Assembly (NCBI GenBank): GCA_027036135.1
Contig: JALVSY010000007.1
Location: forward strand, 868,880-932,879
Reading direction: 5' to 3'
Source of the DNA: Pyrodictiaceae archaeon
GTDB taxonomy: Archaea > Thermoproteota > Thermoprotei_A > Sulfolobales > Pyrodictiaceae
DNA: 64,000 nucleotides
The notes under the pieces were generated by a model. It made no database searches, was not told the origin of the DNA, and worked only from the letters and a program-made list of their open reading frames with translations. Shown here one piece after another: positions 1 to 64,000 of the stretch (the first letter of the stretch is position 1; each line of letters starts with the position of its first letter). The translations under genes and the position numbers were made by a program.

Positions 1-668
1 AGATAGCAAAGAAGCTGTGGGGAGGCATTGAGGGTAAGAAAGTAGCAGTACAGGGCTATGGCAACGCTGGCTACTATGCTGCAAAGTTCCTATACGAAAT
101 GGGAGCGATAATAGTAGCTGTGAGCGACAGCAAGGGCGGTATCTATAGCAGCAAGGGACTAAACCCAGACGAGGTACTCGAGGTCAAGAAGAGGACAGGC
201 AGTGTGATTAATTACGATAAGGCAGAGAAGAAGATAACTAACGAGGAGCTACTAGAACTCGACGTAGACGTACTAGTACCAGCAGCAATAGAGGACGTGA
301 TAACAGAGCAAAACATGGACAAGATAAAAGCAAAGCTAATCGTGGAGGCAGCAAACGGCCCAACAACAGCAGAAGCAGACGTATACCTAACAACAAAGAA
401 GGGCGTAGTAATAGTGCCAGACATACTGGCAAACGCCGGTGGCGTAATAATGAGTCACATAGAGTGGATGAACAACAGAATGGGCGGCTATATAAGCGAG
501 GAAGAGGCAAAGCGCCGCCTCGAGGAAAAGATGGCACACAACGCTGTAGAAGTATGGGAGTTCTGGCACAAAGAACTAGACCCCAAGAAGCACACAATGC
601 GCGACGCCGCCTACGCACTCGCGGTCAAGCGCGTAATAGAGGCAATGAAGCTACGAGGCTGGCTCTAA
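1..668 (+). CDS. gdhA: Glutamate dehydrogenase, 3' part (truncated by window start)
   Basis: Upstream frame reads VAVQGYGNAG; ORF has VSDSKGG, LVPAAIE, EAANGP and PDILANAGGV motifs. Confidence 0.95.
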   Translation, partial: IAKKLWGGIEGKKVAVQGYGNAGYYAAKFLYEMGAIIVAVSDSKGGIYSSKGLNPDEVLEVKKRTGSVINYDKAEKKITNEELLELDVDVLVPAAIEDVITEQNMDKIKAKLIVEAANGPTTAEADVYLTTKKGVVIVPDILANAGGVIMSHIEWMNNRMGGYISEEEAKRRLEEKMAHNAVEVWEFWHKELDPKKHTMRDAAYALAVKRVIEAMKLRGWL

Positions 669-772
669 GCCCACCGTACTTAATCTTTTTATCTCTTATA
701 ACAATTCATTCCATTCTCTCCCTTATTTTATGTGAGTTGCTCGGTAGAGAAGGCAAGGATTCTAAAACAAGA

Positions 773-1798
773 TTAAGCTGAGATGAAACCGGGCTTAGCT
801 CTCTCTACTACATCCCTGTTGACAAGGTTAGGTGGAACCCTTCCCCTCTTGAACGCTACGAGGTTCTCCAGCACAGCACATGCCATTGCCTCTCGGGCCT
901 TGTGAGTGGCACTGCCAATATGTGGAGCTAGTACAACATTAGGGAGCCTTGTTAGTGGATGATCTGGTGGTAGTGGCTCTTCCTCGAAGACATCAAGAGC
1001 TGCAGCAGCTATCCAGCCCTCTTTCAACGCCTTGACTAGTGCACTGGTATCTACTACTGCTCCTCTAGCAGTGTTAACCAGTATCGCTGTTGGCTTCATT
1101 AGTCTTAGCTCTGGTTCTCGGATCATGTACCTAGTCTCAGGCGTAAGAGGTACATGAATTGACACTATATCAGATTCTCTTAGAAGCACATAGAGAGGGA
1201 CATACTCCGCGTTCAACTCTTTTTCGATATCTCTTGGCGCCCTTGAGCGGCTATAGTAGAGGACCCGCATACCGAAGCCCTTGGCTCCTATCCTGGCAAC
1301 AGCTCTCCCTATCCTACCGAAGCCGATAATTCCCAATGTTTTTCCGCGAAGCTCATATCCCAGCATGAGTTCAGGGTGCCAGCCTGTGCCGCTTCTCCTC
1401 CACTCACCTGACCTAACGTACGAGTCTGCCTTCACTATGTTACGGGCTGCAGTGAGGATAAGGCCCCAAGTAAGCTCAGCAACTGCTTCTGTTAATACAT
1501 CAGGTGTATTGGTAACGTATACGCCATGTTTAGTAGCGCATTCAACATCGATATTATCATAACCCACAGCATACTGAGCTACTATGCGTAATCTGTTCTT
1601 AGTACCTTCCTCAATAACTTTGCAATCTACTTTATCTGTTAGCAAGGAGACAATACCATCAACAACTCTAGCTTTTTCGACTAGAACATCATGCGGAGGA
1701 TGCCTCCACTCAGGCCACACCTCTGCATCGAATTCCTCAAGCATTCTCTCGAAACACGGCCCTGGGAGCCTGCGAGTAATGAAAATTTTTGGCCTCAT
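773..1798 (-). CDS. gyaR: Glyoxylate reductase (D-2-hydroxyacid dehydrogenase)
   Basis: AVGYDNID, GIIGFGRIG, NTARG, LDVFEEEP and PHIGSAT motifs; start taken at MRPKIF. Confidence 0.9.
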   Translation of the reverse strand: MRPKIFITRRLPGPCFERMLEEFDAEVWPEWRHPPHDVLVEKARVVDGIVSLLTDKVDCKVIEEGTKNRLRIVAQYAVGYDNIDVECATKHGVYVTNTPDVLTEAVAELTWGLILTAARNIVKADSYVRSGEWRRSGTGWHPELMLGYELRGKTLGIIGFGRIGRAVARIGAKGFGMRVLYYSRSRAPRDIEKELNAEYVPLYVLLRESDIVSIHVPLTPETRYMIREPELRLMKPTAILVNTARGAVVDTSALVKALKEGWIAAAALDVFEEEPLPPDHPLTRLPNVVLAPHIGSATHKAREAMACAVLENLVAFKRGRVPPNLVNRDVVERAKPGFISA

Positions 1799-1884
1799 GT
1801 AGTCTTCCCTCGCCTCCGCGGAACTGCATAGATAGTAGAGACTAAAATCAGTATCATGTTGCAACATGCCTAATTGATGCAACC

Positions 1885-2730
1885 CTATGGTGGAGATAAT
1901 ATATGTACAAAGCCGGCATGATCCGGCACTATCCTGAGCACGCCTTCCAGGGACTCTATTTCGCCCTTAACTATGACTCTAGAACCTGTGGGTATCTCCA
2001 TGTATCTTAGCCTAAACGTCATCATATGTATGTACTCCAGCCTAGTAGGTAGCGCTACATCTGTGCCGAGAATCCTCCTTATTCTCATTAAGTAGAAAGC
2101 TGGAGTGGAAAAACTAATCGAAGAAACGATATCAGCCTCAAGCACAGCTTCTCCAAGAACCTTTATAGGTGTACAACGTGCGGGCTTAGTGCAATATACT
2201 AAGCGCATATTATACTCAAACCCCTTATAGCGGCCAAAAAGTAAGCGCTGACTAGCTATAGCATTGTTTAAGTAGTAATCGCTGTTACTCCACGCATGCC
2301 CCCTGCCACGGAAAGGAAGAGTAATACCATCCTTTCTCAAGTCGCGGAGCGCTTTATAGACACGCTCTATACGTGGCCCGTAAGCCACGAGGTCTATGTC
2401 CTCTGCGTTCCTTGGGTCATAGGCTAAGCTCCCAGTCACACCTACTAGGTCCTCTCCCTCAGCTGACAAGTACTCCAAGAAGTCTAGAGCAGCTTTACAA
2501 AGCTTTGAAGAGCACATAGTCTTCAGACTTTTTGCAGCCCTAATGGGTGACAATAGCCTAGCATTACCCGGATGGGCTATAAATGCTCTTCTCCCACCCA
2601 GGCAGGGATGCCTAACTAAATTAAGACCTTGATCCAAGTGACTAGCTATGATCGGCTTATGTACTTTTTTCCCGGAGACCACTCTTGGTACGAAGAAGAA
2701 GCCAGGCAGTGGGTGAAAACAGCCTTTCAC
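1885..2730 (-). CDS. Predicted nucleotidyltransferase-domain protein (start may lie slightly upstream)
   Basis: GVTGS-x8-EDIDL Pol-beta-type motif; C-terminal OB-like beta region. Confidence 0.65.
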   Translation of the reverse strand: MKGCFHPLPGFFFVPRVVSGKKVHKPIIASHLDQGLNLVRHPCLGGRRAFIAHPGNARLLSPIRAAKSLKTMCSSKLCKAALDFLEYLSAEGEDLVGVTGSLAYDPRNAEDIDLVAYGPRIERVYKALRDLRKDGITLPFRGRGHAWSNSDYYLNNAIASQRLLFGRYKGFEYNMRLVYCTKPARCTPIKVLGEAVLEADIVSSISFSTPAFYLMRIRRILGTDVALPTRLEYIHMMTFRLRYMEIPTGSRVIVKGEIESLEGVLRIVPDHAGFVHILSPP

Positions 2731-2777
2731 AAAACCTATGATGCCGTGTAGCCTAACTATCCAGGAATCTGTTGGCG

Positions 2778-3320
2778 CTATATCCTTGCACAGGTTGGTG
2801 CCTCCCTCCTTGCACAGAGCGTTATAGCCTCATATGTTTTCCTTATAGCGTTGGACACATGTCTGAGAAGATATATGAGCTGAGGCAGGTTCTCTATAAT
2901 GGCCTTTCTATCCAGGGCACTAAACTTCTTGCAGTAATTCCACCTACATAGCTTTACGTCTGTGCCGCTTATCTCTAGCCTTGCGTGTCCTCGGTGAAAG
3001 AATATCTTTCCATCACGAAGAGATATCACTGTCTCCGGCTTCACGCGTATAAAGAAGAACCCGTTATTGTGCTCGTATATCCTCCAGGTAATACACAGCG
3101 CCTTTATTCTTCCCTCCGGCTTCTTCTCGTCAGCTATGCACTTTAACCGCCTAAGAGCAGTCGATAACGACTCAAGGCTATCGGACAAGCTGCTTAATAC
3201 CGTGTTTGCTCTGCTCTCAAGCAACGACTCTGCCGGCTTTATAGCACCTCTTATCCTCTGAGCAACCGTGCCAAGAACCGATGCTAGCTCCTCTAGCCTC
3301 TCAGTGCTCATCTTGCGCAC
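2778..3320 (-). CDS. Hypothetical protein
   Basis: 180-aa ORF within a co-oriented gene run. Confidence 0.6.
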   Translation of the reverse strand: MRKMSTERLEELASVLGTVAQRIRGAIKPAESLLESRANTVLSSLSDSLESLSTALRRLKCIADEKKPEGRIKALCITWRIYEHNNGFFFIRVKPETVISLRDGKIFFHRGHARLEISGTDVKLCRWNYCKKFSALDRKAIIENLPQLIYLLRHVSNAIRKTYEAITLCARREAPTCARI

Positions 3321-3363
3321 CCACGCCTCCCAGTCTAAGGATTCAGTTATAAAAGCAGCTCTA

Positions 3364-3861
3364 TCAGCGCGGCACTGAGCCTACCCTTTCTCCCTGATAC
3401 AAGCCCGAGTATATGCTAGGCGAGGATGGCTCAACGCGGACAAGTACTAGCTGGGCTACTCTCGCTCCTCGCTCAAGTCTTATTCCTTTATCGTTTCCAA
3501 CAACTAAGAGCGCCTCTCCACGGCCACGGTATCCGGGATCCCAGAACCCACATGATAGGTGAGCACCCATTCGTAGAAGGGAGCTTCTAGGCATACACAA
3601 CCCTATAGCCGTTGATGGTACCTCGACAATGTCCTTAAATACTATCTTGTAGAAGCCCCTCCCTAAGAGCCACCACCCGCCTCTAGGCTCTAAGGCCTTG
3701 GTACGTGGCAATATGCGGTCCCTTACACCGAGGATACCCTCATCCATAAAGACATGTACCTCATCTACGCGGAGATCTATACCAGCTGGCTGAATTTGCT
3801 CAGCCCTTGCAGAAGGCACTGCACGCGATAACAGGTATCCTGGGAGCGCCATAGCTAGCAC
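3364..3861 (-). CDS. Trimeric dUTPase / dCTP deaminase family protein
   Basis: QPAGIDL, PRSSL, WDPGYRG, RVAQLV and YSGLYQG motifs. Confidence 0.9.
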   Translation of the reverse strand: MLAMALPGYLLSRAVPSARAEQIQPAGIDLRVDEVHVFMDEGILGVRDRILPRTKALEPRGGWWLLGRGFYKIVFKDIVEVPSTAIGLCMPRSSLLRMGAHLSCGFWDPGYRGRGEALLVVGNDKGIRLERGARVAQLVLVRVEPSSPSIYSGLYQGERVGSVPR

Positions 3862-3956
3862 CTCTCCGTAACCCCTAGCCCTTGAGAAAGCTTGTAGGAT
3901 GCAAGAGAAGCCGGATTAAGGCTAAGGGCTCAACCCCTTGTAGAGGGGACGTCTAG

Positions 3957-4322
3957 GTGCCCTACGGCGTCTGCGTCTCAAAATGGGTCTCGGTAGCACT
4001 AAAGCTCTCCTCGCCCCATATACCAGGCGAGGCGCTTCATGGCCACGACTACCGGGTCAAGGTCTGTATTGAGGGCGAGCTAGGCGAGGACAACAAGGTT
4101 GTAGATCACTTAGAACTCCTGGTGCAACTAGATGATTGCCTTAAAGAGATAAATTATCGTTACCTCAACGAGGTCCTAGGGACGCAAAACCCTACAGCCG
4201 AGCTCCTTGCAAAGAGGATAGCCGAGTGTATATCGAGCAAGAATATCTTGAGAGGCAATAAGGTAGTACTTGTGGAGGCGTGCACTGCTTCCGAGCTATG
4301 CTCCTATTATAAGCCCCCGTAA
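3957..4322 (+). CDS. queD: 6-carboxy-tetrahydropterin synthase / PTPS family
   Basis: LHGHDY, YLNE and NPTAELLA motifs. Confidence 0.8.
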   Translation: MPYGVCVSKWVSVALKLSSPHIPGEALHGHDYRVKVCIEGELGEDNKVVDHLELLVQLDDCLKEINYRYLNEVLGTQNPTAELLAKRIAECISSKNILRGNKVVLVEACTASELCSYYKPP

Positions 4323-4387
4323 GCGTGTAGCAGCATTATATGTGATAAAGGGTAGCTTGGGTAATAGCTTTACTCTCGGGGAACATC

Positions 4388-5218
4388 TTGGAGAGCAGGG
4401 TGAGCATAGAGCGATTATCGACGGGAGTAGAGGGGTTTGACAAGCTCATACAGGGAGGGATTCCCCGTGGATTCTTTGTAGCAGTAGTAGGGGAACCTGG
4501 CACAGGTAAGACTATTTTCTCGATACACTTTATAGCTGAGGGTATACGTGTAGGTGATAAGAATATCTATGTAACGACAGAGGAGTCCAAGGAGAGTATA
4601 ATAAAACAAGCAGCTATGTTTGGCTTTGACTTTGAGCGGGCAATTAGGGAAGGCAAGCTAGTAATAATCGATGCCCTGATGGGGTATAGGGATGATCCAT
4701 GGAGTTTAGTAGAGCTAGACGTTGATCACTTAGTCAATAAGATTATTGAGGCAAAGAAGTACCTGGGATATGGGAGAGCAAGACTAGTCATAGACTCTAT
4801 GTCAGCTTTCTGGCTCGATAAGCCAGCTATGGCAAGGCGCTACAGTTACTATGTGAAACGGGTCCTCTATAGATGGGACTTCACAGCACTGCTCACAAGT
4901 CAGTACGCGGTGACAACAAGTCTTGGCTTCGGGTTCGGAATAGAACACGTAGCTGATGGAATTATAAGGTTTAGGAAAGGCATCGTTAGAGGAGAGCTAA
5001 GAAGGTACGTCATAATAGAGAAGATGAGGCAGACAGAGCATAGTCTAAGGATGCACGAAATAGAGATAATAAATGGCCGAGGGATGAGAATTAAGGCGCC
5101 AACTGCTTACCGCAAGGAGGATACAGTTCTTCCGACAAGTGTTGCTGCACGAATGCTTGCAGCAGAGCTAAGAAAGCTCCTAGAGATACCGGAGACAGAG
5201 CATGACGAGGAAAACTGA
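4388..5218 (+). CDS. KaiC-like RecA-superfamily ATPase
   Basis: STGVEGFD, GEPGTGKT, LVIDS, EHVADGII, EKMR. Confidence 0.9.
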   Translation: MESRVSIERLSTGVEGFDKLIQGGIPRGFFVAVVGEPGTGKTIFSIHFIAEGIRVGDKNIYVTTEESKESIIKQAAMFGFDFERAIREGKLVIIDALMGYRDDPWSLVELDVDHLVNKIIEAKKYLGYGRARLVIDSMSAFWLDKPAMARRYSYYVKRVLYRWDFTALLTSQYAVTTSLGFGFGIEHVADGIIRFRKGIVRGELRRYVIIEKMRQTEHSLRMHEIEIINGRGMRIKAPTAYRKEDTVLPTSVAARMLAAELRKLLEIPETEHDEEN

Positions 5219-5270
5219 GGATACTTTCTAAAGCCTATCCAGGCCGCATCAGCCCCTGGGAGCGACAGGA

Positions 5271-5711
5271 TTGCGGCGCCAAGCAACGCTCTATGTAAGA
5301 TGGGGGAAAGGAGGACTAGAACTAGAGCCGAGCACTCAAACATTGATTATTAGGGCAAAGAACTATGAAATCATGCTTGAGCCCCGCTCTATATTAATTA
5401 GCGGCAAATACAGTGGGAAGAGAGAAATAGAGCATATAAATAGGAAAACAATATTCATAGATTTCGCCGAGAAGGTTGAGCCCCTTAATCCCCCGAGAAT
5501 AGACATATCGGCGCGTAACTATGTTGGCAACTTCGAGGTCATCTATACCGATCTAGGGTTCGAACACTATCTAACAATAATAACGCCGGCAGAGCACCTA
5601 TACGATTATGCTGTTCTAACAACAGAGGAGTTCATGGTATATATGCAGGCTAAACGCCAAGTCTTCTACGAAGAAGAGCCTTTTGAGAAAATAATACTCT
5701 ACATAAAGTAA
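5271..5711 (+). CDS. Hypothetical protein
   Basis: 146-aa ORF downstream of the KaiC-like gene. Confidence 0.6.
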   Translation: MRRQATLYVRWGKGGLELEPSTQTLIIRAKNYEIMLEPRSILISGKYSGKREIEHINRKTIFIDFAEKVEPLNPPRIDISARNYVGNFEVIYTDLGFEHYLTIITPAEHLYDYAVLTTEEFMVYMQAKRQVFYEEEPFEKIILYIK

Positions 5712-6036
5712 GACGCATCAAGGGGACTAGCGCGCTATGGTTTTCCTCGCTCCTGTATTCTCCTCTCTATGTAGTTCAGGGTAGCACCTATTAGGTCCAA
5801 AGAAGAGGGTCACGTAAGAAAACACTCATCCACTATTGTTACCCGCGTATAGCAATCGGTTAGGATACCCGCTTAGGTGCTATGGCTCTCTCATTGTCAC
5901 CGAACCGACAAGTGGAATAGAAAATTCTACCTAAGACTAATCTAGTAATATCAGAGTATACTAGGACTCGGGTCTTCTCTTTCTATGAATCCAGATTAGA
6001 GTAGGGTGGTACAAATATAGTGTTTAGGGGTCAGCA

Positions 6037-9006
6037 GTGAGTACAAGGACTGACTACCAGCAATTAGAGCTTATAAAGAAGAGCCTCTTCGAGCCTAGCG
6101 CTGAGGACGAGGCTAAGAGGCTGCTTCTCCGCGAGATCTACGAAGTAGTGGTAAAGGCTTATCGGGAAAGGGCTCCTAACGATGGCTTATTGGCTCCGCT
6201 ACCTGACTGTGTCCGGAAGGCGTTGGAGACTGGTATGCCTTGTAGCGAGGACATGGGGTTTACCTATAACGCGATACGCGTACTGATGGCTAGGTATCTT
6301 ACCAGGGACGAGTATGGCCGCTACCTCGAGACTCCTAGCATGGTTATGCGGCGTGTGGCAGAGGGGTTCCGGGAGAGGGTTGACAGGGAGCAGTTGTATA
6401 GGATACTGATAGAGCGGCGCTTCGTGTTCAACTCACCTACGCTGTTCAACATGTATTGTGACGGAGCCCGGGGCACGCTAAGTGCTTGCTACGTTACCCC
6501 TGTCTACGATGATATGCGTGCCATAATGGATGCTGCTACGGTGCAGGCCCTGACCTTTAAGTGGGGTGGTGGCCAGGGCTTCAGCTTCAGCGAGCTAAGG
6601 CCACGCTGGGACATCGTCCGCGGCACCAGCGGCTACGCCTCCGGGCCCCTGAGCTTCATGCGCATCTTCGATACAGTGACCGAGATGGTGAAGCAGGGTG
6701 GTAAGCGCCGAGGAGCCAACATGGGGATAATGCACGCGTGGCACCCCGACATCTACAACCCCTGGTTCAACCCCTGGCACGCCCTGAGAAACACGTTGCC
6801 GCCCCAGCTACAAGCCCTCATAGACTCCGTGAAGCGATTAATCGAGTTCCTCGAGAAAGAGGGCTACGAGGTTGACCCAGCGTTTAAGGAGATGGTTGAG
6901 AAGCTTAGCGAGCCCGGGCCCAGCACGGTTGAGGACGCTGGCTTCATACAGGCCAAGGAGCCCCCGCTACAGGATGCCAACCTCACCAACTTCAACATAA
7001 GCGTCGGCGCCAACGACGCCTTCATGGAGGCTGTGCTAAGGGGCGAGGACTGGTGGATGGTTAACCCCCGGTTCAGCCGGGACCCCGGGACAGGTGTCTA
7101 TCGGCTACACCACACAGTCTCCCGGGCCACGGGTCTGGGCCGCCTAGGCGAGCTAATCGAGAAGCACCCCTGGCTCCTAGGGAGCCCCTACCTCAACATC
7201 TACGAAGACCTACTAAGCGAGGCCAAGGCCAAGGCACTAGAGGAGGCCAAGCGGGCCGGGTACACACCCGACCAGAAGAACCCCTACACGTGGCACATCC
7301 CCGCCCGAGAACTATGGGATAGGATAGTTGAGAACGCCTGGGCAGGCGGCGACCCTGGGCTCTTCTTCCCAGACAATCACAACAAGTGGAACCCCACCCC
7401 ATGGCTAGGAGCAGTCTACGGAACCAACCCATGCGGTGAACAGCCTCTCTACCCCTTTGAGTCATGCAACCTAGGCTCCATGAGCCTAGAGAAGTATGTG
7501 AGTAATGGAAGGTTTGATGTAGACAAGTTTATGCATGATGTACAAGTAGTCGTTGACGCGATGGACGCCGTTATTGATTATAACAGGCACCCCGACGAGA
7601 GACAAGTCAAGGCCAACAAGTTTACCCGGAAAATCGGCCTAGGCGTGATGGGGCTCGCGGATGCATTGGCCAAGCTCGGCTACCCCTATGACAGCGACGA
7701 GGCAGTCGCGTTCACGCTGATAGTCATGGCCGCCCTGGAGGTGTTTAGCTGGAAGAGGAGCTGGGAGCTCGGGGCCAAGCTCGGCCACGCCCCCGCCTAT
7801 GAGTGTAAGAGATACGACTGGCGGAACATGAAGTGCATGGAGAAGGGCGACCCCGAGGAACTCGTAGAGCTGCACACACCCGCTCTAGTCAAGGCAGCTA
7901 GGGTCATGAGCATAGAGGGTGATTGGGTCAAGATCAAGTACCACGATGTTGAGTTGCCCAGCGACGTGGCTAGGCACGTTGTCGGCGAGGCCAGAGAGAG
8001 GGTGGAGAACAGAGGTACCGTGAGGCTCGTCCCCGCGAGCGTCCTGGAGAAGGTCGCTAGGGGGGTCTTCGGGGTCACAAGGGAGGATTACTGGAAAGCC
8101 CTACAGATGAGCCCAGTAATGGTTGCTAATAGCCCGCGACACCTACTAGCACTAGCAATCTACAACCCTGAAGCCGCCTGGGAGCTACTCAAGACCTATG
8201 GTAGGCTGCTGGGGGCCAGGGCTCCCCGGAACACCGTTATGACCACCGTGGCCCCGACCGGCACCATAAGCATCATTGCCGGGACTAGTAGCGGTATCGA
8301 GCCCTACTTCGCCCTCGTCTACAAGAGAAAAGTGACTGTGGGAGAGTTCCTGGAGGTAGTGAGGCCGTTCCGCTCAAAGCTACTAGAGGCGGCCAGGAAG
8401 CACAACGTGCCAGAGCACGTGGTAGAGAGGATATACGAGATAATAAGCAGGCACAAGGGCTCGCTGCGCTGGGCTCTGGAAGAGGTACGGGACTACCTGC
8501 TACAAGAGGGGTTCCAGAACGGCTTCTTAGCAGAGATAGAGCGCCTAGCCAAACTCTTCCCGATGAGCATGGACTTCGACGTATGGTACCACCTAGCCCA
8601 CCAGATAGCGGCACAACTCTACGTAGACCAGGCAATCAGCAAGACCGTGAACCTCAGAAAGGAGGCAAGCAAGGACGAGGTATACACAGCCTACCTAGTC
8701 GCGTGGCTAGGAGGCCTCAAAGGAGTAACAGTGTACAGGGACGAAAGCAAAGGAGTACAAGTAATATACTTCGGAGGAGAACAGAAAGCAATACCAAGCA
8801 TACCCGTAAGAAAAAAGAAGCATGTAGAGAAAAAAGCAAAAAGAAAGATGAGAATGATACACCTAAAGAAGAGAATGAAGCTCTCAGAACTAGAGATGGA
8901 TGAAAAAGCGAGCGAGCTATTCGAAGCAAAAGTCGTTGAAACGGCTAGCGGAGAAGTTGTCGTAGAGCTAACAGAGAATAGCACATGTAAGACATGCGAG
9001 ATCTAA
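6037..9006 (+). CDS. nrdJ: Class II (adenosylcobalamin-dependent) ribonucleotide reductase
   Basis: NSPTL, LSACY, QGGKRRGA, TNPCGEQ, SCNLGS, APTGT, DQAISKT, LKGVTVYRD, C-terminal CxxC. Confidence 0.93.
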   Translation: MSTRTDYQQLELIKKSLFEPSAEDEAKRLLLREIYEVVVKAYRERAPNDGLLAPLPDCVRKALETGMPCSEDMGFTYNAIRVLMARYLTRDEYGRYLETPSMVMRRVAEGFRERVDREQLYRILIERRFVFNSPTLFNMYCDGARGTLSACYVTPVYDDMRAIMDAATVQALTFKWGGGQGFSFSELRPRWDIVRGTSGYASGPLSFMRIFDTVTEMVKQGGKRRGANMGIMHAWHPDIYNPWFNPWHALRNTLPPQLQALIDSVKRLIEFLEKEGYEVDPAFKEMVEKLSEPGPSTVEDAGFIQAKEPPLQDANLTNFNISVGANDAFMEAVLRGEDWWMVNPRFSRDPGTGVYRLHHTVSRATGLGRLGELIEKHPWLLGSPYLNIYEDLLSEAKAKALEEAKRAGYTPDQKNPYTWHIPARELWDRIVENAWAGGDPGLFFPDNHNKWNPTPWLGAVYGTNPCGEQPLYPFESCNLGSMSLEKYVSNGRFDVDKFMHDVQVVVDAMDAVIDYNRHPDERQVKANKFTRKIGLGVMGLADALAKLGYPYDSDEAVAFTLIVMAALEVFSWKRSWELGAKLGHAPAYECKRYDWRNMKCMEKGDPEELVELHTPALVKAARVMSIEGDWVKIKYHDVELPSDVARHVVGEARERVENRGTVRLVPASVLEKVARGVFGVTREDYWKALQMSPVMVANSPRHLLALAIYNPEAAWELLKTYGRLLGARAPRNTVMTTVAPTGTISIIAGTSSGIEPYFALVYKRKVTVGEFLEVVRPFRSKLLEAARKHNVPEHVVERIYEIISRHKGSLRWALEEVRDYLLQEGFQNGFLAEIERLAKLFPMSMDFDVWYHLAHQIAAQLYVDQAISKTVNLRKEASKDEVYTAYLVAWLGGLKGVTVYRDESKGVQVIYFGGEQKAIPSIPVRKKKHVEKKAKRKMRMIHLKKRMKLSELEMDEKASELFEAKVVETASGEVVVELTENSTCKTCEI

Positions 9007-9075
9007 AGGATTTATTCATAACCTTAACTTGTTTCACTCAATAATACTTACTCCTCTACCTTATCCCAAGGGTTT

Positions 9076-9960
9076 TTGGCTCCATCCTCCCCGTTAGGAG
9101 ACGTCTTTATGCGAACCAGTAGTGATGCGGTTATTCTACTTAACGTTTATGGTTGGCCCCGCATGGTTGTTGTCGCTGTCAAGGTCAGCCAGGGCAAGAC
9201 GTTCCTTAAGTCTGTGGAGCACTATGCCAGAGAGTACCCGTTCTGGGACGCTGTTGCATGGGCCGTACTGGCTGTTGACACTCCTTGCCTGGAGAGGCAG
9301 GGGTATGAGAGCGTACTGGAACATGTAGTTATCCAGTTCGTTGCCCGCTGCAGCAGGATATGCACACATGAGCTGGTTAGGCACCGCTTGGCGAGCTATG
9401 CGCAGACCAGTACCCGTGTGCTCGGGCTAGAGGGCTTCCGGCCAGATGACCGCGGCGCTGGTAGCCTCTACCCCCTAGTGGCCCGGGCCGCTGAGGGCGA
9501 CACGGAGGCTCTTCAAGTACTCTGCGTGATACCGGAGACTCACCGGGACAACGTCATCAGCGCGTGCAGAGAGTACATGAGGCGCGTAGTAGAGGCCCAG
9601 GGCAAGGGCATAGACCAGGGGCTCCGCTACGCCCAGCCCGACGCCCTAGCTGCACACATACTCGTCACGACAAACCTGCGCGAATACCTCCACATGGCCG
9701 CGATGAGGCTTCATCCCCACGCCCACTGGGAGATACGGCGACTCTTCGAAGAAACAGCCTATAAGCTGTGGATAGAACACCGTGTTCCAGTCCACCTAAT
9801 GCTGCTCCTCAAAAGACCGGGGCTCGCAAAAGTACGCAACGACCTAGTCGCCGCGGCTCTTGAAGAGCTTCAAACAATAACATCAAGAATTGAAGATATT
9901 CATGCCAAAAAACTCGAAGCATTAGCTAAGAGCATCCTCCATAATCAAGCGACGGCATAG
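9076..9960 (+). CDS. thyX: FAD-dependent thymidylate synthase
   Basis: RHRLASYAQTSTR signature, NLRE, AHWEIR. Confidence 0.9.
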   Translation: MAPSSPLGDVFMRTSSDAVILLNVYGWPRMVVVAVKVSQGKTFLKSVEHYAREYPFWDAVAWAVLAVDTPCLERQGYESVLEHVVIQFVARCSRICTHELVRHRLASYAQTSTRVLGLEGFRPDDRGAGSLYPLVARAAEGDTEALQVLCVIPETHRDNVISACREYMRRVVEAQGKGIDQGLRYAQPDALAAHILVTTNLREYLHMAAMRLHPHAHWEIRRLFEETAYKLWIEHRVPVHLMLLLKRPGLAKVRNDLVAAALEELQTITSRIEDIHAKKLEALAKSILHNQATA

Positions 9961-9984
9961 TATGTCTTAACGGGAATAACCTAG

Positions 9985-10197
9985 TTATTTTTGTTGTTTC
10001 AGTGCAGCAAGTATAGATGAGCGAAACTCTTCTAGCGTCATTTCTTCTCGGTGCTTTGGTAATTTTATTAGCAGTACCTTGTTTCCAGAAAGCGCTCTGA
10101 TCTCATCATGATCCTTAAACCGGTATACATCTATTTGTTTTAACTTGAGCTCCTCTAACACCCTTTTGTAGGGCGTGAATTTTCTCCCGGTTGGCAT
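9985..10197 (-). CDS. Small hypothetical protein
   Basis: 70-aa ORF with ATG and an upstream TATA-like sequence. Confidence 0.55.
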   Translation of the reverse strand: MPTGRKFTPYKRVLEELKLKQIDVYRFKDHDEIRALSGNKVLLIKLPKHREEMTLEEFRSSILAALKQQK

Positions 10198-10393
10198 ACC
10201 TTGCTCCCGGGGAGATGCGAATCGTGTGTGGGTAGCTTTTAAGGCCTCCTCGCCTCATTAGCTATAATCAATATTGTAATCACGTGTTTATCTATGTTTT
10301 GCTGTGTGCCGAGAAAAAGATATAAATTATAGTAGACGTTCTCACATAAAACGAGCAAATATGATATAAAAGCGATATGAGTGGTGAATCTCT

Positions 10394-10615
10394 ATGAGTG
10401 TAGCTTCAGCGATTTATGTACGTGTGCCACGTGATCTTCTACAAGAGTTCGATAAGGCAGCCCAGCTTCATGGTCTTTCCCGTAGCGAGGCCATTAGAGA
10501 AGCTATGAAGCTCTACATAAGATTCGCTAAGGCACCTGAAGTTAAGAAGCTTCGTGGAATTGCAGAGGCTAACGTGAACCCCGAGGATATAGACAAGTTT
10601 GTTCTACCTGGCTAA
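10394..10615 (+). CDS. Ribbon-helix-helix (CopG) antitoxin
   Basis: IYVRVP...FDKAAQLHGLSRSEAIREAM; GAGTGGTGA ribosome-binding site; precedes PIN gene. Confidence 0.85.
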   Translation: MSVASAIYVRVPRDLLQEFDKAAQLHGLSRSEAIREAMKLYIRFAKAPEVKKLRGIAEANVNPEDIDKFVLPG

Positions 10616-10640
10616 TCACGTATAAGAGGGGTGATCATGA

Positions 10641-11135
10641 ATGGCTGTAAATACATTACTAGTTGACTCCACAGTTCTCATTCGCTTAGTACTAGGCAAA
10701 GAGGGAGCCGATTTCGCTATTAACATCTTTAGTAGAGCAGAGGAGGGCGTTGAAGACATAGTTATACCGAGTACAGCGCTAGTAGAAGCCCTATCCAAGA
10801 CAGCTGTAGCGGCTGCTAACGGAGTAGTAGGGGGTGACGTTAAGGCCGGTATAGAGGCTCTCTATACCAATATAAATGCTCGCGAAAAGGCCGTAGAAGC
10901 CATAGAGAAGCTATCATCCTATCTCATGTTCCTACACAAGACAGGGAGAATAACGATATACAATGTAAGCGCCGATGATATAGAGAAGGCCGTTGAGCTC
11001 ATGAGAAGGAATAACTTAAATTTATCAGATGCAATAACACTAGCCGTTGCCGAGCGACTAAGAATACAGAAAATCGCGACGTTCAGCAAGAAGCTAAGAC
11101 AAGTCACTGGCTATACCTTCCTCCCATCAGCGTAA
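10641..11135 (+). CDS. PIN-domain (VapC-like) toxin
   Basis: LVDSTV, LVE, LSDAITLA motifs. Confidence 0.85.
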   Translation: MAVNTLLVDSTVLIRLVLGKEGADFAINIFSRAEEGVEDIVIPSTALVEALSKTAVAAANGVVGGDVKAGIEALYTNINAREKAVEAIEKLSSYLMFLHKTGRITIYNVSADDIEKAVELMRRNNLNLSDAITLAVAERLRIQKIATFSKKLRQVTGYTFLPSA

Positions 11136-11167
11136 CAGAGATTTGCATAAATAATAGCATCTATTCC

Positions 11168-12478
11168 TTATTTTTGCACTATCATATCAATCCCTAATTC
11201 CTGGAGCCTCTCAGGACCAAAGGGTATGAGACCTATTACCTTGTCCGCGTCAAGGAGTAGAAGCCTTCTTCGCCTTGCCAATGAGGCGCTGAGTATAAGA
11301 AAGCAGGACGCTGGGTCAAGACCACTACACGTATATTGATTCCTAGCCAGCCTAGCGACAGGCTTAATTACTCGCACTCGTTCATCTCCTTCTAGATATA
11401 TTTCTGCTCCCAGCTCGGCCCCAACTCTCTCTAATGTCTTGGAAACCAGGCCTTCAAGTAAACTAGGCGCTATTCCGGCAATACCGCTGCCACCGACTAT
11501 GCTTGCCTGTGCTGCCAGAGGGGCAATAAGCTCTGGGATATTATCCACGGTGTATACAAAGTTTCTAGGAGCAGAGTATGATAGAAGGAATTGCTCATCA
11601 CGCTGCTCGATATCATAACCTATTATACCTAGTAGGTAGAGGAGTTCCTCCCTCTCCTTCTGTCCAAAGCTCTTCACATCTAGGGCTATCTCGGCTCTTC
11701 CGCAGAGACTTGCATACATAGCTATGCTAAGGGTTTCCGCTACTCCAGAACGGGGCTTTAGCTCCCCTATTCCCGTATCGCTTATCTTTTCTACTCTGAT
11801 TAAACCATTAGCTTGTTCTACGTCGTATCCAAGCTTACTAATAATATCTATTGCTGCGTCAAGCCTGCTCAGAGCATAGAGGCTTGGCAGAAGTACTCTG
11901 ATAGTAACTGATTCGGAGACACTGATAAGTGCTAGTAACGCTGAGGCAACAAGTGTAGCATTCCTTGCGCCTAATCTGAGAATACGGGGCGGTGGAGCTG
12001 CTAATTTCTCGACAACAAGGTATCTTTGCGCAGAGCCTCCACCCCAGATACGTGCACCTAGCGATGCTATGACTTCCCTAAACTCACGAGTGTTGAGGGA
12101 AAGAAGGTATTCTGAGCCAGTCGCTCTTAGTATTAACTGTGATCGGGGAGGTGCTTGTACAGCGAAGAAGGCTGCTGCAAGCTCGGCTACGAGTAATCCA
12201 CAGCCAAGGTTAAGGCGATGAGTAAGAGGCCTAAACGGGGTATTCTCTTTTTTCACGAGCAGTTTTTCCGACGATAGCTTCTCGGTGCGGTAGCCGAGGG
12301 AAGTCAGCAAAGCGATAGCCTCTCTTATGCATGTATTCCTCGTATCTATGGGGGCTATCTCTGCTTCTCCCTGGGTAGCAGCCGCGAAGATAGCTACCAG
12401 GCTGCTCCATAGCGAGGGAAGGGGCTCTAACTCGCCGCTGGGCTCTAGGCATTCCCTAACATAGAGCTTCACGGGCAT
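11168..12478 (-). CDS. Divergent EPSP-synthase/enolpyruvyl-transferase-fold protein
   Basis: N-terminal SGELEPLPS...AAATQGEA, TG-x2-L and PEL elements resemble the AroA fold; catalytic motifs not recognisable. Confidence 0.5.
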   Translation of the reverse strand: MPVKLYVRECLEPSGELEPLPSLWSSLVAIFAAATQGEAEIAPIDTRNTCIREAIALLTSLGYRTEKLSSEKLLVKKENTPFRPLTHRLNLGCGLLVAELAAAFFAVQAPPRSQLILRATGSEYLLSLNTREFREVIASLGARIWGGGSAQRYLVVEKLAAPPPRILRLGARNATLVASALLALISVSESVTIRVLLPSLYALSRLDAAIDIISKLGYDVEQANGLIRVEKISDTGIGELKPRSGVAETLSIAMYASLCGRAEIALDVKSFGQKEREELLYLLGIIGYDIEQRDEQFLLSYSAPRNFVYTVDNIPELIAPLAAQASIVGGSGIAGIAPSLLEGLVSKTLERVGAELGAEIYLEGDERVRVIKPVARLARNQYTCSGLDPASCFLILSASLARRRRLLLLDADKVIGLIPFGPERLQELGIDMIVQK

Positions 12479-13503
12479 CACCTTACCGCGTATACTAGTA
12501 TAACGAGGAGCGAGATAATGCATTGAAGCAGCGCTATGAATACAACAACTCCGGGCTCGGTAGCCTTACCGCGGAGTTTTCTCTGAACTCTTATCGCTAA
12601 GTGTGTTAAACTATATATCTTATCATAGGGCTCAACTAGTGTGCCATCTGGAAGTACTTTAGCGAAGTTCTCCTTATATACGCCATTGAGCAAGCCTCGT
12701 ATAAATAACAAGAATTCAACAAAGTATAAGGTGAAGAAAGCTATCCCGGCTTTCTCCATATTGCCGAGGATGACTAGTGCAGCATAGTAGGCGCCGAACC
12801 CATAAGTGAAGGTGTTCCCAGGAAATACCTTAGCGGAATACCAGTTATAAACTAGGAAGCCTAGAACAGCTAGCGCCATTATGACTGAGAGCGCTTCGAC
12901 TAGATATAGACCCTTTATCGCGGAGAACGCCGCAATAGACACGGATAACAGGATAGCCATTGTTGCTTCGAGCCCGTTATAACCGGCTATCATGTTGAAC
13001 GCATTAGCGGCGCCAAGTATGCCTACTGGTACAGCTACAAGAGGGTAAAGCAGGCCGAGATTAACTACCCCGATAACTGGTAGAGCTATGCGTGAGACAC
13101 CAGCTTTTATCACTACTAGTGGAAGGGATATAGGAGCCATGAATACTATTCTCTGCCACCTAGGGAGCCCCTTCTTCCATCCAAGCAGGTCATCAAGGAA
13201 GCCTAGCAAGGCTGATAAGAGGAGTAGTGCCACTAGTGCAAATGTCTCAGCTATATAATAGTATACGCCGGATAAGTAACGATAAAGAGCTATTAGTGCC
13301 ATAACCCCAAAGCTCCCAGCTATCATCGGCCAGACCCCGCCAGCTTCTGCCACCTGGGGCCTCTCTGGCTTGTTCATGTCTTTTCCGACAAGCCCTCTCT
13401 CATGTGCTACTCTAATCCACGCTCTTGTTGTCACTATAGAGGTAATGAGTGCCACTAGGGATGATGCGGCGACATATCCGAGATTAATGCTCGTTGTTGT
13501 CAT
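12478..13503 (-). CDS. UDP-GlcNAc:dolichyl-phosphate GlcNAc-1-phosphate transferase (AglH/MraY family)
   Basis: GKDMNK, EAGG, GFLDD, NAFNMIAGYNGLE, KVFPGN; multiple TM segments. Confidence 0.9.
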   Translation of the reverse strand: MTTTSINLGYVAASSLVALITSIVTTRAWIRVAHERGLVGKDMNKPERPQVAEAGGVWPMIAGSFGVMALIALYRYLSGVYYYIAETFALVALLLLSALLGFLDDLLGWKKGLPRWQRIVFMAPISLPLVVIKAGVSRIALPVIGVVNLGLLYPLVAVPVGILGAANAFNMIAGYNGLEATMAILLSVSIAAFSAIKGLYLVEALSVIMALAVLGFLVYNWYSAKVFPGNTFTYGFGAYYAALVILGNMEKAGIAFFTLYFVEFLLFIRGLLNGVYKENFAKVLPDGTLVEPYDKIYSLTHLAIRVQRKLRGKATEPGVVVFIALLQCIISLLVILVYAVR

Positions 13504-13593
13504 GACCTATGCACCGCTATCTATTATCGAGGTAGTGTATGACTCTGTGGATATAGGCAATCTCTGTGCCTTTGAGACGCAGGTAGTTGTTTA

Positions 13594-14262
13594 GTGCCTC
13601 TGCCTCACCGTGTACGGCCCGAGGTGGTTGTAACGGTATTCCATATATTTAATGTCTTAGCAGAGCGCTATGATAAGTGGTATGATAGGAATTGGATAAC
13701 TGCGTTGAATGAACTACGCCTAGTGAAGGCAATGGTTCCCTCCGAGAAGAGTATCTGTGTTGAGGTAGGTGGTGGCACTGGTTTCTTTGCCTCAAGACTG
13801 GGTTGTATTAATGTTGACCCGGCGGAGAAAGTACTAGTTATCTCTAGGAGAAAAGGCGTTGACCCAGTACAGGGAGTTGGCGAGTTCCTTCCAATAAGAC
13901 ACAATTCCGTGGATGTTGTCCTAGTCATAGTTACCCTGTGCTTTGCCGATGAACCGGCAATGCTGCTTACCGAGTCAAGAAGAATATTAAGAGATAACGG
14001 AGCATTAATAGTATGTATCGTTCCCCGTAACTCGCCATGGGGAATATACTACACTTCACGTAAAGACAAGTCACCGTTCTACCGCTATGCCCGTTTTTAC
14101 ACAGTGCTAGAGCTTGAAAAAATGCTAAGCGATATAGGATTCATAATTATAGACGAAAAAGGTGTGCTTAGCTATAAGCCCTGGGAGAGACCTAGGTACG
14201 AGTCCCCTACGAGGCCTACTCAGCGACATGGCTTTGTGTGCATAAAGGCCACAAAGAGGTAG
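13594..14262 (+). CDS. Class I SAM-dependent methyltransferase
   Basis: YDKWY, EVGGGTG, GEFLP, VTLCF. Confidence 0.88.
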   Translation: MPLPHRVRPEVVVTVFHIFNVLAERYDKWYDRNWITALNELRLVKAMVPSEKSICVEVGGGTGFFASRLGCINVDPAEKVLVISRRKGVDPVQGVGEFLPIRHNSVDVVLVIVTLCFADEPAMLLTESRRILRDNGALIVCIVPRNSPWGIYYTSRKDKSPFYRYARFYTVLELEKMLSDIGFIIIDEKGVLSYKPWERPRYESPTRPTQRHGFVCIKATKR

Positions 14263-14370
14263 ATGCATTGTACGATACATCCCCCGGAAACATGTTTTTT
14301 ACCTAGATTCCGTCCCCTTATCATTACGGAGTCTTATAAGTTGGTAGGAAAAGGAGGGGGTATATAGGGA

Positions 14371-15210
14371 TTGGCCTCAAAGGCAGCGCTCATAGCAACA
14401 ATTGTAGTAATAATCGTAATAATCGCAGGTATAGCGGCCTATTATGCTGTTAACAAGAGCAAGCAGCAGACGACTCAGAGCAAAACACAGAGCCCGCGCC
14501 CGCCACAACACAGAGCACAACAAAGCAAAAGAAGTGTCTCAGGGTAGGAACATCACCAGACTTCCCGCCGTTTGAGTACATAGCTAAGAATGGCAGTATA
14601 GTTGGCTTTGACATGGATTTGATAAAGTTGGTTGCGCACAAAGCCGGTTATAGCTGCGTAAAGATAATATCGATGGATTTTGATGCATTAATACCAGCGC
14701 TCCAGCAGGGCAAGATAGACGTCATAGCTGCGGGCATGACTATTACTCCCGAGAGGGAGAAAGTAGTTGCCTTCACTATACCTTACTGGGAGGTCGACCA
14801 AGCAGTAATTGTTAGCAAGAAAAAGCAACTTTAGGCCAAAGAATCTAGAGGATCTAGCAGGTAAAACTGTTGGTGTCGAGACCGGAACAACGGCAGCCGA
14901 ATACCTAGGGAAGTATGTAAAAGAGCACAAAGTAAACATAAAGATAAAGAGATATACTAGCTATGTACTAGCAGTACAGGACCTAGTAAATGGTAGGATA
15001 GATGCAGTTATGCTCGATGTGCCAGTTGCGAAAATGTTTACCAAGAAATACCCAGTAGTTATTGCATTCATTGTCAAGACCGGCGAGAAATATGGTTCTG
15101 CAATCAGGAAGAGTGATACAGAGCTACTAAACAAGCTTAACCAGGCACTAAAAGAGATAATGAATAGCCCAGAATGGAACAAACTTGTTGAGAAATACTT
15201 TGGCAGCTAA
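14371..15210 (+). pseudogene. Polar amino-acid ABC transporter substrate-binding protein, two frameshifts
   Basis: TTG-initiated TM anchor at 14371; GTSPDFPPFE...FDALIPAL in a second frame; DLAGKTVGV...KYF back in the first frame; shifts near 14493 and 14815. Confidence 0.8.
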
Positions 15211-15252
15211 GCCGCCACGCATAATGAAATGAAATTACTAGGGGGCAGAGCT

Positions 15253-15934
15253 TTGAACCCTATAGCGTTTTTGAGCCACTAAGGCCATACATAGGCGTCA
15301 TATTATCGGGGCTTCCTACTACACTGATACTAACGTTTGGGGGTTTCGGGATAGGATTCCTAATTGGACCTTACTGGCTTTTCTCGAGGTCTATGGACCA
15401 ACTTGGGTATCACGTATAGCAACCGCTATAGAGGAGACTATCAGAGGAATCCCTCTTCTTGTCATCTTGTTCCTAGTATTCTTTGGTCTTCCCTCTATTG
15501 GCATCCAGCTCTCTCCAATAGCGTCAGCTATAATAGCAATCGGTATACGTAGCTTCGCATATCAGTCACAAATTATACGCAGTACTATACTTTCTATCCC
15601 ACGGGGCCAATGGGAGGCAGCACTTAGTCTCGGAATGAGCCCGATTGAGGCCTTTATTAATGTCATAGCTCCGCAAGCTTTTCGCACAGCTATCCCGGGT
15701 CTTGTGAATCAGTTCACTATTGACCTCAAGGATACTTCTCTGGCTTACGCAATAGGCGTTGCCGAGTTGTTCACACAATCAGTCCACGTAGCACAAGTTA
15801 TACTCGATTATATGCCTCCGCTTGTCTTTGTGGCTCTCATATACTTCGTCCTAACCTATAGTGCAAGCCTCGGTGCAAGTTTTCTCTATAAGAGACTCAG
15901 CATACCTGGTTTAGGAGGCGGGCAACAAGCATGA
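15253..15934 (+). pseudogene. Amino-acid ABC permease, frameshifted
   Basis: GLPTTLILT and IRGIPLLV lie in different frames; EAA motif GQWEAALSLG; shifts near 15267 and 15370. Confidence 0.75.
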
Positions 15935-16688
15935 CGAGTGACATAGTGCTAAGAGTGGAGAACCTTTGGAAAAGCTATGGAAGGCTACAAGTACTTAGAG
16001 GAGTCAGCTTTACTATACGACGTGGCGAGGTCAAAGTAATAATAGGTCCCTCGGGTTCAGGGAAATCAACTCTTCTCCGGTGCATCAACTTATTGGTACG
16101 TCCTGATAAAGGCCGAATAGAGCTAGAGGGCCACGAGGTATTCCCGCATCCATCGATGAGTATAAGCAAGATAAGAGAGAGAATAGGCTTTGTGTTTCAG
16201 CAGTTCAACCTCTTCATGCATCTAACAGCACTCGATAATGTCAAGATAGGACTAATCAAGGTAAAGAAGATGAATAAGGAAGAAGCAACAAAGAGGGCTA
16301 TCGAGGCTCTCCGCATGGTGGGGATAGATGAGAGCCTATGGAGCAAGTACCTGCCCAGCTAAGTGGTGGGCAGCAACAACGCGTAGCTATAGCACGCGCT
16401 ATAGCAATGGAGCCCTCTATAATACTCATGGATGAGCCAACATCGGCTCTAGACCCAGAGCTAGTAGGGGAAGTACTAAAGGTTATTGAGAAGCTTGCTA
16501 AGCAGCGAAAAACAATGCTCATAGTGACGCACGAGCTCGATTTCGCGCTTGAAGCAGCCGATGAGATAATGGTCCTGGACCACGGAGTCATAGTTGAGAA
16601 GGGAACGCCAGAGGAAATACTCCGTCACCCCAAGCACGAGAGGACAAGAAGGTTCATAGAAAGAATAGCGAGGAGAACACAGATATGA
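15931..16688 (+). pseudogene. Amino-acid ABC ATPase (GlnQ-like), split by a frameshift
   Basis: GPSGSGKS in 15931-16362 and LSGGQQQ/DEPTSALD in 16338-16688; one C missing in KYPAQ at ~16350. Confidence 0.85.
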
Positions 16689-17371
16689 TAAGCGGGTTGG
16701 CCGGGATACTAGCGTCCTATGGGCACCTATTACTATATGGGCTAAGAAACACGCTCATATTAACAGCAATCTCGTTCGCTATAGGCTTCAGCCTTGGCTC
16801 ACTCATAGCTATGGGCAGGGTCTATGCCCCAACCTGGCTAAGAGCCCTCCTCGTAGCATACGTTGAAGTTATACGCGGTACACCAATGCTCCTGCAATTA
16901 TTCATACTCTACTACGCATTACCCGATGTAGGGATAAAGCTCTCTGCTATGATGGCAGCCATACTAGGTACGGGACTTAATAGTGCAGCCTATCAATCAG
17001 AGTACATCTGTGCATCCATAAAAGCCGTTCCCAGTGGCCAGTGGGAGGCGGCACTAAGCCTCGGCATGACTAAGTTACAGGCAATACTAAGTATAATCAT
17101 GCCGATATCTCTTAGATCAGCGTTACCTGCGCTAACAAACGAGCTAGTCTATTTGCTAAAGTACTCGTCAATAGCGTACTTCCTAACAGTGGTAGAACTC
17201 GTTTACGCGGGCGAGATAATAGGCTCAGAGACATTCATGTATGTACAAGTATACACAATAATAGCAATAATATACTTGGCCCTCTCACTGCTAATAACCA
17301 GAGGAATGAAACTCTTAGAAAAGAAAATAATGATACCAGGACTAGCCGTAGAAGCCGTCCAGAGAACGTAA
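16685..17371 (+). CDS. Amino-acid ABC permease (intact)
   Basis: RGTPMLLQ, AYQSE, GQWEAALSLG. Confidence 0.9.
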   Translation: MISGLAGILASYGHLLLYGLRNTLILTAISFAIGFSLGSLIAMGRVYAPTWLRALLVAYVEVIRGTPMLLQLFILYYALPDVGIKLSAMMAAILGTGLNSAAYQSEYICASIKAVPSGQWEAALSLGMTKLQAILSIIMPISLRSALPALTNELVYLLKYSSIAYFLTVVELVYAGEIIGSETFMYVQVYTIIAIIYLALSLLITRGMKLLEKKIMIPGLAVEAVQRT

Positions 17372-17436
17372 ACTAGATAAAACCACGCATAGAAACACTA
17401 TACTCACTATACATGGCCGCCGGGAAGCCCGCCGGG

Positions 17437-17516
<80 letters not shown>

Positions 17517-17552
17517 GAACCCGACCCTTCTACGCCTAACAGGTCAGAGAAC

Positions 17553-18017
17553 ATGGCCGCGGAAGCTCAAAAAGTCATACCAGGCAAGACTAGTACTAGA
17601 CACGGGGCACAGGAAATGAGCATTAGCATCACGAGAGCGGTAGACAGCATACTAGACATACTAAGCAACGTGCCCCCGGCCTACAGGCTACAAGTCCTAA
17701 AAGAAGCCGAGAAGAGACTACAGCCGGTAGTTGCTGAGGAGAAAGGGCTTGTGAGAAAAGTTATCCGTGTTAGCCGTTCATTTAAGGTATCATTGCCACG
17801 TAGATATGCAGGACTTGAAGGCTCCTATATTATTCAAGTTGAAGGCAGACGACTTATCTATGTACCAAAAGAAAAAGGTGATGTAAAAGTACGCAACGAT
17901 AGAGGTTCGAGAGTAATCGTTGTTCCTCTACCCAAGTGGGCTTATGAAGCAATAGGTTCTCCCATGTTTGTGCGTCTCCGTCTTGAAAACGGTAAGATTG
18001 TCATTGAGCCCGTTTAA
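17553..18017 (+). CDS. AbrB/SpoVT-like (double swapped-hairpin) protein, copy 1
   Basis: RKV..VS.SFKVSLP and VPLPKW..EAIG...VRLRLENGKIVIEP; alternative ATG at 17616. Confidence 0.7.
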   Translation: MAAEAQKVIPGKTSTRHGAQEMSISITRAVDSILDILSNVPPAYRLQVLKEAEKRLQPVVAEEKGLVRKVIRVSRSFKVSLPRRYAGLEGSYIIQVEGRRLIYVPKEKGDVKVRNDRGSRVIVVPLPKWAYEAIGSPMFVRLRLENGKIVIEPV

Positions 18018-18040
18018 GCCTGTTAGCCTTGGCGGGGGTT

Positions 18041-18478
18041 ATGCCGGGCAAGACTAGTACTAGACACGGGGCACAGGAAATGAGCATAGCCGTGGACAGA
18101 CTAGTAGACACCATAGCCGGCATGCTCCTCCAGCTACCAGCCCCCCAAAGACTAGAAGTACTAAGACAAGTAGAAGCAAAAATAAGGCCAACAACCAGCA
18201 AAGACGAACTAATAAGAAAACTCACGAAGGTTAGCGGAGCATTTCAAGTTGCTTTACCCGCTAGGATGAAGCAACTTGTTGGAACTTACAAGGCCCGCAT
18301 AGAGAGTGATCGTCTAATATTATTACGTACGCATGGAAGTAGTATAGATGCGCGAATAGGCTTCTACGGTAGTGTGCTCAAGCTACGCCTCCCTAAGCGT
18401 ATTGTAGAAGCTTTGGGCTTCCCTGAATATGTTCGAATTCGTATAGAAGATAGCAAGATAGTCATTGAGCCTGTTTAA
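18041..18478 (+). CDS. AbrB/SpoVT-like protein, copy 2
   Basis: Paralog of copy 1; LRLPKRIVEALG...IEDSKIVIEP. Confidence 0.7.
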   Translation: MPGKTSTRHGAQEMSIAVDRLVDTIAGMLLQLPAPQRLEVLRQVEAKIRPTTSKDELIRKLTKVSGAFQVALPARMKQLVGTYKARIESDRLILLRTHGSSIDARIGFYGSVLKLRLPKRIVEALGFPEYVRIRIEDSKIVIEPV

Positions 18479-18502
18479 GCCTGTTAGCCTTGGCGGAGGG
18501 TT

Positions 18503-18952
18503 ATGCCAGGGACGCAAGTAGTACAGACAAGGGATAAGACACCTGGGGCACAGGAAATGAGTACTAGCATCATGAGGGCAGTAGACAGCATACTAGACAT
18601 ACTAAGCAACGTGCCCCCGGCCTACAGGTTACAAGTACTCCGCATAGCCGAGAGCAAGATACGACCAAACATTGTAGGAAGTGGCGAGCTTGTAAGAAAG
18701 GTAAGCCGCAAAAGCCGTTCCTATGAACTAATTCTTCCGCTAGCCTATGCACACCTCGAGGGCACATACAAGCTTACACACATAGAAAGAAGACTCATCT
18801 ACGAAAGAAACGAGAACGGTGAAGTAAGAGCCCGAGTGAGAAGTTCGGCCCTACGTCTTCCTCTCCCAAAGTGGGCTTATGAGGCTATAGGTTCTCCTGC
18901 TTTTGTCCGTGTTCGTGTAGAGGATGATAGGATCATTATTGAGCCTGCTTAG
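18503..18952 (+). CDS. AbrB/SpoVT-like protein, copy 3
   Basis: Paralog; LPLPKWAYEAIG...VEDDRIIIEP. Confidence 0.7.
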   Translation: MPGTQVVQTRDKTPGAQEMSTSIMRAVDSILDILSNVPPAYRLQVLRIAESKIRPNIVGSGELVRKVSRKSRSYELILPLAYAHLEGTYKLTHIERRLIYERNENGEVRARVRSSALRLPLPKWAYEAIGSPAFVRVRVEDDRIIIEPA

Positions 18953-18961
18953 GGGTGTGTT

Positions 18962-19615
18962 TTGGATCGTAGGCGCCTAGTTCTCACTGTTTTATTCTCC
19001 TTGGCTTTGTTCTCCCTATTGCCTCTGTCTATCTGGGTTATGAATAGCTTTGATTTCCCGTGGCTCTTTCTCGGCGTGTTCGGCCTGATCCCTGTTGGTT
19101 ATGCGTTGCTGTGGCCTTATAGGCTCGTGTTTCTGGCTATGCTGCTCGTGCTTGCTGGGAGCGGGCTACTCTACCGACACGGGGACCTCTTGTTTAGCCT
19201 TCTCTTCTTCTTGGTGCCCTACGGCGTGGCCTGCGTCGCCATAGCTTATCGTATTGCTGAGAGGCTTAGCCCCGTGGAGTGGGTGGAGCCCAGCTACCCC
19301 GAGGAGCATGAGGAGCCCGGGGGCTACGAGGAGTATAGCCTTGCAGATTCTAGGCCGAGGTGGAACCCCTACGCCGACTCGAGGCCCGTGCTGCTGCGCC
19401 GAGGCGGGTCCTCAAAGCCCGAGACGGGGGAGAAAGAGGAGGACCCGTGTGGCGGCGACCAGCTCATAGACCTGTTGCTGGAGAAGGATGCGGAGGACCC
19501 CGAGGTCGAGAAGAAGCTCAGAGAGTACATGGAGTGCAGAGCCAAGTGGTTCATAGAACACTTCCACGAGTGGGAGCAGAAGCATGGGGTCAGGGTTGGG
19601 AGGAGACATGCCTAG
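18962..19615 (+). CDS. Membrane protein with acidic cytoplasmic tail
   Basis: About 4 N-terminal TM segments. Confidence 0.65.
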   Translation: MDRRRLVLTVLFSLALFSLLPLSIWVMNSFDFPWLFLGVFGLIPVGYALLWPYRLVFLAMLLVLAGSGLLYRHGDLLFSLLFFLVPYGVACVAIAYRIAERLSPVEWVEPSYPEEHEEPGGYEEYSLADSRPRWNPYADSRPVLLRRGGSSKPETGEKEEDPCGGDQLIDLLLEKDAEDPEVEKKLREYMECRAKWFIEHFHEWEQKHGVRVGRRHA

Positions 19616-20330
19616 CGCCGTTGCAGTGACGCGATAGGCACCACCTATACATTTCATCGTCGCTGATTCCTTCCCCCTCTGTTGTCCATTTCGGTATTAG
19701 CTCTCTGAAGGTGTCATACCGTATCAAGACTATGAGTCTGTCGAGATTTCTGCGGCGGAGGCACTTGTAAAGAGAACAAAAGAGGTCGCGATCATCCGTA
19801 ACTACAGGAAAAGGCGGCCTGGTTATGCCCGCGCGGCTCGAGGCGGGAACTGCCGCGGCCACGTCGTAGGCCAGGAGAATACCCTCAACGACGGGAAGAT
19901 CCTTCCCTATGTTCTTACGGCACGCCTCCCTCGCAACGCAATGGAGTAGCCAGCCCCGGTGCCTCAGGGCGATTTGGCGGTTTGACCTCTCCTCAACGGC
20001 GCGGCGAATCCTCGCGTAAGCGGTTTCATCGGCGTCAACAGGGACTACTTGCTCTGTGCGCAGCATGTTCTCCAGCTCCTCACGGAGACGGTTAAGAATC
20101 TCTGAGGGCTCCATGTCCCAATGGGAGACTGCTCTCTTTGTCACAAGCTTAGGAAGCTTACGCTCGGCCTCCTTCACTATGTACTCCGTGACGAGGACCT
20201 GGAGGCGCCCTGACTCCAGGAGGAGTCGGAGCGGGGTGCCTTGGCCCCGGTGCCGAGCGGTCGCAATTGCGTAGAGGAGCCTTAGCAGGCTATTGGTGTC
20301 GGTGAACACGAGTGCATATTTCCGCACCAA
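19590..20330 (-). CDS. PIN-domain protein (putative toxin)
   Basis: VFTDTN, IVKE, KDLPV and VVTDDRDL acidic tetrad. Confidence 0.7.
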   Translation of the reverse strand: MVRKYALVFTDTNSLLRLLYAIATARHRGQGTPLRLLLESGRLQVLVTEYIVKEAERKLPKLVTKRAVSHWDMEPSEILNRLREELENMLRTEQVVPVDADETAYARIRRAVEERSNRQIALRHRGWLLHCVAREACRKNIGKDLPVVEGILLAYDVAAAVPASSRAGITRPPFPVVTDDRDLFCSLYKCLRRRNLDRLIVLIRYDTFRELIPKWTTEGEGISDDEMYRWCLSRHCNGARHVSSQP

Positions 20331-20334
20331 CGCG

Positions 20335-21036
20335 CTAGTCCTCCTCCTCGAGGTCCTCGAGGCTACCTACATCATAGTCTGGCTGGAGCCTTCCAGCCTC
20401 GTAGTCGCGGCGTATCCTGTCTAGCTCCCTCAGCAGCTCTATGTAGTCGTCGAGGCTCATGTTGAACACCATTGCCTTCTTTACTGGTGGCCCTTCGGTC
20501 TCGAGATGCAGCACCCTCAGCGAGAGCCTCTCCAGCTCACTGGTGCTCATAGAGCCTAAGCGTTCAACTACCCATTCGTTGAGCGTGTCGATGTATCCTT
20601 CGCCGTAGAGTGGCTCGAGCTTCTCAGCCAGTAGCTCTCGAAGCGCCTCGGCCAGGTCTCCGAGGGCCTCGCGGACTGGAGGCGTCGGCATTAGCTTCTT
20701 GTCAAGCACCGTGACGGCTCTCGCGTCACGTATGCCTAGAAGGCGTCGGCAGCTCTTATTCATAGCATTGACGAGTCTCTTCACCCTCATGTAGGGGCCG
20801 TGGAGGTAGATGCGGAACTCCATCTCGGGGCTGAGGCGCGGAGGGTTTGCACGGAGCACAGGTTTGCCATCTGGTCCAGGCTCCGTGTAGAGGGCGAAGA
20901 AGAGAAGTTTCACAAGCTTTTCATCGTCAACTATGCGTTCACCGTGCTGAGCTAGCCTCAAGAGTATGTAGAGTGCTAGCTCGGCTACAACTCTTTCGTG
21001 AAGCTCGGGCCTAAGAAGCTCTGCCACAAACTTCAC
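20335..21036 (-). CDS. Panacea/SocA (DUF4065)-like putative antitoxin
   Basis: KLVKLLFF...FRIYLHGPY resembles the DUF4065 KL-KL-Y...HGP motif. Confidence 0.6.
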   Translation of the reverse strand: MKFVAELLRPELHERVVAELALYILLRLAQHGERIVDDEKLVKLLFFALYTEPGPDGKPVLRANPPRLSPEMEFRIYLHGPYMRVKRLVNAMNKSCRRLLGIRDARAVTVLDKKLMPTPPVREALGDLAEALRELLAEKLEPLYGEGYIDTLNEWVVERLGSMSTSELERLSLRVLHLETEGPPVKKAMVFNMSLDDYIELLRELDRIRRDYEAGRLQPDYDVGSLEDLEEED

Positions 21037-21209
21037 TCTCCCCTGTAGACCTGTCAGGAGGTAACAAGCTATAAGCAGTAATGCAGCCTAAGAGGGCAGG
21101 CCACAACACCTGCCCAGATAACCCAGTATCATAGCCAGGGCTTGGCGTTTCTCCCTGTTTTATTTGTTTCTCTGGCTGGGTTTGTGGCTTCTCGAGGACA
21201 ACACATAAA

Positions 21210-21644
21210 TTGGTAACAGCTGTTACCGATTTGTGGGCCTGCCGCGGGGCGGCTGGAGGCCCCGCGGGGGCCCGGAGGGCGCGTCGTGACGGAGACTATG
21301 TAGGGGTGGGAGACGTGGAGGCTGTTGAGGTCCGTGTGGATGGGGTTGGTTCCCGGGCTAAATCTGTTTTTCCTGTTCGTGTGGAGCCTGTGGAGATCGA
21401 GAAGCAGGTTTTCAAGTTGAAGAACCAGCTGGCATGGCTTGCTTATCGTAGCCGTGACGTGAAGGTTGTCAAGGCTGCGTCCCGGCTCCTCGTTTCCCTA
21501 ACCGAGCTCCTGGAGGATCTTGGCGAGCTCGGGTTTGTTGATGGTGATCCCTCCGTGCTTGTGCCTCTTCTCAGTCGTCTTGCCGTCCTCGAGTCTGAGG
21601 CTGAGTCCCTTCTCCGTGTACCGGAGAACGCGCGTGAGGGGTGA
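21210..21644 (+). CDS. Hypothetical helical protein (true start probably downstream)
   Basis: First gene of a tightly packed operon. Confidence 0.5.
   Translation: MVTAVTDLWACRGAAGGPAGARRARRDGDYVGVGDVEAVEVRVDGVGSRAKSVFPVRVEPVEIEKQVFKLKNQLAWLAYRSRDVKVVKAASRLLVSLTELLEDLGELGFVDGDPSVLVPLLSRLAVLESEAESLLRVPENAREG
21212..21227. promoter_or_regulatory. Perfect 16-bp palindrome GGTAACAGCTGTTACC, putative operator
   Basis: Lies right after CATAAAT, ahead of the 21.3-24.9 kb operon. Confidence 0.5.
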
Positions 21645-21650
21645 GGGGGC

Positions 21651-21881
21651 GTGGATGACGTGGTGGTTGTGTTCTCGGACGAGGTGGCTGGGCGTAGCAG
21701 GGTGGTGACGTTTAAGGCCGAGGAGGAGCTGGTGGAGATGCTTGACAGGGTTGCTAGGAGCCAGGGCTTGTCGAGGAGCGAGGCGATAAGGGAGGCCATT
21801 AGGCTCTACCTGGGCCTCAAGGCCCGTGGAGCCACGGGGCCCGTGGAGCCGAGGCGCCTGGGGGCGCTGAGGCTGGGGTGA
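21651..21881 (+). CDS. CopG/RHH regulator
   Basis: VVTFK...MLDRVARSQGLSRSEAIREAI. Confidence 0.85.
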   Translation: MDDVVVVFSDEVAGRSRVVTFKAEEELVEMLDRVARSQGLSRSEAIREAIRLYLGLKARGATGPVEPRRLGALRLG

Positions 21882-21887
21882 CGGGGC

Positions 21888-22040
21888 ATGGATGAGGCGT
21901 GTGCCGCGGGGTGCCGTGAGAGGCATTGCCGTGGCTCCTTCTGCGAGGCGGGTTATTGGCGCTGCCTCCTGGGCTGCGCCAGTGCCGAGGAAGCTGCGCG
22001 GCTCGCCAGCCTCTACTACGCCCTAGGCCTTATAGGGTGA
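21888..22040 (+). CDS. 50-aa Cys-rich microprotein (not in ORF track)
   Basis: MDEACAAGCRERHCRGSFCEAGYWRCLLGCASAEEAARLASLYYALGLIG; GGGGTGA upstream; its stop overlaps the next start (GTGA). Confidence 0.6.
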   Translation: MDEACAAGCRERHCRGSFCEAGYWRCLLGCASAEEAARLASLYYALGLIG

Positions 22041-22696
22041 GGAGCGCATTGGCTGCGGGGATTAGGCGCGGCGAGAAATACGTTGTCCGTAAAGTGAACG
22101 GTAGGTGGCCAGCCAAGCATACTGCAGGCCTAGACCCCGCGCTTGTGGGCCCGAGGGCCTTCGAGCACCCCGCGGTAAGGGCTTGGTGGGAGTGGCTGAG
22201 AAAGGAGTACAGGCCACAATACCCAGTAGCCCTGATTACTCCATGTAGCAGTGTGAAGCCCTACACCCGGAGCCCCACGTCGCGGAAGATACGTGGGCTG
22301 CTACGCCGCCTCGGCCTATGGAGCGATGCCAGCAATCAGCCCATTGGGTTGGAGTGGCTATACCTCAGCGACCTCCTGCTCCTAGTCCCCTATGAGCGGG
22401 CCGAGGGGTACCCCGCCTGCTGCTACGAGGTACCGCCCGAGGTCGTGCTCTGCAGCCCAGCGCTGCGCAGCCTAGTGACCAGTCTCCTCGCCGAAGTTGT
22501 GGAGAGGCTCTACGAGCGCGGATTGAGACGCGTCGTACTCTTCCTCCCCAAGAAGCACCTACGGCTCTGGAACGGGGCCAGGAAACGCGCGGTGAAGTGG
22601 CCGAGCGAGACGGTGACTAAGTACAGTATCTTCCGCTTCGACGGGCTCCCCCAAGCCCTCTCTCAGCTCCAAGGAGCTTTACAGGAGCTCCTGTAG
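22037..22696 (+). CDS. DUF5591 / archaeosine synthase ArcS-like domain protein
   Basis: LITPCSSVKPYTRSPT and LVPYE...YP..CY match the ArcS-type PCS..KPY..S motif; start GTG at 22037. Confidence 0.75.
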   Translation: MRSALAAGIRRGEKYVVRKVNGRWPAKHTAGLDPALVGPRAFEHPAVRAWWEWLRKEYRPQYPVALITPCSSVKPYTRSPTSRKIRGLLRRLGLWSDASNQPIGLEWLYLSDLLLLVPYERAEGYPACCYEVPPEVVLCSPALRSLVTSLLAEVVERLYERGLRRVVLFLPKKHLRLWNGARKRAVKWPSETVTKYSIFRFDGLPQALSQLQGALQELL

Positions 22697-22712
22697 CGGG
22701 GGGCGAGGCACC

Positions 22713-23642
22713 ATGGCTAGTCTGCGCAGCATAGCTGCTGGCCTCGGTGTGCCTTACTCCACGGCGTACGTCACGTTGGAGAGGTTGCTGGGGCTTAGGC
22801 CTCGCCACATAACAGCCATTGATAATTCTGATGACCAGATTATCAATGGGGATTATGTGGTCGCCGTAATTAGGTCTGTGCTGCTCTTGGCGAGGAATAG
22901 GCTAGAGTACTACACCATGCCGCCGATACCATTGTGGCCGTGGCTGCTTGTCCCCGTTAAGTCTGTAGACGTGTTGGAGAGGTTCCTCGCGGACATGGAG
23001 AGGCTTGGGGCGAGGCCCTCTGCTGTTATCCTCGACGTGGGGATAATGGAGTGGTTCAACAGAAAGACAATGGAGTATACCGGGGAGTTCTGGAGGGCTT
23101 TCTGGCACGGCGTCGACGCGGTGAGAGGGCTTGCCCGTAGATACAGGTTTGCGTGGAGGATTGTTCTCCCCGATGTACCCGCCACTGTTGAGGACAACAT
23201 CTCCCTCACCATGAGGTTGCAGGAGAGGCTGCTGGCGGAGCACCCCGAGCTGCCGTGGATACCTGTCGCGCAGGCCTCGAGGACTACTAGCCACTCTAAT
23301 CACCTAGCGTGGCTGGTTGAGACCGGGGTCGTGGAGAAGTATGGCTGCGTGGCGCTAGGCTCGCTCAAAGTACTGGCTGGCAGGAGGAAGCAGCTATGGA
23401 GGGACGCTGTAGACGGGGCTAGGGCTCTGCTCCACGAGCACGGCCTAGGCAGTGTTAAGCTGCACCTCTTCGGCGCCCCGCTGGACGCCGCCGTCTCCTC
23501 GAGGCTGCCGCCCGGCTCATGGGACTCGAAGACCTGGACCTTTCCCAGGGTGCCGTACCTGTGGAGCGCGAAGGATGGCTCGATGCGCGTAGTCTACTTC
23601 ACAACGTTCCTCGAGAGGCTCGTAGAGCTGCTGGCGGGGTGA
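22713..23642 (+). CDS. HTH-fused TGT/DpdA-like transglycosylase
   Basis: ILDVG, LPDVP, IPVAQ, ALGS, LHLFG, WDSKTW occur in TGT barrel order; N-terminal LRSIAAGLGVPYSTAY HTH. Confidence 0.7.
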   Translation: MASLRSIAAGLGVPYSTAYVTLERLLGLRPRHITAIDNSDDQIINGDYVVAVIRSVLLLARNRLEYYTMPPIPLWPWLLVPVKSVDVLERFLADMERLGARPSAVILDVGIMEWFNRKTMEYTGEFWRAFWHGVDAVRGLARRYRFAWRIVLPDVPATVEDNISLTMRLQERLLAEHPELPWIPVAQASRTTSHSNHLAWLVETGVVEKYGCVALGSLKVLAGRRKQLWRDAVDGARALLHEHGLGSVKLHLFGAPLDAAVSSRLPPGSWDSKTWTFPRVPYLWSAKDGSMRVVYFTTFLERLVELLAG

Positions 23643-23651
23643 GGGGCTGAG

Positions 23652-23852
23652 ATGATGGACCCCCTCCTCCTCGGCGCAGCGGGGCTCGCTGGCTTCGGGC
23701 TAGGCGTCGTCGCCGGAGGCTACGCCGTGGCTAAGAAGGCCCGGCTGCTCCGGAAGAGCCTCAGCGACTGCGAGCGGGCCGTTCACGAGCTCCAGAAGCT
23801 CCTCCGCTTCTACAGAGCTGTGCTCAACGACAACGGGGGCGGCAATGAATGA
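23652..23852 (+). CDS. Small TM + coiled-coil protein
   Basis: Gly-rich TM followed by a heptad region. Confidence 0.55.
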   Translation: MMDPLLLGAAGLAGFGLGVVAGGYAVAKKARLLRKSLSDCERAVHELQKLLRFYRAVLNDNGGGNE

Positions 23853-24085
23853 GGATAACTATGCGCCAAGGGCTCTACAGGGAAACTATCGCTGGCGCCG
23901 TATGGCTCCTGCTCAGGCTACGGGGCTGCATGCCCCCGGGGGAGATACTCGAGGAACTCCACCAACTAGGCCTCGACACCAGCCGCTCGACCCTGCACCG
24001 AGTGCTGCGGGAGTACACAGGGAGGCTCTTCGAGAGAACGAGGAACGCTGGCCGCATACTCTACTGCGCGATAAGAGAGGTGTAG
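23849..24085 (+). CDS. Small winged-helix protein
   Basis: EILEELHQLGLDTSRSTLHRVL...ILY; start overlaps previous stop (ATGA). Confidence 0.65.
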   Translation: MRITMRQGLYRETIAGAVWLLLRLRGCMPPGEILEELHQLGLDTSRSTLHRVLREYTGRLFERTRNAGRILYCAIREV

Positions 24086-24097
24086 GGGGCTGTGAGC

Positions 24098-24325
24098 ATG
24101 CGCGTTGAGCGCGTCGGTAATGAGCTAAGGGTGTGCGTAGACCACGCTACGGTAGCTGAGCTCCGGGGCCAGCGGCTAGGCGCCTTGCTCGTAGAGGAGC
24201 TTGGAGCCGACCCGGTGCTCGTCGTAGCTGTTCTCGAGGCGTTGGCGGAGGCTGCTGAGGAGCTACTAGCCGGGGACGAGGAGGGCTCGGAGCCGTTGTT
24301 CTGCATTGTGTTTAGGCCGGGCTAG
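24098..24325 (+). CDS. Small hypothetical protein
   Basis: Packed in the operon with a G-rich RBS. Confidence 0.55.
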   Translation: MRVERVGNELRVCVDHATVAELRGQRLGALLVEELGADPVLVVAVLEALAEAAEELLAGDEEGSEPLFCIVFRPG

Positions 24326-24328
24326 GGG

Positions 24329-24919
24329 GTGGTGAGCGTGGCGAGCCCGCGCTGGGCAGGGGAGAAGAGGAGCGCCGCGCTAGCAGCTGTTAACACTGTT
24401 CTCCCAGACATAGTTGGGCCCGCGAAGCGCATGGGGCTACTGGTTAGCGTTGAGTCCACCAAGGACCTGCGGGTCCACGTCGTCACAGTGGAGCTGCCTG
24501 GCTCCAAGCCCCTCATATTAGCACTCTACGCTACCACGGAGGAGTCTAGACCCATTACGTGGAGCAGGCTCGGGCCACGGCTAGAGAGGCTGGAGAAGCA
24601 CCGGGGGCGCTGGGCCCCGCCAGGCGGCGACACGCTCTACTTCGTGCTAGCCGCTTCCCCGAGGACACGTGTCACGGGCCCCGCGAGGAGGATGCTTGCC
24701 AGGAGAAAGGTGCTCTTCCTAACCCCGAGGAAGCTACGCCTCTGGTTCAACCGCTACTTCAACCGCCGCCTAGCAGGGCTAATAAAGAAGCTCAGAGCCA
24801 AGAAGGCCAAGGCGTACGACAAGCTCGCAGAGCTCCTCCGCGTCCTCTACCTCCTAGCCTCCAGGCTAGGACCAGTAACTATTAGCCTACACGAAGTCGA
24901 GGCCATGGTCCGCGCCTAG
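24329..24919 (+). CDS. Basic uncharacterised protein, candidate replication initiator; homolog of 58418-59077
   Basis: Last gene of a CopG-containing operon, followed by ~700 bp non-coding DNA; aligns by eye with the backbone ORF. Confidence 0.7.
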   Translation: MVSVASPRWAGEKRSAALAAVNTVLPDIVGPAKRMGLLVSVESTKDLRVHVVTVELPGSKPLILALYATTEESRPITWSRLGPRLERLEKHRGRWAPPGGDTLYFVLAASPRTRVTGPARRMLARRKVLFLTPRKLRLWFNRYFNRRLAGLIKKLRAKKAKAYDKLAELLRVLYLLASRLGPVTISLHEVEAMVRA

Positions 24920-25610
24920 CCCCCCTAGGCCCCCCTATGCGTATTTAGTTAAACAGTATTACTACCTTTTCTCCAAATAGCTAACAACACGTCATGGGTA
25001 ATACCATTACTTCTAAGAAGCTGCTCCCAGAGCATAGTCTCCTAGGCAACTTATCGGCTAACCTGTTCCCCGAAGCCATCTTCTATAAATCATAGGTTAA
25101 ACAAGGACGGGAGAAACTACTCTCCCTGCAAGGCCTGGGCCGATACTATTCCACGGCGTCGACAGCGTAGAGCTCACCCCGGGATCCTATATGGAGAGTA
25201 GAATAGCTTCGGCCTGGTACTGGCGCGGCTGCGTCCCTGGCCCCAGCTATGCCAGTGTATATCGCCTGACAACCATGACGAGGCAAGGCTTATCGCCTAA
25301 CCTGGCTGTAAAGCTACGTAATAGAGTTAGCCAAATGTCTTACCTGTTCTCCTCGAGCTGGCAGCTGTTAGCACGGTGTTATACAAGAGCTATGTGGAGT
25401 TGCACAGGGCTGGGCTCTCTTCGCCTGAGCTCTCAGCAATCACGCAGTGGGAGACAATAGCGGGCTAGAATATTATACAAAGTATTCTTTTTCTTAAGGT
25501 ATACATAGCATAGTTATAGTTGTTGTGTGTCGACGAGGGCTTCTTCCCAGTTGTTCTTTTGTTCTTGTTCTTGGTTTATGTGGCTCCAAGAATTGGACGC
25601 TGGGTTTAAA
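24920..25610. other. Non-coding region with repeated TCGCCT boxes; candidate replication origin of the element
   Basis: TTATCGGCTAACCTG 25051, ATATCGCCTGA 25259, TTATCGCCTAACCTG 25290, TCTTCGCCTGA 25418, then an AT-rich tract ~25468-25520. Confidence 0.45.
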
Positions 25611-25652
25611 TAGGTGTTTAGGGTACCCTAGAGGGTGGGTGGTGGCGTATTG

Positions 25653-26084
25653 GTGCAGCGGAAACAGCTGTGCCTCTACATTAACACGAGTATGTTGATA
25701 CGGGCGCTGGAGGACCCGGGGGCTCGGGAGTTCCTCGGGGAGTGCTGCTCTAGGCACCAATGTGTGGTTAGTAGTGTTCATTGGAGGGAGGAGTGGAGGC
25801 GTAACACTCTCACCAAGCTCGCCGGGCTCCTCATGGGGCTTGGCATTGCCACTGTGGAGGTTAATGTGGAGGTGCTTGAGGAGGAAGCTACAAGCCTCAT
25901 CGAGGAACGTGGCTGGAGCCCTAGGAGGCTCGTAGACCTCATGCACGTCCTCGCTGCTGTCGAGCTTGGCTGCCACGGGGTAATCGCCGTCGACAGGTTC
26001 ATGGCCAGGCGGGCAAAGGAATATGGCCTACTCTACGTCAACCAGTACACGGGGTGCCCAAAGGATGGGCAGGCTCTACCGTGA
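25653..26084 (+). CDS. PIN-domain (VapC-like) protein
   Basis: YINTS, REE, VDLMHVLAA, AVDR. Confidence 0.8.
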   Translation: MQRKQLCLYINTSMLIRALEDPGAREFLGECCSRHQCVVSSVHWREEWRRNTLTKLAGLLMGLGIATVEVNVEVLEEEATSLIEERGWSPRRLVDLMHVLAAVELGCHGVIAVDRFMARRAKEYGLLYVNQYTGCPKDGQALP

Positions 26085-26271
26085 GTGGAGAAGGCTCCGC
26101 GATCAGGCGGGGGAGCTGCTATACCTCGTTGTTAAGGCCCGCCGCCTCGGCCACGGCGAGGCGGCACGCAGCATCTACGAGGACTGGAAGAATGAGAAGA
26201 TAGGCTTCGAGGAGGCCAAGAAGAAGCTGGAGCAGCTTCTGGCAGAGGCTAGGGCGGCGGCAAGGGCTTAG
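26065..26271 (+). CDS. Small helical protein, probable antitoxin partner
   Basis: Overlaps the PIN gene 3' end. Confidence 0.5.
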   Translation: MGRLYREWRRLRDQAGELLYLVVKARRLGHGEAARSIYEDWKNEKIGFEEAKKKLEQLLAEARAAARA

Positions 26272-26477
26272 TTCCTGCCTTCTCCCTTTTCCCGCCTATA
26301 GATGGGTTCTAGGGTTATCCTCCCCGTGTCCTCGTCGAGGTAGATGTTGTAGGCTTCTATCCTCTCTGCGAGATGCTTGGGTATCTTCACCTTCACGTAG
26401 TAGTCCTCGTAGTACCTGTCTCCTACTCTGCGCCTAGTCCTGGTCACCCTGACGCGGCGGGGCCTAGTTACTGGCAA
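26268..26477 (-). CDS. AbrB-like small DNA-binding protein
   Basis: YYVKVKIPK...ITLEP. Confidence 0.55.
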   Translation of the reverse strand: MPVTRPRRVRVTRTRRRVGDRYYEDYYVKVKIPKHLAERIEAYNIYLDEDTGRITLEPIYRREKGEGRN

Positions 26478-26496
26478 GACGCTGCACCCACCCTAG

Positions 26497-26544
26497 TAGG
26501 GTACCCCAGAATACTTATAAACCTCAATCTAGGGTACCCCAGAA
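26497..26544. promoter_or_regulatory. Divergent promoter with two TAGGGTACCCCAGAA repeats flanking a TATA box
   Basis: Repeats at 26497-26511 and 26530-26544 with CTTATAAA between them; related palindrome TAGGGTACCCTA at 25619-25630. Confidence 0.55.
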
Positions 26545-26559
26545 ACCGGGAGGAGAACC

Positions 26560-26763
26560 ATGCAGATACGCGAGACCCTCGCCCAGGTACTCGCCCACCT
26601 AGCCAGGCTCGGCTACAAGCCAGTCTTCGTCGACAAGGCTCCTCTTGACGCGACTCTATACGGTGCAGGCTGGGGTACAATAGTCTTCGAGAAATGCGGT
26701 GAGTATTGGCAGGCAGTGCTGAACCAAGCGAGAAGAATAGTGGTGGTCTCTAGGCTTGGCTAG
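26560..26763 (+). CDS. Small hypothetical protein
   Basis: GGGAGG RBS and ATG. Confidence 0.55.
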   Translation: MQIRETLAQVLAHLARLGYKPVFVDKAPLDATLYGAGWGTIVFEKCGEYWQAVLNQARRIVVVSRLG

Positions 26764-26797
26764 CCGCGTTTCTTTCTTTTCCTAGAGCGTCTCTCCG

Positions 26798-27055
26798 TTA
26801 CCCAGGTGCCGCGAGGAAGTACTCCAGCAGCGCCACAGCAGCTATAGCGGCGACAAGCACTATGCCCAGCCTCCTCACCGCCTCGCTCTCCCTCGAACCC
26901 AGGAGCCATGTCACTATAGCCCATAGAGCTATGTCTACGTCTCCTGGGGCCTTGATTCCTAGCATGAGTAATAGTGTTGACACAGGATGAAGCACTGTGT
27001 GAAGATAAGCGCTTACCTGGGCAAGAGCCTCTCCCAGCCCCGGGCCGAGAATCAT
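26798..27055 (-). CDS. Small membrane protein
   Basis: Hydrophobic segments; start inferred at MILGPG. Confidence 0.45.
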   Translation of the reverse strand: MILGPGLGEALAQVSAYLHTVLHPVSTLLLMLGIKAPGDVDIALWAIVTWLLGSRESEAVRRLGIVLVAAIAAVALLEYFLAAPG

Positions 27056-27385
27056 TCTGCCTCTCCCCAGACAAGCTCCCGGGCTGGGAGAAGGAGACAT
27101 AGCAGATTCCGAGCACCCTAACCTCTTGGACCCCCATACGCTTGGCAACATACATGGTTAAGTAGCACAGCACAAATACCACAACAATTGCCATAACTAC
27201 AACGTCTTTTGCTCCACGCAGGCTATGCGTAATAAGAAAAATCACGCAATCATTAACCATATTATCACAGGGCGCCATCACACTTTGCCTGAAGCGGTGC
27301 TTTCGGCTTTCATGACAGGTGCTTGTAGGAAACGCTTACTTATTCGATTCCTATTCTCCCGGCCCTGCTTTCTAGTGGGTGAGGC

Positions 27386-30300
27386 TTGGGCTTGGCTCGG
27401 AGGGATGTTGAGAAGAGCCGTGTTCTCGGGGGCACCCATTATGTTGGCTGGGTTCGTCTAAGGCCACGCCTCGGCTATGAGAAGGAGTTTGCGCAGCTCG
27501 TGGCTATGAGCCCACATGTTGTGCTGGAGGCTCATCGGCTCGGGGACAGGCTCGAGTTCTATGCATGGATACGCGACATTGCGTTGCCGCTGCTTAGGCG
27601 CAGGGCTAGCGTGGAGCCCGTCGAGGAGCCTCCGCCTCTCACGCAGAAGTGGGTAGCCGAGCTACGGGCTCCGAGCGATGCCTGGGAGACTGGGGTCGAG
27701 GTCAGTGAGGCCTGGCTATCGGTATATGACTGGCTCTTGCCAGGTGAGGCGGTGCAGATTGTAGGGTTCTACGATATGAGGACGCACCGGGAACTCGCCA
27801 AGAAGGCTAGGCATTATAGGCTAGGCGAGAAACCGGAGCTGAAGGGGCTGGGGCCCCTCGAGTACCACAAGAAGGACCCGGATAGGGCAAGGCATCTCTC
27901 CCAGCTAAGCACTAAGAGGATCTACATAACAGCTGTCAGGTTCTACGCCGATGACAAGAAGCGTGTCAAGGAGCTCGGGGAGAGGGCTGCGGGCTTCTTC
28001 ACTCCGGCCCTCAGGGCTAGGGTGTCGAGGAGAGGGAACCTGGCCAAGCTGCGGGACCCCATGAGTCTCATGGGCAGGTTTCACCCCAGGAAAGAGTACC
28101 CCTGGATACCCCAGGATAGCTTCATGAACCTTGTGCGCCTCCCGCGGCCCGACGAGGTATCGGCCCGCCTCGACTTCGCCCGGGGCGCCGCCCTACCCCA
28201 GGTAGCTCCGAGGCCCCGGGGGCTGTGTATCAGGCTGGGGGAGCTGGAGAACGGCGAAGAGTACTGCCTGCCCCTCGAGGAGCTCCAGCGTCACGCATGG
28301 GTGATAGGCCAGACTGGCTCCGGCAAGTCCACGTTTCTCTGGAATCTCTCCCTAAGGCTGCTCGAGAAGGGCCGGGGAGCCGTAGTCGTCATCGACCCTC
28401 ACGGCGACCTCGCCTTCGACGTCCTCGAGTCGGCTCCACGGCTTGACCGCGTCTACCTTCTCGACCCTATGCGGAAACCCTTCGGCCTCAATCCTCTCGA
28501 CCTTCCTCGGCTCCCTGACCGGGGCCAGGCCGTGGCCCTCGCTGTGGACCACCTGATCACGATCTTCGAGAAGGTGCTGCGGTTGCCCGAGACGGCTGTG
28601 AATGTTCGCTACCTGTTACAGGTGCTCCTAAGATACATGTACGAGAGGATGGATTCCCCGACGCTGGGCGACGTCTATGCAGCGATAGTGGCGCTGTATC
28701 ATGGGCAGCTCGACCTACCTGTCGAGGACCCGGAGTGGCGGGTACAGGTTGAGGCACTGCAGCGGCTCCAGGATCAGACGTTCTTAAGTGCCCTCTCGAG
28801 GCTCGAGCCCTTCGCCAACCACCCCATACTTAGGAGGATAACCTCCCGGACCACGGTGCCTCTCGAGGAGGTGTTGCGGCCTGGTAGCCTGGTGCTGATT
28901 CGGCTCCCTAAGGGCGAGCTGGGCGAGTCCGTGCTCCGGCTCCTCGCGCCAGCCATAGTGCTCCGCCTATGGTTTTACGCCCTGGAGCGCGCGGCCCGCG
29001 GCGAGGAGAGGGCCCCGATCTATGTCGTCATAGACGAGTTCCAGAACCTCGCTGGGCTCCCCGTCGTGGAGACCATTCTCTCGGAGGCCCGTAAATACGG
29101 CCTCCACCTCGTCATGGCTCACCAGCATACCAAGCAGTTGCCCGAGGAGCTGCTCCAGAGCGTATTCAGCAACACTGGTGTCAAGGTGGTGTTCAGGGTG
29201 GGGGGCCAGGACCTCGAGAAGCTGAAGCAGCTAGACCCCGAGTTCGCCCAGGAGCTCGGCAAGGTTCTCGCAAGCCTCACTACTGGCCGCGCAGTGGTGA
29301 AGCGCTCTGGGCTCCCCGGCGAGGAGCCGCCGCCCCCAGCGCTGGTGAAGACCGATCCACCGCCGCGTAGACGGCTCAGCAACATAGGTGTAGTCGACAA
29401 GCTGCCCAGCTTCGCACCGCCCCCCGAGGAGCCCGGGGTCGATATAGTTGCTAGGCTGAACCCGGTGCTTCGTTATCTCCCAAGGGATAGGCTTGACCCG
29501 GTTGAGGCCTGGGTCTTGTTCCACGTCTATGAGGCGACGGAGGGTGGTTCCCGGGAGGAGCTGTGGAGTAATGTCTTGGTTCGGCTGGGGCTGCCGCGTA
29601 GCCGTGCCGATGAGGCCCGGAACAGTCTCGCGTCTAGGGGGTTGATCGAGGCGCGTAGGGAGGGGAACCGGTGGCTTGTTCGCTACGTGCGGGGGCTCTT
29701 TGAGGGTCTCCGCCAGGTTGCCCCGAGCGATGAGGGCTATGGTCTTGCTAGGCGTGCTCTGCTCTACTACTTCTCGAGGGGCTACGTGGTGTACCCTGCG
29801 AGGCAGGATCCTGGTTTGCCGGCGAGGCCGGATCTCGTGGCTATACCCTTTGACCCCTCCGGCATGAGCCTGAGGTACGATAGGGCGGTTGCGGTTGAGG
29901 TTGAGTCTTGTAACGAGCTCGGGACTCACCCTGAGCAAGTGATCCGGAACCTCCTCAAGCACTCCGGGGACGTGTTCGCGGAGGTCCACTTGTGGGCGCC
30001 GCTGGGCTGCAGGGGGAGGCTCGTGGAGATCCTCGCAAGGGTGGAGGGCAGGCTGCCGCTGCCGGTCAGGGTGATGCCGGAGGAGGAGCGCTCCGAGGCT
30101 GGCCATGGCGGCGGGCGCGCCGAGGCCGCCGGCATCGCTGGTGGTGCCGCTTCGCCTGCCCCCGCGGCTGCTGGTGGTGTTGCTGATGTCGGTGCTGGCG
30201 TGGCTGGCGGCGTCGAGGAGGAGGCTGTCGAGGGGGAGGCGCCGGGGGAGCAGCGCGTCGAGGGCGCTGGCGTCGGGGAGAAGCCCGTGGATGGGCAGCC

Positions 30301-30799
30301 TAGGGCTGGTGGGGAGCCTGGGGATCCCGGGCTGAGGCGGCTCTTGGAGGCCCAGGCCGAGCTGCTCGCGGCGATGGGCAAGGCCCAGGCGGAGATCCTC
30401 CAGGCCCAGAGGACCAGCCAGGAGAAGCTCAACAGGCTACTAGAGCTCCAGGAGCGCCAGACCCGGCTCCTAGAGCAGATGATAACCCTCCTAGAGCAGC
30501 TAGCCCGGAACAGACGGCACCGGGAAAGCACGCACGGAGAGATCACAGAGCCAGAGGAACCACCCAGAGACACGGAGACACCAGCAGGGACACCGGGGGA
30601 AGCCGGGAAGCCAGAGCAGCCAGACGGGCAGACATGCATCCCGGTAGAGCTAGACGAGCCCCCAGGCCAAACGGCCTGCCTACCGCCACAGGTGGCCCGG
30701 CTAGCAAACCAGTACCGCAAACAAGGCTACAAGCTAACCCAAACCCCAACCGGCAGAATATACGCAACCCGCAGAAACCGCCGAATCCCCCTATACTAG
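27386..30799 (+). CDS. VirD4/TraG-like coupling ATPase with C-terminal wHTH, PD-(D/E)XK-like domain and coiled coil
   Basis: HAWVIGQTGSGKS, IDPHGD, IDEFQN, EARKYG, AHQ; RPDLVA...AVEVES. Confidence 0.85.
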   Translation: MGLARRDVEKSRVLGGTHYVGWVRLRPRLGYEKEFAQLVAMSPHVVLEAHRLGDRLEFYAWIRDIALPLLRRRASVEPVEEPPPLTQKWVAELRAPSDAWETGVEVSEAWLSVYDWLLPGEAVQIVGFYDMRTHRELAKKARHYRLGEKPELKGLGPLEYHKKDPDRARHLSQLSTKRIYITAVRFYADDKKRVKELGERAAGFFTPALRARVSRRGNLAKLRDPMSLMGRFHPRKEYPWIPQDSFMNLVRLPRPDEVSARLDFARGAALPQVAPRPRGLCIRLGELENGEEYCLPLEELQRHAWVIGQTGSGKSTFLWNLSLRLLEKGRGAVVVIDPHGDLAFDVLESAPRLDRVYLLDPMRKPFGLNPLDLPRLPDRGQAVALAVDHLITIFEKVLRLPETAVNVRYLLQVLLRYMYERMDSPTLGDVYAAIVALYHGQLDLPVEDPEWRVQVEALQRLQDQTFLSALSRLEPFANHPILRRITSRTTVPLEEVLRPGSLVLIRLPKGELGESVLRLLAPAIVLRLWFYALERAARGEERAPIYVVIDEFQNLAGLPVVETILSEARKYGLHLVMAHQHTKQLPEELLQSVFSNTGVKVVFRVGGQDLEKLKQLDPEFAQELGKVLASLTTGRAVVKRSGLPGEEPPPPALVKTDPPPRRRLSNIGVVDKLPSFAPPPEEPGVDIVARLNPVLRYLPRDRLDPVEAWVLFHVYEATEGGSREELWSNVLVRLGLPRSRADEARNSLASRGLIEARREGNRWLVRYVRGLFEGLRQVAPSDEGYGLARRALLYYFSRGYVVYPARQDPGLPARPDLVAIPFDPSGMSLRYDRAVAVEVESCNELGTHPEQVIRNLLKHSGDVFAEVHLWAPLGCRGRLVEILARVEGRLPLPVRVMPEEERSEAGHGGGRAEAAGIAGGAASPAPAAAGGVADVGAGVAGGVEEEAVEGEAPGEQRVEGAGVGEKPVDGQPRAGGEPGDPGLRRLLEAQAELLAAMGKAQAEILQAQRTSQEKLNRLLELQERQTRLLEQMITLLEQLARNRRHRESTHGEITEPEEPPRDTETPAGTPGEAGKPEQPDGQTCIPVELDEPPGQTACLPPQVARLANQYRKQGYKLTQTPTGRIYATRRNRRIPLY

Positions 30800-30975
30800 G
30801 GTGAATACCCGCGCCCGCCGCCCATACGCCACCCATACACCAGCCGTAAGCCAGCCGTACGGCGCCCGCGCTCCAGCCGTGAGGCAGCCATACGGCTACC
30901 ATGCACCGGCCTCTGGGCGCGTCTATCCTCCTCTACCATTCTCTGGACGCGCCTAGACGTACCTAGACGTACACT
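30800..30975. repeat. Cluster of short direct/inverted repeats
   Basis: CCAGCCGT x3 (30840, 30851, 30873), CCCATAC x2, CTCTGGRCGCG x2, CCTAGACGTA x2. Confidence 0.55.
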
Positions 30976-31068
30976 GTCGTGCTCTGCCGCTCTCCTCCGC
31001 CCTGGGGCGTAGCAGCACTATCCTCGGAACGGCTATGCTTTACATTATTGCACTGTCTATAGCAGCTA

Positions 31069-31422
31069 TTGTTTTCTCCCGGCTCTAGGCTACCTAGCGG
31101 AGGTGGAGCCCGGGTGCCGCGTGGAAAACGAAACCCCCTGGATGACATAGACATAGAGGAGTGGCTCCGCAGCCTACCCCCGTGGAAGCGGGAGGCGCTA
31201 CGACGCCTAGCCCGGGGCGAGAAGCTCTACACAATGGACATAGTAAGGATAGCAGGCACCCCGTACAGCACCGTGATAAAATGGCTACAACGCCTAGAGA
31301 CCCGAGGCATACTCAAAAGCCGCAGAGTAGGCTTCCAAAACAAGAAGACATGGATAATGAAAGAACCCTACCGCAAACCCATCCTAGAAGCACTAGAGAA
31401 GCTAGGCCAGGAGCAGAGCTAG
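31069..31422 (+). CDS. Winged-helix transcriptional regulator (start probably downstream)
   Basis: TMDIVRIAGTPYSTVIKWLQRLETRGIL. Confidence 0.75.
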   Translation: MFSPGSRLPSGGGARVPRGKRNPLDDIDIEEWLRSLPPWKREALRRLARGEKLYTMDIVRIAGTPYSTVIKWLQRLETRGILKSRRVGFQNKKTWIMKEPYRKPILEALEKLGQEQS

Positions 31423-31604
31423 CAGCCTATTTTGCGCATGGTTTCTCCCGGCGCGGGTTAGGGTATTGGGGTGGGGTTCTCCAGGGATGCATGGTATGCG
31501 GGTTAGGGGTGTTGTCTCGTTCCAGCCGGTGGAGGGTTTCTCTGGGAATATGCGGGACTATTCCCGCATATTCCCTTCATTGTTCCCCCGCTTGGGTCGG
31601 GTTC

Positions 31605-32759
31605 TCATCCCCGCACAGCGGGGGCTATCAGGGCTCCATCTTGAACCCTCTGGGAGCCCCTCATCCGCGTGAGGCCCCTTAGCGCTAGGTTCCAAGCCGC
31701 TATGGTATCCCTTGTCGTGACAACATTGTTTGGTAGAAGCACCCAACGATAGTTCAGCCGCTTAACTGGGCCTATTGGCGATGTCTTGCTGGTGTCTCTC
31801 GCTGAAACATAGACTGCCCTTAGTCCTCTCCACGCCGCCTTGTACTCTATGAACTTTTGGAGCCGCCTGTAGGCTAGCTGCGTGAAGAGCCACGCTAGTT
31901 TATCGCTCCTCTCCGAGGCACGGCTTTTCAATCCCTTCAGGTTCTCCAGGACTATGAGAGAGTCGTACTTGTCCGCTATCTCTACTAGCTTCTTGGCTAC
32001 ACGGTGGGTGGCATCGTTGACTATGTTCTTGGCCCTCCTCATCCACCTAGCGTGGACACGACGAGACCACTTCATGAATCTCCAATGCCTCCCAATCCTC
32101 TTCTGCAACCTCTCAGCGAGTTTGCGGAGATGCAGCGCCTTCTTAAACCCCTTAAAGACTATAACGCCTGCCGTCACGATTCTACCAGTACTAGCGTCGA
32201 GAACAACGTAGCTGACGTTGTCAAGGTTGACGTCCACACCCATAACAGTTCTCGGCCTCCTCACCTCAACCTCTCTCTCAAGAGCAACATATACCTTGAA
32301 GCCACCGTCACGGTAGGATACCAGTAGCTCCTTGGGCTGCCACCCCTCGGCCATGAAGCGCTGGAGCCTGTTCACACCTCTTAGCTTTACCTCTACCCAG
32401 CCGCCGTTGAGCGCAGCTATCCTCAGCACCTTTTTCTCCGAGTCCAGCCTGTACTCGTAGGGATGGAGCCTGGCTGTCAGCCTCCTCAATAATGGCTTGG
32501 AGCCGCCGTTCCTCCTGGCTGCTTTCACTATCTCTTTGGCCCTCTTGTATATCTCGCTCACGTGGTGTGCGCGGAAGCCCCACTCGCGTAGCTCCCTGTA
32601 GAACATCTCGTGGAGCTGCCTAACAGTGGGAACCCTATCCATGCCCCATATCCTATCCACGGCGTACTGGACAGCGTCGCGGTACGCCCTGAGGAAGGCT
32701 AACAGGGGCTGGGGATTAGGGGCCACCCCTCCAAGCACAACGGTGGCATGTACCCTCAT
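31605..32759 (-). CDS. tnpB: TnpB RNA-guided nuclease
   Basis: RuvC D-E-D intact (GVDVN, VLENL, RDTIAAWN); Zn-finger cysteines absent (TSKTSPIG). Confidence 0.92.
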   Translation of the reverse strand: MRVHATVVLGGVAPNPQPLLAFLRAYRDAVQYAVDRIWGMDRVPTVRQLHEMFYRELREWGFRAHHVSEIYKRAKEIVKAARRNGGSKPLLRRLTARLHPYEYRLDSEKKVLRIAALNGGWVEVKLRGVNRLQRFMAEGWQPKELLVSYRDGGFKVYVALEREVEVRRPRTVMGVDVNLDNVSYVVLDASTGRIVTAGVIVFKGFKKALHLRKLAERLQKRIGRHWRFMKWSRRVHARWMRRAKNIVNDATHRVAKKLVEIADKYDSLIVLENLKGLKSRASERSDKLAWLFTQLAYRRLQKFIEYKAAWRGLRAVYVSARDTSKTSPIGPVKRLNYRWVLLPNNVVTTRDTIAAWNLALRGLTRMRGSQRVQDGALIAPAVRG

Positions 32760-32791
32760 CCCCCAGCCCCGAGCTAGAATATCGGGGAATA

Positions 32792-33454
32792 TCAGCCTGG
32801 TTTAAACCTTTCTGGCAGGGAGACACCCGTCTCCCTTAGAAACCGCAGGTTTGCCTCCACAAGCCTCTTCGCCCTGTGGCTTCTCCTGCCGTAGATACGG
32901 GCGGCAAAGCTAACGATAATCTCTACGAAGTCCTCTACCAGCTCCTCCAACGGCTCCTTCTCCGTCTTAAACGCCTCAACTATCTCCACGCCACACTGCC
33001 TGAAGAAGTACTCTAGGTACTCGAACCCGAACCTGGTGAGACGGTCACGATAGGTAACTAATACAACATCCACGCGGCGCTGGGTAACCATTCTCAAAAG
33101 CTTCCTAAGACCTCTACGGTTTGTCTTCAACCCGCTACCGATGTCTCGTATAATCTCTACGACTTGGTATCCACGCTCGGCAGCATACTTCCTCAACACC
33201 TCAACCTGCCTATCAAGGTCACCTTGCTTAGCCTGTTTATCGCTGCTAACACGGGCATAGATGACAGCACGAGGCTTCTCCACGAGCCTCATCTCTGGTG
33301 GCCTGAGCTTCTCAAACTCCTCAAGAGGGATTGCTAGACGGCCATTGGGTAGCCTCACAACCTTGAAGCGCCCCTGCTTAGCCCACTTCCACAACGTGAT
33401 ATAGGCCACTCCTAGCCGCTCAGCAGCCTCCTTAAGCAAAATGTAACGCTCCAC
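32792..33454 (-). CDS. tnpA: IS607 TnpA serine recombinase with MerR-type HTH
   Basis: EAAERLGV...LWKW; IYARVSS, DIGSGL, YRDRLTRFG, ARIYGRRS. Confidence 0.95.
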   Translation of the reverse strand: MERYILLKEAAERLGVAYITLWKWAKQGRFKVVRLPNGRLAIPLEEFEKLRPPEMRLVEKPRAVIYARVSSDKQAKQGDLDRQVEVLRKYAAERGYQVVEIIRDIGSGLKTNRRGLRKLLRMVTQRRVDVVLVTYRDRLTRFGFEYLEYFFRQCGVEIVEAFKTEKEPLEELVEDFVEIIVSFAARIYGRRSHRAKRLVEANLRFLRETGVSLPERFKPG

Positions 33455-33632
33455 AAAATCACCGAATATTCGAGAATAACCCAGAATATTCTAAACGTTA
33501 CGGCTGCTCTGCCACCCCCGCCGCAGCGTCGCCGACTGCCTACGCAGCTGCCTAGCCGCCCACGTAAAGCCAGCCCCTAAGCCGAGCCAGCTAGTTGCCG
33601 CGCTCATATTATACGGGTGGTATCGCGTAAAA

Positions 33633-34070
33633 GTGCTCGGAGACGATAACGGGGATACCGGGGAGCAGGAGCTACCCAGGGCTATAGACTGCACGCACCT
33701 CTCCATGAAGGAGCCTTATCCGCTCAATAAGCTAAGAGGCCTCCTCGCCGCCCATAGAGCCGCAAGAACCCTGGCATGGCTCCTCGAGAGAAGCACTACT
33801 AGCATAGACGTACTCGAGGCCCGAGGCGGCATACTCGGTACGAGGCTCCGCGTGAAGCTAAACCCCCGTATACTAGGCGTCGACGCGCCCAGGTGCATAT
33901 GTGGGGCAGAGCCAAGGGAGCTAGAACTAGCCGTAGAGCAGCCACAGTACGCGGCCCTCGAGCCCCTGGCAATATACCTCCGAGCAGCTAGGCAGAAAAC
34001 GTGTCGAAACAACCTACTACAATTCCTAGAACAATGGAGCCCGAGCCACCAGACAAACCAGCCCACATAA
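33633..34070 (+). CDS. Hypothetical protein
   Basis: 145-aa ORF with element-like codon usage. Confidence 0.5.
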   Translation: MLGDDNGDTGEQELPRAIDCTHLSMKEPYPLNKLRGLLAAHRAARTLAWLLERSTTSIDVLEARGGILGTRLRVKLNPRILGVDAPRCICGAEPRELELAVEQPQYAALEPLAIYLRAARQKTCRNNLLQFLEQWSPSHQTNQPT

Positions 34071-34103
34071 CCCATGGCTCTCTCCCGGTATCGGCCTAGC
34101 ATA

Positions 34104-34162
34104 GTGGAGGGTTTCTCTGGGAATATGCAAGACCATTCCCGCATATTCCCTTCATCGTTCCC
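34104..34162 (-). repeat. Orphan copy of the IS607 right-end block
   Basis: 55/59 identical to 31529-31587. Confidence 0.8.
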
Positions 34163-34173
34163 CGCCCCTCGCT

Positions 34174-35961
34174 TTAGGGAGTTTCATACCTGCTCCGTGA
34201 TATGGTCTCACGCAGCACTTCGGCTATTGTCTCTCTAAACTGGCGCAGAGAACTTATCAGGCTAGACTCGGCTACAGCACGATCGCCCAGTATATCAAGG
34301 CCCCTTGGAAGCACATACGTAGTTGTAAACACCTTTAGCAAATTAGCAGCATTATCTGACGCAGGCCTAACTATAAATCCCTCTTCAAGATTGATGAGCC
34401 CTATCTCTTCTAGCCTAAAGAAATATTTTGATAGAATGCTCAGTGTACGCCTGTCGCTTGCCTCCTCAAAGAGATCTACAATACCGCTCCGTAGCAGTCT
34501 TTCAAGTATCTCTAGGAGGTCTATGCCCTCTTGCGCGAGAATAGCATCATATCTCTTTGTAATGTCGTACAAGTAGATGTATAGATCTCTATCAATGGCC
34601 TCTTCTATGAATTTCGCAGGTGCAACGCCAACCCACATGTATCGATAGCTTGAAGGTATAAGGAGACCATGATCGCTTAAAACTCGTATAATGCCTACTG
34701 CAGCCTCTTCGCTTATTTTAAGTGAACGTGCTAGATCTCCCGGTGACACACTTACATTAGTCACTATATGCTCAAGAACCGTTCTCATAGTGCGTGAGGA
34801 TCTTTCAAATAATTGGTTAATGCTCCTAATTACGTCACGTAGCTCAGTACCGCGCAGAAGGACAAGCCTATGAAAGATAGCCTTTGGGACAACGAAGTTG
34901 TCCGGACCTATAAGTTCTACTATACGGTACCGAAGTAGTCTGCGCATGAATACTCTCTCTATTACCTCTATATACGTCTTCGTACCCGCCTCTTCACGTG
35001 TACGCTCTAGTATTGGGTCACCTATGCCCTCTAGAATCTCGTCACGCGTGAGAGCTCTATTATAGGCTATACTATAGAGTGCCACGGCTATGGGCTGGTA
35101 GAAATCTGGTATTGAAGACATTACGGAATCTAGCTTCCTCGTTAACCACTTATATGCCTCAAGACCTGTTTCGTGAAGTGGATAAAGTATCTTACGGTTC
35201 TTATCGAACCTAGCAAGATATAATGCGTCTACTTGTTCAAGGTAGCGATATCTTACGCTTCTATGTCTTGCAAGGCTCTCAACAAAAGCCCATTTTCTTC
35301 CAACTTCCTCTATTAGCTTATTGATGTCCATTGGTTCGCCTAAAAGGTTAGGTGGAAGTGAGAGAGCAAATAGACGCGTTATTCTTAAAATTCCTGAGAG
35401 CTCTGCTCTTTCAGCTCTGGCCATACTGCTGTTGTCGAGCATGCCACTGGCTTTTACACGCTCATAGTCTGTAACTATGTATATGGCTCCTGAGAAACGC
35501 CGAGTTAGCGGCAGCCCTTTCCAAAGCACTTTTTGGAGGATGATCTTAGGAGACGGAGCTATATCGTCGTTGAATGCCTCGAGAGGTGAGTCACGTATTT
35601 TTGCGATACTGCGTACTTTGTAAAATACATGTTTCTTACGCACAGTTTCTATCAATGAGGAAACGTCTATATCTACTCTTTGATTAAGAATTTTCTCTAT
35701 TTTTGAGATTACTTTCCATCCAAGATCTGATAGTGACAGTCTATAGTCCTCGTTATACGTGACGAGGCCTAGTGAAACGAGCTTAGAGAGTATTTTCCAT
35801 GCGCGGTTATCGTTGACACCAAGCCATTCTATAAGGTCCTTTATTGTAGCGCTTATACCAGCCTTATTCTTTGCTGCTATAACTATTAGGGCTTCAACTG
35901 CGCGGGGGGAGCGCACGATTCGATTGAATGCCTCGTCTTCGGAGAGGGAATGGGTCTGCAA
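34174..35961 (-). CDS. 595-aa multi-winged-helix protein, lower GC than its surroundings
   Basis: Several wHTH-like segments (e.g. IKDLIEWLGV...LVSLGLV; PGDLARSLKI...LSDHGLL). Confidence 0.7.
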   Translation of the reverse strand: MQTHSLSEDEAFNRIVRSPRAVEALIVIAAKNKAGISATIKDLIEWLGVNDNRAWKILSKLVSLGLVTYNEDYRLSLSDLGWKVISKIEKILNQRVDIDVSSLIETVRKKHVFYKVRSIAKIRDSPLEAFNDDIAPSPKIILQKVLWKGLPLTRRFSGAIYIVTDYERVKASGMLDNSSMARAERAELSGILRITRLFALSLPPNLLGEPMDINKLIEEVGRKWAFVESLARHRSVRYRYLEQVDALYLARFDKNRKILYPLHETGLEAYKWLTRKLDSVMSSIPDFYQPIAVALYSIAYNRALTRDEILEGIGDPILERTREEAGTKTYIEVIERVFMRRLLRYRIVELIGPDNFVVPKAIFHRLVLLRGTELRDVIRSINQLFERSSRTMRTVLEHIVTNVSVSPGDLARSLKISEEAAVGIIRVLSDHGLLIPSSYRYMWVGVAPAKFIEEAIDRDLYIYLYDITKRYDAILAQEGIDLLEILERLLRSGIVDLFEEASDRRTLSILSKYFFRLEEIGLINLEEGFIVRPASDNAANLLKVFTTTYVLPRGLDILGDRAVAESSLISSLRQFRETIAEVLRETISRSRYETP

Positions 35962-35991
35962 GTACCCACCCCTGGAGGGGTGGGTACTTGC
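35958..35991. promoter_or_regulatory. Perfect 16-bp inverted repeat over the start/RBS of the 595-aa gene
   Basis: GCAAGTACCCACCCCT-GG-AGGGGTGGGTACTTGC; third half-site at 36047-36060. Confidence 0.6.
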
Positions 35992-36248
35992 TTTCCTCTT
36001 TAAAGTTTTACGGAATGAATAGAATTGAATTTGGATTTTTATGGCAAGGGGTGGGTACTTACAACTCCATGTTCTTTTGGCTTGGTCTCCAGAGAAACTT
36101 GGCCTAACCTCCTCCCCGCCCCCATATATCCCGTTCTGGGGTAGTTATGTACTGTTGTAGGTGGTATATGGTACCGTTCTGAGTAGTAGCTGGGGAAACC
36201 TATATACCACCTCTGCCGGTACATGTACTGTCTTGGGTGGTACAAGGG

Positions 36249-36647
36249 ATGCCGCGGCCCGGGTACGCAAGCATAACCATAAGGGCACAGGTCAAGGAGA
36301 AGCTAGAACACTACGCAGCCCGGAAAGGCTACGCAACACTAAGCGACACAATAAACAGCCTCCTCGAAGAAGCAGAGTGCTGCCACAAGCTAGGAGAAAA
36401 ACTACAGGCAGTAGAGCAGAGACTAGGAGAACTAGAGACAACATGCAGGAAAACCTACCTAGCGCTACTCAGGCTCCTCGAGGAGCTCACAGGCAGCGAG
36501 GAAGAGGGGCCCGAAAGCCCCGCCGGGGCCGTGGAGGATGAGCATCCGGCACGAACAGAGCCCCGCCCACGCGGGGCAGTGGCGAGCACCTCCTCCACCG
36601 ACACCCAGCCCCGGCGGGGCCGGGAACCCAGAGAAAATATAGAGTAA
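36249..36647 (+). CDS. RHH + coiled-coil protein
   Basis: YASITI...KLEHYA...LSDTINSLL followed by heptads. Confidence 0.65.
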   Translation: MPRPGYASITIRAQVKEKLEHYAARKGYATLSDTINSLLEEAECCHKLGEKLQAVEQRLGELETTCRKTYLALLRLLEELTGSEEEGPESPAGAVEDEHPARTEPRPRGAVASTSSTDTQPRRGREPRENIE

Positions 36648-36684
36648 GAACCCACCCAATAAACATTATGGAGAGTGAAACAAA

Positions 36685-37410
36685 ATGATACTCAAGAGAA
36701 AGTCTCCGGAGGAGCGCTTCGCAGAGGACCTGGCGAGGGCCCTCGAGGAGGAGCACAAGCGCTGGCTCGAGAGCCTGCCGCCCGAGAAGCGCCGCCTAGT
36801 CCTCGAGCGCGAGAAACTAATGCTCAAGAACAGCCCCGCGTGGCGCGAGGCAGAGAAACGCATCGAACGCGGCGAAATCAAGCTATACTGGCGCAAGATA
36901 GACGGTGACTTACGCATCGTTGCTCGCGATACAATGAAGAACTTCCCCTTTAAGCGGCACAGGGATTACTTATTACTGCCTTCAGGCACGGAGGGATACA
37001 TGGAAGATCATCCTCCCATAAGCATTGATTGGATAACAGAAAATGCAGAAACTTGGCGGCCTCGCGCTCTGGCAACAACTAAACGCCTCGAGGAGCCCAT
37101 TGAACTTACAGGATACGATGGTTACTATGAAGTTCCTTACGTCTGTGAAATAGAGGCAAGGGATGGCCGCCGCTTCCTAGCCGCTGCCATGGAGTGCCTA
37201 CTCCTCGAGGAGATAGACGGCAGGAAGACCGCTAAAGAGGTAATAGATAACGTCTCGACACGCTACGTGGAGAAACTACTCCATAAATACAGGCAGCTAA
37301 TAAGAGAGGGGAAGCTAGCCAAAGAGGAAGCAAAAAATCTAATGGACTCAATACCTGGCGACGCCCTTGTCGGCCTCGCTATATTGAAAGATCTCGGCCT
37401 CATAGTCTGA
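36685..37410 (+). CDS. Hypothetical protein with C-terminal PqqD-like helix-turn-helix
   Basis: LLEEIDGRKTAKEVI...LKDLGLI. Confidence 0.55.
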   Translation: MILKRKSPEERFAEDLARALEEEHKRWLESLPPEKRRLVLEREKLMLKNSPAWREAEKRIERGEIKLYWRKIDGDLRIVARDTMKNFPFKRHRDYLLLPSGTEGYMEDHPPISIDWITENAETWRPRALATTKRLEEPIELTGYDGYYEVPYVCEIEARDGRRFLAAAMECLLLEEIDGRKTAKEVIDNVSTRYVEKLLHKYRQLIREGKLAKEEAKNLMDSIPGDALVGLAILKDLGLIV

Positions 37411-39658
37411 CTGTCTTTAGGTCATTACCGCCTATCGTCCTATTACGTCTCCAAGCTATCTCCACAGGCTTTTTGATCTTCATGTACACTGTTTGTCCTA
37501 TGATTGCTCCTGCCTCGGCGCCTGTCCTTATGCGCTGCTCGATGCGCTGCCACTCGATAGGGTGGAGTTCCTTCAGTTTTGCTGGCACCTTGATGCCTGT
37601 TTGCTTCTCAAACGTTATTGAGAACTCTCGTATGAATTGTCTTGCCCTGTTAGACATATATGCGTGTAGTCTGGCTGCTACTGCGCCGCCGAGGGCCGCG
37701 ACCTTTGCTGCTTTGCCGCCCGGGGCCTCCGCTACTGCCTCCTTGATGGCGCCTATCTCGCGCTTGGCTCTCTCTGCTACAGGCCTGACTGGGGCTTTGA
37801 GAGCCTCCTTTGTCGCTTGCCTGACGCGCTGTGTTGCTGGTGGTATCTCCTCTACTTGCGGCTTTTTCTCCAGATCAACACCCATGTTCTTAGCCATCTC
37901 CTCTGCTCGGGATGCTGCTATACTCCTGGCGGCCTCCTCTCCTCGCAGCTCATAGCCGCCCTTGACTGTCCTGGCGTCGGCGCTGGTTCCTGGCCCTGCC
38001 CATGCCTGGCCAGGGCTTGTTGCTGGCCTCATCCACTCGGTCCTGGGTGGTGCTCCTGTTGCTGGGCCCTGCCAGCCCGGCATTGGGCTGATGTGGCGCC
38101 ACTCGCCTGGGGCTACGCCCATGCCTGCCGGCGTTGGGTGTATTGGTGGTCTTAGGTACTCTGTGTGTCCTACTACCTGGCCGGGTGCGGCTAGCATCAT
38201 TGCCTGTGGCCGTGCTGCTAGGCCTAGCCTGGTTGCTGCTAGGGCTCCTAGTCTGCCGTAGATTCCTGCGAAGAGGCCTGCTCCGGGTAGTGGTGCTCCT
38301 ATTAGCCCGGCTATCATGGGTCCCGTGGCGAGCATTGCTAGGGGGAGGGCTACGCCGTAGCCTATGACTTCGAGTGGGGATGCGTTCGCGGGGTTTGCCA
38401 GCGCCCTGGCGCTGAGCCCCGCCATTGCTGCTAGGACGAGGTTCCACGCCATGAGCGCCACGATGACGTTTGTCATGCTCCTCGCTACGTGGCGGGTGCC
38501 GGGGAAGAGCCAGAGCACGGCTATGAGCGGGATTAGGAGGTAGAGGGCTTCTAGGAGAAGGTACTTGAGCAGCGCTATGAGCACGAACCCGGCGAAGCCC
38601 AGTGCCCCGGTCGCCGCCAGGCCCCCGGCCCCGCCGACGGGGAGCGCGGCCGCGAGCGCGGTGAAGCCCAGCAGCATGCTCATCCACGCCATCAGGACCC
38701 CGGGCTGCGCCATAGCTATGCTTATGCTGTTCACGAGCCTGGCAGCCCAGGTGTAGAGGGGTTGTGCGAGGCTGAGCGCCAGCAATACGTAGGCCACGTC
38801 TCTCAGAGCATCCAGCCAGGAGAGGCCTTTCTCGAACTCCCAGAACGCCTTCCAGAGCGCGAGCCCTATCACCGCGTAGCCTAGGAGGAAGACTGCGTAG
38901 CTATGGGTGTCTAGCAGCGGGGGAGCGGTCTCGGGGACGGTGACGAGCATGAGCCCTACCTTCTCGAAAACCCCGCCGGCACCCGTGTGGGCGAGGAGCC
39001 ACACAACAGCGTCGCTGAGCAGAGCAAAGGCCTTCCCCACGGCCTTGGCGGCGTACGTCATTATGCAGCCGGGCCACGAGGAGGGGCTCCAGCCGCAGCT
39101 AGCTCTCAGCTCGCTAAACGCTGCGTCGAGCTCGGAGCCCAGGCTCCTTATAGTGACCCTGCACTCCGCGGAGACCTGGCCCGTGACCCTTATTGTGTAC
39201 TCGCCGTCCTCCCCGTAGCTGTGGCTCGCCACGCAGTAGCCCTGCCCCGTACATGTAGAGGAGGTGTTATCGCCCCAGTCAATACTCGCGCTCACGCTCC
39301 TACCCGGAGCAGCGACCACAACGCTCACGGGGATGTACTTGTAGAACCCAGCCGGGGGACAGAACACCTCAGCCCCGCCACCAGCACCACCAGCCCCGGC
39401 GCCAGCGGCGTAGCCGCTAACCCACGCAACTATTACCGCAACCGTTACCGCCCACGCCCAGCTGCTTTTCGCGATATCTGAGCGGCCTAGCGCGTATGCT
39501 ATCCCGCCTATCATGGTGAGGATTACGGCGAAGGCGTAGCCTAGGCCCCTGAGACCCGTGGCGTTGCTACCGCTGGCCGCGTAGCCTATAGCTGCTAGCG
39601 ATAAGACCAGGTGTAGCTGGAGCAGCGCAGCCACTAGCCAGAGCGCTCTCCGCCTCAC
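37400..39658 (-). CDS. VirB6-like polytopic membrane protein with PKD domain
   Basis: Many TM segments, IDWGD...HSY..DGEY PKD motif, long cytoplasmic tail; start inferred at GTG 39658. Confidence 0.6.
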   Translation of the reverse strand: MRRRALWLVAALLQLHLVLSLAAIGYAASGSNATGLRGLGYAFAVILTMIGGIAYALGRSDIAKSSWAWAVTVAVIVAWVSGYAAGAGAGGAGGGAEVFCPPAGFYKYIPVSVVVAAPGRSVSASIDWGDNTSSTCTGQGYCVASHSYGEDGEYTIRVTGQVSAECRVTIRSLGSELDAAFSELRASCGWSPSSWPGCIMTYAAKAVGKAFALLSDAVVWLLAHTGAGGVFEKVGLMLVTVPETAPPLLDTHSYAVFLLGYAVIGLALWKAFWEFEKGLSWLDALRDVAYVLLALSLAQPLYTWAARLVNSISIAMAQPGVLMAWMSMLLGFTALAAALPVGGAGGLAATGALGFAGFVLIALLKYLLLEALYLLIPLIAVLWLFPGTRHVARSMTNVIVALMAWNLVLAAMAGLSARALANPANASPLEVIGYGVALPLAMLATGPMIAGLIGAPLPGAGLFAGIYGRLGALAATRLGLAARPQAMMLAAPGQVVGHTEYLRPPIHPTPAGMGVAPGEWRHISPMPGWQGPATGAPPRTEWMRPATSPGQAWAGPGTSADARTVKGGYELRGEEAARSIAASRAEEMAKNMGVDLEKKPQVEEIPPATQRVRQATKEALKAPVRPVAERAKREIGAIKEAVAEAPGGKAAKVAALGGAVAARLHAYMSNRARQFIREFSITFEKQTGIKVPAKLKELHPIEWQRIEQRIRTGAEAGAIIGQTVYMKIKKPVEIAWRRNRTIGGNDLKTVRL

Positions 39659-39906
39659 CCCGTTACCCCCACTACCTCTAGGCCCCTCCGGGAGAAGCCC
39701 GGAGAAGCCTGGTACGAGGCCACGACCCCGACAGCACCTCATTCCGGAGCCGATATAGACTCCATTGATAATTCCCTTATCGGGGTTATCAATGAATACT
39801 ATGTGGCCGGGTAAAACACGCATGCCTAGAAAGAGGAGAAGCACCCAATTCATGATAGTAACTATATATAGTTTGTCTCACGGTCACTAGAACAGGGAGA
39901 AGTAGC

Positions 39907-40089
39907 GTGAGCAGGGCAGAGGCAAGTGTAAGGGTTTATCGTAGCGTGGAGGAGCTCCCCGAGGTACTGGAGCCAGGCAAGTACATCATAGAGGGCGAGG
40001 AAGTAGAGGTCTACGAGCCCCTTAGCCGAGAGGCAGTTACCGAGATTATTCACTTCTTCCGGAAGCGTCGAGGCCACAGGTTTATCTAA
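39907..40089 (+). CDS. Small acidic protein, possible antitoxin
   Basis: 60 aa with upstream TATA and RBS; convergent with the RelE-like gene. Confidence 0.45.
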   Translation: MSRAEASVRVYRSVEELPEVLEPGKYIIEGEEVEVYEPLSREAVTEIIHFFRKRRGHRFI

Positions 40090-40414
40090 GGTGTCTCCAC
40101 AGCCTTCGATAGGTCTCCTCGCCTCGTCTATCCGCGGCTATGAAAACGACTTCACACCTAGAGACATCTACCGCGAAGAGGAGTCTCCACCAGACCTTGC
40201 CTAGCCACAGCCGGTAGCGCCGCACAGGGCCGCCATGCCTCGCCACGATAGGTTCTCTCAAGAGTCGCTGAATGGCCTCTGGGTCATTGTTCAACTCCTT
40301 CTTCAGTTCCTCGAGCCACTTCCTAAACGCCTCCAGAAGCCCTCTCTTCCGGAAGACCTTCTCAACAAGAGGACTAGCAACAACCCTCCACTTGCCGCGG
40401 CACTCCTCAAGCAT
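40082..40414 (-). CDS. RelE/ParE-like toxin
   Basis: RYRL...WRLLFAVD...VVFIAADRR..TY; basic, ~110 aa. Confidence 0.65.
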   Translation of the reverse strand: MLEECRGKWRVVASPLVEKVFRKRGLLEAFRKWLEELKKELNNDPEAIQRLLREPIVARHGGPVRRYRLWLGKVWWRLLFAVDVSRCEVVFIAADRRGEETYRRLWRHLR

Positions 40415-40528
40415 TATGAGAGCCCCGAGGAAGAAATGCCATTGCCTCGTATATAAGCATTGAGGTAACACTTTTCACGTCCTCACGGGAAAAAACTGTC
40501 CAATGGATTTATAGGAATACTCGCTGCG

Positions 40529-41890
40529 CTATGGTCCTCTCAGGGGCCACCCGCCGCCCGTGACTATGTATAGTACTGCCAGTAGTGCTAGGATTGAGGC
40601 TGCCAGGCCTAGGTATGTTCTCCGGAGCACTGGTGGCGGCCCCGGGCTCCATGCTAGGGTGAACGTCCCGGTCGCTGTGTTGTTGAAGCTGTCGACGGCT
40701 ACTGCGGTGTATACGCCGGGCACGGCGGGGCACCACGTTGCACTGCCCAGCCCGGTTCTCAGTGCCACAAGCCTACCGTCCTCGTAGACTTTCAGCGCCA
40801 CGCTCTCGCACGCCCCGGCGGAGACCGTAATACAGTAGTCCTTTAGGCTAATGCTTGGCTTCACGTCGTCTTTTACCAGTACTGTCTCGTAGCCAGTCTC
40901 GTTCGCCGGAACTACCTCCCACGACTCGTTGACGACACGGCAGTCGTCGGCTATGTACCTGGCCAGTCTCCAGCCGAATGGCAGCGGCACCGTCAGCGTA
41001 TCGTTGAGGCATGTTCTTGTAGGCTCGGGCTTGTCCTCTATGAAGCATATCCTCGCTCTAAATAAGTGGCTGCTTGTCGGCTTCCTCGGCGGGCCCAGGA
41101 CAAGTCTAACGGTTCCCGAGGCGCTCGGTGAGGGAGGGCCCTCGATAGGTATGCTCTCAGCCGGGGCGCCGTAGCCCACCAGTCTAATAGCCGTAGCGTT
41201 ATCCACGAGCACCGTTAAGTTGTAGAGGAGGAGCATGCCCTCCTCCATGGGCACCGGGGTCTCGTTACCCAGCCGGAGGCCCTGGCCAAGGTTATAGAGA
41301 AGGACACTGGCGTTCACCAGCACAGAGCCGTTGCCGAGCGCCCTGTAGCCAGTAATGTTCAGGGAAACAACCAGTAGTGATGAATTAACCCTCCTTGGGA
41401 TGATTGTCGCTGTAGCTGTCCCCGCCAGGGTCGTGGTCGCAAGATAGCTCTGGGTCACGGTTGTCGTGCTTGTCTCAGTGCAGGTGCCATTATACCATCC
41501 CAGGCATACTGGGTACGAGTAACGGTACCAGGCAGTATAGCTACAGGTAAGCCCCTTCACAAGCTCATAGCTGCCTAGTGGCGCGTCGCAGGGAATCCTG
41601 GTCGTGGATACTAGTACCGTTGATGAGCCCTCCCCGAGGATTATCGGGCCACAGGTTAGGACGGCGGGCGGCTTCGGCCCGTAGCTAGGGTACCAGGGCG
41701 GCGGGCTCACGCCGATCAGCGTGTTCGTGAACGTGTAGAGAGCAGTAATGTTCATGCAGCGATAAACCGCGTTGCGTAGCCCGAACTGGTCGAGGGGACT
41801 AATTATGCTCGAGCCACTGCTACCCGCGTAGACAACGCTGCCTACGAGGGCCAGGAGCGTGGCCATAGCCACGATAGCTCTCATTTTCAC
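40529..41890 (-). CDS. Secreted, C-terminally membrane-anchored surface protein
   Basis: N-terminal signal peptide, Thr/Cys-rich beta body, many N-x-S/T sequons, C-terminal TM. Confidence 0.75.
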   Translation of the reverse strand: MKMRAIVAMATLLALVGSVVYAGSSGSSIISPLDQFGLRNAVYRCMNITALYTFTNTLIGVSPPPWYPSYGPKPPAVLTCGPIILGEGSSTVLVSTTRIPCDAPLGSYELVKGLTCSYTAWYRYSYPVCLGWYNGTCTETSTTTVTQSYLATTTLAGTATATIIPRRVNSSLLVVSLNITGYRALGNGSVLVNASVLLYNLGQGLRLGNETPVPMEEGMLLLYNLTVLVDNATAIRLVGYGAPAESIPIEGPPSPSASGTVRLVLGPPRKPTSSHLFRARICFIEDKPEPTRTCLNDTLTVPLPFGWRLARYIADDCRVVNESWEVVPANETGYETVLVKDDVKPSISLKDYCITVSAGACESVALKVYEDGRLVALRTGLGSATWCPAVPGVYTAVAVDSFNNTATGTFTLAWSPGPPPVLRRTYLGLAASILALLAVLYIVTGGGWPLRGP

Positions 41891-41893
41891 AGG

Positions 41894-43798
41894 TTACCAC
41901 TCTCCGGGCCTCGTCGAGAACACCCTCAGCTCCTCTGGCGTGGGCTGCACGTAGATGCGTAGACGCCAGCCACCAGCGACCCTGAGTATTCCCTGGCCAG
42001 GCTCGGCGTCGAGGAGCTGCTCCTCCTCCGCCTCGCTTAGATTATAGATGGGCTTAACCGCCTCCAGCGATGCCTCGTTCAGGCGTAGTAGAAGCACGGT
42101 GGCCGACTGCTCTAGGATTGTCCTGCCATGCTCGCTTCTCAGCACGTCGTGGGGCCTCTGGGTCGCGAACACGAAGTTAACGCCTTTCTTGCGACCCCTC
42201 CTCGCTATGTCGGCGAACATCAACATCAATGAGGGGTACTGGGCGAACATCCATCCCTCGTCTACTACTAGCAAGGAGTTGCGGAGCTGGGAGGAGACTA
42301 CGAGCGCTAGTAGTGCTCCTACCAGAGCCCTGGCGCGGCGGGACCTGATGCCGGCGAGCGCGTAGACAGCGCCCCTCCCTGTGGGGAGCGGGGGCTCTCC
42401 ACGGTATATCCACGAGTCGGCCTCGGCTGCTTTCAGGTAGTTCTCGAGCCCCGTGGCTCTCTCCTCGGCGAGCCTAGCTGCCTCCTCTAGGCTCTCGGAC
42501 TCGCCTAGAACGTCTACTAGCTCGCCTCGTAGCTCGTCGGGGACGCGGTAGTACTCCTGCACAATGTCCACGGCCTCGTCGAGCCCTATTACCCCCCTCC
42601 TCCACAGCCTGACAGGGTCCAGGCCTAGGCCTCCACGTTCCCCAGCAGCGTCCTTGCTTAGCTCGTAGCCCGCGAGGCCGGTAGCCAAGTACTCCCTAAT
42701 ACCAATGTACTCGGACTCAGGGTCTATGATTATGGTCTTCTGGCCCAGGCCAGCAGCCCACCACCTCCTCACATACACTTTCAGCGTCATGCTCTTACCT
42801 GAACCAGTCTCCCCCAGTACCACCACGTTGTAATTCGGCCTAGCATAGGGGTTGAAGACAACGGGCTCCCCGGTATCCAGGTCGTAGCCGAGATAGAGGC
42901 CGCCAAAGTCGACCAGCTGCTCCTGCACCAGAGGATACAATGCCTGCGCGCTCAGAGTATCGACATAATGGAATACCGGCACCGTCCACTCAAGATTATA
43001 TAATCGTCTCTGGTAGAACCCCGGGCCACTAGCATATTCTACCATCCTCGAGGCTAGGAGCTCCTCGAGGCGCCTGCTGCGCTCCCAGAGCTCCTCCTGG
43101 CTAGAACCCCTAACTACCAACACTATCGCTATCTTCACGAGCCGGGCCTTGCCTCCTAGGAGCTGTTGTAGCTGCTGGAGCTTGTATGCCTCCTGCTCTA
43201 GCTGCCAGGTCGTGGAGCCACGGAGCACTGATTGTAGCCTGAGAAGCCTCTGGTCAATCATCCTCCTCGCTTTAGCGGGCTCCACGGGCTCTATGAGGAA
43301 GTGTATCTCATCGGTAGCATAGATTAGCTCGAGGGGCCACGCCTCGGGCAGGCTGTCGGGCAGCTTGACAACAGTATACGCCCTAGCGTAACCGCCATCC
43401 TCTAGCTCGAGGATGCCGCGGGCTACGCGCCTCACTACAGGCCTGTAAGGCTCCGCTGCTGGCCTTGGCTCGTAGCCGAGCTGCATTAACAAGCCATAAT
43501 CCAGGCCCTCGGCGAAGAATAGGAGCCGGCGAAACTTGAAGCCCTCGATGCTGTCCCATGCTGCATAAATCGAGATACGAGCCTTATCATTGGCAGCGTT
43601 CAATAACGCGGTCCACTTAGATAGGAATCTGTCGCGCTCCTTCTCGGGGAGAGCCGCGAAGGGGTAGCCCTGGACCTGTAAAAGGAGGCTGAGCTCACTG
43701 CTTCTTGGGGCTCTCTTCCTCGCTCTTTGTTTCTCCCTCTGCCCCTGGCTTTGCTTCGACTTTGATAGGCTGGGCACGCTTCTCCCCGCTATAGACAC
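41894..43798 (-). CDS. VirB4/TrbE-like conjugation ATPase
   Basis: NYNVVVLGETGSGKS, IDPESEY, VVDEGW, RRGRK, ATQ. Confidence 0.9.
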   Translation of the reverse strand: MSIAGRSVPSLSKSKQSQGQREKQRARKRAPRSSELSLLLQVQGYPFAALPEKERDRFLSKWTALLNAANDKARISIYAAWDSIEGFKFRRLLFFAEGLDYGLLMQLGYEPRPAAEPYRPVVRRVARGILELEDGGYARAYTVVKLPDSLPEAWPLELIYATDEIHFLIEPVEPAKARRMIDQRLLRLQSVLRGSTTWQLEQEAYKLQQLQQLLGGKARLVKIAIVLVVRGSSQEELWERSRRLEELLASRMVEYASGPGFYQRRLYNLEWTVPVFHYVDTLSAQALYPLVQEQLVDFGGLYLGYDLDTGEPVVFNPYARPNYNVVVLGETGSGKSMTLKVYVRRWWAAGLGQKTIIIDPESEYIGIREYLATGLAGYELSKDAAGERGGLGLDPVRLWRRGVIGLDEAVDIVQEYYRVPDELRGELVDVLGESESLEEAARLAEERATGLENYLKAAEADSWIYRGEPPLPTGRGAVYALAGIRSRRARALVGALLALVVSSQLRNSLLVVDEGWMFAQYPSLMLMFADIARRGRKKGVNFVFATQRPHDVLRSEHGRTILEQSATVLLLRLNEASLEAVKPIYNLSEAEEEQLLDAEPGQGILRVAGGWRLRIYVQPTPEELRVFSTRPGEW

Positions 43799-44252
43799 GC
43801 AGCTCTCGGAGAACCCTGTCGCCGAGCATTAGCCTGACAGTATGCTCCCCGGGCTCTAGGCCAGCTATCTCTACCCTGGCTAAGCCGTTGTCGACGCGGA
43901 GCCTATCATGTTCTTCTCCATCAACCTCTACGACTAGCTCCCCGGCCTCAGGCAAGGTAATGTATACCATTATGCTGCCCAGCGGGGCCCAGTACACTGG
44001 CTCGGTGGCTGGCTCGCGCTTCGCTAAGAGCTTCGAGATGGGAGGCTTAATCGGCAGAGCACCGAGCACAATCCCGGCAGCGAGAATAGCTGCTCTGGCC
44101 CAGAGCGGTAGCGATAGCTGCAGCGCTACGAGGAGTCCTACTATACTGAATAATGCCAGCCTTATCCTAACCGGGAACCCAGCGGCATAGAGGAGGGGCT
44201 CCTCGAGCCAGCCCAGGTCTGGTATGGAAAAAACCGAGACTAGGCGGGGCAT
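43695..44252 (-). CDS. Membrane protein upstream of VirB4 (VirB3-like position)
   Basis: Two TM segments followed by a beta domain. Confidence 0.5.
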   Translation of the reverse strand: MPRLVSVFSIPDLGWLEEPLLYAAGFPVRIRLALFSIVGLLVALQLSLPLWARAAILAAGIVLGALPIKPPISKLLAKREPATEPVYWAPLGSIMVYITLPEAGELVVEVDGEEHDRLRVDNGLARVEIAGLEPGEHTVRLMLGDRVLRELRVYSGEKRAQPIKVEAKPGAEGETKSEEESPKKQ

Positions 44253-44262
44253 GCTCTCCTCC

Positions 44263-44562
44263 TCATGCTATGAACTGGCCTATAATCCACAACACCACGG
44301 ATATAGCTATTGCAGCCATTACTGCCCTACCGAGCCACTCTGGTCCACGGCCAAACGCGTAGTTGATCACCCCCACGAACGCCGCTATAACTATTATCGC
44401 GTAAGCTATCTTCTTCAGGTAGTTGGCCACTTGGTCGGCCAGGCTCGCCGCCTTCTTGAGGGGGTTTGTAGCGCTGGTTTTGTTGGTCTGGGCGTGCGCA
44501 GCTGTGGCTAGGAGAAGCAGGGTAGTTATCACTATTGTGAAAAAGACGTAGTGGTGCTCCAA
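44263..44562 (-). CDS. VirB2/TrbC-like conjugative pilin
   Basis: Signal peptide ending AHA, two hydrophobic helices, ~100 aa, two genes upstream of VirB4. Confidence 0.65.
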   Translation of the reverse strand: MEHHYVFFTIVITTLLLLATAAHAQTNKTSATNPLKKAASLADQVANYLKKIAYAIIVIAAFVGVINYAFGRGPEWLGRAVMAAIAISVVLWIIGQFIA

Positions 44563-44575
44563 GGGGTTTTCACCT

Positions 44576-44995
44576 CTAGGACGTGAACGTCGCCTGGAAC
44601 TCTGAGCCGTCGCTGAGAGTCACTATTACTATGTGTTGTCCGCTGCCAAGATTTGGTAAGGTAACTATCTTATGAAGCTCCTGGCCCGGTTTGAGGAGAT
44701 AGCCGCTGGCACCGATGCCTAGCTGCGAGCCAACATTCGTGCCGTCTATGGTTACTTTTGTTATGTTTGCTGCCGCGCCACCGACGTTCCTTATGCTTAG
44801 CTCGATATACGCCGTGTTACCGACATAGTCCACGGAGGCTGTTATCATTAGCTGGGGCTTCTTCGCTACCGCGCTGGCACTGGCGCTTACATACTTGTAG
44901 ATAACATAGCCGATGGCTATTGTCGCTGCTAGGAGGATGGCCGTTGCGATGAGGGGGCTTATTCCGCGAAGCCCTCTGCGTTGCATTGTCTCCAC
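44576..44995 (-). CDS. Archaeal type IV pilin
   Basis: Class III signal peptide RRGLRG/ISPLIATAILL; IRNVG. Confidence 0.85.
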   Translation of the reverse strand: METMQRRGLRGISPLIATAILLAATIAIGYVIYKYVSASASAVAKKPQLMITASVDYVGNTAYIELSIRNVGGAAANITKVTIDGTNVGSQLGIGASGYLLKPGQELHKIVTLPNLGSGQHIVIVTLSDGSEFQATFTS

Positions 44996-45201
44996 CCTTG
45001 TTCTCCACTAGGCTGCTAAGGAGTGGGAGAGCGCATGCCTGTGGGGAGGGTTTGGCCTTGTTGCCGTGGCTGTGGTAATCTGTGAAGGCGTTGTGGCTGT
45101 GATTCTTGGCGTTGTTTTTGTGGGTTGGTCGGTGTTGCTGGGCGTTACCCGGTGCATGGTGGAAAGCTATAAATATGGGTGTGTAGTGGATGGTGCAGGC
45201 C

Positions 45202-46074
45202 TCAATACCTGCCTCCATGGGCTGGGTATATGGGCTCCCTCACTGGTTTCTCCCGGAGCCTCCAGGCACCCTCCCCGATGCGCTCCACTATGCCTAGCGT
45301 CTCCAGCTTCTTTAGTACCTGAACCGCGCTCGGATAGTGTAGGGCAAGTATTCTCGCAAAATCATGGGCCGAGAAGGGTTGGTAGTCGAAGCTCGTCCTT
45401 AGGAGGTTGTAGAGTCTCTCCAGGTCGAAGGTAACCGTTATCCTCCCGTTCATACCCCTCATCCTCCGAGTAGAATCGATGAGGGGGAGAAGGAGCAGCT
45501 CTGCGGGGGCGAGCCTCCCGAGCCTGAGTCTGTGAGCCCTTGTAGCGGAGGGGATGTAGCCCCTCAGAGCCACTATGAAGAAGCCCGGGTAGCTCGCGAC
45601 GCTGCTCGCGTGGACCCGTATTCTTCCCTCGCCTCTCAGCAGGACGTGGTGGTTCTCGAGGCCTAGTAGGCAGCTGCTCCATATCCTTATCGCTCTATAG
45701 AAGCTTGCTCTCGAGGAGCCTGTGAGCTCCCATGCCTGCTGGGCTACTGGTCTCCCGAGGAGTCCTCTCGCGTGCTCCACGAGCCATGCCCAATAGGCGG
45801 CTGCCGCCGCCAGGGCCCGTTCATCGGCGCCGCGGCCATTGTTTACGCGGCACTCGCGCGCGTCTAGGAGCCACGCGGTGGAGTAGGCTAGCTCCGTGGC
45901 TTCCCGGTAACGCTTCACCCCGAGCTCCTCGAGCGCCGAGACCAGGAGTCTCCGGTAGTGCTCCGCCTCCTCGTCTACGCGTATGCGGCTGCGAAGCTCC
46001 TCGAGCAACAGTATGTCGAGGACGAGCTGCGCTCCCTCCCGCTGCTCGCCGAGGCTGTAAAGACTGGCAGGCAA
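45202..46074 (-). CDS. TFB-like cyclin-fold + wHTH protein
   Basis: GRG...ALAAAAAYWA...ELTGSSRAS resembles a TFIIB repeat; C-terminal AHDFARIL...LKKLETLGIV. Confidence 0.55.
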   Translation of the reverse strand: MPASLYSLGEQREGAQLVLDILLLEELRSRIRVDEEAEHYRRLLVSALEELGVKRYREATELAYSTAWLLDARECRVNNGRGADERALAAAAAYWAWLVEHARGLLGRPVAQQAWELTGSSRASFYRAIRIWSSCLLGLENHHVLLRGEGRIRVHASSVASYPGFFIVALRGYIPSATRAHRLRLGRLAPAELLLLPLIDSTRRMRGMNGRITVTFDLERLYNLLRTSFDYQPFSAHDFARILALHYPSAVQVLKKLETLGIVERIGEGAWRLREKPVREPIYPAHGGRY

Positions 46075-46167
46075 TGGCGGCAGCCCTCTTATTCTGGACA
46101 GGAGCGTAACACCTTACAGCGACTCCGCTTATTCATTTCCACGAGAAATGCATGGAGCGCTGAAAGA

Positions 46168-48135
46168 CTAGAAGACGTTGAGCAACATTATTGTCGCCAG
46201 CGTGGAGAGCACGGCAGCCAAGGGCCACAACGTGTCCCTCACCGTCAGGCTTATCGCCTTGGCGGCGAGGAAGCCCATCACCGCGGCAGCTATGAGCGCT
46301 AGCCAGGCTATGAACCCGGCGACGTTGCCGGAGAGCGTGAGCGGCAACGACTCGAGCACCTGCGTCGTCGAGCCCATGATTCGCTGCAGCCCAGCAGCCA
46401 TCACCGCCACTATCGGGGGGAACCCGATGGCGAGGAAGCCCAGCAGCCTAAGCCTCATACTAGCAGCCCTGTGTGCACTGACGTGCGCGTATACGAGGTC
46501 ATAGAGCCGCTCGAGTGCCAGAGGGTCGCTGGCCCCCTGCGAGCCAACGATGTTGACTACCGTGTACAGGGTGTACTTTGCTAGCCAGGAGCGTGCCCTA
46601 ATACCGCCTGACCTGGCCGCCGCCCTCGCAGCAGCTGCCAGGGGCTCCTCTACGCTGCCAACGGCGTGCTCCAGTAGCTGGGATACAGGCTTATCGGACA
46701 TGCTCCTCGTGTACTCTATCACCATTCTTAGTAGTGGCAGTAGCTCCCGCTCCTCTTTGCTCACTAGGCGCTTCTGTGCTCTGAAGGCCACGCCGTAGAC
46801 GCCTAGCCCGGCTGCAGCCGAGAACCCAGCGGACATTATCGCTGGTAGCCCGAGGACCGTGCATAGGAGGGCGGCTGCGCTTGCAGCCACCACGGCGGCT
46901 ATGACTGCCTCGGCGTCCCTGTATTTCTCCCTGAGCCGGGGCTGGCTACCAGCGAGTAAGGAGTAGCCTAGGGGCGCAGCCAGGATTATTGCTAGGGCTG
47001 CTAACCCAGCGCCCCTACCGCCGAGGAATGCCGAGAACATGACAAATATCAGGGTGGTCGCCAATAAGCCCATCAAGCCAGTGCCGAGGGCTACTCCGTT
47101 CTCCGCGTACGCGGCTATCCTGGCCCTTAGCTCGTCGGTCTCAGCGCGCAAGGTGTCGCTGAGAAAAGCTGCCACGTCGCCGCCGCTATCTCTTATCGCC
47201 AAGTAGTAGGCGTAGAACCTGCGCAGCCTACGGCTAGGATGCTTGTTAGCGAGTTCCTCGGGGCTCTTACCAGCATCAGCACCTATGGCTGGTAATAGTT
47301 TACTCTTACGGGCCTCTTCGAGCGCATCCTCGAGAGAACCTGTACCCGAGCGCTCCATGAGCCAGGCCCACAGGCTGAGATATGGGAGCTCCTCCTCCGC
47401 CGCCCTCGCTCTTTCCCTAGCTTTTGCCTCGAGGTGTGCTCTTAGGAGTGGCAGGGATAGAGGCGGCAATAGCGCTGATAGTAGTAGCGCCTTGCTCCCA
47501 GCAAGCACCGCCAGGCCAGCCAGCACAGCGGACGCGGCTAGACTACCTAGTAATATTATAGATACTAGTGCTGCGGTCTCGAACCTAGTCCACCTATAGC
47601 CAGCCTTCTCAACCGCCTCGGGGACCCCGAGCCGAGCTGCAACCCTATCCCCGAGGGGTATGGCGCCTAGGACCACGGGTACAACGTATCTTAGTACTCC
47701 TCGGGGCTCTTCGGGTCTCTCTCTGAGCCCCTTCCTAAGCATGTAGAGCATCCACGCGCCGGGGATTATCGGCAGTGCACCTATCAGCGCTAGTACTGGG
47801 TTCCTCTCTAGCTGGAGCGTGGACGAGACAACCCCCAGCACCATCATGGCTATAGAGGCTAGGAGTACTAGTCTCCTAGAGGGATAGAGCGCCAAGCGGT
47901 AGAGAAAACCAGTTGCCAGGTCTAGGGCAAATAACGCGAAGAGGAAAACACCTAGGCCGAGCACAGTGGGCGTGACACGGACCTCAGGCTCCGCTAGGCC
48001 CAGCAGCGTTCTCCACGGAACCATCCCGAGGATTATTAGGAGCGTTGACGCTATCGCCACCGCTAACTGGTAGCCCGTTATTATCCTCCTTGCCTTCTGC
48101 GTCTTTGCCTGAGCCGCCTCCATTACCCTCCCCAC
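46168..48135 (-). CDS. Type IV pilus membrane platform (TadC/ArlJ-like)
   Basis: Duplicated TM+cytoplasmic EEELP / ERELL modules; adjacent to the secretion ATPase. Confidence 0.75.
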   Translation of the reverse strand: MGRVMEAAQAKTQKARRIITGYQLAVAIASTLLIILGMVPWRTLLGLAEPEVRVTPTVLGLGVFLFALFALDLATGFLYRLALYPSRRLVLLASIAMMVLGVVSSTLQLERNPVLALIGALPIIPGAWMLYMLRKGLRERPEEPRGVLRYVVPVVLGAIPLGDRVAARLGVPEAVEKAGYRWTRFETAALVSIILLGSLAASAVLAGLAVLAGSKALLLSALLPPLSLPLLRAHLEAKARERARAAEEELPYLSLWAWLMERSGTGSLEDALEEARKSKLLPAIGADAGKSPEELANKHPSRRLRRFYAYYLAIRDSGGDVAAFLSDTLRAETDELRARIAAYAENGVALGTGLMGLLATTLIFVMFSAFLGGRGAGLAALAIILAAPLGYSLLAGSQPRLREKYRDAEAVIAAVVAASAAALLCTVLGLPAIMSAGFSAAAGLGVYGVAFRAQKRLVSKEERELLPLLRMVIEYTRSMSDKPVSQLLEHAVGSVEEPLAAAARAAARSGGIRARSWLAKYTLYTVVNIVGSQGASDPLALERLYDLVYAHVSAHRAASMRLRLLGFLAIGFPPIVAVMAAGLQRIMGSTTQVLESLPLTLSGNVAGFIAWLALIAAAVMGFLAAKAISLTVRDTLWPLAAVLSTLATIMLLNVF

Positions 48136-49609
48136 TATGTCTGCCTGCCTGGGAGAAGGAGACGCGCCGAGGCTCGGCCACCTTTACGAGTTCGTCTCTC
48201 TCGGGGTCGTAGCGGTAGAGGAGGCGTTCGCCACCGCTCGGCAGAACCTCATAGATGGCCACGACCCTGCGAACGGTTCTCTCGCCCAGCCTTACCTTGT
48301 CGAGGACAACAACAGACCAGAGAAGTACCAGCATATCCTCCCTTACGCCTAGCTTCAATAGTCTCAGCTTCAGCTCCTCCCAGTCCCGGGCATGGAACGT
48401 AGCAGCGCTAGCCTCCCCGAGCGCTGCTACCTCGAAGAGGTCCAGTATCTCTGGTCCACGGGCCTCCGTTATCGCTGTGAATTGTCCCCGGAGCCTCAGC
48501 GCGACCCGTATGAGGTCCTGGTACGTTACCTCGGTCTGCCTACTCGCGGCGAGGCTCCTCGCCCTCCTCACTCTCAGGCTTATGAAGCGTGGATGCCTCG
48601 GCCTAAGCTCCGGGACATCCTCTATGGCTACGAGCTTCCAGTCACCGGGGAGCTTCTCCATCAAGGCGTTTAGCAGCGTGGTCTTGCCCGTGCCCTGGGG
48701 GCCTATAATGAACACCATTCCGCGGCTCAGCAGCACTCTCAGCAAGTACTCGGCTGCCTCCCCGCTCAGCATCTTATCCGCTACCAGGTCCTCGAGGCTC
48801 AGCGGCTTCTCTGGGTGCTTCCTAACCGATAGACTCGTGGCACTAGCTATCGTGCCGAGAACCATTGTGACGCGGTGACCGTTCAGCTCCGCCTCGGCGA
48901 TAGGGAATGCTGGAGATATAGCTGTCCCAGCGGCGGAGGCCAAGCGCTGCAGGTATTCCCGGAACTCATACTCGGGGGGCGCAACTATGCTGGTAGGGAT
49001 GTACTCTCTTCCCGGCATCTTCCTGTGAATAATATCTACGGGTCTCCCGGCCACAGCACTTATCTCCTCAACATCCGGGTCGAGTACTAGCGGATAGAGG
49101 AACCCCCAGGGCGAGAGAGACTTCTCCACGTAGTAGCGGAAGGCCTCTGGCTGCCGCTGCATAATCTCCGAGACACCCAGCTTCTCTGCAGCCTCGCCAG
49201 CCTTCTCTGGCGGGAGACCGTGCTTCTCCAAGTACTCTATGACTATGCGGAGCGCCTTCTCGGCGTCAGGGTCTAAGCGGGGCTCTACGACCTCGTACCT
49301 ATCCTCGCCCACTACTATGGTCAGCACGCCGACGCCGTACTCGAGGACCCGGTGCTCGCTAATACTCCCCGCCTGGTCCTTGTCTCCCTCGCCGAACTGT
49401 CCCCCAGACTCTGCAGCTCCAGCACCCTCCCCACCCGCCTCAGGCTCCTCGGAAGCCCCATGGATTCTCTGAGCCTCTTCATCCTCGAGCAGGTCAAGCA
49501 ACAGATCCTCTTCTATCCCACGATGCTCTGTCTCCTCCTCGCCGCTCGGCTCCTTCACCAGCTCCTCGGGTATCTCCTCCCCGTTATCCCCCGCCATGGG
49601 CTCCATCAC
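47984..49609 (-). CDS. Type II/IV secretion ATPase (TadA/ArlI/VirB11 family)
   Basis: DPDVEEI, SVRK, GPQGTGKTT, IEDVPEL, EARGPE, TFHA. Confidence 0.92.
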   Translation of the reverse strand: MMEPMAGDNGEEIPEELVKEPSGEEETEHRGIEEDLLLDLLEDEEAQRIHGASEEPEAGGEGAGAAESGGQFGEGDKDQAGSISEHRVLEYGVGVLTIVVGEDRYEVVEPRLDPDAEKALRIVIEYLEKHGLPPEKAGEAAEKLGVSEIMQRQPEAFRYYVEKSLSPWGFLYPLVLDPDVEEISAVAGRPVDIIHRKMPGREYIPTSIVAPPEYEFREYLQRLASAAGTAISPAFPIAEAELNGHRVTMVLGTIASATSLSVRKHPEKPLSLEDLVADKMLSGEAAEYLLRVLLSRGMVFIIGPQGTGKTTLLNALMEKLPGDWKLVAIEDVPELRPRHPRFISLRVRRARSLAASRQTEVTYQDLIRVALRLRGQFTAITEARGPEILDLFEVAALGEASAATFHARDWEELKLRLLKLGVREDMLVLLWSVVVLDKVRLGERTVRRVVAIYEVLPSGGERLLYRYDPERDELVKVAEPRRVSFSQAGRHSGEGNGGGSGKDAEGKEDNNGLPVSGGDSVNAPNNPRDGSVENAAGPSGA

Positions 49610-49935
49610 TTACACAGCCATGGAGGGGTTACGAGAATATAGGTTCCCTGAGGGACTATGCTAGGGCATGGCTGGAGTGTGTTACTTGTGATGTTCGGCA
49701 CTATCCAGCACTGGAAGCTGCCCACGGTGCGCCAGTACGTCAGGTTCACTGTTATTGGAACGTAGCAGACGACGTGGGTCTCGTTGATTTCTACAACCTT
49801 CACGGGCCGTGGGGGCTCTGGCTTAGGGGTGTGGGCTTGTATCCACTTGTATAGCATTGGCGCTATCGCCACGGCTGCGGCGAGGAGGATTAGGGCTGCG
49901 TATAGCTCGGCTATTGCGCGCATAGGCCTAGGCAT
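49606..49935 (-). CDS. Minor type IV pilin-like protein
   Basis: MRA/IAELYAALILL class III signal peptide. Confidence 0.65.
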   Translation of the reverse strand: MPRPMRAIAELYAALILLAAAVAIAPMLYKWIQAHTPKPEPPRPVKVVEINETHVVCYVPITVNLTYWRTVGSFQCWIVPNITSNTLQPCPSIVPQGTYILVTPPWLCK

Positions 49936-50005
49936 TATCTCTACCCCTCTTCTCCCGGGTTTCCCGGTAAGAGTGGAGGAGCTGGGAGAAGAGGGGCGAG
50001 CAACC

Positions 50006-51256
50006 ATGCGCGGCATAGGTACCTTGTTCGCTGGCTTGGTGGTACTGCTCGCTATTACGGCACTAACCGTGTACATGGTTCACGCGTACCTGGTGGCGCA
50101 GCAATCCCTGCGCGAGCAGCAACTGCTCTACGAGAAAGCAAGATACATAGCCGAGCACGCGAACATAACTGGCAGCACCATCAGCTTGCCGGAGCCAGCC
50201 GACCTAATAATAGTAGACCCCAGCGGTGTACCCCACGTAGCCAAAGACGTGAAAACGCTTACACTACCATGGAGCCCTGCAAACCTGAAAATCTACGTGG
50301 TGAAACGGGGCCGAGTACGGATAGCAGCCGCCGACCCCGTGGCCAGGGCCGCGGCCTTGGCCTCGGTCGCTGCAGCCCCGCTACAACCACTAGGCAGCTC
50401 TGCAGGCAGCATAGCTGGCTGCGAGTGGTACCTAGACCCATTCATCTACAACATAACTAGGAACCCAGCCGAGTATAGGGGCTATACATTGTACAAGGAG
50501 ATGCCGCAGATAGGTTACCTCTTCTACACAAGCCCTAGGTATCTTTGCCAAATGGATCCTATTAGGTATCCTAACTGGGCTATGTGGAAGTATCCTCTTC
50601 ACATCCTAGAGATCTTAGGAATTAATACTACAAGGTTGCTGAGCGACTGTCCCCAAATATATGTTTGGGATATAGCCATTGTGCCATACATAGGTGTCAT
50701 CGTCCGGGGGATACCACCAAGCATGCTGTACAACTATATGGAGCACTATTATGGCGATTTCTACCTAATATTCTACAATGGTACATGGAGAGAGATAGGA
50801 AGCGGTGTATACTGGGATTACACCATCCAAATAGGAAGTACACGTATAACGATAAAGAAGGTATACCTAAACCCGCGGTTCGCACCCATAGGTGACTGGA
50901 AGGTATTCATCAATGTGTCTTCACCCATTATTAGCGTTAACTATTCGAGAACAGAGACCCTTATCCCAGGCCAGAACGAGCTATGGATAAGCGCTAAGCT
51001 AGGTAACGGGCTAATACTAGCTGCCGAGAAGTGGTATGCCTATTACTTCGCAGAAACCTACAAAGGATTCCCAGCAGGGTGGGGAGATTACTGCTCGCAG
51101 CTGGAGCCCTGTGCCAAGGGATTTGGCATATACCGCAAGCTAAGTGCCTATGCAAAAGGAAGTGATTATGAATATCCATTACAAGCTGTTCTACTACTTA
51201 GGCATAGTGCTTACTCGTCATCACCAAGCATAGCATATATCTATAAGCACTGCTAG
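50006..51256 (+). CDS. Large pilin/adhesin-like protein
   Basis: MRG/IGTLFAGLVVLL class III-like signal; Tyr/Trp-rich C-terminal domain. Confidence 0.65.
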   Translation: MRGIGTLFAGLVVLLAITALTVYMVHAYLVAQQSLREQQLLYEKARYIAEHANITGSTISLPEPADLIIVDPSGVPHVAKDVKTLTLPWSPANLKIYVVKRGRVRIAAADPVARAAALASVAAAPLQPLGSSAGSIAGCEWYLDPFIYNITRNPAEYRGYTLYKEMPQIGYLFYTSPRYLCQMDPIRYPNWAMWKYPLHILEILGINTTRLLSDCPQIYVWDIAIVPYIGVIVRGIPPSMLYNYMEHYYGDFYLIFYNGTWREIGSGVYWDYTIQIGSTRITIKKVYLNPRFAPIGDWKVFINVSSPIISVNYSRTETLIPGQNELWISAKLGNGLILAAEKWYAYYFAETYKGFPAGWGDYCSQLEPCAKGFGIYRKLSAYAKGSDYEYPLQAVLLLRHSAYSSSPSIAYIYKHC

Positions 51257-51433
51257 TCTTTTCTTTGAACCAGTCCGCGTCCCCTACTCCTTCTGCCCAG
51301 TTACGCTGCTCACTTCTCCCAGGGTGGGGCCTCGGCCTAGGAAAGTACTGACATTAGTCAAAGAAGTCGCTGACGCCTCGGCCTTCCACGCCCCGTCTCC
51401 CGGTCAGCCTTTTCCTAGACGGAGGGATAGAGT

Positions 51434-51739
51434 GTGGGCGAGTGGGTTCTATGCAGGATATTCTTCCGGGGAGAGAAAACACTAGAGATATGCAATAAGC
51501 TACTAGACGAGCTAGCAGAGAAAGGCTACATACACATCCGTAGAGAAGACCCAGAGAAAAGCATCAAGTACCACGTAGCCAAGAGGCTACGAGAACTAGG
51601 CATACTCATGCACCGAACAATAACCAGTTGCGGTGCAGACAAAATATACCGCATATACGTGGTAGACCGCAAGAGAATGGCTAAGCTAAGACTAGAATTC
51701 GACCAACTAGACCGCCCATGGCCGATATGCATTGAGTGA
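51434..51739 (+). CDS. Small wHTH-like protein upstream of the integrase
   Basis: GGAGG RBS; AKRLRELGIL. Confidence 0.55.
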   Translation: MGEWVLCRIFFRGEKTLEICNKLLDELAEKGYIHIRREDPEKSIKYHVAKRLRELGILMHRTITSCGADKIYRIYVVDRKRMAKLRLEFDQLDRPWPICIE

Positions 51740-51919
51740 CTAGATTATTATAATATTTAGGTATTCTCCACCCAGGTATTTTCCCAACAATCACTACGAA
51801 TAGAGTCTATACAGGGCTATAGACAAGCTTCTCTATACCGATGACTTATATGAGAGAAGGCAATTACCAATAATCATAACACGCACCAAGGGCAACTCAA
51901 CAGCGACAAGGATACCACC

Positions 51920-52795
51920 ATGAGAGCCAAGAGCCAAGCAATAACTATTAGGGAAGTTGACTGGAGAAGTTTCGCTATATACCTCGAGGGGCTTGGGCTC
52001 TCGAGGAAGTGGAGGGAGGATCTGCTAAGGTACGCTAGGCGCTATGGATGGCTCGTGTACGAGGACCATGTTAGGCTCCGTGTGGAGCTGAGGAGATTAA
52101 GCCCCCATATGCGCAACAAGGTGATGAATGCACTATCGCACTTAGCGAGGTTCCTTGAAGAGCACGGCGAGGAGGGGCTCTACGAGGAGCTGAGGAAACG
52201 GTTCCGGAGAGCACGGCTAGCATGGAGCAAGGGGCGGCCCCGGCTACGGGTTCTCGCTAGCCTCGAGGACATGCTAGAGCCTGTAACTCATGCAGCGTCT
52301 ATGCTCAAGCCAAGGCACTATAGGGTGTTCGCGGCGTTCCTCTTAGCCACTGGGCTCCGGCCCGAGGAGGCTGCAAAAGCGTGGCGAAGCTACTGGCGCG
52401 TGAGGATGCGCTACCGGGACATGGTGCTACTGGACCTAGAGGCAGTAGGACTCGACAGAGACACTAAGAGAGCCATAGTAGCCATGGTTCACCCGCTTGC
52501 GGACGCTGAGGTGCCGGAGAAGCCCAGGATAAGCCTAGCATTACTCCGGAGGAAGTGGAACAAGGCCGCAGAAGAAGCTGCCGGGAAGAGAATAGAGCTT
52601 TACACCATGAGACGGCTCCATGCAACACTCTTACTACACGCCGGGGTACCGGAGCACATAGTGGACCTGCTACAAGGCCGCCCAGGCTCCACAATCCTGC
52701 GACAAAACTACATCATGTACACGCTCTACGAGTACTGGCACAGCTACATCAAAGCCCTCCAGAACCCCCTCTCAATAATTCTAGGCAAAGACTAG
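51920..52795 (+). CDS. Tyrosine integrase, pNOB8-type (unsplit)
   Basis: TGLRPEE, TKR, YTMRR, LLQGR, QNY; ends 4 bp before attR. Confidence 0.93.
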   Translation: MRAKSQAITIREVDWRSFAIYLEGLGLSRKWREDLLRYARRYGWLVYEDHVRLRVELRRLSPHMRNKVMNALSHLARFLEEHGEEGLYEELRKRFRRARLAWSKGRPRLRVLASLEDMLEPVTHAASMLKPRHYRVFAAFLLATGLRPEEAAKAWRSYWRVRMRYRDMVLLDLEAVGLDRDTKRAIVAMVHPLADAEVPEKPRISLALLRRKWNKAAEEAAGKRIELYTMRRLHATLLLHAGVPEHIVDLLQGRPGSTILRQNYIMYTLYEYWHSYIKALQNPLSIILGKD

Positions 52796-52799
52796 TCTT

Positions 52800-52851
52800 C
52801 GGGCTGTTAACCCGGTGGTCGGTGGTTCGAATCCACCCGGCGGCGCCACAC
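52800..52851 (+). repeat. attR (3' part of tRNA-Asn)
   Basis: Identical to 17465-17516. Confidence 0.95.
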
Positions 52852-53024
52852 TCACATTCCTGTAAGGAGTTTCTCGGCATAGAGGTTCTCCTTCAAAACC
52901 ACTATGGTACCTAACTATTGTAGTCTCGCTCATCCACTTCGTAGTACTATTTGTTACATGGTTTTTACAAGATAACCGAGAAGTTTTGGCTTCGAGGAAT
53001 ACAAGAATAGAAATGTTATTAACA

Positions 53025-53163
53025 TGGTGGGCCCGGGGGGATTTGAACCCCCGACCGCCGGGTCTCTCCCTCTCATCTAGGGCTCTTCGACAGACCCAGC
53101 GCCTGGACCGGATCCCGCAAGGGGCCTGGAGCCCGGCGCTCTGCCTGGCTGAGCTACGGGCCC
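53025..53163 (-). tRNA. tRNA-Trp (CCA) with 62-nt intron at 37/38 (53064-53125)
   Basis: GGGCCCGTAGCTCAG...CCGGG-CT-CCA-G/intron/A-CCCGG...GGTTCAAATCC...GGGCCCACCA. Confidence 0.95.
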
Positions 53164-53170
53164 ATCCGTT

Positions 53171-53232
53171 TCTCGGGGCCCACCATGTAGCTCATCCCCG
53201 CCTCTCGGCGGGTCAGCCGGGGGTTCAACCAT
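53171..53232 (-). ncRNA. Putative box C/D sRNA immediately upstream of tRNA-Trp
   Basis: D' CTGA, hairpin CCCGCC-GAGA-GGCGGG, C' GGATGA, D CCGA; both guides antisense to tRNA-Trp; C box weak. Confidence 0.6.
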
Positions 53233-53261
53233 GTCTATTTTGTTAGGTGGACTGGCCGGGT

Positions 53262-53786
53262 TTATTCTTTATCCCTATCCCTCAATTCATTGCATAGTTT
53301 GTTTAATGGACAACTAGGTGAAGGACAGCCCATCGTTTGGAGTACTCGTTCAAGCAGTGAGACGGTCTTTAGTGAGAGTGTTAACTTTGTAGCTATCGCT
53401 TTACTCTTCTCTCCTTCTCGTTTATACTTGTATACCTGGCAGAGCTTATCTAATGGAACGGGAATAGCTCTTATGCCTTTACGTGGTCTAATAACTGCAT
53501 ATATTATTGCGCCCCCCATTACTAGCACTATTTTGTTCCGTCTCCTTGCAAAGAATTCTATGCTTCCAACAAGCTGTAATGATTTAGGGGTAGGCCTCAC
53601 TAATAGCGCCGAGTTCTCAGCTCTCTCGTAGTCGATGAGCTTTGCTCTGCGTGCGCTCCATAGGAGCTTTCTTGTCGTAGAAGGGGCTAGGCCTAAGAGC
53701 CTTGCCAATACTCTTGGAGTTACTTGATCCCGTGTAACAACATAGTATATTAATGGTATCAAATGTATAAGCCTAGTGCTTTTCAT
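53262..53786 (-). CDS. HTH-containing hypothetical protein
   Basis: TPRVLARLLGLAPSTTRK and a second HTH SKAIATKLTLSLKTV. Confidence 0.65.
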   Translation of the reverse strand: MKSTRLIHLIPLIYYVVTRDQVTPRVLARLLGLAPSTTRKLLWSARRAKLIDYERAENSALLVRPTPKSLQLVGSIEFFARRRNKIVLVMGGAIIYAVIRPRKGIRAIPVPLDKLCQVYKYKREGEKSKAIATKLTLSLKTVSLLERVLQTMGCPSPSCPLNKLCNELRDRDKE

Positions 53787-53966
53787 ACCTTGTTCAGCCT
53801 TGTCAAAAATACAGGAAATTGCCTAGCCTATTCTTAGCTATGCCGTTCGTGGCCATAGATAAGTAGAAGAGATATAGGCTAAACACAAGCCACTTGAACA
53901 GCAGATAGGATTGAAGATATTTAGTTGAATCAAAAATAAAAAATTATAGAATTATTGTTTGTTTCT

Positions 53967-54155
53967 TTAGCTGCATATTGGGTAGTCGTCTGGTACTTTG
54001 GCTCTGAAGTACTTGCCTGTCTCTGGGCTCTTGAATAGGCCTATCTTTACTCCCTTCCTGCCCCTGGGTGCTAGCTGCCACACCTTTATTGGTACAATCT
54101 CAACCTCCTTACCAGTAGTAGGGTCACGAACCTTAACAGGCTTCTCACACGCCAA
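53967..54155 (-). CDS. cren7: Chromatin protein Cren7
   Basis: GKEV...[28 protein letters not shown]. Confidence 0.95.
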
Positions 54156-54469
54156 CCCAAACACACCTCCTATACTCTAGTCTACCCAGTACTCGTGTAG
54201 AGTGTACCCCGTCTACCCATTTATAGGATTTACGTTTTACCGGGTAGAGGGGTTGCGCCTCCCCCTACCCACTGGCTGGGAATACGTTATGTAATACCGG
54301 GGCTAGGGAGAGAGGCTGTGGATTCCGCGCAAAACCAGTAATATCGCTATTAAGCCTAGTTGACCTGAAAAAAAGCATTGCGAACAAATACTGCTGGGTA
54401 TAGTGATTAGTAGAATTCAATGATAGTGATTTTAACCTAGTCTCTCGTTGCTTTGCCGTGGGGTGTTAG

Positions 54470-56935
54470 CCTTCGTCCTCGCAAAGCTTTCGCCCTAAGA
54501 TAGCTGAAAAAGCCTGGAACAAGGACTTAGAAAAACAACTTCTCGAGACATGGGATAGAGAAAAGCTCTATGAGTTCAAATTAACTGATGATAAGCCGAT
54601 ACTAGTGATAGATACTCCGCCACCGTATCCTAGTGGTAAGTGGCATGTAGGAGCGGCAGCACATTATGCACAGATAGACATGATTGCACGTTATTTTAGA
54701 ATGAAGGGATGGAGCGTATTCGTGCCCTGGTATGCTGACCGTAACGGATTACCCGTTGAAGTAGCCGTCGAGAAGAAGTACGGAGTAATAGCACACGAAA
54801 TGGCTAAAACGCCAGAGGGACGTGAGAAATTCCTCCAGCTCTGCAGCCAAGAACTAGACAAGATAGAGGCCGAGCATGTAAGGATATGGAGAAGGCTTGG
54901 TTGCAGTTTCACGTATCTACGGGACGGCACTGATAGCCCGGAATACCGAAAACTAACACAGACAACCTTCATCGAACTCTGGAAACGAGGCCTCATCTAT
55001 GAGGCAGAGAAGCCCGTTAACTGGTGTCCTCGCTGTCGTACAACGTTAAGCGAGGCGGAGATCGAGCACCGCGAAGAGGACACCTTCCTATACTATGTAA
55101 AGTGGCGCGTAAAGGAGACAGGCGAGGAAATAGTTATTGCAACGACAAGGCCGGAACTGATAGGAGCGGCTAGGGCAGTAATATTCAACCCTGAGGATAC
55201 ACGGTATAAGCGTCTCAAGGGCCTGCACGCAATAGTACCACTCTATGGATACGAAATCCCCATACTCGAACACCCAGCTGCTAAGCCAGAATTTGGTACC
55301 GGGCTTGTAATGATAAGTAGCTATGGTGACTGGATAGACGTACAAGTACTAAAGGAGCTAGGAATAGAGCCTCGCGTAATAATAAACCCTGACGGTACTA
55401 TGAATGAGAAAGCTGGCTTCCTAAAAGGCCTCCCAATAAGGGAAGCACGGCACAAAATAGTGGAGGAACTCAAAAAACAAGGTCTCATAGTGAGGAAGGA
55501 GAAACTAAGGCACAGCGTACCAATATGTTGGAGGTGCAAGACACCAATAGAGATCATTCATGTAAAGGAGTATTTCCTAAAACAACTCGAGTACAAGGAG
55601 GCATTAAAGAAGCTTGTAGAAAAAATACACTTCAAGCCAGAGAAACATCGACAAAAACTGCTTGACTGGATAGAGAGCTTATCTATGGACTGGCCCATAT
55701 CAAGGACACGCTATTACGGAACTGAGATACCACTATGGAGATGCCGACGCTGCGGAGCAAAACTAGTACCCGAACCAGGACGCTACTATAGGCCTTGGAA
55801 AGAGGAACCCCCCTGGGACAAATGCCCCAAATGCGGAGCACCAAAGGAAGAGCTCGAACCAGAGACCAGGGTGTTTGATACCTGGTTCGACTCTAGTATC
55901 AGCGTCCTCTATGCTTCTGGCTACTTAAGGAACATGAAGCTATTCGAGCGAGTATTCCCGACAAACGAAGAGCTACCCTATACCCTCAGACCCCAAGGCG
56001 TCGATATTATACGTACATGGCTATACTTCACAATACTAAGAGTATACCAGCTCCTCGGAAAACCAGCCTTCCGATGGATAAGAGTAACAGGTATGGGGCT
56101 TGACCCTAAAGGCCGCGCTATGCACAAGAGCCTAGGAAACATAATTGACCCTGAACCATATCTTGAGCGATACGGAGCCGACCCGTTCCGGTTCTGGGCA
56201 GCTGCGGCAGCAAAGCTAGGCGATGATTACCGCTTCAGCGAGCAGGTACTCAAAACAGGTAAGCTATTCCTAACAAAACTATGGAATATTTCGCGGTTCG
56301 TATCAAGCTTCCCGAGACCAGAGAATAACTACAAGCTTAGGCCGATTGACCTAGTGTTCTTGAGCGAGCTCAACAAATTAATCAAGGAGGTAGACTATTA
56401 TTACGGAGTAGAGCTAGACGTTCATCAACCAATAAACCTACTATACAACTATACCTGGAACGTATTCGCATCACACTACATCGAGCTTGTAAAGACAAGA
56501 GCCTATAACAGAGAAAACGAATTCAGCGAAGAGGAACAAAGAGCTGCTTGGTACACATTACACACCATTCTAGACGCTCTTCTCAGAATGCTAGCACCAA
56601 TACTACCCTTCATAACAGACGCCTTGTATAGAAGACTCTATGGCGAATCTGTCCACAAACAAACATTCCCACAACCAAACAAGGAATGGGATACACCCCA
56701 CGCAGCAATGCTGAGTAAGATACTTGAGATCAATAGCGCTATATGGACCTGGAAGAAGAAGAACGGGCTAAAACTCAGCGAGAGAGTAGACACTTACCGA
56801 GTCCACGTAGGTAAGGAATTCGAGCCTTACCTCAAGGATCTATCACTTATGCACAAAATAGAGATAACAACAGAGCCACCGCCCAGCAGCGCAGAGGAAA
56901 TCGCAAAAAGCATTTTCATTGCACAGAAACAATAA
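54470..56935 (+). CDS. valS: Valyl-tRNA synthetase (start codon unclear)
   Basis: DTPPP..SG.WHVG, ATTRPE, DWPISR, DTWFDS, AMHKS; frame open from 54470. Confidence 0.93.
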   Translation, partial: PSSSQSFRPKIAEKAWNKDLEKQLLETWDREKLYEFKLTDDKPILVIDTPPPYPSGKWHVGAAAHYAQIDMIARYFRMKGWSVFVPWYADRNGLPVEVAVEKKYGVIAHEMAKTPEGREKFLQLCSQELDKIEAEHVRIWRRLGCSFTYLRDGTDSPEYRKLTQTTFIELWKRGLIYEAEKPVNWCPRCRTTLSEAEIEHREEDTFLYYVKWRVKETGEEIVIATTRPELIGAARAVIFNPEDTRYKRLKGLHAIVPLYGYEIPILEHPAAKPEFGTGLVMISSYGDWIDVQVLKELGIEPRVIINPDGTMNEKAGFLKGLPIREARHKIVEELKKQGLIVRKEKLRHSVPICWRCKTPIEIIHVKEYFLKQLEYKEALKKLVEKIHFKPEKHRQKLLDWIESLSMDWPISRTRYYGTEIPLWRCRRCGAKLVPEPGRYYRPWKEEPPWDKCPKCGAPKEELEPETRVFDTWFDSSISVLYASGYLRNMKLFERVFPTNEELPYTLRPQGVDIIRTWLYFTILRVYQLLGKPAFRWIRVTGMGLDPKGRAMHKSLGNIIDPEPYLERYGADPFRFWAAAAAKLGDDYRFSEQVLKTGKLFLTKLWNISRFVSSFPRPENNYKLRPIDLVFLSELNKLIKEVDYYYGVELDVHQPINLLYNYTWNVFASHYIELVKTRAYNRENEFSEEEQRAAWYTLHTILDALLRMLAPILPFITDALYRRLYGESVHKQTFPQPNKEWDTPHAAMLSKILEINSAIWTWKKKNGLKLSERVDTYRVHVGKEFEPYLKDLSLMHKIEITTEPPPSSAEEIAKSIFIAQKQ

Positions 56936-56964
56936 GCTCCTTTTTCACTAATCCCGTACTACCT

Positions 56965-57020
56965 GGAGTGATGCTGAGCAACCATAGCTGACTAGGTGAT
57001 GTATCGGATTTCGGCTGAGC
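56965..57020 (+). ncRNA. Box C/D sRNA
   Basis: C GTGATGC 56968, D' CTGA 56988, C' GTGATGT 56996, D CTGA 57015; guides of 12-13 nt. Confidence 0.75.
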
Positions 57021-57058
57021 ATAACGCGTACTATATAAGACGCTTTTCCACATCCTAT

Positions 57059-57125
57059 ACCGGACCCGCGACACCCGGGGCAGGCCGCCGATAGGCGGAG
57101 CAATGAACCCGGGGCTCCCGGCCTT
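57059..57125 (+). ncRNA. GC-rich structured intergenic RNA candidate
   Basis: GC-rich stem-forming tract ~20 bp after TATATAAG. Confidence 0.35.
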
Positions 57126-57230
57126 CAACTCACTTATCTCCGACTCGTTCTCATGCTCGATGATATCTTCTAGGAACAACACTTATGAGCCAAGTCTATA
57201 CGTGAGGACTAAGTCCTGTGGTGGGCTACT

Positions 57231-57815
57231 GTGAGCAGCTTATCCAGGCTAGAAAGGCTTGTTGAAGCACTAAAGTCAACCCCTCGTACTGGCTGGATGT
57301 TGCGTGGCGTGCCCGCAGCAATAGCTGAATCTATAGCCGAGCACATGAACGAAGCAAGTCTAATAGCCCTTGTTCTTGGAGATGAGCTAAGGAAAAAAGG
57401 AGTAAACATTGATATATACTATGCAGCAGCGATTGCGACAGCACACGACGTTTCAGAGGCAATTATAGGTGACCTGGTCAAGCTCGTAACAGACCTAATA
57501 GGCAAAGAAGTAAAAGAATCCATAGAGCTTCATGCACTCAGAAGCTATGTTGGCGACACCATACTTGCTAACCTAGTAAGGGACTACGTTGAACAAGAGA
57601 AAATAGAGGCTAAACTAGCAAAGCTATCTGAGCAGCTAGCAACGCTTTTACAGGGATTAAGATATTACCGCCAAGGCTACGACGTCTCGGAGATAATTTG
57701 CTCTATGAGCGAAAGCGTAGAGAAAATGACACAGAGCGAGCCGTTTTCCCTAATACGCGAAGAATTAGAATTAATAATTAATAAATCAAGAGAAATATGC
57801 AAGAAGAATGACTAA
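57231..57815 (+). CDS. HD-domain hydrolase (YfbR-like 5'-deoxynucleotidase)
   Basis: RTGW, ESIAEH, AHDVSEAIIGD. Confidence 0.88.
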   Translation: MSSLSRLERLVEALKSTPRTGWMLRGVPAAIAESIAEHMNEASLIALVLGDELRKKGVNIDIYYAAAIATAHDVSEAIIGDLVKLVTDLIGKEVKESIELHALRSYVGDTILANLVRDYVEQEKIEAKLAKLSEQLATLLQGLRYYRQGYDVSEIICSMSESVEKMTQSEPFSLIREELELIINKSREICKKND

Positions 57816-58417
57816 ACAAACAGCATCAACATTTCCTAGCACTAGCTCTAACTTTCAAAAAGAGAAAGACTACTCTATATATAATACTAAAGCGGTAATC
57901 AAAAATAAATTCCGAATATTTACAGGCGAAGAGGCCCTTGCTCCAAGGCTTGTATGCCCTTTTCCTGAGAAGCATAGATGTGTTTCAGTAAACTATATTA
58001 CTAATAGATTTATGTTAAAGCTAATCTATTAACCTTGACCAGCATGCATGAAAAGAGTTTACACCGAGATTAGGCGATATATCTTCGTATATTGAGAGAG
58101 ACAGGCGATGAGAGAATAGCGTGTTTGACGCGTTAATAGCATTTATCTATATAATAGTGTGAAAAATGATGTGCAGGATAGATCTATTCATCTAGCGTAT
58201 GGACTATGCTTGTAGACTAGTTAAGGATAAGCTGCATCGGCTGTATCATGTATTTTGAAACTATATCATATTATGGTTATAAAGGATCATAACCAGGAAG
58301 ACTATAATGTTGCTATATATTTGTAGAATATGATAACAAATAACGATTTTCTTATGATATGAACTAGCTCTATTGCAGTTATACTGTTTATACATGAAAA
58401 CGGGGGTAGCGCAAATA
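57816..58417. other. AT-rich non-coding region sharing motifs with 24920-25610; candidate chromosomal origin
   Basis: Minus-strand TAAACAGTATAACT, TCATCGCCTGT, ATATCGCCTAA, TCTTCGCCTGT. Confidence 0.4.
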
Positions 58418-59077
58418 CTAGGTACGAAGTGGCGGTTTAAGAACCTCTTGTAAGCTATGTACATCTATTCCCACTTCATAGGCTTTCACGATAGTGATTA
58501 TGGAGGGTTCATTTATTTCTGCTCCGAGTTTCTTTGCTAAAACAGATAGAGCGTATGCGAAGAGTGCTAGGCGTCCCCATATGCGCTTTGACGTGATTTT
58601 TTGTAAGAGTTTGTTCAGTCTTGCTAACAGGTACCGTGCTATTCTTCTCCTTGCCTCCTTGCTGCTTAGCGCGACTAAGATTCCCCGCGCTCTTGCTTCC
58701 CTATAAGCGCCCCGGGTAATTCTTCTACGAGTTATGTACAAGTATAATGTATCAGCGGAGATGAATTCACTTCCCCTTAGTTTTTCAACTTCCCTTGCAA
58801 GTCTCCTGGCCCGCCGGAGTAGCTGTGAAGGCGAGGTTGCCCGTGATTCCTGTGTACTAATGTACAATGCAATGATCAGCGGGTTATGCGAGAAAATATC
58901 GAGAAGTACTATGTGGACACGCTTATCCGTTGTCGAGTATACCTTGGTTCTTGTTATGTGGAGTCTTGCTAGCTCAGCTACCTGTAATAGTCTCCTAGCA
59001 CCACCTAGTATTGGAAAGAGAACCCTATTTGCCTCGCTCAGTGCTAGTTCACGTCGCTGTAGCTCTGTTAGAGCCAA
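58418..59077 (-). CDS. Basic uncharacterised protein, homolog of element ORF 24329-24919
   Basis: STTDKRVHIV...PLIIALYISTQESR...DTLY aligns with STKDLRVHVV...PLILALYATTEESR...DTLY. Confidence 0.75.
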   Translation of the reverse strand: MALTELQRRELALSEANRVLFPILGGARRLLQVAELARLHITRTKVYSTTDKRVHIVLLDIFSHNPLIIALYISTQESRATSPSQLLRRARRLAREVEKLRGSEFISADTLYLYITRRRITRGAYREARARGILVALSSKEARRRIARYLLARLNKLLQKITSKRIWGRLALFAYALSVLAKKLGAEINEPSIITIVKAYEVGIDVHSLQEVLKPPLRT

Positions 59078-59354
59078 TGTTGCCGACCCTCTTTCAGATA
59101 GCGCTGAAACAGCCTAGGCCATGTAGAACCATGTTCCCGAATAGTGTTTGAAAGGCATTGTTACATTATAGTCTACACAGGAGATAAATCATGTGGAGAC
59201 AAGAGGCTGTGAGTACAGGGTAGCACGTATCGCTCGTAATGAGCTTCCTGAGTCGAGGAAAGCAATGCAACTATTATGGAGTCGCGGAGCATGTATTAAT
59301 CCTCTAAAGGCTCTGCCTGACAGGCGAGAGAAATTGATGTACTACATATCGTGA

Positions 59355-59422
59355 GAAGCGATGAGGATAGGACCACGGACGGAGGCCCCGCGGCTGATGA
59401 AGAAACCCTGCATCGCTGAGTG
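59355..59422 (+). ncRNA. Box C/D sRNA candidate
   Basis: GCGATGA 59358, internal CTGATGA 59394, terminal CTGA 59416. Confidence 0.55.
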
Positions 59423-59525
59423 CATAAATTAAGCTATGAGAAGCTGTGGAGCATTTTGTTGAGCAAAAGGATGTCAAAATCTGTAAAGGATAAATGAAGA
59501 TTAGAGGGATCAAGCGTTTGTGAGG

Positions 59526-59655
59526 CGGCCCGATCCCAGCTTGGGGGAGCTGCGGGGCCTCGCGGACCCCACAGCTACCCCCAACGCGGCCGGCTTAACT
59601 TCCGGGTTCGACAAGAGTCCGGGTGTTGCCCGGCCGCTATGGCCGGGTCGGGCCG
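59526..59655 (-). rRNA. rrf: 5S rRNA
   Basis: CGGCCATAGCGGCCGGGCAACACCCGGACTC...GAACCCGGAAGTTAAGCCG; paired termini. Confidence 0.95.
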
Positions 59656-59793
59656 TGTTTAACGCTCTATGCTTATCGGGGTTCTTATACATTTCATTAA
59701 ATTCGTTGGACGGGTAGATTCCTTGTATTGATGAGCGTTACTTGTTTATTATCTTCCCTCGCATATATGTGCATGTGAACTCGGGGTCTTAGT

Positions 59794-60699
59794 ATGGATG
59801 AGGAGGTTCTTAGGAAGTATATTGAGGCGGGTCGTATAGCTAGGATTGTTAGGGAGGAGGCTGCTAAGCGTATTGAGCCAGGGGTATCTGTTTACGAGTT
59901 TTGTGAATGGGTCGAGAACAGGATCGCTGAGCTTGGTGGGAGGCCTGCTTTTCCCTGTAACTTGTCTATTAACGAGGTTGCTGCCCATTATACGCCGCTT
60001 ATAGGTGATGAGCTGAGGGTTCCGGACGAGTCTGTTGTAAAGATAGACTTAGGCGTGCACGTTGATGGATATATTGCTGATACTGCTGTAACGGTTAGTT
60101 TCAGTGATAAGTGGGATACTTTGCTCGAGGCAGTGCGCGACGCTCTCGAGAAAGCGCTAGGAATAGTATCTCCAGATACTAAATTCTCTGAGGTCGGTCG
60201 AGTAATAGAGTCTACCATAAAGGCTTACGGGTTTAAGCCTATTAGTAACCTTGGTGGACATAGTCTTGCAAGGTACACTATACACGCTGGAGAAAGCATT
60301 CCTAACGTATACGAGCCCTTCCTTCGAGGTAAATTCGGAAAAGGTAAGGCATACGCTATAGAACCTTTTGGAACTAATGGTGCGGGTAGTGTAAGAGAGG
60401 GCGATATTATAGCTATTTATGCCCTTATTAGACCTAATCTTAGGAGAAGGCTTAATGAGTTGCAGAAAAGGGTACTCAATGCTATAAAGGAGCGCTTCAA
60501 GACCCTCCCCTTTGCCGAGAGATGGCTCAAAGACATAGCACAGGTTGATGAGCTCCGCAGGGCTCTGAGGAGGCTTGCCAGCATGGGGTTCCTTGTCCAG
60601 TATCCAGTGCTTATCGAGAAAAGTAGAGGCATGGTAGCACAGTTTGAACATACACTTGTAATAACGAACGAGGGCGATGTAATAGTTACTACAAGGTAA
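59794..60699 (+). CDS. map: Methionine aminopeptidase type II
   Basis: AFP, AAHYTP, KIDLGVHVDGYIAD, GHS, AIEP, QFEHT. Confidence 0.95.
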   Translation: MDEEVLRKYIEAGRIARIVREEAAKRIEPGVSVYEFCEWVENRIAELGGRPAFPCNLSINEVAAHYTPLIGDELRVPDESVVKIDLGVHVDGYIADTAVTVSFSDKWDTLLEAVRDALEKALGIVSPDTKFSEVGRVIESTIKAYGFKPISNLGGHSLARYTIHAGESIPNVYEPFLRGKFGKGKAYAIEPFGTNGAGSVREGDIIAIYALIRPNLRRRLNELQKRVLNAIKERFKTLPFAERWLKDIAQVDELRRALRRLASMGFLVQYPVLIEKSRGMVAQFEHTLVITNEGDVIVTTR

Positions 60700-60792
60700 T
60701 GTGGCTAGAAGAATTTTTGAGTGGTTTTCTGCTTCCCGGTTTCTGATGAGAAGAGTACGCTAAGCGGCGAGTAATCGTTAGGTGCGACAACC

Positions 60793-61938
60793 ATGGCTAA
60801 TGCCACTTCGCCGTGGTTCGGCGGCGGCTCCGACCTGGCTACATGGATAATAGCCATAAGCATCCTTATATCAACGATTCTCTCTATATTCGCGTTCCTC
60901 GGAGTCGCACAGGGATTTCAGCTACGTATATGGAAGGCCCAGATAGAGTCCAAGCTACGTATCCTTGAGAGTTATCGTGACGAGGTACGTGACGAGGTAC
61001 GCAAGCGCCTCGAAAAGCTCGGGGCAAGGAACGTAGAGGAGGTACTTAGTACAGCGCTTGATTACTTCGTTATAAGCCCCGTAAGCATAGAGCCCACCGA
61101 CATAATCAAGCGTCTGGAGAGAGTTCTCCGCACGGAGGAGGAGCGCCTCGAGGCGCTTGTTGCACGTAGCCTCGGATCCCGGGCCGATGAAGTCGTGATC
61201 AAGAATGCTGTTACGTTGCTCGCTATAGCTAACGCGCTGAACATATTGTATAAATATATTCGTCACATCTTATTGACTGGTATAAAGACGCGTAACGCGC
61301 TACTAGTAGCACAGCTATGGATGCTTCTCCCCTTCTACATGAGAATAGCAAAAGCCTATTATGATGCCTCCAAGGTAATAGCAAAGGGGATACCAATAGG
61401 TGATGCAGCAGGCCCATTAGCAGCCTACAAATTGATGAGAATGCTTCCACGTATCGAAGGCCCTATAGAAATAACTAAGGATACTATATATAGTATTCAT
61501 GAGTATGAGAATAGGAGAATTATAGTTGTGAAAGCCAAGGGGCCAGGAAGCACGGTTGGACGCCCAGGGGAAGCTGTCGAGAAGATAGTGGAAACCTTGT
61601 CGCCAAGCAGTATTGCCTCCATAATAACTATTGACGCTGCTCTCAAAATGGAGGGGGAACCCACAGGCTCTATAGCTGAAGGCACAGGTGTAGCCATGGG
61701 GGACCCGGGCCCCGAGAAAATAAGGATAGAGAGAATCGCTGTAAGGCACAAAATACCGCTCTACGCTATAGCCATCAAGATGGGATTAGAGGAAGCAATA
61801 ACAGCTATTAAGAAAGAAATAGTTGAAGGAGTAGAAAAAGCAGTAGAGCATGCGAAGAGACTAATAATAGAGGAGACGAGGCCTGGTGACACAATCATAG
61901 TTGTGGGTGTAGGCAACACACTTGGTGTCGCACAATAA
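60793..61938 (+). CDS. DUF1512-like conserved archaeal membrane protein
   Basis: N-terminal TM; PIGD..GPL, IDAALKMEGE, GVGNTLGVAQ. Confidence 0.75.
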   Translation: MANATSPWFGGGSDLATWIIAISILISTILSIFAFLGVAQGFQLRIWKAQIESKLRILESYRDEVRDEVRKRLEKLGARNVEEVLSTALDYFVISPVSIEPTDIIKRLERVLRTEEERLEALVARSLGSRADEVVIKNAVTLLAIANALNILYKYIRHILLTGIKTRNALLVAQLWMLLPFYMRIAKAYYDASKVIAKGIPIGDAAGPLAAYKLMRMLPRIEGPIEITKDTIYSIHEYENRRIIVVKAKGPGSTVGRPGEAVEKIVETLSPSSIASIITIDAALKMEGEPTGSIAEGTGVAMGDPGPEKIRIERIAVRHKIPLYAIAIKMGLEEAITAIKKEIVEGVEKAVEHAKRLIIEETRPGDTIIVVGVGNTLGVAQ

Positions 61939-61952
61939 GAGGTGGCAAGGTA

Positions 61953-62327
61953 TTGAACCTAGACCTATACACCCTCTACATGTTATCCATGGTTATTTTG
62001 TCGATAGCTATGGTTGTCTACATGGTATTCGCTACACTGGGATCCCGTGGTAAACGAGAACCAGAGAAAAAAGTCGTAACCGTTCTACGTTGCCCCAGAT
62101 GCGGATATACCAAAACGCGAGATTTTAGAGAAGGAGACTATGTAGGCAAAGTCGTTGACGAGGTTTGCCCTAAGTGTGGCATCAGCCTCGTGGTTGATGC
62201 AATATACGAGGAAAGCATTACCAGCTTAAACCAAGTGCTAAGAAATAAGCGCAAGCAAGAAGGAGCTAGAAAAACCAGTAGCCAGTTAAAAGGTCTTACT
62301 AGGATTTGTTGTGCGCTACGTAGGTAA
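61953..62327 (+). CDS. Membrane-anchored zinc-ribbon protein
   Basis: TM, CPRC...FREGDYV...CPKC. Confidence 0.75.
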   Translation: MNLDLYTLYMLSMVILSIAMVVYMVFATLGSRGKREPEKKVVTVLRCPRCGYTKTRDFREGDYVGKVVDEVCPKCGISLVVDAIYEESITSLNQVLRNKRKQEGARKTSSQLKGLTRICCALRR

Positions 62328-62418
62328 CTTGTTTAAGGCTTATCCGAGACTCTTTATCCCAGAAGACTCGGGGAAGCGTGTACCTGTTCTCTACTATTAA
62401 GCAGCGGAGGTGTGCGCC

Positions 62419-63108
62419 ATGGGATATGTCAGGTGGCTTGGCCATGCCACGTTCGAGGTAGAACTCGATGGCTACCTGGTACTAATTGATCCTTGGCTCA
62501 CTAATCCAGCATCACCAGTTAGCATCGAGGAATACAAGGACAAAGTAGATCTAATCATAGTTACGCATGATCATGGTGACCACTTGGGTGAAGCCGTTGA
62601 GCTAATGAAGCTTAACCCCAAGGCGAGGCTTGCAGCAGTCTATGAGATAGCGAATGACGTTGCAGCGAAGCTTGGCCAATCGGAGAGTAATAGGGTCATT
62701 GGTGCTAATATAGGTGGGCCCCTCAAGATGGACCTAGACCTTAAGGTGCTCTTTACTCCGGCTGCTCATAGCTCTGAGAAAGGTGTGCCAACGGGGGTAG
62801 TGATTATTGGTAAAGAGGCAACGATATATCATGCTGGCGATACAGGGCTTATAGCAGAGATGCAGTTCATAGGCGAACTCTATAAGCCCGATATAGCTAT
62901 GCTGCCTATAGGTGGCCATTTCACCATGGATGAAGTGCAAGCGGCTAAGGCCGTTGAGCTGATAAAGCCGAAAGTAGCCATACCTATGCACTACAACACG
63001 TTCCCGGTTATACAAGCTGACCCAGAGAAGTTCAAGAAGCTCGTAGAAGAAAAAGGGCTAGGTACAAAGGTTGTTATACTGAAGCCCGGCGAGAAGTATA
63101 GTTTCTAG
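62419..63108 (+). CDS. Metallo-beta-lactamase-fold hydrolase (UPF0173)
   Basis: WLGHA, IDPW, THDHGDH, HAGDT, IPMHY. Confidence 0.9.
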   Translation: MGYVRWLGHATFEVELDGYLVLIDPWLTNPASPVSIEEYKDKVDLIIVTHDHGDHLGEAVELMKLNPKARLAAVYEIANDVAAKLGQSESNRVIGANIGGPLKMDLDLKVLFTPAAHSSEKGVPTGVVIIGKEATIYHAGDTGLIAEMQFIGELYKPDIAMLPIGGHFTMDEVQAAKAVELIKPKVAIPMHYNTFPVIQADPEKFKKLVEEKGLGTKVVILKPGEKYSF

Positions 63109-63233
63109 CAAGAGGAGTACATGGATAACTCTCTTTTTCATTACTAGGTCTCCGGCTATGTTTCGGTTCTTTCCTTGTATAGATTTATTTAAAAGGAGTA
63201 GTAGTCCTGGCCATAGTTGATGGGGCCACTATT

Positions 63234-64000
63234 TTGGCGCGAATCTCTGTATCGGAGTCTGAGTATCAGCTGTTAAGACTATTGGAAAAGAAGGGTATAA
63301 AGCCAGGCAAGGAGTATAGCACCGACGAGATCGCTGACATGATTGGAATGAGTCGTAGTAGTATTGAGGCGCTTCTTCGGCTTCTTGCATCAAAGGGGCT
63401 TGTTGAGCTAAGAGAACGCGTTGTTGAGGAATATGTGTTAACCGATGAGGCGAGAAAATACCTTGAGGAAGGGTTTCCAGAGGAGAAACTAGTACGATTG
63501 CTCGTAAGAGCAGGTGGTGAACTAGGTGTTGAGGAGGTTAATAAGGTACTCGGCAAAGAGGCTGGTATAGCTTTAGCCAATGCATCTAGGAAGGGATGGG
63601 TTAAGATCCAGGCTGGAAAAGTCGTACTGGTTATTGATCCTTCCAGAGCCGTCGCAGAAGAAAGAGCAGCTCTGGAGAAAATAATGCGGGGCGAGCGGCT
63701 TAGTCAGCAAGAGCTACGAATGCTTCGTAGAAGAAAACTAGTTGACGTAAAGCGTAAGAGAATCACCCTATTCTCTTTACCAAAAAGCGTCCCAGAACTC
63801 CTTAGCTCCGTCGTGGTTGAGGTCGGAGCCTTAACAAGGGAACTAATTGAGAGTGGTCGTTGGCGCAAAGTAAGACTTAGAGAATACGACGTCAGAGCCC
63901 AGCCCCCTAAGAGGCTTCCTGGAAGACTCAACTTCTTCGCACAGTTCATAGAACATATACGAGATATAATGAAGGAGCTAGGTTTTACAGAGATAGAGGC
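63234..64000 (+). CDS. pheS: Phenylalanyl-tRNA synthetase alpha subunit, 5' part (truncated by window end)
   Basis: My translation from TTG 63234 gives YLEEGFPEE...LTRELI.SG.W...EYDV...MKELGFTEI. Confidence 0.88.
   Translation, partial: MARISVSESEYQLLRLLEKKGIKPGKEYSTDEIADMIGMSRSSIEALLRLLASKGLVELRERVVEEYVLTDEARKYLEEGFPEEKLVRLLVRAGGELGVEEVNKVLGKEAGIALANASRKGWVKIQAGKVVLVIDPSRAVAEERAALEKIMRGERLSQQELRMLRRRKLVDVKRKRITLFSLPKSVPELLSSVVVEVGALTRELIESGRWRKVRLREYDVRAQPPKRLPGRLNFFAQFIEHIRDIMKELGFTEIE

What the first reader, a model, noticed from the sequence alone, without database searches (positions are those of the whole stretch)
22037..23642. TGT/DpdA-like and ArcS-like gene pair on a conjugative element: putative 7-deazaguanine DNA modification
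Seen: a stand-alone DUF5591/ArcS-type domain (PCSSVKPYTRS) directly precedes a protein with TGT-barrel motifs in order (D-x-G, PD, PVAQ, LGS, HLFG, DS..W). That protein lacks the Zn-binding and PUA parts of tRNA-acting ArcTGT but has an N-terminal HTH. Known: DpdA inserts preQ0-type bases into DNA and ArcS-type proteins act in converting preQ0 to archaeosine; some viruses use this to resist restriction. Inference: the element modifies its own DNA using host preQ0 (a host QueD-family gene is at 3957-4322), possibly with HTH-guided targeting. The pair sits in the same operon as the Rep candidate.
Basis: partly seen in the sequence, partly recalled or inferred. Interest (0 to 1): 0.8.

Follow-up and report, generated by a model that had tools for sequence, protein, structure and literature searches.

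The report
Deazaguanine DNA-modification gene pair on archaeal element
An integrated, conjugative-type mobile element in a hyperthermophilic archaeon carries two adjacent genes, a very divergent guanine-swapping enzyme and an archaeosine-synthase core, that most likely put a 7-deazaguanine mark into the element's own DNA, a new branch of a system so far known from viruses.

Summary
Gene 1 (22037-22696) is a stand-alone DUF5591/ArcS-C1 protein. Evidence: Pfam 27.1 bits against a cut-off of 26, 31% identity to ArcS2 of Sulfolobus virus STSV2, and fold Z 13.3 to AF0587.

Gene 2 (22713-23642) starts 16 nt downstream. No curated TGT or DpdA model detects it. Its predicted TIM barrel nevertheless matches DpdA best (7ui4, Z 12.1), then TGT and ArcTGT. 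Its family profile aligns to proteins carrying Pfam DpdA (hhalign 99.1%). The three active-site Asp positions are conserved. It has no Zn site and no PUA domain, and it has a weak N-terminal HTH.

The pair lies in a 35-kb element bounded by 52-nt repeats at tRNA-Asn. The element encodes an integrase and TraG/VirB4-type ATPases but no preQ0 genes. The host has QueC, QueD, QueE and TgtA.

Best reading (0.62): preQ0 is exchanged into the element's DNA and then finished by the ArcS2-like enzyme. The substrate and product are untested.

DpdA+ArcS2 pairs are known in STSV2 and Vibrio phage nt-1, so this is a new variant: an undescribed DpdA-like subfamily that also includes ORF12 of Methanobacterium virus PhiF1. 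This scan already reported the same module in Pyrodictium delaneyi and P. abyssi.

The parts
22037..22696 (+). Gene 1: stand-alone ArcS-C1 / DUF5591 protein (ArcS2-like), 219 aa (215 aa if the TTG at 22049 is the start)
   Evidence: Pfam DUF5591 27.1 bits, cut-off 26. phrog_34505 E 8e-14. BLASTP to STSV2_16 31% identity, E 3e-21. AF2 pLDDT 85.9. Fold match to 2q07/AF0587 Z 13.3, next best Z 7.3. 55% identical to the host's chromosomal stand-alone DUF5591.
22713..23642 (+). Gene 2: HTH-fused, Zn-less, PUA-less TGT-fold protein (DpdA-like), 309 aa
   Evidence: No Pfam, NCBIfam or PADLOC TGT/DpdA hit. phrog_887 E 1.1e-3. AF2 pLDDT 76.5. VIA-align top 5: DpdA 7ui4 Z 12.1, TGT 10.6, ArcTGT 10.5, QTRT2 9.8, Cap10 9.3. 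hhalign to PF23859-bearing proteins 99.1%. Conserved D108, D154, Q187, H251-F-G254, D271.
17465..17516 (.). attL: 52-nt direct repeat covering the 3' part of tRNA-Asn (17438-17513)
   Evidence: Exact 52-nt repeat pair. tRNA-Asn GTT.
52800..52851 (.). attR: second copy of the 52-nt repeat
   Evidence: 100% identical copy 35,335 nt downstream. GC is about 0.57-0.64 inside against 0.45-0.49 outside.
51920..52795 (+). Integrase, ending 5 nt before attR
   Evidence: Pfam Phage_integr_3 (archaeal phage integrase) E 2.7e-7, 31.1 bits, cut-off 27.
21651..21881 (+). CopG-type ribbon-helix-helix protein upstream in the same-strand gene string
   Evidence: Pfam RHH_1 E 2.9e-11. Homologs lie in the P. delaneyi, P. 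abyssi and Pyrodictiaceae-MAG loci.
23849..24085 (+). 78-aa protein that follows gene 2 homologs in 4 loci
   Evidence: Conserved neighbour in the window, L015, L016 and L037.
24329..24919 (+).
   Evidence: No Pfam hit. Conserved after gene 2 homologs in the window, L015, L016 and L037.
27386..30799 (+). TraG/VirD4-type coupling-protein-like ATPase, 1137 aa
   Evidence: Pfam DUF87/HerA 6.6e-13, TrwB_AAD_bind 7.8e-11, TraG-D_C 3.9e-9, T4SS-DNA_transf 6e-7.
41894..43798 (-). VirB4/HerA-type ATPase
   Evidence: Pfam AAA_10 3.3e-10, DUF87 4.4e-7.
47984..49609 (-). T2SSE/VirB11-type secretion ATPase. The neighbouring gene 46168-48135 gives a weak T2SSF hit.
   Evidence: Pfam T2SSE 4e-20. T2SSF 1.4e-4, under its cut-off.
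3957..4322 (+). Host PTPS/QueD-family gene outside the element (the weaker of two in the genome)
   Evidence: NCBIfam QueD 46.9 bits, cut-off 89. Pfam PTPS 46.3 bits, cut-off 22.4.

Best explanation
The two genes form a DNA 7-deazaguanine modification module carried by a 35-kb integrated, conjugative-type element.

Step 1 (inferred from fold, profile homology and conserved catalytic residues): the gene 2 product is a DpdA-like transglycosylase with an N-terminal HTH. It removes guanine from double-stranded DNA through a covalent Asp intermediate (D271 as nucleophile, D108 as acid/base, D154 reading the base). It inserts preQ0 made by the host's QueC/QueD/QueE pathway.

Step 2 (inferred from homology to ArcS/ArcS2): the gene 1 product acts on the nitrile of DNA-bound preQ0. 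It either gives 2'-deoxyarchaeosine directly, or gives a lysine adduct that a host radical-SAM enzyme would have to resolve.

Purpose (inferred by analogy with phages): to shield the element's DNA from restriction when it enters a new cell.

Shown here: family and fold assignments, conserved residues, gene adjacency, the mobile context, and host preQ0 capacity. Not shown: the substrate, the product, the target sites, or any protective effect.
For: Gene 2.
- A TGT-type barrel is the best structural match, with DpdA on top: 7ui4 Z 12.1, rmsd 3.3, 173 aligned residues. Four more TGT-superfamily entries follow before generic TIM barrels at Z 8.9 or less.
- The family profile without P0024 aligns to 7 proteins carrying Pfam DpdA at hhalign 99.1%, E 5e-19. 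The Pyrodictiaceae clade alone gives 97.1%. Three of those 7 were re-scanned and score E 4e-11 to 4e-14 against Pfam DpdA.
- A single-sequence phmmer search over 1.84 billion representatives found 16 hits. Among the 10 I scanned, 3 gave Pfam DpdA hits, one of them over the cut-off.
- D154 and D271 are invariant and D108 is at least 90% conserved, matching the three invariant Asp residues of DpdA/TGT (passages of PMC10164549).
- It lacks the tRNA-specific Zn and PUA parts. The host already has a full TgtA at 575 bits.

Gene 1.
- DUF5591.
- 31% identity, E 3e-21, to STSV2_16, which the literature names ArcS2.
- Fold Z 13.3 to AF0587.

Linkage.
- The two genes are adjacent or within about 0.6 kb in 3 of 3 close loci: the window, P. 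delaneyi and P. abyssi.
- Methanobacterium virus PhiF1 has both a full-length gene 2 relative (ORF12, hhalign 99.8%) and a stand-alone DUF5591 (ORF75, 51.7 bits).

Precedent.
- STSV2 has an adjacent DpdA and ArcS2, with dCDG detected in its DNA.
- nt-1 DpdA2 plus ArcS2 give dG+ in E. coli (passages of PMC10516641).
- ArcS accepts a preQ0 nucleoside 5'-phosphate, so it does not need a tRNA shape (passages of PMC11298593).

Distribution. The gene 2 family is sporadic, found in 6 of 201 genomes of the order, as expected of mobile cargo.
Against: - No curated model recognises gene 2. This covers Pfam TGT, DpdA and DUF6610, NCBIfam DpdA and TgtA, and PADLOC.
- Foldseek gave no match at E <= 1e-3 and listed generic TIM barrels first.
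- Profile searches of the PDB found no DpdA or TGT.
- DpdA leads TGT and ArcTGT by only about 1.5 Z units.
- The gene 2 model is of medium confidence (pLDDT 76.5), and the segment around D271 is below 50.
- Similarity to the STSV2 DpdA is weak (hhalign 47%).
- The ArcS signature PC-x3-KPY-x2-S-x2-H ends in S, not H, in gene 1, and none of the 19 aligned relatives has His there.
- Of 13 distinct loci holding a gene 2 relative, only 3 have a DUF5591 gene in the DNA held. Seven of the other ten are contigs of 6.5 kb or less, and the HMM used is narrow.
- Gene 1's nearest cellular relatives are chromosomal genes, probably used for tRNA.
- Nothing here distinguishes DNA from RNA as the substrate.
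Confidence: 0.62

Rival explanations
1. The pair acts on RNA, not DNA. On this view it is an element-borne, stripped-down ArcTGT/ArcS set that modifies host or element transcripts or tRNA, for example to boost or alter archaeosine in tRNA.
For: Gene 1's closest relatives are cellular stand-alone DUF5591 genes of the same archaeal family: 55% identity to the host copy, and its clade is nested among them. The gene 2 profile also aligns to the host TgtA (hhalign 81.7%). ArcTGT and TGT score within 1.6 Z of DpdA.
Against: Gene 2 lacks the Zn site and the C1/C2/PUA domains used for tRNA. It gives no TgtA hit, whereas the host TgtA scores 575 bits. It carries an HTH-like head. Its profile is closer to DpdA-annotated proteins (99.1%) than to TgtA (81.7%). 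It is sporadic and mobile. The host already has the tRNA pathway.
Confidence: 0.12
2. The pair is the 'modification half' of a self/non-self defence system like bacterial Dpd. The element marks DNA, and an unrecognised partner on the element attacks unmarked DNA.
For: Bacterial DpdA works within a restriction-modification island (abstract and passages of PMC10164549). Earlier notes of this scan describe archaeal islands joining DpdA-like and ArcS-core genes to NurA/HerA (unchecked here). Divergent unknown genes, one with a weak PIN-like hit, lie just upstream at 19590-21036.
Against: PADLOC found nothing for either gene. No nuclease or helicase partner is conserved beside gene 2 relatives. The only neighbours shared outside the Pyrodictium clade are an RHH protein and small or unknown proteins. 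In phages the same enzymes act alone as anti-restriction.
Confidence: 0.1
3. Gene 2 transfers a 7-deazaguanine to something other than nucleic acid (a protein, as Cap10 does in type IV CBASS), or it is a ligand-sensing HTH regulator with a degenerate barrel.
For: The Cap10-CdnD complex (9ntn) is among the top five fold matches at Z 9.3. There is an N-terminal HTH-like head. Gene 2 sits in a conserved string of small regulatory-looking genes.
Against: There is no QueC-like partner and no CD-NTase on the element, and no PADLOC hit. All nucleic-acid TGT catalytic positions are conserved down to 22% identity, which a mere sensor would not need. About half of the family lacks the HTH head altogether.
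Confidence: 0.08
4. The genes are decaying or inactive cargo with no present function.
For: No curated model hits gene 2. The ArcS motif is incomplete. The family is very small: 16 representatives among 1.84 billion proteins.
Against: Both frames are intact. Gene 2 relatives keep 64-86% identity with 100+ invariant columns and all catalytic residues. The module is syntenic in three species. The 52-nt att repeats are identical, suggesting a recent or active element.
Confidence: 0.05

Closest known systems
Sulfolobus virus STSV2 (and STSV1, STSV4): STSV2_15 (DpdA) + STSV2_16 (ArcS2)
   Same: It has an adjacent TGT-fold gene and a stand-alone DUF5591 gene on a crenarchaeal mobile genome with no preQ0 synthesis genes of its own. 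Gene 1 is 31% identical to STSV2_16 (E 3e-21). Like gene 2, STSV2_15 is missed by Pfam TGT and DpdA.
   Different: The gene order is reversed. The carrier is a virus, not a conjugative-type integrated element. Gene 2 is only marginally similar to STSV2_15 (hhalign 47%) and has an HTH head. STSV2_16 keeps the motif's final His, and gene 1 does not. In the tree STSV2_16 sits on a very long branch, far from gene 1's clade.
Vibrio phage nt-1 DpdA2 + ArcS2
   Same: This is the only pair of this kind with a functional test: DpdA2 alone gives dPreQ0, and DpdA2 plus ArcS2 give dG+ in E. coli plasmids (passages of PMC10516641). Its ArcS2 also has a degenerate motif.
   Different: It is a bacterial phage. 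I did not compare its sequences here because they were not fetched. Reported modification levels are low.
Bacterial Dpd system (DpdA/DpdB/DpdC, Salmonella Montevideo; PDB 7ui4)
   Same: It is the best structural match for gene 2 (Z 12.1), with the same three active-site Asp residues.
   Different: bDpdA needs the ATPase DpdB and is followed by DpdC (ADG) and the restriction genes DpdD-K. None of these was found here. NCBIfam DpdA gives no hit.
Archaeal tRNA archaeosine pathway (ArcTGT/TgtA, ArcS, RaSEA)
   Same: The chemistry and folds are the same. Gene 1 is a paralog of the host family's stand-alone C1 protein. Gene 2 shares the ALGS and HLFGA motifs with the host TgtA.
   Different: There is no Zn site, no C1/C2/PUA on the transglycosylase, and no PUA on the ArcS core. 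The genes are mobile and sporadic.
Methanobacterium virus PhiF1 ORF12 ('hypothetical') + ORF75 (annotated as 'putative archaeosine tRNA-guanine transglycosylase')
   Same: ORF12 is a full-length member of the gene 2 family (hhalign 99.8%, E 3e-29, 215 columns). ORF75 is a stand-alone DUF5591 (51.7 bits). This is a second, phylogenetically remote co-occurrence.
   Different: ORF12 lacks the HTH head. The two genes are not adjacent: in the linear record they lie at 11.1-11.8 kb and 72.4-72.9 kb of 74 kb. I found no mention of PhiF1 in the main text of PMC10516641. Its supplements were not seen.
DpdA4 (DUF6610; Halovirus HVTV-1 gene 69)
   Same: It is the DpdA subfamily described for archaeal viruses.
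   Different: No relationship is detectable: hhalign probability 0.07% and no PF20314 hit.

Membership tests
DpdA (DNA 7-deazaguanine transglycosylase; TGT superfamily) | TGT-type (beta/alpha)8 barrel | tested here: met
   The VIA-align top five are all TGT superfamily: 7ui4 Z 12.1, 3unt 10.6, 1iq8 10.5, 6fv5 9.8, 9ntn 9.3. The next match scores 8.9. Foldseek alone was indecisive.
DpdA (DNA 7-deazaguanine transglycosylase; TGT superfamily) | Three invariant active-site Asp residues (bDpdA Asp95, Asp130, Asp256) plus the Q/H-G and G-G/S loops | tested here: met
   D108 (at least 90% conserved), D154, Q187, G216-S217, H251-F-G254 and D271 are conserved. They align to the DSG, PD/LD, QG, GS, HLFG and FDS motifs of DpdA-annotated proteins and of the host TgtA. 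Residue roles are taken from passages of PMC10164549. No residue-level superposition on 7ui4 was possible.
DpdA (DNA 7-deazaguanine transglycosylase; TGT superfamily) | Score over the cut-off of a curated family model (Pfam PF23859, NCBIfam NF041059, PADLOC) | tested here: not met
   There was no hit at E <= 1. The link is indirect only: hhalign 99.1% to proteins that do pass PF23859. The accepted STSV2 DpdA also fails Pfam.
DpdA (DNA 7-deazaguanine transglycosylase; TGT superfamily) | Exchanges guanine in DNA for a 7-deazaguanine base | not testable with these tools
   This needs biochemistry or nucleoside mass spectrometry.
DpdA (DNA 7-deazaguanine transglycosylase; TGT superfamily) | Genomic association with 7-deazaguanine synthesis or tailoring genes | tested here: inconclusive
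   A DUF5591 gene lies beside gene 2 in 3 of 3 close loci and elsewhere in the PhiF1 genome. It was found in 0 of 10 more distant loci with the HMM used, and 7 of those are contigs of 6.5 kb or less.
DpdA4 (DUF6610) | Similarity to PF20314 / HVTV1_69 | tested here: not met
   No Pfam hit. hhalign probability 0.07%.
ArcTGT / TgtA (tRNA-guanine15 transglycosylase) | Zn-binding CxCxxC..H motif and C-terminal C1/C2/PUA domains | tested here: not met
   Gene 2 has one non-conserved Cys and 309 aa in total. It gives no TIGR00432 hit, whereas the host TgtA scores 575 bits.
ArcS core / ArcS2 (stand-alone DUF5591) | DUF5591 (ArcS C1) domain without Nt, C2 or PUA domains | tested here: met
   Pfam 27.1 bits, cut-off 26. 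219 aa. Fold Z 13.3 to AF0587, next best 7.3. E 3e-21 to STSV2_16.
ArcS core / ArcS2 (stand-alone DUF5591) | Signature PC-x3-KPY-x2-S-x2-H (as quoted in PMC10516641) | tested here: inconclusive
   PC-SSV-KPY-TR-S is present, and P69, C70, K74, P75, Y76 and S79 are invariant. The final position is S, and none of the 19 aligned relatives, including the host's chromosomal copy, has His there. The paper calls the active nt-1 ArcS2 motif 'slightly degenerated' too.
ArcS core / ArcS2 (stand-alone DUF5591) | Converts nucleic-acid-bound preQ0 to G+ or to a Lys adduct | not testable with these tools
   This needs an enzyme assay.
Integrative conjugative-type archaeal element | att repeats at a tRNA, an integrase, and TraG/VirD4- and VirB4-type ATPases | tested here: met
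   Transfer itself is untested.

The most novel reading that the evidence does not exclude
ArcS enzymes are reported to make a preQ0-lysine intermediate that only a radical-SAM partner resolves. The element encodes no radical-SAM enzyme. The element's DNA might therefore carry a stable lysine-adducted 7-deazaguanine, a DNA base not yet described. The HTH head of a previously unrecognised DpdA subfamily would place it at specific sites. This would be the first plasmid- or ICE-borne, non-viral 7-deazaguanine DNA mark in archaea. In an organism living near 100 C it might also harden those sites against depurination. The depurination idea is my own speculation from the known stability of 7-deaza purines (recalled, not from a call).
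Probability: 0.1. Interest if true: 0.85.

Novelty: new variant of a known kind. Interest (0 to 1): 0.58.

Why it matters
In the papers I read, 7-deazaguanine DNA modification is documented for phages, a few archaeal viruses and bacterial Dpd islands. If this pair is active, four things would follow.

- The chemistry would extend to conjugative-type integrated elements of hyperthermophilic archaea.
- A DpdA-like subfamily that curated models miss would be added. It has about 16 representatives among 1.84 billion proteins and includes an unannotated gene of Methanobacterium virus PhiF1.
- The tailoring enzyme would appear to have been recruited from the host lineage's own stand-alone ArcS core, not from viruses.
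- It would give a simple two-gene test case for two open questions raised by STSV2: what ArcS2 really makes on DNA, and whether a radical-SAM partner is needed.

Tried and rejected
- Searches of the PDB by sequence found no TGT or DpdA. These were phmmer with gene 2, the A2 profile (which returned only a designed protein, judged spurious) and the A4 profile.
- Foldseek against the PDB gave only generic TIM barrels at E > 1e-3, with QTRT1 at rank 29. The VIA-align wide search was needed to see the TGT signal.
- tblastn of gene 2 against 50,697 phage records gave one hit at E 5 (PhiF1 ORF12). Only the profile comparison showed it to be real.
- Complex prediction on gene 1 plus gene 2 gave no answer: score 0.00 in two runs and no controls folded. 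This is neither for nor against binding.
- The search for related loci with the broad alignment A3 was not possible because no stretch was conserved enough. Narrower alignments gave 1 viral locus and 7 genome loci and none for A6 in viral contigs.
- I considered that the radical-SAM gene next to the host's chromosomal DUF5591 is the RaSEA counterpart. Its best model is TIGR03916 (about 170 bits, cut-off 343.5). That model rang only in Caulobacter and Bacteroides among the 14 controls, and not in the three archaea that have DUF5591. RaSEA identity is therefore not shown. The RaSEA paper (Nat Chem Biol 2019) is not held.
- DpdA4 membership is rejected.
- I considered reading the pair as a split ArcS (Nt plus C1). 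Gene 2 gives no hit to the ArcS models, while the host's other TGT-like protein does, so this was not favoured.
- The Protein Atlas gave only a lead: rank 2 at score 0.83, a cluster in which 17% of members carry Pfam DpdA.
- Supplements of PMC10516641 and PMC6884629 (lists of viral DpdA and ArcS homologs) could not be seen. They may already list PhiF1 or related proteins.
Full report
**What is at the coordinates.** Two ORFs lie on the + strand.

Gene 1 is open from 21926. A GTG at 22037 overlaps the stop of the upstream 50-aa ORF (GTGA). A TTG at 22049 corresponds to the start of the closest homolog (215 aa, 91% identical). Gene 1 ends at 22696. Gene 2 starts 16 nt later at the ATG at 22713 and ends at 23642 (309 aa).

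**Gene 1.**
- Pfam DUF5591 matches residues 84-210 of the long ORF at E 4.2e-6 and 27.1 bits, barely over the 26-bit cut-off.
- NCBIfam gives only partial hits to the two 'archaeosine synthase subunit alpha' models, at E 2e-5 and 5e-5.
- PHROGs gives phrog_34505 (unknown function) at E 8e-14.
- tblastn against 50,697 phage records found six records. Five are Sulfolobus spindle viruses STSV1, STSV2 and STSV4.
- Pairwise BLASTP to STSV2_16 gives 31% identity over 154 residues, E 3e-21.
- An AlphaFold model built on 19 sequences (pLDDT 85.9) matches PDB 2q07 (AF0587) at Foldseek E 1e-6 and at VIA-align Z 13.3, rmsd 2.8, 138 aligned residues. The next hits are uracil-DNA-glycosylase folds at Z 7.3 or less.
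- A profile of the family also hits 2q07 by sequence across the PC..KPY motif.
- In the 19-sequence alignment, P69, C70, K74, P75, Y76, S79 and a PACCY block are invariant. The last position of the published signature PC-x3-KPY-x2-S-x2-H is Ser in gene 1, and none of the 19 sequences has His there.

**Gene 2.** No curated model sees a TGT or DpdA.
- Pfam returns only TrmB HTH at E 0.19.
- NCBIfam returns nothing relevant, and PADLOC returns nothing.
- PHROGs gives 'queuine tRNA-ribosyltransferase' phrog_887 at E 1.1e-3.
- phmmer against the PDB finds nothing.

Close homologs (64-86% identity; 14 proteins listed) come only from Pyrodictium delaneyi, P. abyssi and metagenomes. A full scan of 1.84 billion representatives found 16 proteins. 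I scanned 10 of the distant ones against Pfam. Three gave DpdA (PF23859) hits at E 8.6e-12, 4.2e-4 and 8.2e-3, and only the first is over the cut-off. Two gave weak TGT hits.

An AlphaFold model from 11 sequences has pLDDT 76.5. It is low at residues 33-37, 69-74 and 271-284. Foldseek gave only generic TIM barrels above E 1e-3.

The exhaustive VIA-align search put five TGT-superfamily structures first:

| Structure | PDB | Z | Notes |
|---|---|---|---|
| DpdA | 7ui4 | 12.1 | rmsd 3.3, 173 aligned |
| Bacterial TGT | 3unt | 10.6 | |
| ArcTGT | 1iq8 | 10.5 | |
| QTRT2 | 6fv5 | 9.8 | |
| Cap10 | 9ntn | 9.3 | |
| Unrelated barrels | — | 8.9 or less | |

A profile search found eight further proteins of roughly 390-560 aa annotated PF23859. 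I aligned seven of them. Three were re-scanned at E 4e-11 to 4e-14.

Profile-profile comparisons of the gene 2 family:

| Comparison | hhalign probability | E-value |
|---|---|---|
| Family without P0024 (19 seqs) vs the 7 PF23859 proteins | 99.1% | 5e-19 |
| Pyrodictiaceae clade alone vs the 7 PF23859 proteins | 97.1% | 7e-11 |
| Family vs host TgtA | 81.7% | 1e-5 |
| Family vs STSV2_15 | 47% | 1.9e-4 |
| Family vs HVTV-1 gene 69 (DpdA4) | 0.07% | 0.68 |

The aligned motifs are LDVG/IDSG, PD, PVAQ/PVIQG, ALGS/IGIGS, HLFG and SWDS/SFDS. D154, N162, T166, Q187, H251, F253, G254 and D271 are invariant and D108 is at least 90% conserved across the 19 sequences.

Passages of PMC10164549 state that Asp95, Asp130 and Asp256 are invariant in DpdA and TGT, and that Asp256 is the nucleophile. 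I therefore read D108, D154 and D271 as their counterparts. This rests on alignment, not on superposition.

Gene 2 has one non-conserved Cys and nothing after the barrel, so no Zn site and no PUA domain. The HTH head is only weakly supported. It is absent from about half of the family.

**The element.**
- An exact 52-nt direct repeat lies at 17465-17516, which is the 3' part of tRNA-Asn, and again at 52800-52851. It bounds 35.3 kb of GC 0.57-0.64 within host DNA of GC 0.45-0.49.
- Inside the repeats are an archaeal integrase (51920-52795) and a TraG/VirD4-like ATPase (27386-30799).
- Also inside are a VirB4/HerA-like ATPase (41894-43798), a T2SSE ATPase (47984-49609) and a TnpB insertion.
- tblastn with the host's QueC, QueD, QueE, TgtA and radical-SAM proteins found nothing in the element other than gene 1.
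These preQ0 genes best-match the named families but score under NCBIfam's equivalog cut-offs.

**Conservation of the pair.**
- Gene 2 relatives were found in 6 of 201 genomes of the order (4 of 153 high-quality ones).
- The P. delaneyi and P. abyssi loci are syntenic with the window from the AbrB-like genes to the TraG-like gene. In both, the DUF5591 gene lies about 0.3-0.6 kb upstream of the gene 2 homolog.
- Across 13 distinct loci with a gene 2 relative, my HMM of gene 1's family found a DUF5591 only in those three. Of the other ten, seven are contigs of 6.5 kb or less and three are 12-17 kb.
- The neighbours shared more widely are the small proteins at 23849-24085 and 24329-24919 (4 loci) and the RHH protein (4 loci).
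- Independently, Methanobacterium virus PhiF1 carries a full-length family member, ORF12 ('hypothetical'; hhalign 99.8%, E 3e-29). It also carries a stand-alone DUF5591, ORF75 (51.7 bits).

**Origin of gene 1.**
- The host has a chromosomal stand-alone DUF5591 that is 55% identical.
- 94 such proteins were found, many of them in Pyrodictiaceae.
- In a quick maximum-likelihood tree of 95 rows, seven copies that I took to be linked to a gene 2 homolog fall in one clade of 15 (SH-aLRT 95). That clade is nested among the cellular copies, and STSV2_16 sits on a very long branch.
- For three of the seven the linkage comes from loci I read. For the other four it rests only on identical longest-contig lengths.
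- This suggests recruitment from the host lineage. The rooting on a long outgroup is weak.
- The host copy sits beside a radical-SAM gene with HhH motifs. Homologs of both lie within about 3.2 kb of each other in 4 of 5 other Pyrodictiaceae genomes. Its identity with RaSEA is not shown.

**Literature.**
- Passages of PMC10516641 report the following. STSV2 encodes only DpdA and a core-domain ArcS (renamed ArcS2), and its DNA holds dCDG at 0.04% of G. nt-1 DpdA2 plus ArcS2 give dG+ in E. coli. DpdA4 (DUF6610) is the archaeal-virus subfamily.
- Passages of PMC6884629 show that 9g DpdA alone inserts dPreQ0 and that the modifications protect against restriction.
- Searches for DpdA with archaea, integrated and conjugative, for DUF5591 and for PhiF1 turned up no description of this subfamily or of an archaeal plasmid- or ICE-borne system. 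Supplements were not available.

**Verdict.** The substrate, the product and any role for the HTH remain inferred.

This is a new variant of the known DpdA+ArcS2 kind. Earlier notes of this scan reached the same reading for the homologous loci of P. delaneyi and P. abyssi.

Noticed in passing
own genome G000:C7:3164-4273 (outside the window; locus L007/L028): A second TGT-like gene of 369 aa has a CxCxxC motif and all catalytic motifs (Pfam TGT 54.6 bits; partial TgtA and ArcS hits). Clear orthologs (E < 1e-90) occur in only 7 of 29 genomes of the family, including this one. It lies next to CARF/Csx1, Cas_APE2256 and HerA-like genes. It could be an ArcS-Nt-like protein or another DNA-acting enzyme.
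   Followed up: partly
own genome G000:C7:263159-264748 (locus L005): The host's chromosomal stand-alone DUF5591 gene is adjacent to a radical-SAM gene with HhH motifs. The best model for that gene is TIGR03916 ('DNA modification/repair radical SAM, linked to UDG'), under its cut-off. DUF5591 itself has a UDG-like fold (Z 7.3). It is unclear whether this pair is the crenarchaeal ArcS/RaSEA equivalent or acts on DNA.
   Followed up: partly
window 17487-18952: Three tandem paralogous genes of about 150-176 aa sit directly after attL (repeat families with 461-477 nt spacing). Single homologs occur in the P. delaneyi and P. abyssi elements. They have no Pfam hit.
   Followed up: no
window 31529-34163: 60-nt direct repeats (93% identical) at 31529-31588 and 34104-34163 flank a TnpB/OrfB_IS605-type gene (31605-32759) and two further ORFs. 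This is probably a nested insertion within the element, and it coincides with a dip in GC.
   Followed up: no
L002 (Methanobacterium virus PhiF1, record 9765-10427 and 8483-9679): Beside the gene 2 relative ORF12, PhiF1 has a PAPS-reductase-domain protein (ORF10) and a cytosine-5 DNA methyltransferase (ORF9). A Dam-like methyltransferase lies near ORF75. Together these form a cluster of DNA-modification functions.
   Followed up: no
window 19590-21036 (- strand): Two divergently oriented genes of 246 and 233 aa lie just upstream of the module. One gives a weak PIN_12 hit (E 0.006). Their function is unknown, and no homologs were seen in the related loci.
   Followed up: no

Follow-up and report, generated by a model that had tools for sequence, protein, structure and literature searches.

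The archaeal system that the locus described here most resembles is whiP/oriC3 of Sulfolobus, which has a matching origin in Aeropyrum. In the available text of PMC3607249 and PMC4010727, WhiP recognises motifs directly behind whiP, at the place where oriC3 initiates; this origin has no ORB, and the capture of extrachromosomal elements is considered a source of origins, oriC3 included. Putative origins have been assigned to crenarchaeal conjugative plasmids and to large spindle-shaped viruses by spotting repeats and from skew, and the accessible part of PMC4390865 holds that an initiator for these plasmids must exist and is still to be found. The same part of that paper describes the published putative origin of the Sulfolobus conjugative plasmids, section B, as a large ORF-free repeat region that follows the TraG and ORF142 homologs, assigned in silico and carrying the word TCTATACCCCC.

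Here we describe a cassette comprising a gene and the repeat-bearing DNA behind it, two copies of which lie in a 64,000-nucleotide stretch of a Pyrodictiaceae archaeon genome (the window). Like whiP/oriC3 as presented in those sources, it combines a small non-Orc gene with motifs directly downstream, and no ORB-like element was found in it. Unlike WhiP, a tandem winged-helix, Cdt1-like protein whose role is proven by genetics, the cassette is a candidate, and its protein is predicted to be nuclease-like with additional helices; the secondary structure of the model is not that of two winged helices, WhiP having been compared by description only.

Two bacterial arrangements are also comparable. 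At the iteron-type origins of theta replicons, as in the cassette, the gene adjoins phased direct repeats and an A+T-rich stretch; the sequence of the iteron site co-varies with the Rep lineage, the Reps are winged-helix proteins and the arrays hold three to seven iterons. The cassette differs in having two phased repeats and one distant one, another fold and no DnaA box. In the rtp/Ter system of Bacillus subtilis, the gene of a small DNA-binding protein adjoins its own paired chromosomal sites, much as the cassette gene stands beside paired sites on the chromosome. Ter sites, however, are inverted pairs that arrest forks, and presence on viruses and plasmids would be unexpected for a terminator. 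Finally, the cassette is comparable to sections B and C of the pNOB8, pING, pARN and pKEF9 family in being physically part of such plasmids, but section B is a different stretch of DNA.

Two homologous genes with ordered boxes downstream

One copy of the family gene lies on an integrated conjugative element (24329-24919, + strand, 196 aa, stop codon at 24917-24919), and the other is chromosomal, at the locus that we call type 1 (58418-59077, - strand, 219 aa, stop codon at 58420-58418). Their products align by BLASTP with 32% identity over 185 columns (62.4 bits, E = 8e-17), a significant match that bears out the homology proposed in the preliminary description of the window. In a quick tree of the family, the element copy is a member of the element clade, and four related elements have the family gene at the same position. 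Neither window protein reached the cut-off of any Pfam family, and no match for the family was found in NCBIfam or PADLOC. The protein of a second chromosomal locus, type 2, matched phrog_17932 of PHROGs, whose function is not known (E = 3.6e-8), and this match led to the virus homologs described below. Searching plasmids and phages by tblastn with the element copy returned no homologs; with the type 2 copy as the query, homologs from plasmids and from phages or viruses were retrieved.

Each gene is followed by a gene-free cis region, of 715 bp behind the element copy (24920-25634, + strand) and of 602 bp behind the chromosomal copy (57816-58417, - strand), the latter flanked by convergent genes. 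About 30 bp past the stop codon is a word of the general form TAAACAGTAT(T/A)ACT, which reads TAAACAGTATTACT in the element copy (24950-24963, +) and TAAACAGTATAACT in the chromosomal copy (58377-58390, -). Box A (ATCGCCTG) is at 25261-25268 (+) and 58102-58109 (-). Box B reads TATCGCCTAAC-N6-GTAAA in the element copy (25291-25312, +, the TATCGCCTAAC part occupying 25291-25301) and TATCGCCTAAT-N6-GTAAA in the chromosomal copy (58058-58079, -, the word occupying 58079-58069), and at both loci its ATCGCCT core comes exactly 31 bp after that of box A, the spacing originally reported. Further on lie box C (TCGCCTG; 25421-25427, +, and 57923-57929, -), preceded in both copies by the words ATACAAG, TGGAG and AGGGC, and an end block that reads TAGAAT-N-AAAGTATTCTTTTTC in the element copy (25466-25493, +) and TAGTAT-N-GAGTAGTCTTTCTC in the chromosomal copy (57862-57889, -), in an A+T-rich tract in both cases. 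The end block includes a TATA-like stretch. In 1-kb bins, G+C content is 0.527 at 25001-26000, the lowest in the left half of the element, and 0.406 at 58001-59000, the lowest among all 64 bins of the window.

The four downstream motifs that the preliminary description had placed in a common order on the gene strand are thus all present at both loci, with slightly corrected coordinates, and its central observation of homologous ORFs followed by ordered boxes is confirmed. Allowing at most one mismatch per box, the arrangement of box A, 31 bp and box B occurs twice in the whole 2.2 Mb genome, at the two window loci. The element copy's end block also contains a 10/11 match (25472-25482) to the 11-bp Sulfolobus ucm, which we derived from the wild-type and mutated oligos printed in the accessible part of PMC12141716. 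We rejected the ucm as a feature of the family, its mean best match over 23 loci (7.30) being equalled by 48 of 500 permuted motifs.

Distribution across chromosomes, plasmids and viruses

Two syntenic chromosomal loci (type 1 and type 2) bear the family gene in four genera of the Pyrodictiaceae-type GTDB family, the type 1 locus being syntenic in five complete genomes and the window's own, and the gene is also found on integrated conjugative elements. Boxes A, B and C recur downstream of other homologs, at 28 of 30 family genes from related genomes (the first box search found 22, and a variant box A a further six; L030 and L034 are without boxes). The TCGCCT-type boxes and the end block extend throughout the family, and only close relatives share the post-stop word and the ATACAAG and TGGAG words. 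In a genus that has no family gene, the boxes are also missing between the same flanking genes. These patterns support the view that gene and boxes are gained and lost together as one conserved unit.

Distant homologs were found on the Sulfolobus conjugative plasmids pING1, pAH1, pARN3, pARN4 and pHVE14 (hhalign probability 97.2%) and on the bicaudaviruses ATV, SMV1 and SMV3. There, too, an annotated gap follows the gene, measuring 645 and 646 bp in the viruses SMV1 and SMV3 and 694 and 882 bp in the plasmids pAH1 and pING1, respectively; in ATV the sole ORF in the 667 bp after the gene has 45 codons. At all 14 distant loci examined, the 700 nt past the stop codon had no long frame, with longest stop-to-stop frames of 51-107 codons. 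The general form of the cassette, kept almost everywhere, is therefore a family gene and, behind it, 600-900 bp that contain no real ORF. On plasmids it lies near a CopG-containing cluster of small genes that is said to serve replication, and on integrated elements it lies between the small-gene cluster and a TraG-like gene. The genes 3' of the family gene are a convergent gene at type 1 loci, a fructose-bisphosphatase gene at type 2 loci and small unrelated genes on elements, plasmids and viruses, and the chromosomal neighbours of the cassette are housekeeping genes.

Judged from these homologs, the cassette is wider and older than the window alone could reveal. The part of the earlier interpretation that treated protein and downstream DNA as a conserved unit working at the DNA level is supported. 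The unit is not peculiar to the window's element and its host: it is present at two backbone loci in four genera, in bicaudaviruses and in the pNOB8-type plasmids to which the preliminary description alluded. The distribution has gaps: seven genera of the same family, with one complete genome among them, gave no match to the family gene, and the first profile found the family absent from 16 genomes covering the other 12 families of the order. When public collections, metagenomes among them, were scanned with a DNA pattern, which proved too loose, 141 new loci were screened and L086 was the sole true cassette among the pattern matches listed; another family match among the screened loci, L035, came from a separate search.

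Repeat geometry and its co-variation with the protein

At almost all family loci, two direct repeats 31-32 bp apart lie 200-500 bp downstream of the stop codon; a third repeat usually follows at some distance, and behind it comes a TAGTAT...AAGTA block. In the window's own family and its elements the repeats read TATCGCCT or TATCAACT; elsewhere the word is TATCAACTG at L210, L215, L223 and L230, TAGTGCA at L231 and L232, and TGAACAGA in ATV, SMV3, L233, pING1 and pAH1. In pING1, pAH1, SMV3 and ATV, three boxes lie at +225-228, +257-260 and +331-334 from the stop codon, followed by a TAGTATAC block at +363-366. A blind test with 11-mers placed the best or tied-best repeat pair at a spacing of 30-32 in 23 of 43 loci, compared to 5-15 in 20 shuffles. 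Because 31-32 bp amounts to three helical turns, the two repeats would lie on the same face of the DNA. The type of box tracks the protein clade in the family tree and the spacing stays constant, and from this co-variation we infer that the protein binds the repeats.

We also considered whether the downstream DNA could encode a non-coding RNA, which the preliminary description had offered by way of an alternative, or a long 3' untranslated region that acts with the protein, the boxes then being RNA motifs. The motifs keep one order and one orientation to the gene at nearly all loci, a T-rich run follows the end block and short hairpins are possible in some spacers between boxes A and B, all of which would fit such a product. 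The folding results do not: RNAalifold found no pairs in 23 sequences, folding energies were no better than those of shuffles on either strand (mean z of -0.22 for the gene strand and -0.39 for its complement), and in the window Rfam 15 at the gathering score matched two tRNAs and a 5S rRNA only, none of them at the loci, with permissive scans of both cis regions giving E values of at least 1.5. Structured RNAs of hyperthermophiles are G+C-rich, and the region is A+T-rich in a hyperthermophile. Moreover, same-sense repeats are unable to pair with one another, and at L230 the repeat pair is reversed relative to the gene. An RNA is accordingly very unlikely, and the evidence supports a cassette that acts at the level of DNA, not through a structured RNA.

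A predicted nuclease-like fold lacking the catalytic motif

The chromosomal type 1 product was modelled by AlphaFold2 with a pLDDT of 95 and a pTM of 0.90. The model's elements (H5-36, E44-48, E54-59, E67-74, H83-100 and E109-116) include the alpha-beta-beta-beta-alpha-beta core of the PD-(D/E)xK superfamily, followed by helices. Structural matches were to AF1548 (Z = 8.8), Cdn1 (8.7), Can2 (8.4), NucS (7.7), the nickase BspD6I (7.3-7.5) and Hjc (5.8), values of which even those of 8-9 are only moderate by the search tool's own note. Members of the restriction-endonuclease-like superfamily make up the leading Foldseek matches (MspJI at E = 3.9e-4, and also EndoMS and AspBHI) and most of the highest-ranking VIA matches. 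Weaker leads came from a profile search (EndoMS, E = 0.24) and from the ESM Atlas (Mrr_cat and PDDEXK_3 clusters). The likeness to AF1548, NucS/EndoMS, the nuclease domains of Can2/Cdn1 and Hjc concerns the core fold, over about 100-120 residues; unlike PD-(D/E)xK proteins, the model has a long additional helix at its N terminus and ends in a helical part, and the conserved (D/E)xK is lacking.

Across 61 aligned members, the conserved polar residues are Y72 (60/61), S/T74 (60/61), Q76 (51/61), D/E109 (53/61), T121 (60/61) and R153 (59/61). For the catalytic D...(D/E)xK, strand 3 had neither a conserved acid nor a conserved lysine in these members and bears Y72-x-S/T74 instead; the D before strand 2 fell under the 60% listing threshold and D/E109 is the one well-kept acid, residues having been placed on catalytic positions by reading the secondary structure rather than by superposition. 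The family is therefore predicted to have a restriction-endonuclease-like fold without the (D/E)xK motif. Rather than leading to an enzyme family unrelated to nucleic-acid binding, the outcome named beforehand as contrary to an initiator, the model points to a nuclease fold. None of the 61 members matched an AAA+ or Cdc6 family.

A candidate replicator and the alternatives

Our preferred explanation, which we hold tentatively and at just short of an even chance, is that a sequence-specific DNA-binding protein and its cognate cis site form a replicator-initiator cassette like whiP/oriC3. It draws on the analogy to whiP/oriC3 and to iteron plasmids, and on plasmids, viruses and chromosomes sharing the cassette. 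Gene, phased repeats and A+T-rich DNA adjoin one another at the 28 box-bearing loci among the 30 related ones and likewise in the members from plasmids and viruses, and replication is the function most obviously common to the plasmids, viruses, integrated elements and chromosomes concerned. The absence of Orc1/Cdc6, MCM, primase and RCR Rep genes from the element, remarked on in the preliminary description, held up in that none of these families matched the 20 large element ORFs scanned. The initiator role of the protein and the origin role of the DNA are both candidate assignments, drawn by analogy.

Under this explanation, an N-terminal PD-(D/E)xK-type domain that has lost its classical catalytic motif, together with a basic helical C-terminal part, would make a DNA-binding protein. 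Its targets would be the short direct repeats that follow its stop codon, two of them on the same helical face and a third usually further on, adjoining the conserved TAGTAT...AAGTA block and A+T-rich DNA. The protein would mark the site, and the neighbouring A+T-rich stretch would be where the duplex opens and the helicase is loaded, by analogy with WhiP at oriC3. Gene and site would be a self-contained cassette of crenarchaeal conjugative plasmids, integrated elements and bicaudaviruses; the ancestor of the four genera may have captured two such cassettes, since kept at fixed chromosomal positions, and the additional copy in the window would ride on the resident integrated conjugative element. 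A bolder proposal, possible but on balance doubtful, is that the family represents a new archaeal class of initiators on a remodelled restriction-endonuclease fold that specify Orc1-independent origins through two phased repeats downstream of their own gene, that it supplies the missing initiator/origin pair of Sulfolobus conjugative plasmids and bicaudaviruses, and that it was captured twice as extra chromosomal origins in the four genera.

Several observations count against an origin. The published section B lies elsewhere: in pING1 the word TCTATACCCCC occurs at 5701 and 5748 (span 5701-5758), 2.7 kb from the cassette's non-coding DNA (8474-9355), and a search of the 6.2 kb surrounding the cassette, with up to one mismatch, did not find it. 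There are only two or three repeats, compared to the long iteron arrays of classical plasmid origins, and the distribution is patchy. One alternative is a maintenance element of another kind, in which the protein forms a centromere-like, copy-number or incompatibility, or fork-arrest (Tus/RTP-like) complex on the repeats, on chromosomes after capture. A gene with cognate repeats, helical phasing and a spread over replicons would fit this too; a separate plasmid origin has already been put forward in section B, though itself as an in-silico proposal only; SMV1 has its own DnaA-like gene at a distance of 2.5 kb from the cassette; and an Orc1/Cdc6 gene is close to the type 1 locus (26-42 kb in the five complete genomes and the window's own). 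We nevertheless regard such an element as unlikely, since no ParA-, ParM- or TubZ-type partition NTPase stands beside the gene or was matched in the 20 scanned element ORFs, the chromosomal neighbours are housekeeping genes and the site has only two or three repeats.

Nuclease-fold proteins with a conserved Tyr could equally fit nicking or recombination enzymes, and the boxes might then position an active site-specific nicking or strand-transfer enzyme, using the invariant Tyr on a remodelled nuclease fold, at a transfer origin, at a rolling-circle or recombination-dependent start or for multimer resolution. The predicted fold and the conservation of Y72, S/T74, Q76, D/E109, T121 and R153 agree with this, as do the place of the element cassette between the small-gene cluster and the TraG-like gene and the statement, in the available text of PMC4390865, that no relaxase is known in archaeal conjugative plasmids of this group. 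Such an enzyme is distinctly improbable given that the classical metal-binding residues are not conserved and that non-conjugative viruses and stable syntenic chromosomal loci bear the cassette too. Sequence-specific binding proteins with nearby sites are common, and the TATA-like stretch in the end block could belong to an ordinary regulatory intergenic region in which the protein is a transcription factor with operators downstream of its own gene; yet the downstream gene differs at every kind of locus, and compact genomes keep the gene-free 600-900 bp, so we give regulation scarcely any weight.

The family gene and its downstream repeats go unmentioned in the available portions of PMC3984812, PMC12141716, PMC4010727, PMC3607249, PMC11065993, PMC4390865, PMC3839810 and PMC4872121, and literature searches found no paper on the gene or the cassette, which ORF tables in supplements could name. 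The cassette offers a concrete, testable pair of protein and site with predicted lineage-specific changes of specificity, and it is present in the genetically tractable Sulfolobus systems pING1, pAH1 and SMV1. If it is a true origin, a non-Orc, non-winged-helix initiator would be added to the archaeal repertoire, and the two syntenic chromosomal copies would represent a second, independent capture of origins from mobile elements beside whiP/oriC3. Even if it is not, a geometry kept from Sulfolobales viruses to Pyrodictiaceae chromosomes would make a clean system for protein-DNA co-evolution at very high temperature.

Position of the chromosomal sites

In the five complete genomes and the window's own, all four candidate sites are confined to 22-44% of the circle. 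Such crowding would be odd if every one of them were active, and it counts against an origin at the family loci. Both Cdc6_C genes of the window's genome map to other places (C30:72888-73175 and C7:953325-953600). Near one Cdc6 gene, inverted G-rich repeats flank an A+T-rich stretch of 590 bp that has nothing in common with the cassette. A search with a short ORB core gave 12 matches in the genome, with no cluster and none at family loci, and the idea of an ORB was dropped. With the inserted element discounted, cumulative skews did not turn clearly at the type 1 locus; skew is uninformative here because the ORB-type candidate origin on contig C30 is also unmarked. The skew of SMV1 is dominated by gene orientation. 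The type 2 locus lies at most 5 kb from the purine-skew minimum of its own contig.

A small gene and its downstream DNA occur twice in the window

The window carries two genes for small proteins of one unnamed family, an element copy (24329-24919, plus strand, 196 aa) and a chromosomal backbone copy (58418-59077, minus strand, 219 aa). The preliminary description had proposed that the two are homologous and are followed by common words arranged in one order along the gene strand, and both proposals held: BLASTP aligned the proteins at 32% identity over 185 columns (E = 8e-17), and each locus contains a post-stop word, TAAACAGTAT(T/A)ACT, box A (ATCGCCTG) and box B (TATCGCCTAA(C/T)-N6-GTAAA). 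The box B core lies exactly 31 bp past box A in both copies, as had been reported, and box C (TCGCCTG) follows 129-149 bp past box B. Beyond box C are an end block (TAG(T/A)AT...A/GAGTA.TCTTT) and the A+T-rich tract that had also been described. The A-31-B pattern, with each box allowed one mismatch, has two occurrences in the whole 2.2 Mb genome, both at these loci. The chromosomal downstream region is the window's most A+T-rich 1-kb bin (G+C 0.406). About 450 bp separate the chromosomal family gene from a 5S rRNA gene upstream of it (59531-59650, minus strand). The word ATTATACAAAG at 25472-25482 matches 10/11 bases of ucm, a Sulfolobus origin word that is bound by UBP (PMC12141716); ucm was rejected as a family feature because its resemblance over 23 loci was no better than that of permuted motifs.

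The G+C-rich stretch around the element copy (19000-53200) is an integrated conjugative element, with a TraG/VirD4-like gene (27386-30799), a HerA/VirB4-like ATPase gene (41894-43798), genes resembling a secretion ATPase and platform (46168-49609) and, at 51920-52795, an integrase. Beside it is a 136-nt tRNA match (53028-53163, minus strand) that was found by Rfam and missed by ARAGORN, and is therefore probably intron-bearing. A scan of 20 large ORFs yielded zero known replication protein families, in agreement with the earlier claim that no Orc1/Cdc6, MCM, primase or RCR-Rep gene was recognised elsewhere in the element. In three related elements (L188, L191 and metagenome contig L086, which is cut before the first genes), a DUF5591-like gene and a 309-aa gene lead a conserved series in which a small gene and the family gene come next, then gene-free DNA, and lastly small genes and the TraG-like gene. 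The first two of these (21926-23642, just upstream of the element family gene) are kept at 64-73% identity in L188 and L191 and might act as a pair in modifying DNA or RNA bases; the 309-aa gene has zero Pfam matches. At 31605-33454 is an inserted IS, in which a TnpB-like gene (Cas12f1-like TNB and OrfB_IS605 domains) adjoins a serine recombinase with an HTH, an arrangement like that of IS607-type insertions, and G+C drops to 0.44-0.46 just beside it (34-36 kb).

Gene and boxes are conserved together

The gene was present in 15 of 41 related genomes (the window's own counted), all within one GTDB family and in 4 of 24 genera, and was found in none of the 16 genomes sampled across 12 other families. 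The window's genome has four copies, two in the window and one each on contigs C16 and C32. Boxes follow the gene at 28 of 30 loci in related genomes, the outcome of a check that the preliminary description had suggested: 22 have box A and box B 30-32 bp apart, 230-390 bp past the stop, and six others combine a box A variant (ATCAATTG, ATCAACTG or ATCAACCG) with TATCAACT or TATCGCCT as box B. Boxes were not found at L030 and L034, which may be decayed or re-purposed cassettes. L030 (also L004; G000:C32:8917-9555) is the fourth and most divergent copy of the window's genome (230 aa), with an 87-codon ORF directly after the family gene, and L034 belongs to another genome.

When gene order was mapped in five complete genomes and in that of the window, two fixed loci emerged: type 1, to which the backbone copy of the window belongs, flanked in every case by clusters c2-c1 and c19...c14, and type 2 (on C16), always between the fructose-bisphosphatase and ABCE1 genes. 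The chromosomal copies are old and fixed in position. One genus of the same family lacks the gene (0/3 genomes, one complete); there the ABCE1 and phosphatase genes are 800 bp apart, and the other sequence between them contains neither family gene nor boxes, so gene and site were gained or lost together.

When the whole class was searched with a 61-row profile, 34 of 351 genomes had the gene. Within the family itself it occurred in 18/28 genomes, the window's not counted (genera g1 4/4, g3 4/4, g9 1/1 and g11 9/9), with 0 matches in the other seven genera; other families with the gene were f8 (4/67), f10 (4/63), f13 (3/47), f2 (1/52), f7 (1/8), f14 (1/2) and f16 (1/1). No long frame occurs within 700 nt past the stop at any of the 14 distant loci examined. 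Direct-repeat pairs 31-32 bp apart recur at these loci with lineage-specific words, namely TATCAACTG (L210, L215, L223; reversed in L230), TAGTGCA(A/T)GTA (L231, L232), TGAACAGA (L233 and the bicaudaviruses SMV3 and ATV) and TATCGCCT (L226, L227, L229), the exceptions being L228 and the bicaudavirus SMV1. In a quick, midpoint-rooted maximum-likelihood tree with long branches, box types track the protein clades (virus/plasmid-like, TCAACTG, element, type 2 and type 1). The suggested collection of homologs bore out the module, the box word following the protein clade while the 31-32 bp spacing is kept. A blind search for repeated 11-mers placed the best pair, ties included, at a spacing of 30-32 in 23 of 43 loci compared to 5-15 in 20 composition-preserving shuffles, a result that is not a probability because the loci are related.

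Homologs in Sulfolobales plasmids and viruses

The type 2 protein matches phrog_17932 (E = 3.6e-8). Using tblastn, we matched 11 phage records (best E = 1e-3), including ATV ORF240, SMV1 gp42, SMV3 gp66 and relatives, and five plasmid records, including pING1 and pAH1; the others are, judging by their accessions, presumably pARN3, pARN4 and pHVE14. Profile-profile comparison linked the family to SMV3 gp66 (95.0% probability, E = 3.9e-8) and to a 218-aa ORF of pING1 (97.2% probability, E = 3.4e-11), and both alignments contain the motifs Y-x-S-x-Q-x-S-x-P-x-x-P-x-Q and T-x-G-A. After each of these homologs come 645-882 bp that lack any real ORF. In pING1, pAH1, SMV3 and ATV, this DNA has TGAACAGA at ~+226 from the stop, again 32 bp further (~+258) and a third time, exactly or with one mismatch, at ~+332, then TAGTATACTG.AAA.GTAAC at ~+364, with positions agreeing to within 3 nt. 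The arrangement matches that of the Pyrodictiaceae cassette, whose TAGTATAC...AAGTA block can be recognised here as well.

Three bicaudaviruses and pING1 (L201, L202, L203, L235) also have a conserved CTAAyTCTATCrAC-like word 16-21 nt past the stop, followed by a conserved T-run and a ...TTGTAATAAA word; it includes TATCAAC, the box word of other lineages. In SMV1 (L234), a gene annotated 'DnaA-like replication initiation protein' (45579-46502) lies 2.5 kb from the cassette, whose region has the highest A+T content anywhere in that genome (G+C 0.334).

Predicted fold

The family is unnamed in Pfam, NCBIfam and PADLOC, with no Pfam family at cut-off and zero matches in the other two. A word-indexed search returned 7 relatives, and HMMER, run with a 9-row profile over the full set of 1.84 billion representatives, returned 67 at E ≤0.001 and 20 at ≤1e-30. 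In a confident AlphaFold2 model built on 61 sequences (pLDDT 95, pTM 0.90), a long N-terminal helix is followed by a beta-beta-beta-alpha-beta-alpha-beta core and further helices. The top Foldseek matches of the model were MspJI (E = 3.9e-4), EndoMS/NucS, AspBHI and AF1548. In a second, independent structural alignment against 48,161 chains, restriction-endonuclease-like domains led over residues ~1-154, with Z values that are moderate by the tool's own scale: AF1548 (8.8; rmsd 3.2 over 99 residues), Cdn1 (8.7), Can2 (8.4), VC1899 (8.1), NucS (7.7), BspD6I (7.3-7.5) and Hjc (5.8). The assignment is persuasive because so many matches share one superfamily. Classical nuclease catalytic residues are not conserved among the 61 aligned members; the conserved polar residues are N17 (55), Y72 (60), S/T74 (60), Q76 (51), D/E109 (53), T121 (60) and R153 (59). 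We take the protein to be a remodelled, probably non-hydrolytic nuclease fold serving DNA recognition, although it might perform Tyr-based chemistry.

A candidate replicator-initiator pair

In an alignment of 23 downstream regions, variable spacers separate (near-)invariant blocks: box A, box B with GTAA, a CAGGA block, box C and the end block. The alternative first raised for this conserved gene-free DNA, a protein with a noncoding RNA, fared poorly. RNAalifold predicted zero pairs in the alignment, folding energies of the 310-nt core were not below those of dinucleotide shuffles (mean z -0.22 and -0.39 for the two strands, n = 23) and Rfam had zero matches there. Moreover, the boxes repeat a single word in the same sense, with GCC and AAC alleles at identical positions in different boxes, which is the behaviour of binding sites, not of helices, and an A+T-rich region in a hyperthermophile counts toward DNA rather than RNA. 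For these reasons we treat the region as a DNA element and consider an RNA very unlikely.

By sequence comparison, protein and site evolve together at a fixed three-turn geometry, the signature of a specific protein-DNA complex. The best single reading, which we hold with slightly less than even confidence, is that the cassette is a replicator-initiator pair, because it resides on plasmids, viruses and integrated elements and at two stable sites in the chromosome, because it has no partner NTPase and adjoins A+T-rich DNA, and because whiP/oriC3 provides a precedent. The protein may be a new class of archaeal initiator, a reading we hold with slightly lower confidence still. The case against an origin is substantial: section B, the published putative origin of Sulfolobus conjugative plasmids (assigned in silico), is 2.7 kb from the cassette in pING1, and the type 1 locus is near an Orc1/Cdc6 gene (26-42 kb in six genomes); skew analysis was no help. 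These points leave some room for a non-origin maintenance site, which we regard as unlikely. The nuclease-like fold would suit a nicking or processing enzyme with its own site, an improbable role given the unconserved catalytic residues. Ordinary regulation has the slimmest chance of these readings. Pairs of a binding-protein gene and adjacent cognate repeats on replicons are already known as a kind. Neither the family nor its repeats are described in the article texts searched; novelty lies in how the protein folds, in the geometry and in a range that extends from Sulfolobales viruses to chromosomes of Pyrodictiaceae.

Elsewhere in the window's genome, a region of contig C30 (~69.5-70.2 kb; L177:1567-2188) that has zero motifs in common with the cassette is a candidate canonical ORB-type origin. 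It lies 1.8 kb upstream of an Orc1/Cdc6 gene and consists of 598 bp of A+T-rich, gene-free DNA bounded on both sides by an inverted repeat, perfect over 12 nt (GGAACCCGGGAC / GTCCCGGGTTCC), and by adjoining G-rich runs.
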